A stretch of 64,000 bases of DNA from Monocercomonoides exilis PA203 (taxonomy: Eukaryota > Protista > Preaxostyla): the NCBI GenBank assembly GCA_001643675.2, contig LSRY02000012.1, forward strand, positions 744,001-808,000, written 5' to 3'. Below, in pieces: positions 1 to 64,000 of the stretch. The notes below the pieces were generated by a model, which was given only the letters and a program-made list of their open reading frames with translations, did not search any database and was not told the DNA's origin. Position numbers and translations under genes: made by a program. Each line of letters starts with the position of its first letter. The stretch's first letter is position 1.

Positions 1-331
1 GGACAGACAACATGTCCACGAGATGGACAATACAGAAGAAGAGGGGAGCGCCATCGCTCATTCCAACACTGAGAGCATTGGAGAAGAAATTGAACAGCCT
101 GGACATCACAATACAAACGGAACCCATCCCGGGAGAGCAGAACAAGGAAGCAGAAGCACTCAGCCGGATGACGAGAAAGCCGGACTATGCACTGAGGGGG
201 AAGAAAGTTGCAGAGATATTGCAAATAGTCGCACCGAGAATACTAGATTCAATCTTAGAACAGATTGCGCCGGTGCACTGCGGAAGAGTTTGGAGGCTAT
301 CCTCTCTGAGAATGGAGAGAGAGAAAGAAAT
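1..331 (+). mobile_element. Retrotransposon remnant, DIRS/LTR-type RNase HI C-terminal part, truncated by a MITE
   Basis: Frame reads (R)TDNMSTRWTI...IQTEPIPGEQNKEAEALSR, matching the DN...(H)IPGxxNxxADxLSR RNase H motif of DIRS/gypsy pol. It runs into the MITE at 332. Confidence 0.65.
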
Positions 332-598
332 GGGGGAAAATATGGACTTTCAAGCTTTTTTTGTACAAGGCATTGAAAAAGTGCTTCACTCATAACTTTA
401 TTTCACTTACTCAAATTAAATAATAAATTTGATGTTCATATCTGCACACAGGTGTCGTTGAAATCAAAACAGAAAGTTTCCAACTTTTTTCAATTGTCAA
501 AAAATGGAGTCATTATTATTGTGTTTTTTGATCTCAAAAAGTCAATGGAAAGTGAATAATATTTCAATAAAAAAGCTTGAAGTTGCATATTTCCCCCC
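332..598 (+). mobile_element. MITE family A, copy 1 (~267 bp, Sola2-like termini)
   Basis: TIRs GGGGGAAAATATGGACTTTCAAGCTTTTT and AAAAAGCTTGAAGTTGCATATTTCCCCCC. Flanks AAAT/ATAT. Five more copies in the window. Confidence 0.9.
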
Positions 599-1455
599 AT
601 ATAATAGAGTATTAAATAATGAAACAAATGAAAAAAGATAAATATTTCATTTTCAGAAAATGGTAGAAATCACACAAGAGTGAGAATAAGTCCATCTTCA
701 AAAGTGATTTTTGCATCAGCTGCTCCAAAGGCGAGAGCGTTTGTGGGAATGAAGGAAGCGTCTTGAAGGAAAGATAATCAGCTGATGATCAATTGAATTG
801 TAGCCTATGATACCTACTGTGGTCTGTCACATACATCTGCATCTTCATCAAAATCAGATTCGAATTTAAAATTAGAATCGAAATCAGAAAATAAATTTGA
901 ATCTACATTTGATCTGTTGTTTGATGCAATTTTCTTTGATGAGATAAGAGGGAGCAAGTTGTTGTATGTATCGCTTGTTGAATATTTATATTTTTGTAAC
1001 ATTTTGCTTTCTCACTTGCTTGAAACATTTTATTTTAATCTTTAAAAAAAATACAAGTCTGGATCATTTTTTCTTATTAAAAAACTGTTAACAGAAATAT
1101 TGAATTTTTTAAATAATGAACATATAACAATGAAACTCAATAGAGTATATTGAAGCAATACATAAAGGATTTGCTTCTCATTTGAACAATTTTTTTGGGA
1201 TTTGATTTGCACAAATGGGTAATTCGGAAATTTGAATAACTCTAAGGAACACTGGATATCCTTCCATTTCATAATTTCATTTCATGACGAAATGAAAGTT
1301 AACAAAAAATACGTAGGCAATTTTTTGAAGTTGTAAGCTTCTTAAAGCCTTTAATTTTTGTTGATTTGTATTAATCGAATTTTTTTCAAACAGATAATTT
1401 GTGAAATATTGAAACAGATGCGCCATTCACTATCCACCTCGCACAAAAACAGAGT

Positions 1456-4400
1456 TCATTTTCTCTTTGAGAAAGATGAAGCGTGAACAATGGAATCTCC
1501 AATTATCTGCAAAGGCTGAATGTCGCGAAGCTGAACATGAGAATGACGCTTTGACGGAGAATGATTAACAACTTTTTGTATTAGAGAAAGAGTATTCGTT
1601 TCAGATCGCTTGTCAATGATGCTTTGTTTTTCGCGAACATCTGAAGGCATGTGAACTTTGAAAGAATGAGCATCGCTATTTTTCCCCGTGAAAGAAAAAT
1701 TTTGTTGAGGCAAAGAATGAAATGTGGTATTGTGCAATGATGAGATCGATTCAGGAGTCGGAGTATAAGTTTTTGATTGAGAAGAAGCTGACTTTATTGA
1801 AGCTGAAATTAAAGAATGGTGAGTATTTGATAAGTTAATTGGTGTTGATGTGATATCAGAAGAGTTCTTTGAAACAAGAGGAGTTGGAGAAGAACTAATA
1901 CTTGTTTGCTGCTTTGTTCTGTAAAATCTTTGAGGGCTACAACTGCCAACGAAGGGCATTTTTTGAGAAATTGCAGAAGATTTTGGTTTAGTAGGAGAAG
2001 AAGTTTGAATATTCACATGTGGATTCAGCTGGCCAATTCTTTTTGTCGCAACCCATTTTGGCTTTGGCATATCTTTCTTTCGTTGTTTGCTAAACTCTCG
2101 ATTCCCAACTTTAGATTTCGAACAAGATACACTTCCATCTCCTCCAATTTTACGGCTATCATCACTTGCTTGCTCAACATTGTTGTTCGAAAATTGAAGG
2201 TCTGATTCTTTTTGTGGAATAAGAACGGAAGATTTCTCGGGAACAGAATTTTCAGCAATCAGAAAATCACTTCCTGTCTGTTCCATCTTTGAATGCAAAC
2301 TGTCGGCTAACAAATCAGATGAGGGAGCTAAACTTATTTCATTCTGCGAAAGAGGAGGAGTATGAAAACGCGACGGAGGAGACGAAGATGCCGGAGACGA
2401 AGGAGGAGGAAGCGGAGGCATCGAAGAAAAAAGCTCTTCTGAACCAAAAAATGGAGCTGCAAGAACCTCAGAGTTAAAAGGAGTTGATGGAGGAATATTC
2501 CACGAAGAAATGCTGTTAGCTGAGACAGCCCTCTTTGTTTGATGAGGATTCTCATTGTTCGGTTCGTCAAAGTCCAATGTTTCATTGCCACTTGGAGATG
2601 AAGTTAATGCTTTTGATGATGGAGATTGAGTGGAATGAGAATCCTGCTTTGGAGGCAAAAGAAAAGGTGAAACAGAGAAAAACTCATCCTTTGCTGAATT
2701 TTGTTTTTGAGAAGAATCAGAAAAAACTGTATTGAATGAACTCACTTCTGAAAAACTAGAAGAGGAAGTTAGCGAATTAGAACCTTCCTTTAGCGATGAT
2801 ATAATCTTTGGCTGAGTTGTTCTGATGTCTTGCATTGGAGACGTTCCTCTTATGATAGAAAGAGATGGAAGAGGAGGCAAAGGCGAAAGAGGCGATTTTG
2901 GTGAAGATAGAAAATTATTTGAAGGAAAAGTGATATTAGAAGAAAATGAATGAGCTGAAGTGTCAAATGCAAAGGACGACTTCTTTAAGGAGTTTCCTGT
3001 AGGAGAAATAAGGCTGGCTGGCTTTGGCTTATGAAAAGGAACAGAAGTAGAAGAACGTGAGTTCTGAATTGGAGTTGAATAGTTGAAAGATGATGGAGAT
3101 AAATTGGAGCGATTATCGCTCCAATCATTTGCTGGTTGAATTGGTTCTGTGTCAATGTCTGAAGAAGTTGAATGAATACTACTTGGAGAAGTTGGGTGTG
3201 TATTATATGTTTTAGGACTATTAACAGTTGCTGACGAATGAGGGAGTGAAGATTCCAAGAAAGAAGATATGTCGATCTTCGGAGATGAGAATGGATTTTC
3301 TTCGTCTTTAAATTGAGCTGAAGTTGACGTAGAAAAATTTCCAGGATTGCCAGAAGCGAGTTCGTCGTTAAATGGATGCTCTTTTTGTTCAGCATGATAT
3401 TCTATCTGGCAAAATTTGGACTTCTCTTCATCAATTTTTTCATTAACGTTGTTTTTTCCACTTTCAGAAGTTTTTGATATTGAGTCAATAAAGTCATCTT
3501 TCTCTTCATAATCTCTGTAAATATGCTCATCGCTATAACCTGTACAATCGACAAAGCGGTTTTTCATCTTTGCTTTTCCTATGCTTCTTCCATCTTCTCC
3601 AACAGACTCCAATTCCACTCTGTCTTCATCGCTTTCATTCTGATCTCTGTAAATGTTGACATGCGACTGAAAAATGTCACTATTTTCAGTGCTACCAACT
3701 CCATCAACGCTGTTATTGTGCGAAAATACAATTTCCTCTTTCTTCTCTTGAGTGAATTCTTGTTCCTGAAGAGATGGAAGTGAAGTATTTTTCTGTTGAA
3801 AACTATTCATTGGACTGACAGCGAAATCTCTTTGAATTTCTTTTTCGTCCATGTCAATCGCAGTATTATCACATATTTTCTCATCAATTGCTTCCAACTC
3901 AACATTTGAAAAATCTTCTAATGTTGGCTGATCCATTTCAAGTTGCTCATTTGCTGACAAAATGGATTGAGAATAATTTGCTACACAGGAAATTTCTTGT
4001 GAAGCCATTTTGGACGTATTGGTAGCAATTTCACGTGAAGGAGATTTTTGCCTTTCTGAATACGGATATTGCATCTGATTGCCTTCTTTTGCAAATCTAT
4101 TACTCTCATGTTTGCCGTGATCAGGACTGGTATTCCTCTGAAATTTCCTCTTCTCAGCTTCTTCTCTCAATTTTTCGCGCCTTTCTTTTCGCAGCTCAGT
4201 TTCTGTTTTTATCATTCCCTGTTGAACAAGAACAGGAAGCAGTGGAACACGCTGAATGCGCTCTGCTGGAGTAGAAATAAACGGATTTTGAGGGGAAAGA
4301 GAAGAAATTCCTGTGTTTTGCATTTGTTGAGGCTCTGGAGATGCTTCGTTTTTAGAAAATAGTTGAATCTTTGCACTGGAAGATTGATCAGCCAATTTGC

Positions 4401-7400
4401 TTTTTGACTGCTTTGGAGAAGAATGAGAAGGGGTCATTAAAAATTCTTTATCATCATCAAAGGAAGATGAGTAGGTTGTACTGCAAAGCGATCTTTCAGT
4501 TGAAAAATCCATTGAGTCAAGATCCATCTGAGATCCAAATGTCGAATATGTTGACAGGAGAGTTGATGAAGTCGTTGTTCTGTCCAACGAAATGCCACTT
4601 GAGAAATCTCGAGTCATATGTGGCTTCTGCAAAAGCGAGCTGTTTGAAGAAGAGGAAGTAATCGAAGGAGAATCCATAAAATACTCCGATATAGTTCTTG
4701 ATGATTCCATTGGAAGATGCTGCTGAGAAGTCACATTCTCAGGATTCGTGAAATCTAATGAAGGTGGATGGACTCTATGGTAAGAAATAAACCGGTGGCG
4801 CTTCTCTTTCGCGCCAATATTCTCTAAGGACGATTTGGATGTATCTTTTGCAGTTAATTTCGTATCTTCTAATCGATCCTGCTTTTGAGAAGAATTCATT
4901 CCGTCTCCCTTCTCTTCATCTTTCCCCAGATTTGTCTGCGAATTTTGCTTTTGCTGAAGCTGGCTGGAGGAAACAGTTTTAAGTTTTGGCGCAGATATCT
5001 GCATTGCCGATAAATTGTTTGATCCGCATGTTATAGACAGCTCAGTCAGTGAATCGTCGACGCTGACAGTAACACAACTTTCTGTTAATTTCGAATTGAT
5101 TGCTTCTAATGTGTGACTATCCAGCGTAGTGCACAACATATCACTCATGTCCTTGTTAATTTCATCGCTGCTTTTTGACTCTTTTGCGGTTTCTTCAGAA
5201 ATCGTATCTTTCTTGATTGATTTGTCAATAGTTGGCGAAATAGGTGCTTCAGTGCTTGAAACCTCAGTTGTTAAAGGTGCAGCTGTTTCTTGATCAATTA
5301 TTTGAGCAGTTGCTGAATTGAATCTCGATCTTATCGGAGTTGTTGGCGTGAGTGGAGGAGGAGTCAGTGGGTGCGTACGAAATGCAAAGCCGTTCTCATC
5401 GCTATCGCTGGGTGCCTGTTTATCCTTCAAATGATGTTGGCGTGAATGCGAATGCGAATGCTTCAGTTTATAAGCAGATGCACCAAGCACATCAAGAGCG
5501 CGCGAGGGCGAGACCAGAAGATGGGACGGTGGAGGGATTAGCGAAGGAGGAGGATTCGAAGGCACAGACAACAAGTGCGAATGGTTTTGTGAGCTTGAAA
5601 TGTTTGGCTGTGCAGAAGGAGCAAATGACAGAGATCGCAGATTCAAAAAGATATCATCGGCGTCTTGTTCTTTTAAAGAGTTCGCAGCATCGTTTGATGC
5701 TTTCCCAGGTATAGAAAATAGAGATACAGATGATGAAGGCGGTGCTGTGGATGAAAGGGCAGTCAAAACAGGCGATTTCAACGACTTGCTTTGTATTGAA
5801 AGGCTTGTTTCAAATGGATCGCTATTCGAATCTCGAGACTTCTGCAATTTTTTATTGTTTGTTGGTGTGTTGATTGCAGACAAAATGGGAGAAAGATGAG
5901 GCGATAGACCGTTTATCGCTTGTGTGGAAGTAGATGTGATGACTGGAGAAGACGATGCAGATGCCGAAGGAATGGAAGAAGTCGCAACGATGCGAGGCTG
6001 CGTTGGAGTTGGCTGAGAAGTTTGTGACAATAAAGTTGAAGGATAAAGAAGACGATGCAATCCGAATTGAGACTTCGGCTCATTTGCACCAAATGGCTTT
6101 ATTCTCCTTCTCTGTGATGGAAGGGCAGTCTTAGAACGCTTTGTGTCAAATAGACTGAATCTGCCATTGTCATCTTTCAGAAGCTGTTTCTGAGGTGTGT
6201 TTGACGTTGATCTTTCTGAAATGGCTTTTGAAGAAATTGGTATGTTTCTTTGCTTGGGCAACGCCTTAAATGTCGGCTCTGGAGGAAAAGCACCAAAACT
6301 GCAAGGATGTGGCAAAACATTTGGAGAAAGCAGATTTGACTGCTGCTGATGTAATTGTTGTTCATCATTCCCTTTGATTTTCTTGTGCCGAGTGAGCTTT
6401 GACTGAGAAGGCTTCACGTTCCATCGTGTTCCCTTTGAAGAAAATGGAATGGAAGACATTGATGGCTCCATCGGAATTTGTGCAATGTTAACTGGCTGGA
6501 AGAGCATTGGATCGAATACACTTATTTCAGCACTCTCTTCTTCATTGACTCCTTCTTCCCCTTCTTCTCCTTCTTTTTCTTTTATTGAAGACATCTTGGC
6601 TATCCTTTTGCTTCCTGGTTGAAACATCGCATTTCCAGTTCGACTTAGCTGATTCTGCCTGAGCGTCAATGCAGAAGCCTCTCCTTTCCCTTCAAGCAGA
6701 GAAGACAAGATTGCATTTGCTGATAATTTCGGAGATTTGGGTTGCTTTTGTTGCTTTCGTCGAAGCAATATTGCTTCTGCAGTCTTACCGTTTTTCACCT
6801 TTAGATCATTTTCGTTTGCTTTTGGATCTTTTTCTCCTTTATCATTGAAAGCATTTTGTATATCTTTGCCATTCAAGTCACTCACATAAGCCAGTTGTCC
6901 CAGAGATGCATCATAACCAGCAAGCGATAGCACGCTGTTCTGTCTACTCCTCCCTTTCCCATCTTTTCGCTTGTGCTTGTGAGCTCTTTTGCCTTCATTG
7001 TCAAATGATGAATTTCTCCTCTTCCTATCTGTCTGCCCATGTTTTTGCTCTTGATATAAGTTCGCTCGGCTTTCGTCTGAAAAAAACTTCGAAGGTTTGT
7101 GGTGAATGTGGCAACGATGCCGGCTGGTGTAGCGAGCTGTGACGTCTTCACTGGATTGCGTGTTGCTGTTTGATTTCGATTCACCGCCGGTTGATTGAAG
7201 AGACAACGAGGTGGCTCCAGAAACAACATTGGATGAATTGTTTGAGGTGTAAAATGATGCCTCAGAGGCATTTGAAGAGAAATAAGTACCTCCAATAGAC
7301 TCTTTGGAGGGCGATGTTGCGGATGAGAATCCACCAGCCATCGAGGAAGAATCAGCAGTGTCAGCAAACGAAGTGATGGAAGGTGGTGGCGAGAAATATG

Positions 7401-10400
7401 GATGAGATGCTGTTCTTCCAAAGAAATTTGACGCAGGCGTCATTAGCAGCGAGGAAGAAGAAGCAGACCGAGATCTGTCCATCGTTGCTCCGCTGCGATA
7501 TGTGCACAGCGCGCTGTCTGTTTGACGTCGCGAACTGAGCGTCCCGTCGCAGCATTTCGTGATGGCCTCCTGAAAGGCCTCCTGAATTCGCCTTTTCTGA
7601 CAGCGGGCGCAGTCACAAGTGGCTGCTCGGTGCGGATGATAATGGCGGTGCAGCTGATGCTTGCGATGTCTGCAGCAGGAATCGTCAAAGTCTTCTGCAG
7701 TTGCATTGCTTTCAACCTCTGCATCATCTCGTTCTTTTCCTGTTTGTCTGTTGTTTTTTGCATCATCAGCTGAGCTTATGCTGTGAGAATAGAACGAACA
7801 AGAGCACGATGACCACGAACTGCCGCTGGCAGATTGCGACCAATCGTCTTCGTCGTCATCAGATGCGGATGTGCTGCAAGCTGATGAAGATTCGGTGTCT
7901 GAACCTGCAGGTGAAAAGCAAGAAGATGCATAGCTACGATCTGTTGCAGATGAGAAACGGTAAAGAGAATTTGGGGTGTGTGAGAACGTGGAAGAAGAAG
8001 GGAAAGCTTTGGAAAGCGGGATTGATGCAGACGAGCTGCAAGAGGAGAGCGTTGTGGAAGAAAGAGGAGCCTGAAACGAGCGATATGACTGGCGCTCAGA
8101 TATCTGGGCAGTCTCAGGCGCTGAATGATCAGAGCGAGGAAGAGAATTATACGAACGCAGCTTCGGAAATTGTCCAGCTGGAGAAGAAGTTCCATTTGGA
8201 AAGGAAGAAAAGGAAGTGTCGTACGAGCTTATTTCAGAAGCTGTTTCAGATTTCTTTGCTAAAGCAGAGGCTGATCCGGAGGGTGTGCATTTGCCTGTTG
8301 AATCAAATTTTGAGAGAGCGAAAGAAGAAGACGGCTCGCTCTGCGACTTCCACTCGCCCAACGAGGAAGATAACGTCGATTGCGATGTGGCTGGTTCAAA
8401 TCCAGTTGGATTGCACTTATCAGCCTTGTTGATCTTGTCAGATACTTGAGATCCTTTCAAAAACGAAGAATTTATCTGAAATGATGACACATTGCTGGGC
8501 TTTGAGAAAAGAGACTTCTGCGAAGATTTCTGTATGGAATTGATTTTCGTTTCTTTTGAACCACTTTTGCGGATAATCATTTCGTCAGAGTCGAATTTTT
8601 CATCTGTTTTCTTTTCATTTTCATTATCCATCTCACTTTTTGTGGGATTCTCTGCTTCTTCCTTTTCTTCTTCTTCTTCTTCTTCTGAAGCAATCTTTTG
8701 CATCATTCTTCGTTCTGCCTCTTCGACTTCCTCGCCAAGACTCGACCGCACATCAAAGTCCAAATGCTCTTCGTATTGCCTTCTGTCTTCTGGATCGTAG
8801 TCATCTCCATCATCATCATCATCATCATCGTTCTTTGAATGTGCAGATCGGGATGAATGAATGACAGGTGAATCTGCCCCCATGCCTTTGTCTTTGCCTT
8901 TGCCCTCACCTTTCGCTGAAGGACCGCTTTGTTTTCCGTCTTCCCATTCATTCACAGGCAGAAGAGGCGGAAGATCATCTTTGCTGTCTTCAGGCACTGC
9001 CTTCCCAATAATTGCGCTGACTTCATCGGAAATATCGCGAAAAGAGTTTGCGTTTTCATTGAATGAATCTTTTAATTGAAGTGATTCGTCATTATTTTCA
9101 TCAAAATGCTCATCATCTTCATCGTTTGTTTCAGAAGAATCAAAAGATCGTGTTTCAAAATCGCAACTTTTTGAAGAGTCTCTTAACTTTGAAATTTTTT
9201 CGGCTGCTTCTTTCTTCATTCGTTTTGCCTTTTCGTCTGCTTCAATCCAAAACTGTTTAATTGCTTCCAAATCATTCGATTTCATTTGTAATTTGGAGTT
9301 GCTCATTTCTTTTGATTCATCTTCTTCCTCATTTCTTTCCATCTGATTTGAATAATCATCACATAATTCTTCTTCTTCTTCTTCTTCTTCTTCTTCTTTT
9401 GCATTGGAAACAAAAGTCGATTCACTTCCTTTTCCAATTGTTTTTGTCGATAAATTCTCATTTAATGAACCCGATCCATCATTTTGGAGAGCATGCGATA
9501 AAGTGTGTCTTAATTGCGAATCGCGAGCAGGAGCAGAATTATGTGGCGTGGCTAGCATCGAAGGCGATGAGGAAGGCCGCACAGTTCGACTTTCCTTTGT
9601 GCTTATTTTTCTGTTCTTTTCTTCAGCTTCATACTCCGCAAGCTCCTGAGAAGGCGAGCTTTCCTTAGAAGAATGTGTTGAGCAGGTCGAAGGATGCGGA
9701 GTGACTGGCCGGCGAGGAGAAGGAGCAAAGAAGGGAAGGGCTGATAGCTGAAGCCTGGGCACCGCCACAGGAGGCATTTGGCGTGCTTTGACGTGAGGCG
9801 ATTGTTGCTGAAGTGAAGACGATGAATGTTCAGAGCAGCAGCTCCTGTCGCATTCAGAATTGTGCGAAACGTTGCTGAGTCCTTCGTCATCACCACTCAC
9901 AGCGTCCTCCTTCTCGTCCGGACGACTGCTCCGATATGTGTCGCTTCCCAAGTATTCGTTGTCCATTCTGCTTCGCTCTCCTTCAACAGAAAGAGGAGAT
10001 CGCTCGATGATGCGAGGCGTCTCTGATCGAACAATGGTCGCATTCTTTTGCATTGAAGAGATAGACGCAGCTGCCTCTGTTCTTTCATTCTCTGCTCCAT
10101 TTTCAATTTCTGTTTCTCTTATTTCACACTTTAGTTCTCTTTGGTTTCTTTTTTCGCAGACTGACGAGCTGTGTGCTTCTTCCACACTGTTTATATCTTT
10201 TTGAGCAAATGCCAAATCTGCAGGATTCGCAAACGAAGAGAATGATACTGTGGATTCGGCAAGTGACGCCAAGTCTTCTTGTTTCGTTTCATCGTTCTCA
10301 TCGGAGTTCTGAATAGATTGTTCATCCAATCCATCTTTCTCAATTTCTTCTTTGATCAATTTTGAATGCTTGACAGCTGTTTCATCACCCTTGAATGCAA

Positions 10401-11244
10401 CATTCATCAACGGATCAAAATGCAAACCCATTTCTTCTTTCATTTCAGGATGAAGCTCTATAGAATCCCTTATGGATTCTCTGAGTGATTTTGAAAACAA
10501 TCCAATCATTTGTGATTCAACAGCCCCATCAGCAGAAAAAGACCTACGCTCCCTTGACGCAGTTTGAATATCGGCACTCCATAAATGATTATCAACTGTT
10601 GGGCAATTGATACTATTATTCAATTTACTGCTCTTTTTTTGATATTGCTCTTGGGAATTTAAGCTTGCGCTGTGAGTTCGTTGAGAAGTTGAAAAATTAT
10701 CCGTATAATCTGATAAGCGATAACCTAACAAATTAAAGTTTCTCACTTTTGTGCAGTCATCGTGGGTTTTATCCTTTTTGCTTTCGTGTATAGAGGAAAA
10801 TACTTCATTTTCATTTGACGAATGTTCACTGCAGATAGAATGGGATGAACGTTGAGCTGTTGAAGATGGTGAAGCTGATACAGGTCTTCTTTTAATATCA
10901 GAACAATACAAATGTGAGATTAGTATTCTTGGAAGTATTTTCATAATTCCTCCTTGTTCTTTATATCTTTTAACGGCTTCAGAGTATAGTGGAGCAAGTT
11001 TTCGACCAAATGGGGCATTAAAAGATGGAGGCTTAGGAATTGGTTGCAATAAACTACTTGTAATCGATTCCAAAAATGGTGCTCCTTTTGAATGAGGTGA
11101 CCGAGAAAAATTTTGAGTTCTGGGAATAGAACTTTCACGTGGGGCTTCTGTGTCAATTGTAGTCATAGAAGAATATCTTGATCCAACTAGGAATGACCTC
11201 ATTTCTTTAGAAAGTAAAGCTTCTGCGTCAGGCCTAACTATCAT
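1456..11244 (-). CDS. Giant Ser/Glu/Pro-rich low-complexity hypothetical protein (3262 aa); 5' exon(s) may extend upstream
   Basis: 9.8-kb uninterrupted ORF with higher GC than its flanks. No recognisable domain. The annotated start is close to a possible splice acceptor. Confidence 0.85.
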   Translation of the reverse strand: MIVRPDAEALLSKEMRSFLVGSRYSSMTTIDTEAPRESSIPRTQNFSRSPHSKGAPFLESITSSLLQPIPKPPSFNAPFGRKLAPLYSEAVKRYKEQGGIMKILPRILISHLYCSDIKRRPVSASPSSTAQRSSHSICSEHSSNENEVFSSIHESKKDKTHDDCTKVRNFNLLGYRLSDYTDNFSTSQRTHSASLNSQEQYQKKSSKLNNSINCPTVDNHLWSADIQTASRERRSFSADGAVESQMIGLFSKSLRESIRDSIELHPEMKEEMGLHFDPLMNVAFKGDETAVKHSKLIKEEIEKDGLDEQSIQNSDENDETKQEDLASLAESTVSFSSFANPADLAFAQKDINSVEEAHSSSVCEKRNQRELKCEIRETEIENGAENERTEAAASISSMQKNATIVRSETPRIIERSPLSVEGERSRMDNEYLGSDTYRSSRPDEKEDAVSGDDEGLSNVSHNSECDRSCCSEHSSSSLQQQSPHVKARQMPPVAVPRLQLSALPFFAPSPRRPVTPHPSTCSTHSSKESSPSQELAEYEAEEKNRKISTKESRTVRPSSSPSMLATPHNSAPARDSQLRHTLSHALQNDGSGSLNENLSTKTIGKGSESTFVSNAKEEEEEEEEEELCDDYSNQMERNEEEDESKEMSNSKLQMKSNDLEAIKQFWIEADEKAKRMKKEAAEKISKLRDSSKSCDFETRSFDSSETNDEDDEHFDENNDESLQLKDSFNENANSFRDISDEVSAIIGKAVPEDSKDDLPPLLPVNEWEDGKQSGPSAKGEGKGKDKGMGADSPVIHSSRSAHSKNDDDDDDDGDDYDPEDRRQYEEHLDFDVRSSLGEEVEEAERRMMQKIASEEEEEEEKEEAENPTKSEMDNENEKKTDEKFDSDEMIIRKSGSKETKINSIQKSSQKSLFSKPSNVSSFQINSSFLKGSQVSDKINKADKCNPTGFEPATSQSTLSSSLGEWKSQSEPSSSFALSKFDSTGKCTPSGSASALAKKSETASEISSYDTSFSSFPNGTSSPAGQFPKLRSYNSLPRSDHSAPETAQISERQSYRSFQAPLSSTTLSSCSSSASIPLSKAFPSSSTFSHTPNSLYRFSSATDRSYASSCFSPAGSDTESSSACSTSASDDDEDDWSQSASGSSWSSCSCSFYSHSISSADDAKNNRQTGKERDDAEVESNATAEDFDDSCCRHRKHQLHRHYHPHRAATCDCARCQKRRIQEAFQEAITKCCDGTLSSRRQTDSALCTYRSGATMDRSRSASSSSLLMTPASNFFGRTASHPYFSPPPSITSFADTADSSSMAGGFSSATSPSKESIGGTYFSSNASEASFYTSNNSSNVVSGATSLSLQSTGGESKSNSNTQSSEDVTARYTSRHRCHIHHKPSKFFSDESRANLYQEQKHGQTDRKRRNSSFDNEGKRAHKHKRKDGKGRSRQNSVLSLAGYDASLGQLAYVSDLNGKDIQNAFNDKGEKDPKANENDLKVKNGKTAEAILLRRKQQKQPKSPKLSANAILSSLLEGKGEASALTLRQNQLSRTGNAMFQPGSKRIAKMSSIKEKEGEEGEEGVNEEESAEISVFDPMLFQPVNIAQIPMEPSMSSIPFSSKGTRWNVKPSQSKLTRHKKIKGNDEQQLHQQQSNLLSPNVLPHPCSFGAFPPEPTFKALPKQRNIPISSKAISERSTSNTPQKQLLKDDNGRFSLFDTKRSKTALPSQRRRIKPFGANEPKSQFGLHRLLYPSTLLSQTSQPTPTQPRIVATSSIPSASASSSPVITSTSTQAINGLSPHLSPILSAINTPTNNKKLQKSRDSNSDPFETSLSIQSKSLKSPVLTALSSTAPPSSSVSLFSIPGKASNDAANSLKEQDADDIFLNLRSLSFAPSAQPNISSSQNHSHLLSVPSNPPPSLIPPPSHLLVSPSRALDVLGASAYKLKHSHSHSRQHHLKDKQAPSDSDENGFAFRTHPLTPPPLTPTTPIRSRFNSATAQIIDQETAAPLTTEVSSTEAPISPTIDKSIKKDTISEETAKESKSSDEINKDMSDMLCTTLDSHTLEAINSKLTESCVTVSVDDSLTELSITCGSNNLSAMQISAPKLKTVSSSQLQQKQNSQTNLGKDEEKGDGMNSSQKQDRLEDTKLTAKDTSKSSLENIGAKEKRHRFISYHRVHPPSLDFTNPENVTSQQHLPMESSRTISEYFMDSPSITSSSSNSSLLQKPHMTRDFSSGISLDRTTTSSTLLSTYSTFGSQMDLDSMDFSTERSLCSTTYSSSFDDDKEFLMTPSHSSPKQSKSKLADQSSSAKIQLFSKNEASPEPQQMQNTGISSLSPQNPFISTPAERIQRVPLLPVLVQQGMIKTETELRKERREKLREEAEKRKFQRNTSPDHGKHESNRFAKEGNQMQYPYSERQKSPSREIATNTSKMASQEISCVANYSQSILSANEQLEMDQPTLEDFSNVELEAIDEKICDNTAIDMDEKEIQRDFAVSPMNSFQQKNTSLPSLQEQEFTQEKKEEIVFSHNNSVDGVGSTENSDIFQSHVNIYRDQNESDEDRVELESVGEDGRSIGKAKMKNRFVDCTGYSDEHIYRDYEEKDDFIDSISKTSESGKNNVNEKIDEEKSKFCQIEYHAEQKEHPFNDELASGNPGNFSTSTSAQFKDEENPFSSPKIDISSFLESSLPHSSATVNSPKTYNTHPTSPSSIHSTSSDIDTEPIQPANDWSDNRSNLSPSSFNYSTPIQNSRSSTSVPFHKPKPASLISPTGNSLKKSSFAFDTSAHSFSSNITFPSNNFLSSPKSPLSPLPPLPSLSIIRGTSPMQDIRTTQPKIISSLKEGSNSLTSSSSFSEVSSFNTVFSDSSQKQNSAKDEFFSVSPFLLPPKQDSHSTQSPSSKALTSSPSGNETLDFDEPNNENPHQTKRAVSANSISSWNIPPSTPFNSEVLAAPFFGSEELFSSMPPLPPPSSPASSSPPSRFHTPPLSQNEISLAPSSDLLADSLHSKMEQTGSDFLIAENSVPEKSSVLIPQKESDLQFSNNNVEQASDDSRKIGGDGSVSCSKSKVGNREFSKQRKKDMPKPKWVATKRIGQLNPHVNIQTSSPTKPKSSAISQKMPFVGSCSPQRFYRTKQQTSISSSPTPLVSKNSSDITSTPINLSNTHHSLISASIKSASSQSKTYTPTPESISSLHNTTFHSLPQQNFSFTGKNSDAHSFKVHMPSDVREKQSIIDKRSETNTLSLIQKVVNHSPSKRHSHVQLRDIQPLQIIGDSIVHASSFSKRK

Positions 11245-11611
11245 TACCCAACAAAATATATGTGAAATTTCATTAGTTTCTTTTTTCTACAAACAAAAAT
11301 TTCAAACAGTGATGCCTCCGTATTTTTCTCGATGAAGAAATAGTTTCTCTCATAAATGAAGGTATTTTTTCATCATACATATTTTTCTTACTCTTTAAAT
11401 CATAAATTAAAATTTTGTTATGATTTGAGAAATAAAAATTGGGACCCAATAAAAAACAACTCACAAAAGTGAATTTCGATAACTTCATTTGTATTTTTTG
11501 AGATTTCGAATATTGAAATTTCGGAAAGAAAGAACAAAACGTCCAGTTGAAAAAGGCTTGTAATTTTCCATCTTTCAGAAGAAAATCTATAAATATGAAA
11601 TTATTTATCGG

Positions 11612-11935
11612 AAGTGTTCATTATGGTGGACAATTTCAATAACTATATACAGTATAATTATCTTAACAACTATAGGTAATTTCATTATTTCAATAAACCC
11701 AATTATTCCCTAAATTCGAATAAATACAGATATCGCATTAAATACCGGACATGGCATAGAATACCGGACAAGATCTATTTCACAATAACTGCAAGAGGAA
11801 TAATTCTGACAATTTTCAACAATACATATCTTATCAATACAAACTCGTAAGATAAACGAGACTTTCAAAATAGCTTCATTTGTGCTCAGAGAAAATTATT
11901 ATAAAAATCTCAGAGAAAAAAGATTATGAGTTTCT
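11612..11935 (+). repeat. Two abutting pogo-like TIR/MITE arm fragments
   Basis: 11612-11720 resembles the arms of the 53007-53409 MITE. 11727-11935 (CAGATATCGCATTAAATACCGGACA...) resembles the arms of the 50458-50815 foldback. Confidence 0.7.
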
Positions 11936-14109
11936 TATCAACTACGTTAAATATCTGAAAAAACAGAAATGAAAAAAGTGGATGAGCTGGAAAAATTGAA
12001 GAAATTGAAGTAATTGTTTGCAGCAAGCGAAAATACAAAAAAGGCTTTGACATCATGTATTTATTTTGCGGTCATTCATAATAATTTATTCACTTCGAAT
12101 GTTGCTATTTTTTGAATTGGGAAAGTTGAAATTATAATGTGAATATTTTGAACTTTCGAACGAAAAGGCGAAGAAGAATAAAGAAAAAAATTTGAAATCA
12201 TTGAGTCAAATCGAAAAAAAGAAAGATTAATCCCAATAATACAATATCGAATAAAAGAGGGAACAATAATTATCAGCGATGAGTAAAAAGCATCTTCTTG
12301 CTTGGGAGAAATGGTATTCACCAATCAAACCATCAACCTCAAACGCAATTTCTTTGACTCATTCACAAAAAATTATTCAAATACAATCAAAAAAATATGG
12401 GCACGAGTGAGGTCTTTTTTCCCTCAATACAAAGTCAAAAAGCGATTCAAACTGGTGTGCTTGCATTGAATTATGAAAAACAATCAGGCTTTCTCTCCTC
12501 AGAGAATTCACAGAAAAAATGAAAAATTTTCAATCGGAAGACGAATTTGAATCACATATTGATATTGATAATGATGATGAAAACTTGATCTTTGCGATGA
12601 GACAAGAGAAAATAAAAGCAATGACAAAAAGACCGACAAAATACTTATTATTTGTCAAAAATGGTTGTTCATAACGAGTTCAATTCTTCACAACCATAAT
12701 TATTTATTTGAATATCGAAATCAAACAATTCTCATTATTTTGAAGAAATGAAATTTTCAATAAAAATAATCCAGCTCCCAATATTTTTTTTATTTGACAC
12801 GAAATGTCAGTTGAGGAATTTTTTTGTTACAATTTGTCATTGAAAGTCGCCAACCGTCAAGGACAAACGAGAAAAAGACAGACATTTCTGATTCTGTCAT
12901 CTAATTTTTTCCAAAGCTTTTTGAAAGTTTTTTTTTTTAGAACATTATTTCTTTGTTTATTTTATTTTATTTTATATTTAATAATTTTGTTTTATTTTAT
13001 TGTTTGTGACGGACAAATGGTTTATTACTTGTCATGTTACAGAGGTTTATTCGCAACAATCGAAAATGCTGTTTTTCAAACAAGCATGTTCAACAAAACA
13101 AAAGAAGGAATATAATTCGTTCGGAATTTTGTTCAGCCCCATTTTTTTTTTGAATATTTCAAGTTATTGAATAGTTTTTCAACATGTTTAACTTTATTTT
13201 ATTGGATGAAGAATGATGTGAAAGAAGTGGTTTGGAACAAATCTTGGAGTTTTTCATCCAAAAAGCTGAAAATTAACTACACAAATGAAATAAGCATTTT
13301 GTGAATAATTTTTCGTTTGAAAGATCCTATTCAAAAAACTTTGTTTGATAATTAGAATAATATCCATTTCTGAAACATTTTTTTCACGTTTTATAAACAC
13401 CCATCAGAAATAAAAATTATTTCTTTCGATTTCAACTATGGAAACTTCGAGCTGTTCGAATCTAACATATTTCATCGGTTTGATGATTCATTTGATATCA
13501 AAAACGAAGAATGTGAATTATTGCACAAGCAAAATAAAACAAATGGAAAAGAAGCATTCATAAGTTTTGCTTGAAATGATGAGTTTCAGCATTGAAAGTT
13601 TTGCAGACAACACAGCAAACACATCCATGCGAAAGCAAAAACAAAAGAAGAATAAATACAAAACAAATGTTGAAATGAGTATTACTCACCCTAAAGCATA
13701 CATAAATATTAACATATCCTAACTTTGAAAAACAGTGTCAATTCATTCTCCACCGAAAAATTCGAAAACCCACTGAATTCAAAAGTCAAAAATATAAAGT
13801 TTCAATGAAAATAAAGACAAACACGAAACAAAGTGAAATTTACTGGAAATAATAATACAGAAAATAACAAGTTTCTTATTTACAGCGATCTTCAAGGGAG
13901 AACATCTCAGCAAAAATGAAAACAATACATACAAAACGAAGCAAAAGAATAAAATTTGAAATACATATAGGTGATAATTTTTGAAATCATAACTTTTTTC
14001 GGGGTGTTTCTAATTCCAAAATTTTGTTTCTTGGAAGAGGAATTATTCTTTTGAAGGAAAAAATACCATAATAATTTATTCAAAAAAAAAACGATATTCG
14101 AGAACATAT

Positions 14110-14377
14110 GGGGCAAAATATTTTGCTTCAAGTATTTTCAGAAAAAAATTATGAACATTTCATTGACTTTTTGTGGTCAAAAAACACAAAAAAAATGAGA
14201 CCATTTTTTGACATTCGTAAAATGTTGGAAAACTTTATATTTTGATTTCAACGATATCTGTTTACGGATATGAAAATCAAATTTGTTTTGAAATCTGAGA
14301 AAGCGAAATAAAATCATGAGTGAAGCAATTTTTCTATACCTCGTGCATAAAAAGCTTGAAGGTCCGTATTTTCCCCC
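14110..14377 (-). mobile_element. MITE family A, copy 2
   Basis: GGGG...CCCCC termini with a perfect 4-bp TSD, ATAT (14106-14109 and 14378-14381). Confidence 0.9.
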
Positions 14378-15221
14378 ATATTTTAAAAGACAATCTTTTG
14401 AGCTACTATTACTTTTCAATATCGATTAATCTGCATTTTAAGAAAAGACTCAGACCGAAAATTTTGATAGAAAAAATATGAATTCAAAAATAATAACCCA
14501 TATCGAAAACAAAAATTTGAAACATCCAGAATATGTTGAAGAAATTTTTTCAAATGACTGTTGTTAATCCCCATCTGTTGCTTGAAAGTACAAAAAGCAT
14601 TCATATATATACATACAAATACAAATTCACACACACATGCAAATCTCATTTTCTTTTGTTTCAATCATTCATTCTGGTTAATACTCCACAAGAACCACTT
14701 GGCATGAAAAGTTTTCTCTGCTCTCATGTCATCGTCCTTCAAAACACACTGAAATACTCAGACACTGCACTCTCACCTTTAGGCTCTGCCTCAACACAAA
14801 TTGCATCAGTCATCGTCATCAATGCTGCGCCTTCCGGAAACCCCTAAAAAATCACACGTTTCATACCAATGCGGCGAGATATAATCTAATTGACAGACGA
14901 GTTGAGCAAAAATGCAAATAGCTTTTGAAAAGCACTCTTTTTCTAATTATTTTAAAATTATTGTTATTTGGCGAAACTTCGTCTGTCATGTTCAGTTTTA
15001 AAAATGTTAAAAATAAAAAAAAATGGGTGAGATAATCAATTTTATATTTATAATTCCGTATCTCTTTATATAGCTTACAAAAATTAATGAACTCTGCTGT
15101 CTGTATGTTAATTTTTGTTGTTTATTTGTTTTTATCAATCTTTATTAAAAATATTTTATTTTTAGTGGGTTAATTTCTATCATTATTAAAGCACTTTCAT
15201 TATCACCATGCACCGATTAAT

Positions 15222-15900
15222 ATGGAAAGTGAAATGTTGAATATGCTTAAATATTTGTCAAATAGATATTTGAGGTGTGCTGTAATTTTTTCTGTTTGTT
15301 ATTTTGATTTTTTTTATTGAAGAAACAATATTTCGTATGACGATTTCGGAGCAGAAGAGAATTGAATCAAATTAATGAAAAAATGAATTTAATGATTGAT
15401 GCAATTTGCCGAAACAAATTCATTGTTATTTGCGATCAAAGCTGAGTTAACAGAAACAGCGTTGTGATTGAAATGATTAAATCTTCTGTTGAACGTTTTC
15501 TGTTTATATTGAAATAGGCTTGAAAATGGAAAGAGATGAAAAATGAATGCACACATTCAATTTGCAATTCGTTGTTGAAAAAAGTTTCGAGCATAAATTC
15601 GTTGATAAGAAAGATAGATGCTAAGAATTAATAACTGACAAACGACATTCGCATTTTCTTTGAATACATAAACTAATTCATCATTTCAGCCAAATTGCTA
15701 GAAATTTGATTTTTCAAATAGCTGCTTTAAACATTGCAGAAATCGAAGTTGTACTGATAATTAATCCGAAACAAAAGCAACAGATGACATAGCAATATCA
15801 TCATTTTTTTTGTTTGTTTCTCCAATGAGATAATTTCAGTGAATGCTTTTATTTTACAAATATATTTTCAAACGAGATGGTACAACTGAGAAATCAAATA
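15222..15900 (+). pseudogene. Decayed fragment of the FSELEHC helical gene family (left cargo)
   Basis: Interrupted frames (INEKMNLMIDAICRNKF...; AEIEVVLII) align loosely with the N-terminal half of the 34305-35626 protein. Boundaries are approximate. Confidence 0.45.
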
Positions 15901-15959
15901 CATAAAAATTATTCAAACTTTTGTTTTTACAGCTATGAAACATAATTAAAAATGAAAAC

Positions 15960-17225
15960 TGGAACTCATTTAATTGTTAATAAAGCGATTCTGAAATTTT
16001 ACATCTAAAAATGATTTTTTTCCGATGAAACATTCAAAAACAAAAAGTGATTTAGAATTTGTTCTTGATCAATGGATTTCAAAAACATGTCATCAAAGGA
16101 ATTAATGAAATCTCCAGCATTCAATAAGTCTCAATCTCTATCGTCTCTGCTTCTCGTTGCAGTTTTTATGAAATAAAAACATGCACTGATTATATCTCTG
16201 TTGCTGTCCTTTTTTGCTTGAATAGTCTGAACATCGTTTCCAACTTGTCCATTATTCTTATTATTCTACAATCAAGCGAAGAAAATTCGAAAAGCTTTTA
16301 TTTGGATCCATCAAATGATCGTTTTTGCTTCATTCCATTTTCCTTTTCTCTTCAAATCAACTTTTTTAGATCATTTTCTCTTTCTGAATCTTGAACAATA
16401 TGCATCACATTCACAATGACTTCTTTAAAGCTTTTGTCAGAGTCAAATCTGTAAAATGATAAACGGCAAACAGATTGATATTTCAGTGTTGAAAGATTTC
16501 TATTTTCCTGATGATATTAACTGATTTTTTTGTATTTATTCATGTTTAATTCTTTTGATTCTCTCTTAAAAAACGATTGAGAAAAAATATTTGAAATATC
16601 AAAAACGAATGGAAATGCTTGCACTTGTTATATAATGATGTGACTCAATTCGAATAAAACTACCTGCACTTCCTTTAAAACTTCATCGGTTATCTCTTTG
16701 TTAAGCATCTTTTTGAAAACAAAGCACATAAATGCAAAAGACTTCCTCTGCTGAATCGTCATCACACAGTCAATGATATTTTTTTTATAAAGATCAATCG
16801 AAGTTTTTCATCCATTCCTTTTTCGATTTTCATTTTCTTTAATAATCATATCCTGTATCCTTTTGTTCAATGAAGATTTTCCAAAGCTGTCGATTCACAA
16901 ACTTTTCAATGCTTTGCAATATCAAATGTCCTTCTGCAAAGCAGCAGCTTTCTTCAATGATATTTTCTTTTTGTCGAGCATTCTGAAATTTTCTTTGAAA
17001 AGTTACAACCTTTGAAGCGGTGTTGAGTTCATTTCTAATCATTATTAGAATACTTTCCATCAAACTTATTAACATTACATAAAGCTCAAAAAACACAAAG
17101 CCCAACAAATTATAAATAATGTGTATTCTATCATAAATATCCAAATAACAAACAGAAAAAATTACAGCACACCTCAAATATCTATTTGACAAATATTTAA
17201 GCATATTCAACATTTCACTTTCCAT
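15960..17225 (-). pseudogene. Decayed copy of the FSELEHC helical gene family (right cargo)
   Basis: YHQENRNLSTLKYQSVCRLSFYRFDSDKSFKEVIVNVMH aligns with YHQKHRNMSRLAYQLSWNFLINRFYADRSMESVVMNELH in the 34305 ORF. KEITDEVLKEVQVVL aligns with KEESEETQKEAEISL. Many stops. Confidence 0.75.
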
Positions 17226-18272
17226 ATTAATCGGTGCAGGGTGATAATGAAAGTGCTTTAATAATGATAGAAATTAACCCACTAAAAATAAAATATTTTT
17301 AATAAAGATTGATAAAAACAAATAAACAACAAAAATTAACATACAGACAGCAGAGTTCATTAATTTTTGTAAGCTATATAAAGAGATACGGAATTATAAA
17401 TATAAAATTGATTATCTCACCCATTTTTTTTTATTTTTAACATTTTTAAAACTGAACATGACAGACGAAGTTTCGCCAAATAACAATAATTTTAAAATAA
17501 TTAGAAAAAGAGTGCTTTTCAAAAGCTATTTGCATTTTTGCTCAACTCGTCTGTCAATTAGATTATATCTCGCCTTTTTTGGCAATCGCATCATATCTTT
17601 GATATGCAGCAAATAACTTTCGCTTTATTAGAAGGCTTCAACAGATGGCAAGCCATTTTGCAGCATTAACCATGAAAAGTTGACAGCGAACGTATCCTGA
17701 AAAAGCAGTGAACTTTTTATAAAACTGTAAATTACTCAATATCATATGAAACGATTCTGAATAAAACATGAAAATCAAGCATTCTGCATTCGAAAAATCT
17801 TCTAACATTTTCATTAGGATTCACATATATGAGATTAAGAAAAAAAACTCAAATGATTTTCCTGGAATTTTATCGAAAATAAATGATGTTTGATAAATAG
17901 ATTCCAATGTCAAATCACGCACAAATAATCATTTTGAGAATATTACAAGCAATGGAATTGTTTTTGATTTTCATGGTTATTTTCGAGAGACTCCCAATAT
18001 TTGTTACGCTTTTTCTGAGTTAATGATTGTAAAAACTTTTCCACTTTACGGCAAAGTATTTTTCGGTTCATCGCATTCAAGTGATGAGATGCAAGACATA
18101 ATGTTTGTGATTTTATTTTTTTGTCAATACGAAAATTTATTTTCATCGCGATTGATAGATTTGTTCAGAGTAGTGAAAATTCATCTCAATCAGGACAAAC
18201 TGAAATTAATGCGAAAGAAAACTGTTTAATAATTGAATCAAATGAATAGGTCCGCATTCTTCAGAAGAATCG

Positions 18273-18790
18273 ATGATTTTTTCTCCAATAAAACGGAAAA
18301 ATGCTGCGATTCATCAAGATCATGATTCTCTAACTGAAAGAAGGGTGAATTCAATAGACAGCGAAAAAACGTGTTCTTCTCCATTTTTCAAATCTTCTCC
18401 AACATCTTCGCAGGTTTTGAATTTTGAAAGAAATTCTCAAATCCCAGATTTTCAAATCATATCATCGAAATCAAGAAAGAGACAGAAAAAGAGTAACCAA
18501 CCTGATTTTGAATCGTCATGAAAGAAAAAAGATACACAAATTTCCAGTTAAGAAGAGCAAACTTTATGTTCAGATGAAAGTGAAGATGAAGAAGAACATT
18601 ACGGCTTATTGTTTGATGGATTTCTAAAAGAAAAAGAGGATGAACATCTTCGAATTTCAAAAGAAACAGTTATCGAATTGATAAATTTGTTTTCATCTCA
18701 CATAAGCAAAGTTCCGAAAAGAGGGCAAAAGAAAATTCTTTCCATTCACGATCAATTGGTTGTTTTCTTAGAATGGTTATCAAGCAAAAC
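18273..18790 (+). pseudogene. Harbinger/ISL2EU-type (DDE_Tnp_4) transposase, 5' part, interrupted by the Merlin element
   Basis: LRISKETVIELI...LSIHDQLVVFLEWLSSK is an HTH_Tnp_4-like motif. The frame resumes at 28717 once the insertion and one TSD copy are removed. Confidence 0.8.
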
Positions 18791-19482
18791 GGCATAGGTG
18801 TATTTAAGGTCCTTTTCCAATTCTTGATTATTCTTTTAAACATTATGATAAATAAAAAGTAGAATTAATAATAAAACATTTGTATGGACTGGAATTTTGA
18901 AATTCTTTTTGATCCTTGAGAAAAAACTAATTTTTAAAATGACCCATAAATATGAGTATTTTTTTCAAAATTTTAATAAAAATTGATAATTTTGAAACAA
19001 AAAATAGATGAAATGTTATTAATTGTAATATTGTTCAATTTAAATAATAAAAATTTGATTAATAAAACAAAACAAAACAAATAAATAAATAAAAATATTT
19101 TGTTCAATCTTTCCATTATATTTTAAATATCCAGAAAATAAGAAATTTGTTTCTTTCGTCAAGAATTGAACCCCAGCTTGTAAATCTGAGACAAATCAAA
19201 TGTTTAGAAATATTATTAAAGTGTGCAATTAAAGATTATAAAAATTTCATTCTATCCTTAATGAATTTTGTTTATGATTTTTAAGCTGATCAATTTTGTG
19301 CAGTTTGAGGATATTAATGTTATGCCGTGATGATCTTGAATTAAGAAACGCTGGTGAGGCCAACAAAGTTTGAATTTCATATGAATTAACTTATTTGTAG
19401 AATATTTTAACGATTTTCATTATATTTTTATTAATTTTCTTCTGAAATAAGAGAGAATGCAAAATGCAAGAAGATATTTATT
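18791..19482 (+). repeat. Left TIR of the Merlin element (~692 bp)
   Basis: Near-identical reverse complement of 28016-28708 apart from a diverged block at about 19005-19115. Confidence 0.92.
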
Positions 19483-21750
19483 TAAGCAACAACAACTGCA
19501 CAAGAAAAGGAGAAGAAGTATATTTGGTAGCAAAAAAGAGGAGATTCGAATCTAGATTTGTGGGAATGAAGTTCAATGCAAACGCAACAAAATGGGAAAC
19601 TATATTTACATTGAATACATCAACATCACATCCCAGATCAATATGCGCTAAGCATGAAGTCCTTGATCTTATCATGTGGACATCTTCAATGTATGAAATA
19701 CATATTTAATGTTTTATTAACAAAGTATATTGCTCAAATTTCAGAAATAACAACAACCAGTTGAAGTTTCACATTCAAGAGATGCAGTTTGGCAGAGCGT
19801 TCATTTGGTGAATCTTCATGGTGATGGCTTCTTCTGTTTTGTGTGAAAGCAGCAACTTAACAAATATTGTGAACATAGGAAGCGGTGAAGGAGGTGTTGC
19901 AAGTGTGACATTAAGAAATGAAGAAGATTTGATCATTAATTCAACAAATGCATCATCTTGTTCACTTTCATCAGGCAATGGAAAAGGAGGGTTTTTGTAT
20001 TTGGAATGTCAAAATTGTTTGGATGAAAAACCATTTATTTTTGATGTGAGTGTCACTTTTGAGAACAGCAATGCAGTCATAGGAAAGAATGTGTTCATTT
20101 TGGGAAAGGATTTTAATTTTTCTGTTACGACTTTAGCATTCAGATATGATTACTCATCAATGACAGGCGATAACAATTTGTTTGTAGGAAGTGATAGTTA
20201 TCATTCGAATAAAGATTTGTTCATGTTCCTCGTTCCATACAACTCAATGGAGATATTTATTTCATCAGAAGGATTTGATGTTGCAAGATGTGGAAGTGAA
20301 GAAGAGCCGTGCTTCACAACGTGGAAAGGGATGAAAAACATGAAAAAGGAGGAGAATGCAACGATTAGTGTTAGGGTTGTGATGATTGTTGACTGTCAGA
20401 TTGGAGGTGAAGAAAGCAAGGAAGGAAGTGGATCTTTGGTGGTTGATATGTGGATGGTGAGCGTGAAATTCATGGAGATTCAGAAGGAGAGCGTATTTGT
20501 GAGAGGGACTGAGTTTTATGAAGGAGTGATTCTGAGGGAGGAGAAGGGGTAGTTGTTGGGGAGAAGTGGATAAAGATGGAAATGAGTGGGATCACGATAA
20601 AACGATGTAAGATAAGAATGGGGAGCGGGGTTGTTGCAAAACGAGGAAAGAGATTCAGAGTGTGATACGATCAAATGTTCTCACTGTGCGGATCTATAGA
20701 AGTGGATGGAGGGTCATTGAAGTGTGAGGTTGCAGAAGGAGGGGTGGTTGTTGTTGAGAGCAGCACATTTGAAGGATGCTCGGCAAAGGAAAATGAAGAG
20801 AAAGGAGGAGAGATATTCATAAATGCTGTTGGAGAGAGCTGCTAATATTGCTTTGTGGTGAAGGGGTGTGTGTTTGAGAGAAACAGGGCAGGGGAAGGGA
20901 CATATATGTTTGTGGCATGAGAGGATTTGAATGCAACAATCCTTCCGAAACGGTTTGAGATAAAGCTTGTGGGCGAAGATAGGGTGAGCAAAGTGGAGCT
21001 GTGAGGGAGGGATAATGGAAGATTTGCAAGGGAGAGTGTTGACTTGCTTCTGTTTCTGGTGAAGTCCAGCGGAGATGAGGTGCATGTGTCGGAAGGGAGC
21101 GGGATGGATGTTCTGGGGTGCGGGAAAGAGGAGATTGCATGTGGCACGCTTTGGTGTGGGATTGGACATCTGAAGGAAGAGAGTGGGCAAGAAGAGCAGA
21201 AGGTTGTGGTGAGCGACAGATGTGTGGTGAGTGACTGCTTTGTGTTTGAGCGAGGAACAATGATATGTGGGCCTGAGGCAGAAGAAGCAAAACAGGCGAA
21301 GATGAGTGTTGAATGGGAGCTGAAGAGCAATGGATGTGAAGCTGTGATGTGGAGTGGTGAGCACCTGAGTGTGGGGATGTTTGTGATAAGTCTTCCGCAG
21401 GTGTTTGGAAGTGGGCAAAGCATGGTTCTGGGAACAGAAGGTGGGGTGGTGAATGTGTTGAATGTGGGGTTTGAGTGGAGAGAGAGTGGGGTTGTTGCAT
21501 ACAGGATTGTGAGCACGCTGAATGGGATGCTGAATGTACAGAACTGCTCAGTCAGGGGAGCATCGTTTGAGAAGGTGCCATTTGCTGTGCATTCGAGTGT
21601 GGTTGTGGAGAGCTTTGAGGGGGATAGAGTTTGAGTTAAGTGAAGAGGAGAAGGTTGTGCTGAGAAGCACAAGAGAAAGAGGATGTAGTTGTTTTGAGAC
21701 ACAAAAAAGGAGGGTTTGTGAGTATGTGTGGAGGTTAGAGAGATAAAACA
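19464..21750 (+). pseudogene. Cargo pseudogene: beta-helix-like surface protein fragments, paralog of 24416-27919
   Basis: GKGGFLYL...GKNVFI...FISSEGFDVARCGSEEEPC and HVSEGSGMDVLGCGKEEIAC repeat motifs are shared with the 1167-aa protein. Broken by stops and frameshifts. Confidence 0.75.
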
Positions 21751-22290
21751 GTTTCAGGAAAGGAACATCAAAGAACGATGTTTGAAGAAGAACTGATTTG
21801 AGTTCGTATTTGTGAAAAAAATAGTGGATGAAAGTTGTGTTATAATAATCTGGGTTGTTTGATGAAGGGTGTGGAGTAAGAGAGTGATGTGGACACGGGT
21901 GAAAAGAAACTGGAAAAGAAAAAAGGAGAGGAAAGTTTGTGAAGTGAGAAGATGAGGCGAAACTTAATTTAATTAATGGTGAGATGATGGTTGTTTTGGG
22001 AAGAACTTGATTTCCAGTTTGTTTTCTGAAACAACAACAATCATGTTGTTTGAGAATGAGAAAATTGTGGTTGAGTGATTGTATTCAATCTGATTGTTAT
22101 TGCAATATGGATATTCAAATAGAATAATTGAATTTCAGTTCAATAAATGCAATTCCAACAATTAGCAAAGAATCTTTTCACATGTTTTGACAAATTTGAT
22201 GATAAACAAAAAAAGATAATTTGTAATTTAATTGCATTGTTTGAACATCGTTTAAAAGTGATGTGAAATAAAGTGTTGTGATAAATTTAT

Positions 22291-23856
22291 CTACAAACTA
22301 ATAGGATATTGCTCGGTTCCAATATTTGTTGATTTGATGAAACTTCTAAGAATTTTTCGATTTTGAATTGTATTTGTTTTTTCTTTTTCTTTTTTCTCCA
22401 TCTCCTCAATTGTTGTTTCCTTTTTTTCACAAAACAGTTTTGATTCAAGAATTAAAGTTTCAATCTGTTGATTCTCTGTAATTTTCACGAATCTACCATT
22501 TTTTGATCTGTTTCTAATATTTCTTTTTTTTCTAACAGTCTTTGTTTCAAAATCTGAGATGGTTTCTTCTTCTTCTTCTTTTTCTTCTTCTCCTTCCTCC
22601 ACTTCTTCCACTTCTTTCTTTTCTTTCTCTTCTTCCACTTCTTTCTCTTCTTTCTCTTCTTTCTCTTCTTTCTCTTCTTTCTCTTCTTTCTCTTCTTTCT
22701 CGTCTTCATCATCAATTTTTCTTCTTTTTAAAAATTCAGTTTTATTTGTTTCAATCAATTTCTTCGTTAACCTTTTTTTCTTAAGAACTTCATCCAGCTC
22801 AGTTTCATCGACCATTTCATAATCTCTTCTTTTTTTCATTTCCTCTTTTTTCAAATAATAAGATGATAATTTGAATTTTCTTTCTTTATTCAAAACACTT
22901 AACATATTTTCAGCACTATCGTTGTAAGCACGAAGAAAAACATCCAAATTTTTCTTATCAATCTTTGATAATTCTTTCATGAATGCAGTTGGAGAAAGTC
23001 GATTGTTGTATCTGTATTGAAACTCGTAAACATATTCCTTTGTCTTTAAATATGTTCTCCCTCGTTTTGGAATATGATTTTTCAAATGAGACCAGATGCT
23101 TTCAATAGTCTGCGTGTAAACTTTTGGATTTTCTGGTTTTACAAAATTAAGAGTGTGATTTACGCTGTCTATAGTGAAGCCATTTTCACTTACGCAATTA
23201 TACGCTGACCACTTATCAGACATTATTGTTGATGATCTTTCAATGTTTTTTTTTACGAAGTAGAAAATTGTATCTGCTTTTCTATCAGGAAGAAATTCAA
23301 CAATCAATCTTTGAGGTTTTCCTTTTTCCTTTCTTTCGATGACACCCCATAACCACTGCTGTTCTGTGCACCTCCCCACTCCGTTTTTTCTTTTGTGTAT
23401 TAAAGTTTCATCAATTTCAACAATACGATTATTACCAACTTTTTCCATTTTGCTCGTTTCAAAAAAGCAACATATTCTTCTCATCTTTTCATTAAATTTC
23501 ACAACAGTTTTGTTTGCAACATTCAGCTCGAAAGTGACTTCCTTTATTGAATGCTTGTACCAAAAATGATATAAAAGAGATACAATTTTCATTGGTGATA
23601 AGTGAAATTCCATGAATATAGAATTATAACTCCAACTAAAAATTTTTCCACATTTTGAACATTTGTAGGCATAGAAATCGTTTTCCTTTTTGTGTTGTTT
23701 CAGCTCCATCATTCTGTCGCATTTCCAACATTTCCTATTTTTTCTGATTAATCCGTATTTTGATAGCAATTCAACTGCAAGATGATTTTTATTGTTTGAT
23801 CGAATTAAAAACTCACTGAAAGTTGGTTCTTCTTCGAATATTTCGTTCTCGCTCAT
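22291..23856 (-). CDS. Merlin/ISXO2-like (DDE_Tnp_IS1595) transposase, 521 aa
   Basis: Zn ribbon CWKC..CSKC, HTH-like segment, VEIDET, TIMSDKWSAY, VNH, YTQTIESIWSHLK and YVYEFQYRYN. Intact ORF with an acidic/basic tail. Confidence 0.95.
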   Translation of the reverse strand: MSENEIFEEEPTFSEFLIRSNNKNHLAVELLSKYGLIRKNRKCWKCDRMMELKQHKKENDFYAYKCSKCGKIFSWSYNSIFMEFHLSPMKIVSLLYHFWYKHSIKEVTFELNVANKTVVKFNEKMRRICCFFETSKMEKVGNNRIVEIDETLIHKRKNGVGRCTEQQWLWGVIERKEKGKPQRLIVEFLPDRKADTIFYFVKKNIERSSTIMSDKWSAYNCVSENGFTIDSVNHTLNFVKPENPKVYTQTIESIWSHLKNHIPKRGRTYLKTKEYVYEFQYRYNNRLSPTAFMKELSKIDKKNLDVFLRAYNDSAENMLSVLNKERKFKLSSYYLKKEEMKKRRDYEMVDETELDEVLKKKRLTKKLIETNKTEFLKRRKIDDEDEKEEKEEKEEKEEKEEKEEKEVEEEKEKKEVEEVEEGEEEKEEEEETISDFETKTVRKKRNIRNRSKNGRFVKITENQQIETLILESKLFCEKKETTIEEMEKKEKEKTNTIQNRKILRSFIKSTNIGTEQYPISL

Positions 23857-24415
23857 GTTTTTGAAAAAATTGTTCTGTAAATGATCAAAAATTCAAATAT
23901 TAAGATAATTATAATGGAAAATTTTCAAAAAAAGATGTCCATTTGGAATTTGAATTTTTTATTAATCTTTGCATAAAATATTAATATTTTTATTTAAAAA
24001 TTTGCATAATTTTTTTCATGGCCTCAATACAAAAAAACGAAAAAAAAATAATCAAAAACCAACATGATCACAGCGTTGTCTTCACTCATGAAAACAATGA
24101 GAACATTATTTCAAAAGATTAATCCTGTGTGATTATTGTGTTCTTTTATTTAAAAGTTTGAATTTGTTTTCCATTTTGTTAAATTTCAATTGTTTATTCA
24201 CACATGCATTCTCAATTATTTTCAAATATACTTATATACATTTGAATTATGTTTTTCATAGCTTTATTTTATCGTTCTGGTCTTTTTCCACAAGTATGGA
24301 AAGGAAAGAACATTTTCTTATATCCCTTTTTCAATCAGCGCTCCACACATGTGAAAATGCTCAAGTCATGCATTCTCTCTTTAAGACTCTGTCTCAACCA
24401 TTTTTGAATGAATCA

Positions 24416-27400
24416 TCATCCAAAAAAACTGTGTCCAATGGAATGCGCTTGAACAATACACAATTCACATCCATCATCATATCCCTTTCTTCCACATTCT
24501 GTGTGTGCTCTCCACAACTTTCTTAACTCCACAACCGCACTCTCTCCATTCTTTATCTTCTCTCCCACAGTCTCTGCCTCATATTCCCCAAACGGAACAT
24601 TCAGAGTCAAGCACTCCCAGAGCATCATCCCTATTGAAAACGCAACTGTTTTCTTTGTGGCATGCTTCTTGATCCCATTCAGCAGCTCTGGTGCCTTCCA
24701 CCGCAAACATTCATATCGATTGTCTTCATCATCCTCAAACGCAGATGAAGGTGGCGGCGAGTCTCTTCCTCTCCTGCTCATCAATGAAATGTCAGAGGAA
24801 GAGGTGATAATGGTTGATGAAGAGATTGATGAAGAATCAGAGTCATCGGATGAAGAAGAGCAATCTGAGTGCATTGCAACTGTGATAATCATCTGCTCTG
24901 AGAACAGCACAATGTGTGGACTCAGATTAGCCAATGATTGAAGTGGATTTTCCATCTCATCAAACGAGTGGAGTGCTCCATGCACCACCCAGAACAGCAG
25001 ATGGGCCCCTGTCACTTCCCGCTCCACCAGTGTCCCAATCGCCATCTCTTTTTTCTCATTTCTTCCATGCAAAAGCATGAACAGTGAATCCCTCAGATCC
25101 ACAATCAGTTTCTCATGAGGCGATGAGCAGGCCATTGCATCCACCAGATTCGACATTGATGATGTGGTTGGGCACAGATCCTCACCACGAACAAATGTTG
25201 ATTCTGCGTCTGAAGTGTCTGTGGTTGAGGTGGATGAAATGGATGGTGATGGTGTTCTCTTCCTCGATATATCATCTTCTTCCTCCTCGTCTTTCCACAA
25301 TGCCCAATCAGGAATCTTATCTGAATCGCGTCCAAGGATATTTCCAGTGGAGCCACTCTCACTCAGCAAATGTTCAGATGATTCTGAATGGCCCAAGTTT
25401 TTATCATTCACTCTTTTCTTTATTCTTTCTTCATTTTTCTTCTCTGCCTCTCTTTCTGCTCTTCTCCATTGTTCCTCTGGAGACATCACCATCGTCACCA
25501 TCTCAAAGGCCTTCGGATCCTTCTTCACTGATTCATTCACAATCTCTTCCAGTTCTTCTGTTCTTCTCTTTTGCTTTCTCCGTCGAACAACAAACATAAT
25601 AAATCCAATCAGAACAATAAACAATGTCACAACTTGCACTATAACAACCAACAGCCATATCGATTTCCCTTCTTTTCCTCCTTCAACAATCCTTTCATTC
25701 TTATTTGTTTTTGTTTCATTTGCATTCTTCAGAATGAATGAATTTGTTGACGAAGGAGATTCTGCATTCCCAAACAAAACATGCACGCTCACCTCTATTT
25801 CATTTCCACAATTGCTGATGAGATCTTTTCCCACACTTCCCTCAACTTCTCTTTCCGATAAAAACCCATATGTATCAAAATCATAATTTTTAACCTCTTT
25901 CTTTTCTCCTTTTCTCTTTACAACTCTGAATGACAGATTGCATGGAACAAAAAGCAATCCTTTGAATGTCAGCTTCATTCGATCTGTCTCTTCTTTTGCT
26001 TCCACACTCTCCAACACAGGAATAAAGAATGGAGATGTCCTCTCAGAAATAATCCCTTCAAAACTGCACCCATCATTCAACATCCAAAGTGAAGTGTTTC
26101 TCTCCAATCCATCTCCTCCTTTCAAACTCATCACATTCAATGTTCCTGAATCTGAACATATGATATTTCTTCTCATCGATGGATATCCTTCAATTGATGG
26201 ATTGTTATTCATAAACTCTCCTTTCTCAATTATCACATTTCCCCCACTCATCGTAATACCACCTTCTAGTGAATTCGATAATGTTGTGTCTTTCATCATC
26301 ACAGAGCTATTCACAATATCAACAAGAGATCCATCCCACCTGCATATCTCTTCTTCTTCATTGAAAGTCTGTTCATTTCTTTCCTTTGAATTCCCATCAA
26401 AAATGCAACTGTCCATTTTCACATCTGTGCAATTCTCCAATTTCATCAATTTTCCTTTTGTAGTCTTTGAACTGACTCCACCTATTGTGCAATTTGCTAA
26501 CTGAATTGTCTTTTTCATTGACAGGCAAGATATTAATGATTCTTCATTTCCTTCAACTGTGATATTTTCTGAATGAAACTTTTTCATATTTAATTGCCCA
26601 CATTCATTAATATCCATCAGAGATTTTGAAACTGTTGAATTACAAATCGTTAATGAATCCATCACTGATGGAAGTGAAGATAAAAGATATAATGCAGATT
26701 TTTGAAGAATGAGATTTGACATTGTGCATTCCATAAGCTGCAATTCTCCTTCTGCCGTATTAATGATGTAAAATGGAATGTTTGCTAATTTTATACTTCC
26801 TTCTCCAGCCGATTGTTTTGAGTCAAATGAGCAATTTATAATCTCAAGAATTCCTCCTTCGGGTGACGTCAATGATTCATGTACAGAAGCGAAATTCGAA
26901 TCAAACACAAATTTCACTCTCACCAATGAGACTGTTCCGATTGTTGTTATTAATGCCTCTCTTGTTTTTTCAATCCCTGATTTCACTTCAACTTTGCATT
27001 TATCTCTGTTCTTTAAGCTCAAATTCATTTCCTTCAGATTTATTTCTCCTTCAATCACACCCACTTCAACAATGAACATTTGACTGATGAAATCTGAAGT
27101 CAGATGCGCAATTCCATGTTCAATCGAATAACAAGGAAATTCATCGCTCCCACATCCCAATGTGTCGTGTCCATCCTTTGAAACAGACACCTCCACCCAT
27201 TTCAGTTTTGAAAGAAACACTCGAAGATCCATTTCTTCATAAATCCCTTCTTTCCCAACAAATGCATTCCCATCATCCTTGTATTCCGTGCAATCAAATG
27301 CAAAACGCTCTGTCTTCACACTGTTCACCAGATTCCCACTCTTCACAAACATGTTCTTCCCAACTGTTGCTGAGCATCCAGAAAATGATATTGATGAGAG

Positions 27401-28060
27401 ATGAAATCCTCCTTCATTTGAACTGCAATCCAGGTATATCCCTCCTCCTTTTCCTCCCTCACTCATATTCTCGCAAATACATCCAATAAATGAACTATTT
27501 TCAAGTGTCATAAATCCTCCTTCACTCAACGCTATTTTCATTGCTCCTCCTTTTTTGCTCTTCTTCGATAATGCCCCTTCTATCTTGCTTCCATTCATCA
27601 TCATTTCAACTCCCACATTCCCTTCAAATACGGCTGCCTTTCCCTCTACTGCCACTCCACTGTCAATCTCCAATCCTTCCAGTGTGCAATTCAACAGTTT
27701 CACCTTGTATTCCTGTTCATTCATATTTGCTGAGGAAAGTGAAAATGAAAACAACGAGACAGATGATTTCGCATCTGAAATCGTGACAGAGTCCAGCTCA
27801 ACCATCTTTCCCATTGATTTGATCAAGAAAAATCCAATTGTGTTTTGCTTCCCTTCAATCACACTCATTGCGCAGTTCGACATGTGCAACTCTCCATTTC
27901 GAGTGCTCGATTCAATCACTGCTGAAATTGTCCTTTTAAAACTCGATGGAACAACAATCCCAAAGAAATTTATTTCTGTCAGCGATTCTGTTTTCAGAAT
28001 GCATTCTTCAGTTCCAATAAATATTTTCTTGCATTTTGCATTCTCTCTTATTTCAGAAGA
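24416..28060 (-). CDS. Cargo gene: 5'-truncated receptor-like protein (beta-helix-like ectodomain, single TM, pseudokinase C-lobe)
   Basis: GGKGGGIY and CGSDEFPC ectodomain motifs, TM IWLLVVIVQVVTLFIVLIGFIMFVV followed by RRRKQKRR, and kinase-like CLRWKAPELL / FSIGMMLWECLT..PF. The frame is open from about 28063 inside the TIR with no ATG before 27886. Confidence 0.8.
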   Translation of the reverse strand, partial: SSEIRENAKCKKIFIGTEECILKTESLTEINFFGIVVPSSFKRTISAVIESSTRNGELHMSNCAMSVIEGKQNTIGFFLIKSMGKMVELDSVTISDAKSSVSLFSFSLSSANMNEQEYKVKLLNCTLEGLEIDSGVAVEGKAAVFEGNVGVEMMMNGSKIEGALSKKSKKGGAMKIALSEGGFMTLENSSFIGCICENMSEGGKGGGIYLDCSSNEGGFHLSSISFSGCSATVGKNMFVKSGNLVNSVKTERFAFDCTEYKDDGNAFVGKEGIYEEMDLRVFLSKLKWVEVSVSKDGHDTLGCGSDEFPCYSIEHGIAHLTSDFISQMFIVEVGVIEGEINLKEMNLSLKNRDKCKVEVKSGIEKTREALITTIGTVSLVRVKFVFDSNFASVHESLTSPEGGILEIINCSFDSKQSAGEGSIKLANIPFYIINTAEGELQLMECTMSNLILQKSALYLLSSLPSVMDSLTICNSTVSKSLMDINECGQLNMKKFHSENITVEGNEESLISCLSMKKTIQLANCTIGGVSSKTTKGKLMKLENCTDVKMDSCIFDGNSKERNEQTFNEEEEICRWDGSLVDIVNSSVMMKDTTLSNSLEGGITMSGGNVIIEKGEFMNNNPSIEGYPSMRRNIICSDSGTLNVMSLKGGDGLERNTSLWMLNDGCSFEGIISERTSPFFIPVLESVEAKEETDRMKLTFKGLLFVPCNLSFRVVKRKGEKKEVKNYDFDTYGFLSEREVEGSVGKDLISNCGNEIEVSVHVLFGNAESPSSTNSFILKNANETKTNKNERIVEGGKEGKSIWLLVVIVQVVTLFIVLIGFIMFVVRRRKQKRRTEELEEIVNESVKKDPKAFEMVTMVMSPEEQWRRAEREAEKKNEERIKKRVNDKNLGHSESSEHLLSESGSTGNILGRDSDKIPDWALWKDEEEEDDISRKRTPSPSISSTSTTDTSDAESTFVRGEDLCPTTSSMSNLVDAMACSSPHEKLIVDLRDSLFMLLHGRNEKKEMAIGTLVEREVTGAHLLFWVVHGALHSFDEMENPLQSLANLSPHIVLFSEQMIITVAMHSDCSSSSDDSDSSSISSSTIITSSSDISLMSRRGRDSPPPSSAFEDDEDNRYECLRWKAPELLNGIKKHATKKTVAFSIGMMLWECLTLNVPFGEYEAETVGEKIKNGESAVVELRKLWRAHTECGRKGYDDGCELCIVQAHSIGHSFFG

Positions 28061-28708
28061 AAATTAATAAAAATATAATGAAAATCGTTAAAATATTCTA
28101 CAAATAAGTTAATTCATATGAAATTCAAACTTTGTTGGCCTCACCAGCGTTTCTTAATTCAAGATCATCACGGCATAACATTAATATCCTCAAACTGCAC
28201 AAAATTGATCAGCTTAAAAATCATAAACAAAATTCATTAAGGATAGAATGAAATTTTTATAATCTTTAATTGCACACTTTAATAATATTTCTAAACATTT
28301 GATTTGTCTCAGATTTACAAGCTGGGGTTCAATTCTTGACGAAAGAAACAAATTTCTTATTTTCTGGATATTTAAAATATAATTGTGGGATTGATCAAAA
28401 TATTTTAATTTTTTAATTTATTTTTTTAATGTTTTATTTTTTGAAAAATCATTAATATAATAAGAGTATATAATAATTAATAACGTATCATCTACTTTTT
28501 GTTTCAAAATTATCAATTTTTATTAAAATTTTGAAAAAAATACTCATATTTATGGGTCATTTTAAAAATTAGTTTTTTCTCAAGGATCAAAAAGAATTTC
28601 AAAATTCCAGTCCATACAAATGTTTTATTATTAATTCTACTTTTTATTTATCATAATGTTTAAAAGAATAATCAAGAATTGGAAAAGGACCTTAAATTCA
28701 CCTATGCC
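28016..28708 (-). repeat. Right TIR of the Merlin element (~693 bp)
   Basis: Ends CACCTATGCC and is followed by the TSD AGCAAAAC. Confidence 0.92.
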
Positions 28709-28716
28709 AGCAAAAC

Positions 28717-29850
28717 AACTGTTAAAAACATCGCAGGTTTTCTTGGATTATCGGAAACAATGGCCAGCAACAGCATTCGAGAGATCAGTCCATATTTGCT
28801 TTAAGTGTTGGACGAGATTTTCAAAAATCCGCTCAGAACTCCAAAGTTCATTTCCGAAGAATTTCCGTCTGTTTCCTTGCTTGTTGACGCAACCACTGTC
28901 AGATGTTCTGTTCCAGTTGGAGACTTTGATGATGCAAGGCAATTGTTTGATGGGAAACACAACTCTTACAGCATGAAAATAGAAGTCGCAGTATCAGCCT
29001 GGCCTCCATTCAAAGCGTTGTTTGTTTCGGACTCAGTTCCTGGTGGTGTTCATGACGTTACACTTTTCAAAAATGGCAAGCATTGGCATGTCGAATACCT
29101 TAAAAAACAGAAGAAAAAAAGCTTGGAAATTCAGTGTGCAATCAAAATGATAGTTGGTCAATAATGGCTGATAAGGGGTATCAAGGCCATTTCATTGATA
29201 TCAACGTAATAACTCCCATCAAAAGAATTCATAAAGCAAACAAAATTTTGAATGAAAAATAATTCCAACGTTCAGGATCTGAATCCGTTTATTCTCTCTC
29301 TTCAACACAGCTTTCTTCTTTCTCTTCGACTCAGCCTTCTTCACTCTCTTCTCAACCTTCATTTAAGTCTTTATCTGTTTCTCCATTATTATCTTTTCCA
29401 TCTGCTTCTTCATCTTCATCAATCTCTCCTCCAGCAGGCAATTTTTTCATCGTTCCTGCATCAGTTGCAACTTCTTCAACTCAATCAGAAACGTTATTCA
29501 CAAAAGCCGGGATAAGCGTTATGACTGCAAAGGAAGTGGAAATTTTCAATAAGAAAGTTGCAAAACATTGTACACCTGTAGAATGGTTTTTCAGTCGAAT
29601 GAAAAGATTGTGGTTCCGAATGTCAGAAAAAAACACAGGTCCACGAGAAGATTTTTCTGCTGATGTGAAGATCGCATGCAGGCTCACGAACATTGTGATC
29701 GATAACAACTCTTTAGAAGCTGATGATGGAATTTTTTTTAGAAAAGTTTCAGAATTGTCAAATAAAAAAGAAACGGAAAAAAAATTGATTCAAGAAAAAA
29801 ATGCAAGCGCAAGCATGGAAAGAAAAATAATAAGGAAAGCCTCCAAATAA
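28717..29850 (+). pseudogene. Harbinger/ISL2EU-type DDE transposase, 3' part
   Basis: LLVDAT, FDGKHNSYSMKIEV, SVPGGVHD, MADKGYQG and VEWFFSRMK motifs. In-frame stops and a frameshift near 29110-29160. Confidence 0.85.
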
Positions 29851-30082
29851 TATGAATTTGAATATTATTCGACAAATATCTGAAGATCATATCATAAAAG
29901 AGAAATGGTTTTTTTTTATGATAAATATTTTTTGCAAGTAATTTTTAACGTGTTTTTTTTCATTAACGATGTTTGTTTTTGAAAGCACATAAATTGTATG
30001 TTTTTGTGTAAAAATTTTCTTTCAATATTAACTATAAATCCATTCTTTTATGAAATTTTGATGAACGTTTGGATCTCGATAT

Positions 30083-30323
30083 GGGTCATTCTTTTTGAAA
30101 AGTCGCAAATGTTTGATTTCCAAATAAAAAAACTTTTTCATATTTTGCTCAAATTTTTGTTTCCACTCACAAATCTTCTTAAGAATGTGTGAAATAGCAT
30201 TATCAAGAAATAGATTCCATATTTAAGAAGTTTGATATTTGTTAAAAATTTATTAAGCAAAATATGAAAATTTTTGATTTATTTGAAAATTGAACATTTG
30301 TGACTTTTCAAAAAGAATCACCC
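30083..30323. mobile_element. MITE family B (GGGT...ACCC, 241 bp)
   Basis: Imperfect ~75-bp TIRs starting GGGTCATTCTTTTTGAAAAGTCGCAAATG. Perfect TSD ATAT. A homolog lies at 51385-51624. Confidence 0.85.
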
Positions 30324-31107
30324 ATATATCTTTGAATTACATAATTTTTTATTTGAAACACTTTCATTTAAAACCTTGATGAACAAGAATCACTTGACGA
30401 ACCTGTTTGAAGGATATATATATCTGTGACGTATTTTTTTAATTTAAATGATTTGTTTTTCATATCAGCCCTTTCGATGCACTTTTCTTCGAAGCATTTT
30501 TATAAGCTTGCTGAACCTCACATCGAATATTTTATTTAATTTAATAAAGGATAAAAGGTACTTGACAGCATTTTGTTTTTAAATAAACATGTTCATTTCT
30601 GAGACAAGAATTTGCATAATGATTAAAGGTGATCATTTTATTTTTAATTCATTTCTGATTTCTGCTTTCTGTTTCTATGAACACTTTTATCGTTGCCTAT
30701 GAAAGAGTTTTTTTTTCAATTATATGCTTTTATTGCAAAATATTTTTTATATTGATTCCTTTTGATGAAAAGAAATTAATATTTGACATTCTTTTCATTT
30801 AACAGTTATTGAATTGTTAAAAAAAGTTGCAAATTGAGATAACAACAAGATTATTGATTGTTGTTTCTAGAAAAGTTAATAACAACATATTTGTCATGAA
30901 GTTTGAAAAACAATTTATACTAGAATTATCTAATGAATATGAAAACAACTATTTTTACCAAAAAATTATGAAAAACTTACTTTTAAATTTGCAACAATTA
31001 AAACAAAAGTCAAAACAAAGTTTTCAAAAAATTCAATACTTCTACTAATTATTATAAATTTAAATGATCTTTTCTAATTCAAAATCTCATATTGATTTTT
31101 AATATTT

Positions 31108-31374
31108 GGGGGAAAATATGGACTTTCAAGCTTTTTATGCACAAAGCATGAAAAAATTGCTTCACTCATAACAATTTTTAACTTTCTCAGATTTCAAAAT
31201 AAATTATTGTTTCATATCCTTAAACAGGCATCGTGAAAATAATAACAGAAAGTTTGCCAACATTTCACGTATGGTTAAAATGGACCCATTTTTATTGTGT
31301 ATTTTGATCTCAAAAAGTCAATGAAAAGGACATAATTTTTCAATGAAAATACCTGAAGTGAAATATTTTTCCCC
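31108..31374 (+). mobile_element. MITE family A, copy 3
   Basis: GGGGG...CCCC termini with a perfect TSD, ATTT (31104-31107 and 31375-31378). Confidence 0.9.
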
Positions 31375-31981
31375 ATTTGGCCTTTTATTTGAATTAAGTG
31401 GTCTTTATTCAAATTAACATAGGGTTATTAAAAAACCTCTATTTATTCAAATGATCCGATTAAATCTGCGTTGTATCTAATGAAACATTATAAATTGTAA
31501 ATTTAAATTAAAAAAGGTGGATTTTGATTAAATAAGTCAATTTACTTTTTCAAAAGGTTAAAAAAATATTTCGATTAAATATTCAAAGTAAAGGCAGCTT
31601 CCGTTATAATCGAATTCGGTTATAATCACAAAAAATTGCACAAATAGGATTGTAATTATTACAAAGCTTTTCTGTATATTCATTTCAGAATAGTACTTAA
31701 AAGATAAATCCTAACCCAAATAATGTATGGACAAAATATAAAATGAATGTTTTTTCCTATCTTAACTTGAAATGTTCGATAAAACCCAATTCTCTAATCA
31801 ATATAAAAATATTTTTATTTTGTTATCACTTTTAAAAATTTTCACTAACGAAAAAAAGTTCACAAAAAATAATTGAAAATAGAAAAACTTTCAACCAAAA
31901 TCGAAAAATTATAACTATAAATGGAAATTATTTTCAAAAAAGAAAATGTCAATGAAAGAGAATATAAAAGAAGAAAAATAT

Positions 31982-32235
31982 GGGTTATCCTTTTTGAAAA
32001 GTTCAAAATTATCAATATCTGGGTTTAATGAAAATTGTTATTATTTGATCATTTTTTGCAATATATTCACCAAACTTCTATGCAACTGACATATTTTCAC
32101 ATCAAATAGGAGTGCGTTTTTTTATTTGTAAAATTTTAAAGTCTAAAGAAAAAATTGCAAAAAACGATTTAATAATGACAATTTTTATAAAACTCAATTA
32201 TTTAACATTTGCGACTTTTCAAAAATAACAATCCT
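31982..32235. mobile_element. Degenerate MITE related to family B
   Basis: ATAT-GGGTTATCCTTTTTGAAAAGT...GCGACTTTTCAAAAATAACAATCC, about 250 bp. Confidence 0.55.
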
Positions 32236-32337
32236 TATTTTTATTTTATTTTTGTAAATAACCTTTTCTTAATTTTATGCAGTTGTTTTTGATAATTTTT
32301 AAACTATCAAACAAAAATAAATTCAAAATAATATTTG

Positions 32338-32413
32338 AAACAAAACAAAACAAAACAAACAAAACAAACAAAACAAACAAAACAAACAAAACAAACAAAA
32401 CAAACAAAACAAA
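32338..32413. repeat. (AAAAC/AAAC)n microsatellite
   Basis: Tandem CAAAA and CAAAACAAA units read directly. Confidence 0.9.
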
Positions 32414-33546
32414 ATAAAATAAAAAGAAAAGAAAAGGTTCATGTGTTATTCTTATTTAAATATTGACGCATATGTTTTGAATGCAGATTCAAAGAAATTT
32501 AGCATTTTTTTCAAGTTTTCGTTCATTTGTTTTGCCTTATTTGATAAGGATGATAAACATTGAATATTGGATAATTTTTGTGAGCAAAATAGATTTTCGA
32601 GAAATAATAGATTGAACGAATAAAAAAATTCCGGAAAATAATGTCAAAATTCAATTATCCAAAAATTTTAGCACTTGCGACATTTCGTAAAAAAAATCAC
32701 ACAAATATCGATTAGAGAATATTTGAATCTAAACCATAAAAATTATTGTTTATGTTTATGCCCATTTTGAATACCATTTTCAGTTAATCACTTTTGAATC
32801 TTGAAATACAAAAATAGAACAATATTTTCTTGTTCAAATAAAAACTTTGATCCATCGAAAATTTGTTCATCAATATTTAATAAAACGAAGTGGTTCATTA
32901 TTAAAAAATAACTTTAAGCGAAAAAAAGAAAATTTTTAAAACAAAACAACACTCAAAAATATCAAACCAAAAAAAAAAAAACTCAAACTTCCACGTGCTA
33001 GTCTTTTATCAGAAAACAAACAAAACAAATTCAAGATCGTTTTCAAATATTTACCATTAAAAAATAACAAAAATGGAAGATGACATTTTTGAAAATGTCT
33101 TCAGAATTAGTTTTCATTCAAAAAAACTCATTGAAAATAGAAAATTTTGGTCCTGATAATGAAATTGGATTAGAAAATTTTCAAACACTTCTGAATGTGA
33201 TTTGAACAAACAAAGAAAAAAGAATTGAAACTTTCAGGTGATAGGTGATTATTTTTGAAATCATAACTTTATTCATGGAATGCGTATTCTTTAGGTTTTT
33301 GTTACTGGTGAAAAAATCGAAATTCAAATCATGAATGGAATTTGATTATTTGAAAAGCAAAGCGAGATACAAGAAAGTCACAGAGGAATTATTTAATAGA
33401 TCAAAGACTTTTCATAGTTCTTTAATGAATATTCAAAACTTAAAATCAAACAAACTTATTGATGGAAATTGTGTGTTTTCAAAAATAACCACCCAGACAT
33501 TCAAACAAATAAATGGATGAACGAACAATTAATTAAATTCTTATTT

Positions 33547-33547
<1 letters not shown>

Positions 33548-33584
<37 letters not shown>
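33548..33584. repeat. Poly(A) tract (37 nt)
   Basis: Read directly. Confidence 0.9.
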
Positions 33585-33590
<6 letters not shown>

Positions 33591-34304
33591 TTTTTATAAT
33601 GAATGTTAATATGATAGATTAAAATAATTCATGTGTAGTAAAAAATTGCATCTGTGAAGGTGCATGTGCATAATAACTGAATTTTTATTTTTGTAATGTT
33701 CAAGAAGATGAATTTTCTGAGAACGACTTTGAAAAACAAAAAGAGAAAATTTGAAAAGTTCAAATAGGAGCTGATTTTGTAAGTTATCATTCTTTTGTTT
33801 GAGATTCATCAGGATTTAAATCTCTGTATAAAAAAATATATTTTGATAAATGAAAAATAATTAAAGAGCACCTATGTTTTATGCATTCAGCTAATGAAGC
33901 TAAAATGATGGAATATTTTTTTGAATATATAATTGACAGAAATTTTTCGATCAAGTCTCGAACAAGAGTTTGATTTTCAAAAGAATCAGATAAGTTGTTT
34001 TTTTTCTTCGTTTCTTCAAAATGAAGTTGAATGTCAAAAAATACAAATATTAATAAAAATTTCAAATGAAGTTGTTTTCAATTTTGTGAAATGATACAAA
34101 AAGAAAAACAATAAATGAGAACTACAAAATGAAATGAATTTCCTTATCTCAAACATTTACATTATCAGTTGATAATTTATCAGACAATCCAACAAAAATT
34201 ATCGATAGAAAAAGGCTGCAAACAATCGTTTGCCAATGAAGGAAATTATTCATAAAGAAAAATTGAAATTATGAAAAACAGAATTATCGCAGAATTTCAT
34301 TTCC

Positions 34305-35626
34305 TCAAACATTTACAAAATAATCTTCAAAACATTCTGATATGACAATAAGAAAATGCTTGTTAAAAAATGGAAGCACAACACTGAAGCTTGTGACGAT
34401 ATCTTCATATCCTTCTTCTTCTATTTTATCAAACATTTTCCTTTTGGTTGCCTTTCTTTCAGTCTCTTCAGTTTCATTGTCCTCCTTTTCATTCAACCTC
34501 CCGGAAAGATTCAGAAACAATTTCAAGCAGTTATATGAAATGCTGTCTTCCAAAGTTGATTGGCAGACTTCCTTCAAAATCAGATCAACGACTCCACTTT
34601 TCATCAATCCTTCAATATTCACATCAGCTCTTCCTGACATTCTTTCGAAAACTCCAATTCCTGTTGAACATATATCCTTTCTGCATTCATTTGCTAATCT
34701 GTAAAGCCGAACAAGAAAAGAAATCAATGACCCATAATCTTTTTCTTCAATGTCACTCCCGCTAAAGAAATCAAAAAGATTACTATGCCATTTCTTTATC
34801 ATTTCTGATGCTGTTGGTTCCTTTGCAGTCTTTTCATTTTCCTTTTTCTTCCAATCCACGTAATGCGATAGTTCTTCCAATTCTCTCTCCGCCTCTCTCA
34901 AAAAATGCAGCTCGTTCATAACAACGCTTTCCATGCTTCTGTCTGCATAAAATCTATTTATCAAGAAATTCCAGGATAATTGATAGGCAAGTCGTGACAT
35001 GTTTCGATGCTTTTGATGATATGTAATAATCTCTTTTATCTCTTCTAAATAAATTTCTTTATCTAAATTCTGCATTAAAATTTGCCAATCGTAAATAAAT
35101 AAAGCAAAATTATTCTAAAATAAGACAACCACACCATCAAATATGCAACGTTGCATAATGCCATCAAAGAAATTTCTGCTTCTTTTTGAGTTTCTTCACT
35201 TTCTTCCTTGATAAAAGCAGCTTTTAAAAGGCAAGGCACAGTGATGGAATACAATTCTTTTTTATCTTTGAAATCATTAAGCAAATGATAACATTCGCAA
35301 AGCCCAATTAACAGCTCCTCGTTCTTTTTTTCCTTCTTATCTTCCTCAAAAATCATCGTCACAAATATATAATACAATAAAGTCCGTCTGAAACATGTAA
35401 CAAAAATTTTGTTCAACGTTTTACAAAGTCCCATTCGCTTCAATAACAAAATGGCATTTTCCATCAAAATTTTTTTCTCATAAATCATTTTGCCAATCTT
35501 CTCAAACATTCCAATTGACAGAACAACTTTTAAATCTTCTTCATTCAACCGCTCAATTGACTCATTCATTTCTTCTATTTTTTGTTTTTGTGTTTCTTCT
35601 TTGCAATGTTCCAATTCAGAAAACAA
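34305..35626 (-). CDS. Lineage-expanded helical/ARM-like hypothetical protein (FSELEHC family), spliced
   Basis: Two ORFs join in frame through a GT-AG intron at 35070-35134 (YLM|NLDKE). Further short 5' exon(s) are likely at about 35710-35800. Confidence 0.8.
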
Positions 35627-36559
35627 TTCTAAAAAACATAATTTGTTGTTGTTGAAAAGATCATAACATTTAAAAAGAAAGAAATATTAATTAAAACAAG
35701 AATACTTTTAAAAATTTCTGTTGGTTTTAATATCTATCATTTCGTGGAACGTTTCCATTATGAAACAAGATCATTTTGATGTTTTCAAAAGAAACCAAAA
35801 AAATTAAGCAAAGATAAAATAAAGTAATATTTGGAATATATTTTAGAAATTAAAAATGTTTTTCATTCCTCGTTTAAATTCGTGCTTGCGTTCATAGAGC
35901 TTAAAAAAAAGTTTAAAAATTGATTGATATTATGTTATAATTATGGAAGAAAAATGATCATTGCAAAACACAGTTCAATGTGCTAGAGAGAATCTTTTTA
36001 AGAATCTGATACAAATACTGCTTGAAAGCGAATTACAAATGAACGTGATTATCATTTCACAGCATATGAATAGATTTCTTGGAAAAATTTTGTTTTTCCG
36101 AGAGTTGAGAAAAGAAATGAAAACACCAAAGAAACTGTGAAAAAAAAAGAGAATAGAACGTGAATAATATTAAAGATTATAACAGAAAAGTGAAGAGAAG
36201 CAGCAAAGAGAGAAGCAGACAGAGATGCGAAAAAGTGAGAATGAGAAAAATTGAATGATTGTATCAAAAATGAAACAATGAAAGAAAGAACAAAATAATT
36301 AATTTGCAGCATGAAGAAGAAAAGCTCCACAAAATCCTGCATTCTCTCTTCTCCAACATAAATGATGCTTCTAAAAATTATTCCAAAAAATTCAAACAGG
36401 ACAAATGGCACAAACAACAACAGAAAATTGAAATCGCACAATTGTTGAAGAGAACAAAAAATTCAAAGAAATTGACTGAAAATTAAAAACAAACAAAAAC
36501 GAAAAAACATGAAAAAAATGAAGAACAACAAAAATTTTAAAAACAACAAAAATAATAAA

Positions 36560-37600
36560 ATCACTCCTCTGCTTAAAAACTGGTCTTTGCCTCCGCTCTT
36601 TTGACCCATCACTTTTTCGTCTTGCTTTCCATTATCGTTGAAGAAGGGAGATTGTCCCTTGTTTGCCTTCCCTTCTTCTCTGGATCTTCCAGCTCCTCTG
36701 ATTCTCCTGATTCATCACAACATATCTCAACTGTCGTCGTCATTCTCAAAGGCAGATGAAGGAGGTGGTGAGTCTGTGAATCTCTCGCTCATCACTGAAA
36801 CATTGAGGAAGAAGAAGAGACAACAGTTAATGAAGAGATAGATGAAGAATCGGAATCATCAGAAGAGCAATCAAAGTGGAGGACAATGCAGATAACCATG
36901 TGTTCTGAGAAGAGAACAATATGAGGGCTCAAGTTTGATAAAGAGGGAAGTTCATCTTCCTCATCCTCAAACGAGTGGAGTGCCACATTTGCTACCCAGA
37001 ACATGATCTGGACAGCTGTCATCTCTCTCTCTTGCAAACTCCCAATTGCCATTTCCTTTGTCTTATTTCTTCCATGCAAAAGCATGAACAGCGAATCCCT
37101 TAAGTCAACAATCAGCTTCTCATGTGGTGAAGAGCAGGCCATTGCATCCACCAGATTCGACATCGATGAAGTGGTTGGACACAGACTCTCTGATCGAACA
37201 AAAGTGGATTCTGTGTCTGAAGTGTCTGTGGTTGAAGTGGATGAAATGGATGGCGACGGAGTTCTCTTTCTTGTCTCTTCTTCTTTCTCATCAACCTTCT
37301 CCAATGCCCATTCTGGAATCTTGTCTGAATCTCTTCCCAAGATATATTCAGTCGATCCACTCTCAGATAGAAGATGCTCCGATGATTCCGAGTGTCCCAA
37401 GCTTTTCGCATACACCCTCTTCTTTATCCTCTCTTCATTCTTCTTCTCCGCCTCTCTCTCAGCTCTCCTCCACTGCTCCTCAGGCGACATTTCCATCGTC
37501 ACCATTTCAAATACCTTCAGATCCCTCCTGATGTTATCATTCACAATCTCTCTCAAATCTTCTGCTTCATTCTTGACCTTCCTCCATCGAACAACAAAAT
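36560..37600 (-). pseudogene. Truncated paralog of the receptor-pseudokinase cytoplasmic region
   Basis: Protein closely similar to the C-terminus of 24416-27919 (MSPEEQWRRAEREAEKKNEERIKKR...LRDSLFMLLHGRN). Begins just after the TM and has a frameshift near 36800. Confidence 0.85.
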
Positions 37601-37899
37601 CAGAATTATTTCAGTCGAGATTTCATTGTTGAAGCAATTCTTTAATCACCTTCAATCTTTAAAAGAATTTTCGCCTTACGCATAATAGGCTAAAAGTCTT
37701 CAAACATTAACGTTTGTTGGTAAAAACGAAAAGCAAATAGCTGAGGTGACAGATTGAATGAAAATCCAATCAATAATTTTTGATACAAAACACATTTGTT
37801 TCAAAAATTTATTCATTTTATCAGACACTTCTGAGGAAATGCTTTGTTGGTGCTTGCGCAAACAACTTGAAAGAAAGAAGAAAAATAATATAATAAAAT

Positions 37900-40800
37900 T
37901 CAGTTATATTTCCTTTCTCTTTTACTTTTCTTTTTATCTCTCTTTTCTCTTTCCTTCGCTTTTTCGCCTTCCTTTTCTTTGTTATTTTCCATATTTTTCT
38001 GCTTATCTTCCGATGATGCAATTTCGTTGTTTCTTTTGCGGATAATGTCATCCAAGCGATACCTTTGCTGCTCCACGAAAAGAATATAAGGAGACACCCT
38101 ACTAATTTCTGCAGTAAAGCAAAATGGGAATACAACTTTTTCTTCAGCAGAAGAAGGTGCAGAAGCTGTGACATTATTTGATTGTTGAGTTTCGCTTTGC
38201 GGAGAAGTTTGTGGAGCATCTGTGCAAGTGGAAGAAGAAGAAGAAGAAGAAGAAGAAGAAGAAGACTGGTTGCATTGCTGCTGTTGCTGCAATGAAGAGT
38301 CAGAACCTGAAATACAATTCCCTTCTGTTTGAATGGTTGCAGTCTGAAATTGATGGGATTCATTCATTTGTGATTCTTCAGGCGAATTTTGATGAATTCC
38401 TGTATGTTGCTGAACAATCAATTGAGAATTTTCTGTTTCCTTGCTTTCTTTAGTTGTTTCCGAGTTTTTTCGCAAGCTTGATGCAGGAATAGTAGAAGAA
38501 GGTTGAGAAGAAGAAGAAGAAGCAGAAGCAGCAGGGATTGAAAAAGATTGCGAAGTGGATGGATCAGATGAGCTCTCTGCAGTTGAAGAAGAAGAATCAT
38601 TCTCTTTATGTGGCTGAGGCTGCTGTGGAGCAACTGTGCCTTGAGCCAAATAGTGATAAGAAAAGCGGAAGTTGTCGAAGTAGCGGATAAACAGACGCCG
38701 GCTCGCGATTGCAGCCGACGGGCAAGACGAAGCAGCGCCAACTGCATTGTCGAACGAAAGAGGACGCTCAGCTTCATTCCTTTGCGATTCATCAGGCGAA
38801 TTCTGTTGTGATGCCGAGGAATTCAACTGGGTGTAATTTGACTGGCTGCTGGAGGCAGATTTGGGTAATAAGGAAAGAGGCGAAGGGATGTTAAAAGAGG
38901 ATGCGATACTCATCAGATTGTATGTGAGAGGAGGAATGGAAAGAGGATCATCGCTCATTGGCTTTCGATGTCTGAACAGTTCGATCAGAGAAGCTTGGAT
39001 GATGGGAAGCATGCGAAGTGGAAGAAAAGAGGGAAATATGTTGTGCTAAAAGGGAATTTAAATATTAGTATTTATTATAGATAAACAAAGAAACACATGA
39101 AGAAAGAAAAAATGAAGAAAAGAAATAATTTAAACATTAACAAAAAAACAAATAATAAAATTAAACACACATATTGTCCTTTTTGCTCAACTTGCCTTGC
39201 GATTTCAGCTCTAACAGACAGCCAAGAGGCGAAGAAAAACGCCAAAGTCAAGTTTAAGCAGGAATTAATGTGACGTGAAAGCAACTGATGTGAAGGAAAG
39301 CATGCAGAAGAAGCAGAGAACGGAGACGAAAGAGAAGTTTGTGAAACTTCTGAGGAAGAAGAAGAAGAAGAGAAAGAAGAAGCAGATAACGGTGCTGATG
39401 ATTGCTGTTTTTCTGAAAGAGAAGGAAGTGGAGGAGCCGTTCGAATAATCCTCAGTTTTTCTGTCTCTCGCTCAATTTTTCGTTTGATTACAGAAATTTC
39501 CTTTTCCAGTTCTTTTTCTCTGTTATTTTTTGCTTCTGTAGCACTTTCTCCACTCTGCTTCTGCTGTCTGTTCGCTAAATCCCTTTGTTGCTTTATTCCT
39601 TTCAATTCTGATTCCAAAAGCGCTTTTTCTTTCTCCAGCCTTTTTCTTCTCACGCTGCACAGCTTTTCCTGAATCACCTCTCTCTCATTCATCCATTTAA
39701 TCAGCGCCTCTTCAATCTTATCAGTCGGAGGGAAAAAATACCCTCTGAACGCTTCTGCCAGCCCAAACAGATTCGGCAGGATATTCGGTGCTGTTTTCAT
39801 GTTAAAGCCGAGGGAATTGTTTGGAATGACAACTGTGAATGAAGGCGGAGTGCGCTGGCGAGGCTGCTCTTCGGCTTGTGTGTTTGATGCTGCCTCTGCT
39901 TCTGCTTCTGATGATGATGATTGATTTGTCGTTGTTTGAGCTTCAGCTGAAGAAGAAGAAGAAGAAGAAGACGATGATGATGATGTCGTTTCTGATGCTC
40001 CTAGTCGCTCATTAGATGATCCATCCACAGTTGGAGTTGGCGAAGATATAGAAGAAGTTTGCCCCTCCATTTTCTGAGCTTGTTGTGCCTCTTGAGCAAT
40101 CTGTGATAAGAAGGAAGTATTTTCAGAACCTTCTTTCAGCGTTAAAGAAGTCAAAGAAGAGGAATTTGAAGAAGAAAGCGGATTTGGAGAAGTTGGAGAA
40201 AAGGCTTCTGCTTGTGAAGAAACAGCAGACAGAGAAGGAGAATCAGAAAGAGAGCGAATTGAAGATAATGTTGAGTGCAAAGAAGGGCAAGTTGACGAGG
40301 CAGCTGAGGTGTAATTTGCAGATGAAGTGACGAATGTTTGTGAAGTGTGCATTGAGTTCTGTGGAATGTTTGATGGAGATGCAGAAGCAGAGTAAGCAGA
40401 GGAAGAAAGCATTGGTGAGGATGATAATGATGGAGATAGAGATAAAGTGCTTGATGGTGTTGAAGTGGCTGAAGTGGATGCTGAAGTGACAGTCGAAGAA
40501 CAGGAAGGAGGTGAAAGTGAAGGGGAAGGAGATGAAGAGGCAGATGGAGTTACAGATTTGACTTCCTTTTGTTCTTTCTTTGTTTTATTATTTCCATTCT
40601 GTTTATTTTTTTCATTCTCCGCAGCTTCCGCTGCCTCTGCCGCTTTCCTCTCCTCCTCCTTTTTCAGCGCCTCCTTTCTCAATTTCTCCATCCTAATGCG
40701 CCTTTTCTCCTTCGAGTCCCACACGCGCTGTGCCATCTCTTCTTCACCCACCCAAACGTCGCCCATCATCAGACACAGCAGCTGAAGAGACGCCAGATGC

Positions 40801-42775
40801 TCAGCAGGGATGCTCCACACAGCAGAAGCCAGTCTGAACAGGTAGAAGAAGTCCAGGCGGCTGAAAATGGATTCGCGGATAAAGAATGATAAGTTGGTTT
40901 CAAGCACTTCCATGTTGGTCTGATTGGCGAGCTTGTTGGTTTTCTTCTCTTCTGGTTTTTGATCTTTCGCATTCTCTTTTTCAGCTTCATTATCTTTGTC
41001 TTTGTCTTTGCCTTTCCCTTCTTCTTTTTCTTTCTTTTTCATTTCATTTACCTCTTCTGTTTTGCTTTCTTCTTTTGTTTTTCCATTGCTTGTATCTTCC
41101 GTTGGCTGCTCTTTTTGTTCACTTTTCTTTTCATCCTTTTTCTCTTCTGCCTCTTCTCTCGCTTTTGCCCTCTGCTTTTCCTCTTTTGCCTGCTGTTTGA
41201 TCTTTTTGTGCAGTCGTTGATAAGTTGCATCGTTTTCATCAAAGTCATCTTCATCACAGAGCATCCACAACAAATCAACCAGCCGCTTTTCTTCGTCTTC
41301 TTCGGGGCTTGTTTCTCGGGGTGGGATCGGAATTGGCTCAAAATCTGCTTCATTTTTCTCCGTGTTTTTGTCTTCTTCTTCAGAGTCAGAAAGATCTTCA
41401 TCTTCTTCTGGTAATTTATTGCTTTCTTCTGCTTCTGTAGGCTGAGCATCGGATGCGTTTTCGTCAGTTTTTTTCTTCATCGATTTCACAACTTTGCGCC
41501 TGTACTCCTTTTCAATCTTTTCCAGTTCAGCTCTCCTGCCGCATGAGACGGCAATAACAAACTCCACAGCAGAATGCACTGGAATGAGATTTGGTGTCAA
41601 CATGCCAAGAAAAGTGCACAGAACATAAATACACATTGAGACGCTGGAGCCATCGGGCAAGTATGTCAGTGGGTCTTATGAATGTTTTATAAGGCGTCAG
41701 AAATCATAATTATCGGAAAAATCAAAAAATCAAAATTTTTTAATTAAAAACCCGTGATTCTATTGAAATGGTTAAAGATTAATACCCGTCAGAAAAAGAT
41801 GTACTGTCTTCGCAAACAGATCAACTGTTATCATTGAATTTGGGAAGCACGGAGCTTCTTGAAATAGCAATGGACAAACGTTGTCTGGAGATAGTTTTGA
41901 AATTGTTCCAAAAAAAAAAATGAAGAATATTTGAAAAAGAATAAAGTTCATACAATGTGTTCTTGAAAAAGCAGATCCTAAAGAAATCAACCAAAACGGT
42001 AAATATTCGAAAGATGAAATCTGTGTACGCTTAACTTCAATTTTATGGAGTGTTCCAAGTGAAATTTGTGGAAGGGTTGAAAGCGATTCTTCAGAAGTTT
42101 CAGAACTTTTTGACAAAATAGGAGGATGCATCTGCATGTGCCGAATGATTTTCTTTTCTTTATCCATTCTGTATAGACACGACTCGAGTTGAATTTCGTT
42201 TATGGAAAGAAAAGATTCCAAAGAGTCACAATAACTCAAATAATGCATTTTAACTTTCAATTCCTTTGGTAACGAAAAAGACCTGAACGAGGACAAAAAC
42301 GAATTTGATGAAATCGGACCAATAACATATACTGCTTCCATTTTAGAAGATATTTCTTTTGGAAGCTTTTTGTAGAATGTCTTAAATTCATCAATTGAGA
42401 AATGAAAGCAAGAATTTTGAAAAAATTGCGTCAGCAACACAATGAACGGTTTTGGGTACTATTTCAACAGCAATTAATACACAGTTATAAAGTTTAACAG
42501 GGATGAAAACAAACGATTTCCATAACAACAAGCATCAATGCAAGAATAACATGTTCCAATTTCAAAAAATCATTCACTGCATGAGCTTGAATTGCAATAA
42601 TAGGTCTATGAGCCAAGTCATATCCACATCTTTTCACGGGCCTGTGAACTTGTAAGGATGAGCCTTCATATGCTTCAATCAAATCTAAAAATTGATGAAA
42701 AACAGGATCTACATCTTCTTTTTTAACATGTTCCAAAAATTTGTTGTCGTATTGAAGGTACTCCATGACTGGCAC
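37900..42775 (-). CDS. Multi-exon BCH(CRAL-TRIO)/RhoGAP-like protein (ARHGAP1/p50RhoGAP-like architecture) with low-complexity inserts
   Basis: GYDLAHRPIIAI, FKTFYKKLPKEISSKMEAVYVIGP and KMHYLSYCDSLESFL resemble BCH motifs, followed by a divergent GAP-like helical region. ORFs 42494-42775, 41772-42440, 39075-41660 and 37900-39012 are separated by short AT-rich introns. Confidence 0.6.
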
Positions 42776-43432
42776 TTAACGAATCCCAAAGAGTACCTTC
42801 ACCTTCTCAAAACAGCAAAGAAAAATATTTAGATCAAAGAATTTTTAAACTTTCATTTTATTAGAAAATAAACTGACTTTGTTATTTTTTTCTAAGTTCA
42901 TGTTTCACACTCACACATAATACATAATGAAAAATGTTTTGATCAAACTGAATCGTAACAAAAATTTTTCAGATAATACTTTTTTATTATTACTTTTCAT
43001 CTTGAAAAATAGATAAAATTACGATATGTTAAAAGTCAAAAAAACTATTGTGATCAAAAAATATATATTTATCAAGAAATATTTGATTTTTTATCAAGAA
43101 TTAGCTTTTCTTTGCATTTTCGTGATATCTTTCATAGCTTTTCAAAAACTCTTGTTTTTGCGTAAAGAAAATGCTTTTCCTACAAAAAGAAGCATTTTTA
43201 TTATAAAAATTTTAGAAGAGAATGTTTATTGAAGCAGACAAATTGGATAAATATGGAAGATAAAGAGGCTAGAAAACAACAATAAAAATAAAAATTGACA
43301 AAGAAACCACTCTTATTTCTATCAATTATTTGCTTTATGAAATGACGAATGATTTTTATAAAATACATAAATGCAATTTAAGAAATAAAAACTTTTGTGA
43401 AATGAAAATTGTGTGAACTTAAAAAAATATAA

Positions 43433-44245
43433 TCACAAAAGAATAAAAAACATGAAGAAAAAGAGGACCAACATCAATATTTGAAGTAATCTTTTTTGTA
43501 TCATTTGTTGATGATCGAACATATTGTTTTGCAGATTAGTTCTATTTGTATTTCTTTCAGAATCGACTGTTCCGTCATGCGATACAGTATCTGGTATCGT
43601 TATGTTTTGATTTTCTTCATTTTGAATGAAGTTAGTACGCGGGAAAGGTTCGGCTGGCTGCAAAGTTGGCATAAATCCACCAAACGGAAACATTGGAGGA
43701 ACAAATCCAACTCCAGTTCCAAATTGGAAAGAAAAGCCTCCAGGAAATGCTCGAAAAGCATGATTGAATTGAGGAATTTGATGATGTGGTTGCGGAGGAG
43801 GAGATGGAGGTCGATGAGCAGCTGGTCGAGGTGGAATAGTTTTAGTTCTAATTTTGAAAATATAAATATTACCATAAAATAACAATATATATAAGTTTAA
43901 AAACTTTGGATCTGTTGACTCTTTTCCTCTGCCATATATCGGAATCACTTTTTCAGCATCGCAAGATGCATTGCAAACAGGGCAAGTTTTTCTGTTATTG
44001 AGCCACTTAAATCATAAAATTTTTGAAAGAAATAATATAAATTATAAAAGTAGTTAACATTCAAAAACAATCTTAAAGAATTATTCGCATACCTCGTGAA
44101 GACAACTCCAACAATATAAATGACCGCATTGCGTCAAAACAGGATCAGTCGGCTCATCAAAACAAATATTGCAAGTAAAGACGTTTGAATGTTCGTCAGA
44201 TTGAGGTTCCTGCTCGTCTGAACTGCTTGAAGCAGCAGAAGACAT
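43433..44245 (-). CDS. RNF5/RNF185 (RMA1)-like C3HC4 RING E3 ubiquitin ligase with C-terminal TM
   Basis: MSSAASS...FTCNICFDEPTDPVLTQCGHLYCWSCLHE|WLNNRKTCPVCNA...VIPIYGRG...IPPRP. GT-AG introns at 44006-44092 and 43848-43904. Hydrophobic tail. Confidence 0.92.
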
Positions 44246-44462
44246 TTTTGAAAAAAATTGGTTTTAAAACAAAAATATGGTAAATTGATCTTTTAAATGA
44301 ATAAAAAATTAATCCTATATATAAAAAATTTCAATGAAGACATTTCAACATTTATTTTAAAATGAAAGAAGACACACTAACAAGAAACATAAAAAATCGA
44401 TTTAAATTTAAAATAAATTATCAAATAAAAATTTGAAATAACTTAAAGAAAAACTACCACAA

Positions 44463-47347
44463 TTATTCATCAATATTAAGCATCGTAATTATTTTCTTTG
44501 CGCGCCCAACAATTTGAGAAATGATGGGCTTATGGCGAGACAAAGAGGCATCCGAATAACTTGCAAATAGTGAATCCATTTCGGGTTTCTGATCTCTTTT
44601 AGTTGGAGCAAAAAATGGATGAGTTATCAGAAAAGATGGATAATCTGCTTTAAAAGGAGCACAAAATGATTTGCTCTGCTGTTCTGAAGTCAAAAGAAAA
44701 GGCTGCGAAAACGAGGCAGTCGACGCAGCGCTTTGGACAATTTCATTTCCGTCGAGTGTGATGAATGACTCTACACTGGGCGAAAACGAAGGAAAAGAAA
44801 AAGCAGATAGAGAAGAAGGGTCTGACAGAGGGAGAGGAGGCAGAGCTAGTTTTTTGTTCTCAGAAGCAGCTGACTCCTTCTCTGCTTTTGCTTTTTGGTA
44901 TTCAAATGATTTTCTTGCGGTCTCCACACAGAAATACGGCTTGTCCCACCTGTGGACAATAGACATAACACCCTCAAGCAATCCAGGTGTATTACTAGCA
45001 ATTCTTCTTCTTTCTGTCCATTTTCCGAAAATTTGTAGTTTTTTTGTGTTTTTAGATTGAATTGATTTGGATGTGGTTTGAGAAGGGGGTTGTTCTTGTT
45101 TTGTCGGATTGTCGGATTTTGGAAGATTTGAAGAAAAATCTGAACTTGTTGATGATTTCTGTTGAATGTTCGTAACATTATCATTTTCATCTTCTTTGTT
45201 GCTTTCTTCTTTCTCTTCTTTTCCATTCATCTTAAATTCAACTTTATCCATTTCTTCTTCTTCTTCCTCCTCCTCATCGTCATCGTCATCACCTTCGAGA
45301 AGAAGTGTCAAAAGAATCAGAATTTGAAGAAGAGAAGTGCTGTTTCCTGTCATCAGCCACTCCGGCAGAGACTCAAAGATGCCAAGATCAACAAGCATAT
45401 CTCGATTGTCTGAATGAATACAGAATAATAATTATAAATCATAATAATAACAAAAATGAAAATATTGAAAAAAAAAGAATTTGAATGAACAAAAAAAGGT
45501 CAAAATTGAAAGAAAAAGTAACTTTTCAGCAAAAAAACAATAAAAATACTTAACAAAATACACCAACCTTCATTTTCAGCCAAGCAAATAAGCGAAACAA
45601 CACATCCAATCGAAATATGTGTAGGCCCTTCTCTTATCTGCTCAATCAGCACCTCCGCCACCTCTCTTCCTTCTTCTCCAACAGGCATGTTCTTCCACTG
45701 CCGTGTCAATATCTTCGCACACTGCTTCGCAATCACATGCGAATATGCTGAGATGTAAAGAGGAGAGTCACACGAATGTACCTTCATCATCGACCGCACC
45801 AGCGACACCACAGGCGAATCCAGCGTCCCCTTCTTCTTCCACAGGGCCTTCAGCAGCTGTGGCGAGAACAGCTGGTTTTCTCCCTCTGAATCCTTCAGAC
45901 TGTCCAAAAGGAGCTGAGAAAGAGATGCGCTGTCACACAGAAAGACAGCGCCGGGCTGCGGCAGCTCGTCCAACGCGACAAAAATCGGGTTGTTCACAAG
46001 CAGGAAAATGGAGTCGATGGAAGGGATGATCAGAGCAAGTGACGTTGTTGCCGAGAAAAAAGAGGATGTTGTGAGGGAAGTGGCATAGTGCTTTGCTAAG
46101 GTGAAGGCTGGGACGAGGCAATAGGCAGTTATCAGGGCAGAAAGCGAGCCAAAAAACACAGCAGAATCTTCTGCTTTCACAGGGAAGTCAAACAATTCCT
46201 GTTCAATTTGTATCTCTTTGTCCTTGTGCTTGTTCCACTCGGCTATTTGGGCTTCTTCTTTTTCTCTCATTTTTTGTTCTTCTTCAGTTTTTAATAAAAC
46301 CAGCTGTTTCAGCTCCGACAGCATAAACTCCTTCATTTCGTCGTTTGCTGATCGATTTTCAGTGTTTGAATGAAAACTCGAAGTTGAACTGTCATTTTCT
46401 CCTTTCTGCATATCTTCTGCCTTCTTCTCATCAGAATCTCTGTTACCTCCTTCTTCTGCTTTTTCCTCTGAAGAAACTGAGTCTTTCTGTTTGAGTTCCT
46501 GTTGGATCAACATTTCCACTCTTTTTCTCTTTTCCTCGTCTTTTTCAATAGTGTCAATAAGCTTGTCTATCTCTTCATAGCTGTATTTCTCTGTAAATCT
46601 TCCTTTTCCCTCTTCTTCTTCTTCTTCTGCACCGCTACTAAAATGCACCTTTTCGCTGTTTAATTGACTGCTTTGCGGAACTTTGTGGAAGAATGTCACA
46701 AGCGAATGAAGCGAAAAGATGTCATCTTCTTCATTTTTTGATGATTTTGAAGAAAACAAAGTGGATGAGTCGGTCTGTGGAGTGCTTGAAATGCATGAGA
46801 TGTCTGAAGAATCAGAGCGAAATGGAGAAGAAGTTGAAAAAGTTGATGTGCAAAATGAAGAAGAAGAAGAAGAAGAAGAAGAAGAAGAGATAGAAGAAGA
46901 AGAAGAAGATGATGATGATGATGATGAAGAACAAATTGCATCTTTCAAACAAACCCCATCTCTTTTCCCCGTTTTCCTATCTCTCTCCATTTTCTCCTTC
47001 TGCATCATCCGAAGAAACCGCCACACTTTCCACTTCCATTTCTTCTCTCTTCTTTCTGCCAGGCGCTGGCTGAAGAAAAGAACAACAAGCACAAATTGAG
47101 CGCAGTTCTGCTGCACCCGTCCTTCTGTCATTCTCAAAAGCGACGAAATTTCAGGGAGAAACGAGGCAGCCAGGCGGAAGTGATACAGCTCGCTTGTGTA
47201 AGAGAGAAGAGAGAAGAGCGGAGAAGATGAAGAAGAAACGTCATGGAATTGGAAGAATTTTGAAGGCTTGTGAGATTTGGAGATAGAAGAGGAATGATGT
47301 GAGTGTGGAGATGAAGATAAAGATGAAGAAGAAGAAGAAGAAGATGT

Positions 47348-47384
<37 letters not shown>

Positions 47385-50238
47385 GATGAAGAAGATGAAG
47401 AAGATGAAGAAGATGAAGAAGATGAAGAAGATGAAGAAGATGAAGAAGATGAAGAAGATGAAGAAGATGAAGAAGATTTGTGATTTGAAAACGAATTTTT
47501 GCTGTTGATTGAAAAAGCAGAAGAAGGAAACGTGCTAGTTGAAATGGATGGAGGTGGAGTTGTGTCAGACACAAAAGAAGGAAGATGAGGTGAAGAAGAA
47601 GAAGAAGACGATGATGATAAAGAAGAAGCATTAGAAGAAAAAGTCAAGTTTTCAGGACAGAACTTCGAAAGCCATTTCTTGCGAGCCGGAGAAAGAGCTG
47701 AATCATTTCTGAAATAAGATTTGATCATGTTCCCTTCTTCATCGATGGCTTCACTTGTAATCTCGTCATCATCAGTTACATCGTCATCGTATTCGTGTGA
47801 AAACAGCTCTCTCAGCTCAGCTTCTTCTTCGTCTTCTTCGTCTTCTGCTGGCATTTGCAGGCTAATCGCACTGTCTGTACTCAAAATGCCTTCTTCAAAG
47901 ACAATCGGCTTCCATTCGTGTTTCTTTGAATTTTTGCTTTTTTTGATTTTTCTTGCTCTTATTTCATCACTTGTATCTTCCAATGATGAATCATACACTC
48001 CAATTTCTTCATCACAATCACCCATTATCACATCCTTCCTAATCTCCCTCTCCCTCTCTCTTTCCCTTTCCCTTTCCTTCCTCCTTCTCCTCCTCCTCCT
48101 CTCCTTCCTCCTCTTCTCCTTCTCCTCCCACTCGCTGAAGCTCCGCATGTTCTGCCACAGATCCAGCAGCGTAAACAGCAGCGCCACAAGCGTCCGTGTC
48201 TTCTTCACTGCCCTTTCATCTGAAAGCGATTTCTTCAGGTGCCGCAGCAGATGCGCCTCGCGGTGCTCACTCAGCGACTGGTCGAGGAAGACTGAGCGGG
48301 GGGCTGAGAGAGGAGAAGAAGGAGAAGAAGAAGGAGGAGAATGGGAAGGATCAGAAGAGGACGATGCAGAAACAGAAGAGGTTTCAGCTGAATTACTTGA
48401 TAATGGAGTTTCTGTCAGAATATCCGAACAAGTCGAGGAAACAGACTCAGAAGCGCTAATTTGCTCTGTTAGTGAAGAATCCTGGCTGTGTGGAAAGAAA
48501 TCATACAAACTGGAATCGAAGCTCCCGTTTCCTCTGATGGACGAGTCGAACTCTGGATTTCGACTGTAAAAATCAGCTCCTCCAAACAGACTCAGCCTGT
48601 CAACTTTGTTTTTCTGTCTATTTTCTCCTTCTTCACTGAGACAGCCAGCTGAATGCCTGCTGATCTTTTCCCCTTGTGGCTGAGCTTTTGTTTGTTTTCT
48701 GAGCCAATCTGCCTTTTTCTTGCCGTGTTCGCTCCATTTCTTTTTGAGCAGCTCGTTTTCCTGTTCGCCGCGCCCAGAGCCTGACGAACAGCGAGCGTCG
48801 TCGTCCTTCTTAAAGATCGCAATTGTCTGCGGGATGAACGTCTTCATGTTGAACAAAACGAAGTTGAACAGGAAAGACGGCGAAAGCAGAGGAATATGCG
48901 TTGGATTGCACCTTCCTTTCAGTCCTTCTTGTCCTTCCTCGCATTTCCCATCATCATCACCATCATCATCGCCATCGCTGCTGCCATCTCCGCTCTTTTT
49001 CGCTTTCTTGTCATCTTCTCCTTTGACCGAGCCGTCTTCAGAAACATTCATGCTTCCATTGTCTTTGCGGGTTGGTAGTCCTTCTTCGTTGCTCACAAGG
49101 AACAAAGCAGCCTGGCGCGGAATGTTCATGCCATCGTCCAGGTTGTATAAAGCAGATAACGTCTGGTCAGCTACAGACATATTCGAGTGCCTTTAATTCA
49201 TACCGAATGTTTCGCATACAAAAAAAGAACAAAACAAAATAGATTGAAAAATAAGAAAAATTGAGAGCGACACACTGCAGAAGATGATAGACAAGAGGAA
49301 GCATCCCGCAGTCGATAAACATTTCCTTATTTGCTGTGGCAGAATGAAATTATTGTTAACTGTTGATTAAAAAAAGAAACCTTTCAACAAAGCACACTTT
49401 CACTTTGGACGAAATAAGCAATAGCTTCAGCAATTCCGTTCAATGGGCCAATTCCAAATGCCTCAGTGAGTAAAATATTTTTCAATTGAAAAAGAATAGG
49501 AGGAAAGTCTGCTGGTGCTGCAGTTCCTCTTACGAGAAGAAGCATCGTGCAAATTTCTAATAAGACAGTTGCCTTTTCTGAATGTGTAAAAATATTTTCA
49601 AATAGAAAATCCCAAAGTCCTGCTTCATAAAAATATTTTCTTATGCTCGTCATGACTCCATACAAAGAGTAACGGCAGGCTAATACAGCGATATTATACA
49701 ACTCAGAAACAAGATAATGAAATATTGCTGAACGATAATAAGTGTTCAGCAAAGCTTTCTTAAAACTTCTCAATGCAATTTTTAAATCAAATGAGTTTAA
49801 TGCGACTTGGCGACCAAAAGTTAATCGATTTGAAAGAAGAGTTGCAAGTTCGTGGTATTGTCTTGTCTGCGAGCCAAGCATTTCAATACACTCACAAAAT
49901 AATTGAAGTCGAATACTGTTATCAAAAAGAAAGTCGTTTTCTTTAACCAGGACGTAAGCACATTCCATTGTGTTGATAACAACATTTCGAAAAGAAGATT
50001 GCAATAATGGAAATAGAAAGTTCAGAATGTTGTGCCGGTAAAAGGAATAAATGCTCGACTCTGAATTCTTAACTATATCACATAATTTTGAAACACCTTC
50101 GGCTTGATCTGAGGCTTTTTCTGATGTGATTAATTGAATAATTCTTGCTGTTGATAAATTCTGACAACTTTGAAATTGTTCATATAAAAAATCAGATTCT
50201 ACAACAATAATAAAAATAGAAGCATTTTTAATAAACAA
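44463..50238 (-). CDS. Large multi-exon ARM/HEAT-like protein with poly-Ser and acidic inserts
   Basis: Co-oriented ORFs 49384-50238, 45500-49180 and 44463-45398 separated by short AT-rich introns. Amphipathic helical repeats (QLITSEKASDQAEGVSKL; ALSALYNL-like). Confidence 0.65.
47323..47478. repeat. Coding (GAA/GAT)n and (GAAGAAGAT)n repeat giving poly-Ser on the minus strand
   Basis: Read directly within ORF 45500-49180. Confidence 0.9.
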
Positions 50239-50457
50239 AATATTATCTATATCGAATGCATACGACAGCTGTAATACATATGTAGCAATTTTTGATGAAT
50301 ATAAATATATTTTGGGTATAAATCAAAAACTTTTGAGTGTTCTTCAACTATGCTATCAACTTATTTAATTCGCGAAATAAATTTTTTTTTAAGAGTCACT
50401 TATTATTTGACATGTGGCAAAATATTTTTTTTTCAGACTTTTGTTCCACACGTTATT

Positions 50458-50815
50458 CAGACATTGCATAGAATGCCGGACAAGATCGATTTCTCTGAAA
50501 CTGCAAGAGGAATTATTTTGACAATTTTCCTCAAAATATATCTCATTGATATAAACTCAAATGATATTCAAAACTTTCAAAATAGCCTCATTTGTACTCT
50601 GAGAAAATTATTTCAAAAATCTCAGAGAAATAGGATTTTGAGTTTTAATGAGATTTTTGAAATAATTTTCTCAGAGCACAAATGAGGCTATTTTGAAAGT
50701 TTTGAATATCATTTGAGTTTGTATTAATGAGATATATTTTGAGGAAAATTGTCAAAATAATTCCTCTTGTAGTTTCAGAGAAATCGATCTTGTCCGGCAT
50801 TTTATGCGATATCTG
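50458..50815. mobile_element. Foldback MITE with pogo/Tc1-like CAG...CTG termini
   Basis: ~168-bp near-identical inverted arms (CAGACATTGCATAGAATGCCGGACA / TGTCCGGCATTTTATGCGATATCTG) and a spacer of about 23 bp. Confidence 0.85.
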
Positions 50816-50982
50816 AACATTTAATTGTTTTCCATTCATTTCCATAATAATGATAAAAAATTTTTTGTCGGAATGAATATCAACAAATGAATTTTTTCGG
50901 CATATTAATTATAATTAATTATCCTGTGAAACTGATTCTGGACACAGGTCCTCCAAGTTCTCCACAATTTGAAAAACAAATT

Positions 50983-52026
50983 TGGGCGAAATATTATCTA
51001 GGTGACAGTCAAATCGCGTGAAATGATTAACGTAAGTTTTCCAATTTGTGGCTTCTAATGTTTTTAAAATTACAATTATTGAACGACTCTCACTCCTTAT
51101 AGATCTTTATTTTTTAATATCTAAATAATTTTATAATGGGTTGGATCAACATGATGAATTGGTTGTTTCCATATCTTTGAATGGAAAACGAAAAACACAG
51201 TGCAACCTCGTATGTGCATGTTTATTTTTGATTGTTATTCGTATTCTGTTTGATATTTTTGGGAAAACATTTTGAACAAAGGAAACAGAAGAAAGGATCA
51301 TTGTTTTTCTGATTTTGTTGGAGATAGGCATAAATAAATATTAACAGCAAACAAATGGTTTGTTCACTTTTCAAATATTTATATGGGTAATAATTTTTGA
51401 AAAGTCACATTTGTTTTATTTTCAAAAAAATCAAAAATTTCATATCTTGATCAAATTTCGGTTTCCATTCATGCAAATTCACAGGAATGTGTAAAATAGC
51501 ATTGTCAAATTATAACCTCCGCTTTGGTGAATTTGCATGAATGGAAACCGAAATTTGATCAAGATATGAAATTTTTGATTTTTTTGAAAATAAAACAAAT
51601 GTGACTTTTCAAAAATTATTACCCATATAAATATTTGAAAAGTGAACAAACCATTTGTTTGCTGTTAATATTTATTTATGCCTATCTCCAACAAAATCAG
51701 AAAAACAATGATCCTTTCTTCTGTTTCCTTTGTTCAAAATGTTTTCCCAAAAATATCAAACAGAATACGAATAACAATCAAAAATAAACATGCACATACG
51801 AGGTTGCACTGTGTTTTTCGTTTTCCATTCAAAGATATGGAAACAACCAATTCATCATGTTGATCCAACCCATTATAAAATTATTTAGATATTAAAAAAT
51901 AAAGATCTATAAGGAGTGAGAGTCGTTCAATAATTGTAATTTTAAAAACATTAGAAGCCACAAATTGGAAAACTTACGTTAATCATTTCACGCGATTTGA
52001 CTGTCACCTAGATAATATTTCGCCCA
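50983..52026. mobile_element. 1044-bp palindromic element (500-bp arms, 44-bp spacer) with a family B MITE at its centre
   Basis: 50983-51482 is the reverse complement of 51527-52026, and the identical mirrored 61-aa ORFs confirm this. The terminus GGCGAAATATTATCTAGGTGACAG resembles that of the 14873 element. Confidence 0.88.
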
Positions 52027-53006
52027 TGTTTCATAGAAAACAGAATTGAATCAGTCAAGTCCTCATTCATAAAAAAATGTTATCTTTGGGAGATGAATTA
52101 TCAATAACTTTTTATTTAGTTTTATTCTATTCAATTCAATGTTTTTTTTTCTGAGCCATTTTCCACTTTTACTGAAAAGAGAATTCTTTAGTAATTCGTC
52201 ACAATTACGTCGTAATCATCTGAGTACATATAAATTGAAAAAGAAGAGGACACACCTTCAAACGTTTATTCTTTTTCGCTATTTCCTTCTGTTGTGTTGA
52301 TTGAATTGCAAGAAGAATAAATAAAATTAAAGCTATTAGAATTATAAAAATTATTCTGGTTAGAATTATCAATAAGTGAATTCTCGTTCGAAAAACAAAC
52401 CTGAGTCAAACCTGAGCAACTGTCAGAGCAGCGCGTGCTGGAAAATTAATCAGTGCAGTAACTTTCCTAATAGGCGGACACTTTCCAAACGGGCGGACAA
52501 TAATTTTAATTGTGGTTCAAGGATTTTTTTTTTAAACTTCTTTTCTCATTTCACGTATTTTTTCAAATGGAAACACTTATTGATCGAAAAATCAATGGAT
52601 AGAATAATTTTTTGAAAAATTTATTTATTGGATAAAAAATCTTCAACGATGGGTTGAATTTATTGAATCAAAGGGATAGATCATTTTTTGTGAGAGATGC
52701 TTGAAAAAAATTGTTTGACAATAAAGTGCACATCAGATGTGAACTTTCAAGCTGTTCAAAATAAGGTTATACAAATATTCAGTCCGAAAACAGCAGAAAA
52801 TTGGTGATTATTTTTGAAATCATAACTTTTTTTGGAGTGTTTGTTTATATGAAAATTCATTATCCTGTGCAACATAATTTTCTTTCAACAATTAAATGTT
52901 TGTCAATCGCTTCAAAAGCCAAAATTTGACTTGAAATAAAAGAAGAGGCATCATTAAATAAATCTTTCACTTTTCAGTGTCCATTAATGAAGATTTTTCA
53001 CATATA

Positions 53007-53409
53007 GTTAGTGTTAATAATTGTGGACACTTTCAACAACTGTGGACAGTCGCATTATCTCAACAACCGTTGATAATTGCTTTTTAACAATAAACCCAAC
53101 AATTCCTTCAATGAATTTGAACAAAAACGAATTGTTTAAATTACCCATTTAATTCAAAAAAATGACTAAAAATTTATTTTTTCTTTTCGAAGAAACCGGG
53201 AGACTTTAATTTCTTTGGGTTTATCCGAAAATTAAAAATGTTTTTTTTCAAAATTCTGTAGAGCAAGTTGTTTCATTTTTGTTTGACTTATAAATTCATA
53301 TTCATTGAGGGAATAATTGGGTTAATTATTAAAAAGCTACTGTCAATTGTGGTTGAGATAAATCCACTGTCCACAGTTATTGAAAGTGTCCACCATTATT
53401 AACACTAAC
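53007..53409. mobile_element. Nested MITE with ~110-bp imperfect TIRs
   Basis: GTTAGTGTTAATAATTGTGGACACTTTCAACAACTGTGGACAG and CTGTCCACAGTTATTGAAAGTGTCCACCATTATTAACACTAAC. Confidence 0.8.
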
Positions 53410-53479
53410 AAGATATTCAAACCGAAATTTTTGTTGAAAAAATATGATTTCAAAAATAATCACACAAATGTTTACAGTG

Positions 53480-54800
53480 ACATTGAAAGATCTTCACCAA
53501 AAGATAACTTTGATCTTGTGAAAATATTACATGCATCATTATTGATACACTCTCCGAAGAATTATTCTTGCAGAACTCTAGCATCGTTGACTCCAATGAA
53601 GAAAACTCGAGTTTACGAAATTTTGAATACACCTGTTTCACAAAAAATAAAGTTAGCTGAAAAACCACCTGCACTTGGAAAGGAAGAAGAGTTGGAATTA
53701 GTTCAATTGTGCATTCAAAATTGCAGTGAAGGAAATCCATTTACTCAAAGAACATTTTTGGATTACGTTTATCATCAATTCGAAAAAGATTTAACATTCA
53801 ATTCCATCAGAGCATTTCTGAAAAGATATACGTCTTTGCTAAATGAACAAATTGCAGTTCCACTTGAAACGATAAGATATGAAATTCTGCAAGAGAAAGG
53901 AAATGAATACAAAAACGAATTAAAATCAAAATTAACAAATGTTCTGGTAGAATTAACATTTTGCAAGGATGAGACAGGCTGCCAGGAGTTTGTGGACACA
54001 AAGAAAAAAAAGTCATTTGCCCTATTGCAATTAAAAATGGTTCGGCAAGGTTTGAAGTTAATCGGGATAACAGATTAGTTTCACTGATAGGATGCGTCCC
54101 ATTACTTGGTCATTCAGTTATTTTTATGTTATTGGTTAAAAGGCAGAATGTAGACGAAGACCTATTCACAAAAATGATTTTTGGAGTTGATCTGGAAATG
54201 AGATCTTCTCCAAAGGGCTATAGCACATCAATTGCATTCATTCATTGGCTTTGTGATTGCTTCATTCCTAACATTAACAATATCAAAAAAAATCAAGATG
54301 AAAAAACTTTATTAGTAGCAGATGGGCACAGCTCTCATACGTTTGAAGAAGCAAAAAACATATTAGTTCAAAATAATGTGGAGTTGCTTTCCATTCCAGC
54401 TCATTCTTCCCATTTATTGTCACCTTTGGATCTAACCACTTTTTCTTCATTCAAAAAAGAATAAAAACGATTAGCGGCTGAGTTACCACACACAACACTT
54501 TCAAAATATGTCGAGAACATCATTAGAAGTAATCAAGTTTCAACTGTACCTTATCAAAACAGAGCTGGATTATTGAGGGGAGGGATTTCAATGTTTGTTA
54601 CAGATAGTTGCTATTTTTCAAAGCTTGATGAAGATCATATTGACAAGCAAATCTGCCAGATGAATATTGAAAAAATCGAAGATTACAACAACATTGAATT
54701 ACCTTTGAAATTGTCAGGAACGAATTTTGATAATTGGGTTCTGGTGAATTCTGAATTATAGAAAATGAAACTGAAGAAAAAGCTGAAAAGATTGCGCTCA
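53480..54800 (+). pseudogene. pogo/CENP-B-type DDE_1 transposase pseudogene
   Basis: HTH (ALGKEEELELVQ), CKDETG, LLVADGHSSH and IPAHSSHLLSPLDLTTFSSFK. Frameshift at the A-run near 54000-54011 plus stops. Confidence 0.88.
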
Positions 54801-57525
54801 GATAATGATGATCTCATCGAATCGGGTTTAAAAAAAGGATGTTATTACTCGATTTTTTTTATTTCAAGAAGAAGGAAAACATTAATGACTTCAAAGAAAT
54901 CGAATGAAAAAAATACAGACACATCATTGTCAAAGTAAGATAGAATAGATAATAAAGATATTTATGAAGACTTCGAAGATAAAGATGAATTATAATAGAG
55001 GAATGATTTTGAAGAGTCTGAAAAAGAAACATCGTCAGATGTATCGTTTGAAGGAGATCACACATTTGCAGCCCAAAAGGAAAATGAGAACAATTCAAAA
55101 CATGAAAAAGTTGTTTCTATTTCCAGAACCAGAAGTTTGTGTGTCATGAAACATTCGAGTATTTACAATGAAAGTGATATTGAAACAGAAAATTCAACAG
55201 AAGAAAGTGTCTGAAAATAAAAGAAAAAGAAATGATAAAACAAATCTTGTTCTTTTTGGAACAATTCAAAAGAAAAAGAAAGTTTCATCATTTTTGAAAA
55301 GAATTGAAGAAAAAAGCTCATGACGAAAAGGTTCAGGGATCGTAACTTGGAATGGAGATATTAAAAAACAATTTCTTACCGAATAATTTATCTTCCGATC
55401 ATGAAAGTGGTGAATTAATGTGTGTAATCATTTTTGTGTATGTTTTGTTTGAAGTGAGATGAATCTCTTTCTTTTTTTGTGTAGTTAATAAAATAAATAT
55501 CGAAATATTTCAGGTTTGCATTCACTTAAAATGAAGAAAAATAATCTTTAGTCAATTTTTCTAATCTTTAAAATTAATTTCCGGTCTATTCACAATTCAC
55601 ATTCATTGTGTTCATTTTTTTTTTTTTTTGCAGAATTGAGATTGACTCTAATCCTTCAACTTCTTTCTCTTTCGGTGTCTAGTAGTTTTTTTTGTGGACA
55701 AGGTTTTTCTTTTCTTATCTTTCAAATAATGTTTTTCAAATTGCTTTTCTTTTATTATTCATTTAAAAATTTATTCAGATCATCATATGATAAGAAAAAT
55801 TCATAACTTAAAATGAAGGAGAATTGCTTTCAATTTGGAAATGAATAATGAGTATATGCATTTTAAGTTTGAATATGTTTTTGAAGAAAGTTTATTCTAT
55901 TTATTGCAACAGCCAATAACAACTGCGTAGTGTGGAAAATAACTCTTGAATCAATTTTTTTTTATTGTTTGATTATTCGTTGTCGTTTTTTAATTCTCAA
56001 TCTTTTTAATAGAAACACTTGAAAAATTAAACAATGTGCTGTTTAAATGCTAGAACAGTTTATCGTTTACAACAAAAAATCTCTCAATAACAATAACTGA
56101 TATGGAATGGTGAAATGAAAAAGCTTTAAATTTTTCTCCAAGAAATGTGAACCATTTCTTGCATTTCGTGAACACAGTTTTGAAGTAGAACTTCTATTAA
56201 TCATTTTAATCTTCTTTTCAAATACTTTATGTCGCATCTTCTCTTCAATTTCAAGCCCACTTGCAGTTTGAATAAAAGAATTATGATTTTTTCTCTGAAA
56301 ATAATGTTCTTTTTCTGAAATGAACGAGTTTGCTTTTTTTTATTTAATTTCAACGCATTTTGTTATTTTCATCATCATCTTCTTCTCTATATGTTCTATC
56401 TCTTATTTCTCTCCCGTGAATTCAACAGACAGAATAACTCCATAAGTCTCTGAAACTCTATCAATTAATCAACTAATTCACAATAAGAATATGACCGTTT
56501 TTAATACCAAAAAGTTTTTCCGTATTTCCTCAATGAATAGTTTGTTGTCTGGTTCAATTTCTGGCACGTGCAAATTTTTTTCTGAAATATTTTCTATTAT
56601 TTAGTTTTTTTTGACATTTCTATGGTATTTATGATCCTGTCCCATTTCAGATGCAAAAACATTTCAAAGCATGCTGTAATCATTCGGAGGCGAATCTTCA
56701 ATGCTTTATACAATCTTTCAGTACAATATCACATTCAATATCACAAATTAACATAGGAAGATTTTCATATTGACCAAAAGAAACCTTTCATTTTGTTTGG
56801 AGATTATTCTAGTGATCAAGACATTCATTCTTCTAAATTGGTGGGTTATTTATGTTACGATATAATTACCAAACAAGAGCGTGATTAGCAATTTGAGATT
56901 TTTATAAATAAGTATCAAACTTGCAAGATCTCTTCAAATCATGTAAATTAACATTTGATCATGTTAACTAGTGACTGTTCAATGTTCGGCTTCAGTTTAA
57001 AACTGTTGAATTTGTTTCAACAAAGCTCACAACAAGCGAAAAGTTTTATTTTTGTTATGAATTTATATATTATTACTTGTTTTTATTTTCATTTATTTGG
57101 TTTATTGATTTGAATAATTTCAATAATTGAAATAACTTTAATATTTTCATTTTCTTTAATTTTCACTCTCATTCCTCGATTTTTTGTTTTTTTTCAGTTG
57201 TTTTTTGTTTTTGACATGTTTTTTCAGAAATATCGAAATTTTTTATCTGTTTTCACACAACATATGTAAATAAAGCAAGAGAGAAATAAATGCACTATTA
57301 TTCCATTTTTTTTATTTATTAACAGTATTTCATCACTTTGCATAAACCAAAAATAGAATTGATAATCACAAAGTTATTTGAAAAAAGTTTCATTTTCATT
57401 TTTCTATTTCAGATCAATATTTCCACAACAAATGTCATTGTCCGCCCTCTTGGAAAGTGTCCGGACATTTTTAAAGTGACTATAAATACATTTTCATAAT
57501 TATTAATAGGTTAAGATTTATTATT

Positions 57526-57794
57526 AAGGACAAAATATTTGACTCCAAGCATTTACATTGAAAAATTATACACTTTTTTTTGACTTTTTGAGATCAAAAA
57601 ACACAATAAAAATGAGTCCATTTTTTTTCATTCATGAAATGTTGGAAAACTTTTCGTTTTGATTTCAACGATACCTGTTTACGGATGTGAAAATCAAATT
57701 TATTATGAAATCTGAGAAAGTGAAATGAAGTTATGAGTGAAACAATTTTTCTTTGCCTTGTGCAAATAAAGCGTGAAAGTCCGTATTTTCCCCC
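57526..57794 (-). mobile_element. MITE family A, copy 4
   Basis: Nearly identical to copy 6. The outer TIR is degenerate (AAGGACAAAATAT). Confidence 0.88.
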
Positions 57795-59174
57795 ATTAGA
57801 ATATTTTTTCATTAGCTTAACTCTATTTTCAATCATTTTTTTCACATTTCTTCCTAATTTTCCATTTTTCTCATTGAAAATGCTATGCATTTTTTTATCT
57901 TTTCTTTCAAACACTTTCCTATTTCTGCGATCATCTCTTATTTTTTCCTTAAAAGCAATTTCTTCCAGACTGAAACAATTAATTGTTCTTATGGCAGAAG
58001 AGAAAAGCTTTCCATTGATTTTCACAAAATACTTATAATTTTTCATTTCAGTCATAAGAATTTCTCCCCATTGTTGTTCTTTTATTTCCTTGTGCCTAAA
58101 AGATTTATTCACAAATAAATGATGATTCATATCAACAGAGAAATAAATTAAAAAATACAATTATTAATTATTAAAAAAAACAAAATTGAAAAAAAAATTT
58201 TTTTTCTAAAGAAAACAAACCTCAAAAAATAATGTTTCGTTTCGTTTTTATTTGTAAAATTCACAACAGACGAATCGAAAGAATCAACAGATGACTCAGC
58301 TGAAGGAGCAGACGATGAAAAATAAAAATTGTTTGAAATGAAAAAATTGGTATTATCATTATCAGAGTCAAATAAATAAGAATCACAATTTGAACAAAAA
58401 AAATCAATTAATTCATGAATATTTTTCAAAGTTTTATTTCCAAGATTATCATTAATTAATCTTGTCATAAACCCAAACTCGCTATCACATTCGCTTTTCC
58501 TGTGATGTTCGGCGAAAAACGATAGAGAGCATTGTTTGTTTTTGAATTAAACTGAATTTTTAGAAAATTTAGCACGTAAAATATGCGAGTTTCGGATATA
58601 AGGTCCGTCACCGCAATAAAAATTATAACAATAATATTTAAAAATATACCAAAATATAACAACTTATGTAAACTTTCTGTAACAAATCTGTATTCTTGAT
58701 AAAGTGTCTCAAAAAAAATTAAAACTATATTTATTCAAAGAACCAGTACTGTCAATTATAAAAATAATAAAGCATAAATGTAAAATTTGTTTCTTCTCGA
58801 AAAAATTTTTTCAAATTTCAATGTCAGAGATAAAGATAACTCAATTCTCTTTGAAATCCATCATCATAATGCATTCTTTTGGTTACAAATAATTTCTTTT
58901 CAAATAAAAAAAAACTCTTTGGCTTTGCGTCATTTTTTTATGTTCATCTTAAAAAGTTTTTATTCTTTTTCTTCTTCAGTTAACTTTTTCATTTTTCTTT
59001 TCTAATATTTTTTTTCTTCCAAATACTTTCCTTTTTTGCATTTTTCACACAAGTCAGTTCGTTTCTTGGCTTTTTAGAAATTTTTCGTTTTTTTAACAAA
59101 ACGTGGAATATATCATTTTTATTTCGATATCATTCTTCATTTCATTGAACATATTATTATTTGTTTTACCAATT
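57795..59174 (-). pseudogene. Sola2-like DDD transposase pseudogene
   Basis: Upstream KRTDLCEKC, then in one frame MMDFKEN (58844-58864), CGDGPYIRN (~58589-58615) and FFAEHHRKSECDSEFG (~58472-58519). Spacing D-82-D-40-D with several stops. Confidence 0.7.
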
Positions 59175-59445
59175 GGGGGAAAATACGGACTTTCAAGCTT
59201 TTTTTGCACAAAGTGTTGAAAAATTGTTTTTTTTATAACATTATTTTGCTTTATCAGATTTCAAAATAAATTAAATTTTCATTTCTGCAAACAAACATCA
59301 CTAATATTATTACTAATTGTTTTGTGACCTTACATGTATTTCAAAAAAAAAAAACCCATTTTTTTCAAATTATTTGATCACAAAAAGTTCATCTTTGATG
59401 CATAATTTTTCAATGAAAATGCCTGAAGTCATATATTTTGTCCCC
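59175..59445 (+). mobile_element. MITE family A, copy 5 (more diverged)
   Basis: GGGGGAAAATACGGACTTTCAAG...ATATTTTGTCCCC. Flanks AATT/ATTA. Confidence 0.85.
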
Positions 59446-59551
59446 ATTATTCTATTTTCATTTGAAAAATTTTCTTGATTTTTCTTTTTCTTATCATCTC
59501 CTTATTCTTTTTTTTTTTTCAATTTTTTCTTCCTTTTCTTCATCTATTTTT

Positions 59552-59944
59552 TTATTTCTCTCTCTCTCTCTCTTTCTCTTTCTTTGATAATAAACGAGTT
59601 TTCATTTTGTTTTCCATGCATTCCTTCAAATAACACTGATTGCAATAATCTGTTCTTTTTTTCGTTTTGCTTATGTTTCTTGCCATTTTGAAATATGTTG
59701 AAAAATTCATTTTTTCAACTATTTCTTTCATCATTTGTTTCCATAACTCACGTTTGGTTCCAAAATAAATTCTTTCTTCATTTTCTAACCACATTTTTTG
59801 TCTTAATAGCATTTTATCATCAAATTTGTCATAGACATTTAATTCAAATAATTTTTTGTTGCGGTTAATTAATAATGATAAATGTTTTGTTTCTAAATCG
59901 CATGTGTTTCCAATTGAATCTTCATATTGAATATTATCTTCCAA
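59552..59944 (-). pseudogene. Second Sola2-like transposase N-terminal fragment
   Basis: GTKRELWKQMMKEIVEKMNFSTYFK..KTKKRTDYCNQC is homologous to GKTNNNMFNEMKNDIEIKMIYST..KAKKRTDLCEKC at 59035-59170. Confidence 0.6.
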
Positions 59945-61188
59945 TCAACCATCTCGAACATATTATACTGAGTGCTGAATATCACTTAAATCATTGATTA
60001 TCAAAGGATTTAACACACACTCATCATTTTCTTTCATAGCGTTATGAGAATAATAATTAAATGATAAATTTGGAAAAGATGAGTGGGGAGTGAGGAAAAA
60101 AGAGGAGAATGATGAATAAGGGGCTGAAACATTTGATAATTATTCTCAGAAGAATTTTAAAAATAGATTATTGATGATAAATGATTTATGAATTGTGTAT
60201 ATTCTGATGTCTGAACAGAGTTTAAGTTTTAATTATATATTTTTATGTTAATGTCAATTATTTGAAAAACAAACGTGAATATGTTTTGTTTTATAGAAAA
60301 ATTATTTTGATTTCCTGTTTTTTACTGATTATTATTTTTTTGTCATTGATTTGCTGATTTTTGTTTCTTTTGCTTCTTTTTGCATGGAACAAATGAAATT
60401 TTCTGAAGTTTTCGTTGTTGTTTTATTTGTCAGAAAATTCAAGTCATCATCACTTAAATGATATACAATTTTGTCTCTTTTTTTCAACGAAGACTGACAA
60501 TTAACCGTGGTGTGCTCTTTCAGCCTCCATTCACAAAACAAAAAAGAATACAATGATAAAGCTAATATATTTGTTTAAAAAACGATAAAAAAAATGATCA
60601 AACGTCTTTTTGTCTTTGGTTGAAATGGTTTTGATGAATGACAAATCGAATAACCATTCATTCAAAGCATTTTTTTTTGCATGAAAAATTTGATTAATAG
60701 AACAATTCTATCCGGCATTAAATAAATCACAACTTTCAATAGCATACAGGAATGTTTGTAACAACAGCGTTTTGTTTTTCTTATCCAAAACATCAAATAG
60801 AAATCCAGCGTAAAGTTAAGTTTTTTGGAATTTCTCTTAGAAAAATACATAAAAAAATAAATGTCAATTAATTTGTTTCAAAAAAAGTTAATTTATCCAT
60901 TCAATATTTCATAGAAATATGGTATGCCTTCTTTTCCTTATAGAGAATGTTCCAAATAATACTGCAATAAGATGTTTGCTTCATTTTTCGAATTTTTTTA
61001 TTTTTTATTTTATATATATATTTTTTTTTGAGATATCCAGTTGATCACGTATTTGCGATTTTCGATTTGGTGATAATTCTGAAAATGTCATTTCTTGTTT
61101 TTTTTTTTAATTATATTGTGGTGATATTCCTCTTTCGATTTTTTGATCTTTTTTAATCTATTGAAAGACAAAATTAAAGTCATGGAAG

Positions 61189-61194
<6 letters not shown>

Positions 61195-61248
<54 letters not shown>
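61195..61248. repeat. Poly(A) tract (54 nt)
   Basis: Read directly. It abuts the truncated Harbinger-like pseudogene. Confidence 0.9.
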
Positions 61249-61249
<1 letters not shown>

Positions 61250-62300
61250 ATATGGAGTTGGAGCTTGACGGTGTTGAGGCTGGGGACCGGGTCTCAGCAA
61301 ATGATATTGGATTGGAGTTCAAAGTGTCAATAAATGCGAATGTGATGCATTACAATTTTTCTGCAAGGAGGGAATAGTTGAGGAGTTTGATATTAAACTT
61401 ATGATATTTGAAGGATAATTTTTTTTTTTGACAACAACAACAACAACAACGACTGCGACGACGACGACGATGATGATGATGTGATGATTGAGACTGGATG
61501 CTGAAGAGAAAAGGTGAATGAATACGTGATCGAGTTGATACAGAAGAATAAAAATCGTTTTTTAAAGATGTTTGGAAATCTCTTTGGTTTTGAAGGATAG
61601 GAAACCTTTCCATTTCTTCATCAGCTCCAATCTCGATTTGGCTCGATTGGTTGCGGTTCCTTTTCCGATTGGAGTTAATATTTCAAGGTCTGGAAATTGA
61701 CCTTGATATCCTCGGTCTCCAATTGTTGAACAGCTTTCTTTGGAACAATCTGCAGAGTTGAAAGACAATTCCAAAAGAGTATTTTTCAGATATGGGACAT
61801 ATTTGTGTTGCCCTTTTTGAAGCAATTCAATGTCATGTTTACCACCCTCAACAGCCTCTGATACGAACATGGCTTTGCGTGGTGTTAAGCGCTTTCAGTG
61901 ACTTCGAATTTCAAACAGTAGACATGGTGATTCACATCATAAATGGATTTTTGTTCACTAAACATAATGGGAGGAGGAGCAATCTTTTCCTTTGTTGCAT
62001 CAACGAGGAGTGCAACGTTTGAATAGGGACCGGGGGATGGAATTGGGGGACGTGGAGGAATTTGAAACATATCATCAAGAACATTCAGCAAAAGCGGACG
62101 GACTTCCTGAAGGGATTTTCTCATCATAGGTTCTTTTATTCATATAAATGAAGAAATTCTTGTAATTGTTGCGCTGGAAGAGAGCCATTCAAGGTGAATG
62201 AAAAGCAAGTCGTGTGCGGAAAGAAGTTTTTTCGTTCCTCTTTTCGGTGTATGATCCATTTTTATTTGAATCAAATCACAATGATTCAAAAGAGTATCAA
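61250..62300 (-). pseudogene. Second Harbinger/ISL2EU-type transposase pseudogene, paralog of 18273-29850
   Basis: PKRGTKKLLSAHDLLFIHLEWLSS, LLVDAT, HHVYCLKFEV, SEAVEGGKHD and IGDRGYQG motifs. Stops and frameshifts. The third catalytic residue was not found. Confidence 0.85.
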
Positions 62301-62413
62301 TGGGAAATCAAAAATGCTCCTGGAATTTTTCAATAAACAATGAATCGAATAGAATCCCATATTATTCTTTCTCAACATTCACTGGATCTTGTTCAATTAA
62401 AGTTGACTTATAT

Positions 62414-62681
62414 GAGGGAAAATACGGACTTTCACGCTTTATTTGCACAAGGCAAAGAAAAATTGTTTCACTCATAACTTCATTTCACTTTCTCAGATTT
62501 CATAATAAATTTGATTTTCACATCCGTAAACAGGTATCGTTGAAATCAAAACGTAAAGTTTTCCAACATTTCATGAATGATAAAAAATGGACTCATTTTT
62601 ATTGTGTTTTTTTATCTCAAAAAGACAATGAAAAGTGCATTATTTTTCAATGAAAACGCCTGAAGTGAAATATTTTGTTCC
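62414..62681 (+). mobile_element. MITE family A, copy 6
   Basis: GAGGGAAAATACGGACTTTCA...ATATTTTGTTCC. Flanks ATAT/ATGT. Confidence 0.88.
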
Positions 62682-63336
62682 ATGTCATCACAAATTTATT
62701 TATAAATGCTATTTAAGCAAGGAATTGAAGTGAGTTTTTTTTCAACAACAATGAGTTTTCTTTAAAACAGTTTATTCCAAAAAGAGTGACTCTATTCCTT
62801 TAAATTTTTATATTCCAATTAAAAATGTTTGTTCCGAATTACCATTGTTTATTCAAAAAAATTATTTTATTTCAATTATAATTTCTAATACCTATTCCAT
62901 CAAATGAAAGGCTTTAAATGAATATTTTTTTATTGAAATATACTCAAAGAAATACATTTTGTTTTTCAGTTTGGCTTAACAAAAAATAAATAGTGCATGG
63001 TTTATAGTGAAGAAAAAATCCAAACATTTAACAAAATTCTCACAATTTGCTTTTTTTTATTCAAACAACAATTATTCAAAGAAAAATAATTTGAAAAAGT
63101 TATTTTCGAAAAGTTTCTTGCATCATTTTTTCAATTTTCATTTTATTACATCAAAAACATGAAACTCATTCAATTTCCATTATTTTAGTTAAATTAATGA
63201 CTTCCAAAAGTTATTCGTTTAACAAAACACAAGAAAAAAAAAAACTCAGAAAAAACCCAATATTACGAAAAAGGATCACGAAATGAATATATATGCGATT
63301 TGAGAGCTGAAAAAATGAAAGACAAAGGACAAAACA

Positions 63337-63680
63337 TGGGGAAGATTGGAAGACCATGTGATTAATCAAAAGATAGAGAATTACAGTTGATAGAAATAAT
63401 AGAAAGTTGGAACAATATTCAAACTAAAACAACACATGGAGATATTCCAAAGATGGTTTGATAATGAAAAAAAAAAATACTTAATTTATTTTTTTCTTAT
63501 TCTTGTTTTTGGACATTTCATATCCGATTGCAAAGAGATTTGTGAATAAAAGATTTTGTTGGAAGACAAAGTTTGAAACGGATTATATATTTCGTTTGAA
63601 AGACATAAGCAGCTTAAACCAGTTAATCCTGTACGATTAATTGTTTCAAGAGTCCGAGTATCCATGAAAGAGTAAATTCA
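63337..63680 (+). pseudogene. Possible pogo-type transposase HTH remnant
   Basis: MGKIGRPCD*SKDRELQLIEII...FERHKQLKPVNPVRLIVSR loosely parallels PPALGKEEELELVQ...FLKRYTSLLNEQIAVPLETIR at about 53660-53880. Confidence 0.4.
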
Positions 63681-63734
63681 GTCGATTTAAATGAAATGGA
63701 AGTATAATATGATGACAAAAAAAAAAAAAGAAAA

Positions 63735-63766
<32 letters not shown>

Positions 63767-64000
63767 AACCATTTTTAATTTTGGTACGAAGGAAAGGCAA
63801 TGTTATTTTTGATGCATCAATAAGTGATATTGATTCTAAGCATTTTGATGTTTCAAAGAAAATAAAAAAATTCGATTCAGGTTCTTCAGAATGTTATTCT
63901 GAGGAATTAAATTCTGAAGCTGATGAAGATTCGTTGGTATCAATCCCTATTTTTTTTTCAGAAAATCAAATGAATCAATCAAGAATATAATTTGAAGAGA

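Follow-up and report, generated by a model that had tools for sequence, protein, structure and literature searches.

A Merlin element of 9,918 bp was found at positions 18791–28708 of the window, the 64,000-nucleotide stretch of Monocercomonoides exilis PA203 DNA that was analysed. The element is bounded by long terminal inverted repeats (TIRs): a left arm of 692 bp (18791–19482, plus strand) that begins with GGCATAGGTG and a right arm of 693 bp (28016–28708, minus strand) whose outer end reads GGCATAGGTG, both termini starting with GG. In a BLAST comparison the arms were 95% identical across 693 nt, and they pair in two blocks, one of 287 nt at 91% and one of 412 nt at 97%. The 8-bp sequence AGCAAAAC (no strand assigned) abuts the left TIR at 18783–18790 and the right TIR at 28709–28716, forming a perfect target-site duplication (TSD), in line with an earlier note on this DNA that had described near-identical inverted termini of about 690 bp and a perfect 8-bp TSD. 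The core TIR common to all family members comprises the first ~355–393 bp, and the 692-bp arm of the window copy is a lineage-specific extension of this core. A composite of two independent elements of about 690 bp was also considered and rejected, the terminal motif being absent from the inner ends of the arms. The arrangement of termini, TSD and transposase is far beyond what would be expected by chance.

The element interrupts a PIF/Harbinger-type transposase gene, of which the 5' part, with a helix-turn-helix region, lies at 18552–18782 and the 3' continuation at 28717–29850, with a DDE_Tnp_4 remnant at 29521–29850 (both on the plus strand). In three uninterrupted paralogues of the flanks the left and right flanks are contiguous and AGCAAAAC is present once, and the uninterrupted target paralogue codes for a 642-aa DDE_Tnp_4 protein. 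The empty site was established from these natural paralogues, and the frame across it was also read from the joined window flanks. Since the three empty-site paralogues contain AGCAAAAC only once, the whole 9,918 bp represents one insertion; the TSD, the empty-site paralogues and the colinear sister copies with TSDs of their own (see below) agree with the earlier proposal that the unit moved as one piece.

Within the element, an open frame of 521 aa (22291–23856, minus strand) encodes a Merlin/IS1595 transposase with a CxxC...CxxC motif at residues 43–69, a DDE triad (D149, D214 and E252, spaced by 65 and 38 residues), an acidic EKE repeat and a conserved C-terminal tail. The protein scored 72.6 bits against PF12762 (DDE_Tnp_IS1595, cut-off 27) and 85.4 bits against NCBIfam NF033547 (IS1595 transposase, cut-off 75), which bears out the assignment to the intact IS1595/ISXO2-type DDE transposases. 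When the window transposase was aligned with two sister copies and two further Merlin proteins of M. exilis, the triad and the zinc-ribbon cysteines proved conserved wherever the aligned sequences cover them, and dN/dS values of 0.07–0.12 show that the transposase is under purifying selection. Judged by its open frame, zinc-ribbon cysteines, DDE triad and low dN/dS, the transposase looks functional. Two M. exilis proteins were the only hits when homologues of the transposase were sought widely, and an exact-sequence look-up found no gene model. Four DNA and four RNA sequencing runs were found, and the RNA runs contain 10–14% of the sampled words of 22250–28249.

Two receptor-derived fragments, L and R, face inward between the termini. 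Fragment L (19760–20552, plus strand) comprises an ectodomain module (19760–20351) within an ORF of 244 aa (19818–20552); this module of ~185 codons is 65–78% identical to a module of giant host ORFs, where it sits ~100 codons upstream of the part homologous to R. A second ectodomain-like module (20708–21601, plus strand) is degenerate, G-rich, broken by stops and 26% identical to residues 124–416 of R, and the left-hand cargo (19760–21600) is split into several ORFs. Fragment R (24416–28009, minus strand) is listed as an ORF of 1167 aa (24416–27919), its frame being open to 28063 (1,215 codons), and contains a single transmembrane helix (25586–25657) and a kinase C-lobe remnant (24545–24706). 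Host homology begins at ~28009, 7 nt from the inner edge of the right TIR, and R aligns at 63–74% to the C-terminal ~1,050 aa of open frames of 2,000–3,300 aa, matching about their last 1,100 codons; the N-terminal two thirds of these genes are missing from the cargo. A first look at the genome gave 4,601 R-related candidates, and the giant host genes are receptor-like with a degenerate kinase tail. Other large ORFs of the window (1456–11244, 39075–41660 and 45500–49180) showed no match to R.

The match of R to Pkinase covers a C-lobe segment only and, with an E-value of 0.0023, lies below the cut-off; a family profile matches TNNI3K and ILK at an E-value of 5e-5, the nearest Atlas cluster contains PF07714 in 78% of its members, and the HRD position of the kinase remnant reads LAN by eye. 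In an AlphaFold2 model of R built from a 15-sequence alignment, the mean pLDDT was 29 and the transmembrane helix alone was confident. A TKL-group ‘protein tyrosine kinase’ family of M. exilis has been described (Karnkowska 2019, PMC6759080). By homology, the cargo is made up of pieces of a family of giant receptor-like, probably TKL-type pseudokinase genes, the largest gene family in M. exilis. Of the ~6 kb of host receptor/pseudokinase genes described in the earlier note, the family origin was confirmed by homology to the chromosomal ORFs, but the cargo consists of fragments and not of whole genes. The window copy is not young, because its arms are only 95% identical, fragment L is degraded and the cargo start codon used by sister copies (ATGATG in C15, C37 and C61) has been lost.

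With up to three mismatches allowed, the genome has 50 occurrences of the terminal 22-mer and none of a reversed control. At least 21 inverted pairs are bounded by these termini, and a first look gave about 140 TIR candidates. Perfect 8-bp TSDs, which the earlier note had suggested looking for at other TIR pairs, flank 16 of the 21 (window copy included), while five pairs have none. The interiors were read for a subset of these pairs. Copies of 8–10 kb are colinear (TIR, L, transposase, R, TIR) and include the sister copies C91, C35, C20/C76, C16, C13, C61, C8 and C64, among which C20 and C76 share 99.95% identity that stops precisely at the element ends, their flanks being unrelated. Relatives of 3.6–5.2 kb have the same termini, no transposase and part of R (residues 1–814, 205–814, or 468–767 plus a different tail). 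In each of the 15 elements examined the cargo comes from a single receptor family, and only the sub-fragments and one alternative tail vary. TIR length ranges from 0.36 to 2.7 kb across the family, the longest arms being those of C13 (2,745 bp).

Elements that are otherwise nearly identical (96–100%) were found to differ by 20–29% across a sharp-edged block within R. C20 and C35 share 96–100% identity except for 55–89% at ~5950–8400, inside R, with sharp edges. The substitutions in this block are unbiased (287 transitions, 278 transversions) and indels are few, which together with the sharp edges rules out hypermutation of the cargo. Cargo and transposase trees disagree (C35+C8 at 100% vs C8+C61 at 100%), and a search of the assembly for donors of the blocks swapped in C35 or C20 gave none with more than 83% nucleotide identity. 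Because the divergence is sharp-edged in near-identical elements, we infer that the receptor fragment has repeatedly been overwritten, probably through recombination, by other versions of the family.

The locus is very probably a cut-and-paste Merlin transposon with an IS1595-like DDE transposase, structurally complete, probably autonomous and stably carrying two receptor-gene fragments. The transposase would bind the long termini at their ~355-bp core (5'-GGCATAGGTGTATTTAAGGTCC...) and integrate the element via an 8-bp staggered cut; the window copy landed inside the PIF/Harbinger transposase gene. Between its termini the family stably carries the two inward-facing fragments of giant receptor-like, probably TKL-type pseudokinase genes, and the shorter relatives, which lost the transposase but retain a portion of R, are presumably mobilised in trans. 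Overwriting of the cargo may proceed by homologous recombination, either as gene conversion or as template switching during gap repair, which would leave elements with near-identical backbones carrying cargo that differs by ~20%, and the arms may grow from 355 bp up to 2.7 kb by copying of inner sequence from arm to arm. The suggestion that the unit could be autonomous is consistent with the open transposase frame, the conserved triad and the dN/dS values and makes the window copy a candidate; the family may still be active, its full-length members may mobilise the shorter ones, and the cargo products are predicted to be non-functional as receptors.

Selection on the cargo offers a different account of the receptor-derived ORFs, which would then be accessory genes of benefit to the element or the host, such as truncated or decoy receptors made from the sub-terminal region. 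We regard this as improbable, although R is open over 1,215 codons in the window copy and 1,202 in C61, a piece of it is present in every family member examined, the ATGATG start is conserved in C15, C37 and C61, and a close donor was found for no cargo version. Most copies have one to five stops or frameshifts in R, a broken R lies beside an intact transposase in C20 and C13, the start is mutated in the window copy, and the R product has no signal peptide because its start corresponds to a Met that lies inside the host ectodomain. The pairwise dN/dS values between transposon-borne copies (0.32–0.43 in the ectodomain, 0.13–0.20 in the tail) are near those between host genes and would fit selection on the cargo, but low values can also be inherited from host genes if conversion replaces the cargo. 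Simple decay of a dead fragment does not, for its part, explain a 1,215-codon open R without a close relative.

The possibility that the arms are a palindromic segmental duplication and not transposon ends, a short and simple Merlin having independently entered a pre-existing inverted duplication of receptor genes, would fit the flanks of C16, which prolong the inverted repeat, but it is contradicted by the other evidence and very unlikely. A short GG-starting TIR pair or a TSD was sought directly around the transposase and not found, so that the one-unit reading stands; the TSDs lie at the outer ends in the 16 pairs that have them, the empty-site paralogues define these ends exactly, and the transposase always occurs in the same colinear context. 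It is likewise very unlikely that the direction was reversed and the giant host family derived from a gene first carried by the transposon. In the cargo tree, which is star-like, chromosomal copies are scattered among those on transposons, and the kinase family shows overlap with unclassified repeats (PMC8767320), as a reversed direction would allow; the chromosomal genes, however, are two to three times longer, the transposon has only their 3' part and, oppositely oriented, a single upstream module, the sub-fragments differ between elements, and at least 125 intact giant ORFs stand against ~50 termini in the genome.

Our preferred reading of a Merlin transposon with stably carried fragments leaves the element a limited part in the expansion of the receptor family. 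Among the best 150 matches to L, ~15–18 are transposon-borne, corresponding to ~10% of the closest relatives, and the remaining matches are intact open frames of 1,200–4,500 aa with no such termini nearby. The element moves receptor-gene fragments and does not drive most of the family's expansion, at variance with the idea that it is a vehicle for amplifying the family. A further, unlikely extension is that Merlin elements shuttle receptor cassettes in both directions, continually exchanging them by gene conversion with a chromosomal family of several hundred members, and that selection keeps ORFs such as the 1,215-codon R, which has no relative above 74% identity, open. If this were true, variable ectodomain and tail blocks would be sampled and redistributed, helping to diversify the organism's largest gene family, and truncated receptors might be expressed from the sub-terminal region.

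In M. exilis, an amitochondriate model protist, parts of the largest gene family thus travel on a Merlin. An overlap between unclassified repeats and the tyrosine-kinase-like family was reported in the genome paper, which left its cause unexplained (PMC8767320); Merlin elements of the window type account for part of this overlap. The window copy is a candidate autonomous partner and the likely source of transposase for non-autonomous cargo elements elsewhere in the genome. The sharp-edged cargo swaps in otherwise identical elements offer a clean natural setting in which to study how a transposon and a multigene family recombine, be it by ectopic conversion or by template switching in gap repair. 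A literature search on Merlin and ‘gene capture’ gave nothing relevant, in keeping with the earlier note, and we found no earlier report of gene-fragment capture by a Merlin element.

That DNA transposons can capture gene fragments is well established for Mutator, CACTA, hAT and Helitron elements. Plant Pack-MULE, Pack-CACTA and Pack-TYPE elements, the first of which were reportedly the subject of work by Jiang et al. in 2004, contain host gene fragments bounded by TIRs and TSDs (transduplication), their non-autonomous members being moved in trans, with gap repair or template switching as the presumed route of capture. The analogy that the earlier note drew with Pack-MULEs, for an element that has retained its transposase, is a fair one: the window element likewise has host gene fragments between TIRs, flanked as a whole by a TSD. 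In contrast to Pack-type elements, it is a Merlin and not a Mutator, its full-length member keeps the transposase (its 3.6–5.2-kb relatives do not), and its cargo stems from one gene family only instead of diverse unrelated genes; this cargo passed to all members of the transposon family by descent and was overwritten by paralogues afterwards, not captured anew. Autonomous Kaonashi-type MULEs with a ULP1-like protease have captured a whole domain that is conserved as an accessory protein; as in these elements, a transposase and a host-derived ORF have co-transposed over long periods, whereas the Merlin cargo is truncated, often broken and mosaic. Merlin elements are recognised by TSDs of 8–9 bp, TIRs starting with 5'-GG and a DDE spacing of ~50–70 followed by ~36–38, and are typically, though not by strict definition, short, with TIRs of 24–462 bp and the transposase as the only gene, unlike the window element with its 9,918 bp, 692-bp arms and two host-derived ORF regions. 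Merlin families F1–F7 of Monocercomonoides sp. PA203 have TIRs of mostly 23–29 bp and no reported passenger genes (Lopes et al. 2021, PMC8101967); in the part of the supplementary sequence files covered, the terminal 14-mer of the window family was not found. The window family shares with F1–F7, several of which coexist with an intact DDE, the organism, the DDE_Tnp_IS1595 domain, the GG termini and 8-bp TSDs without a clear target consensus, but differs from them in its core TIR of ~355–393 bp, its arms of up to 2.7 kb and the receptor fragments carried by its members (PMC8101967).

The window element (18791-28708) is bounded by inverted arms that the repeat search of the window recovered as two blocks, 18791-19077/28422-28708 (287 nt, 91%) and 19071-19482/28016-28427 (412 nt, 97%), and that together make up a single 692-bp arm pair, of 95% identity by BLAST. 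Both ends show the same outer terminus, GGCATAGGTG, and each is adjoined by AGCAAAAC, an 8-bp target-site duplication. Between the arms lie a 521-aa IS1595/Merlin transposase ORF at 22291-23856 (-), whose Pfam and NCBIfam scores both exceed the curated cut-offs, and two fragments of receptor genes, L at 19760-20552(+) and R at 24416-28009(-); the ORF of R (24416-27919, (-), 1,167 aa) codes for a single transmembrane helix (residues 755-778) and a kinase C-lobe remnant. The arms, the flanking AGCAAAAC and the transposase ORF bear out the anatomy described in the earlier note, and the scores of the transposase bear out its assignment to the Merlin superfamily. The window contains a second long-armed inverted repeat, 14873-15333 / 17114-17574 (461 nt, 98% complementary), each end of which begins GGCGAGATATAATC; no target-site duplication was seen with these boundaries (outer 8-mers ACCAATGC versus TTTTTTGG).

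The flanks of the element are parts of a PIF/Harbinger-type transposase gene. In three uninterrupted paralogues on contigs C14, C24 and C38 (84-93% identity to the flanks), the left flank is directly contiguous with the right flank, the junction 8-mer being a single AGCAAAAC in two and AGCAAGAT in the remaining one. The C14 paralogue codes for an open 642-aa DDE_Tnp_4 protein, and the window flanks, joined in silico, gave an in-frame reading across the empty site in agreement with the paralogues. A short GG-starting inverted repeat around the transposase, the mark of a nested insertion, was looked for inside the element and none was found. Across the assembly (82.3 Mb, 101 contigs), a search with the left arm gave 140 candidates, at least 40 of which were scored as matches, and the terminal 22-mer, with up to three mismatches, occurred 26 times forward and 24 times in reverse (reversed control, 0/0). 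Perfect 8-bp duplications flanked 16 of the 21 inverted pairs examined, with no common target sequence found among the duplications of those pairs. Pair interiors were compared for part of the inverted pairs, and the long copies on C91, C35, C20/C76, C16, C13, C61, C8 and C64 were colinear with the window copy (arm, L, transposase, R, arm). The uninterrupted paralogues, these duplications and the colinear sister copies uphold the proposal that the element moved as a unit: judged from its sequence, the whole window element is one insertion.

The family falls into size classes of 3.6-3.9 kb, 4.9-5.2 kb and 7.8-10.8 kb. The C64 copy (15.1 kb), which as an entire element has no target-site duplication, is the long form plus a 5.2-kb insertion within the cargo; the insertion lies at C64:336593-341836 (loci L003 and L038), equivalent to window position ~27616. 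The 99.95% identity of the C20 and C76 copies covers exactly the element, their flanks being unrelated, and points to recent copying. At the C16 copy (locus L033, C16:1002200-1012199; element at 1565-9384), the inverted repeat continues into the flanks, giving arms of 1,473 nt that include ~616 nt of flank, and the flanks carry a different, 47-49% identical Merlin transposase; the arrangement resembles a duplication, in inverted orientation, of one end together with its flank rather than a normal insertion.

Six shorter elements, all lacking a transposase, have termini exactly those of the long elements and carry R residues 1-814 (C15, C2), 205-814 (C80, C11), 1-755 (C37), or 468-767 joined to a transmembrane-plus-tail segment from another subfamily (C49), a tail also present in C37. 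Given these common termini, the natural inference is that the short elements were moved in trans by the window-type transposase lineage. Arms measure 355-393 bp in the non-autonomous copies, 692 bp in the window copy, 847-873 bp in C91, C20 and C35, and 2,745 bp (96.6% identical) in C13 (locus L036, C13:361700-370100; perfect 8-bp duplication AGAAAAAG), where they duplicate receptor residues ~190-1126 on each side of an intact transposase. Because of the arm lengths of the short copies, and because window arm positions ~355-550 are one-sided (R side only) in short elements, the core arm common to the family is put at ~355-393 bp; longer arms arose through copying of inner sequence onto the opposite arm.

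The transposase is open and full-length in four copies (window, C20, C13 and C61). Its zinc-ribbon cysteines and D149, D214 and E252 are kept in an alignment with more distant M. exilis Merlin proteins, and the intact copies, compared with each other, give dN/dS of 0.07-0.12; together these features are the signature of a lineage kept active. Autonomy, raised earlier as a possibility, stands as one on the strength of the intact 521-aa protein, its catalytic residues and this ratio. A wide homology search recovered only M. exilis proteins as database relatives. At 22547-22726 a repeat with a 9-bp period (a 63-nt unit in 14 overlapping copies) encodes the transposase's acidic EKE tract, and its length differs among sister and more distantly related Merlin proteins. 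Querying the assembly with the transposase gave 1,267 first-look candidates, including many open Merlin ORFs of 300-670 aa with 30-50% identity.

The cargo is of host origin, as had been proposed, since both R and L align to giant chromosomal ORFs. Of 4,601 first-look candidates for R, spread genome-wide, 40 were scored; in these, R (from residues ~30-106 to ~1,130) matches the C-terminal portion of 2,000-3,300-aa open frames at 63-74% identity. The first ~185 residues of L (ORF 19818-20552) are 65-78% identical to a module of the same giant ORFs. In the host this module lies ~100 codons upstream of the R start (e.g. C2:594091-594630 versus C2:595249-598323); in the transposon L and R lie at opposite ends, facing one another. 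Within the right arm, homology to the host (84% to C33) starts 7 nt inside the end of the arm-arm match. The R start of sister copies is ATGATG, equivalent to a Met lying within the host ectodomain, so the product would be without the host N-terminal two thirds and without a signal peptide, which, we infer, rules it out as a normal receptor. The window copy has ATAAAT at this position, and its host-like sequence extends ~45 bp further upstream than in other copies. The cargo described as receptor-family genes belongs to a host receptor family but consists of fragments, not whole genes. Calling the element a vehicle for amplifying the family was an overstatement: ~15-18 of the 150 best L matches are transposon-borne; the remainder are giant ORFs, intact, and none of the ~50 termini lies close to them. 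Structure prediction of R gave a pLDDT of 29. A profile of 15 family members matched the TKL kinases TNNI3K and ILK over the C-lobe only (E 5e-5), and PF07714 occurs in 78% of members of the nearest Atlas cluster. By these matches the cargo family probably corresponds to the TKL-group 'protein tyrosine kinases', the largest gene family reported in M. exilis (PMC6759080), in agreement also with the reported overlap of that family with unclassified repeats (PMC8767320).

The C20 and C35 copies are 96-100% identical over the arms, L, the transposase and the last ~70 and first ~275 codons of R, but identity drops to 55-89% in a block sharply delimited at element positions ~5950 and ~8400, within which substitutions are unbiased and indels few. 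C91 shows the same pattern against both, and the window copy shows it more weakly against C64. The cargo tree groups C35 with C8 (100% support) and intersperses chromosomal genes with transposon-borne cargo; the transposase tree groups C8 with C61 (100%). Because the divergent block lies wholly within homologous sequence, the pattern fits a cargo block swapped by homologous replacement (through gene conversion, or through template switching in excision-gap repair) rather than fresh capture. The assembly holds no donor of >83% identity for either swapped block (C20, C35), which homologous replacement leaves unexplained. Cargo dN/dS (~0.3 in the ectodomain, ~0.1-0.2 in the tail) about equals that of chromosomal pairs and could reflect selection acting on the transposon-borne copies; inheritance from chromosomal donors is favoured because most transposon-borne copies are broken. 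Within the receptor family, synonymous divergence for the same gene pairs runs at 0.3-0.7 in the ectodomain part, consistently below the 0.7-1.5 of the cytoplasmic tail, which suggests region-specific homogenisation.

A literature search found no report linking Merlin with gene capture. A eukaryote-wide survey recorded >100 Merlin copies and seven families in M. exilis, with duplications of 8 bp and TIRs mostly of 23-29 bp, and without passenger genes (PMC8101967); the terminal 14-mer of the window family was not found in the part of its supplementary sequences that was available. Given the many open ORFs of 30-50% identity, Merlin diversity in the assembly is greater than the seven published families suggest. 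The window family has the 8-bp duplications in common with them (PMC8101967), and its receptor cargo and long arms set it apart from those families as described.
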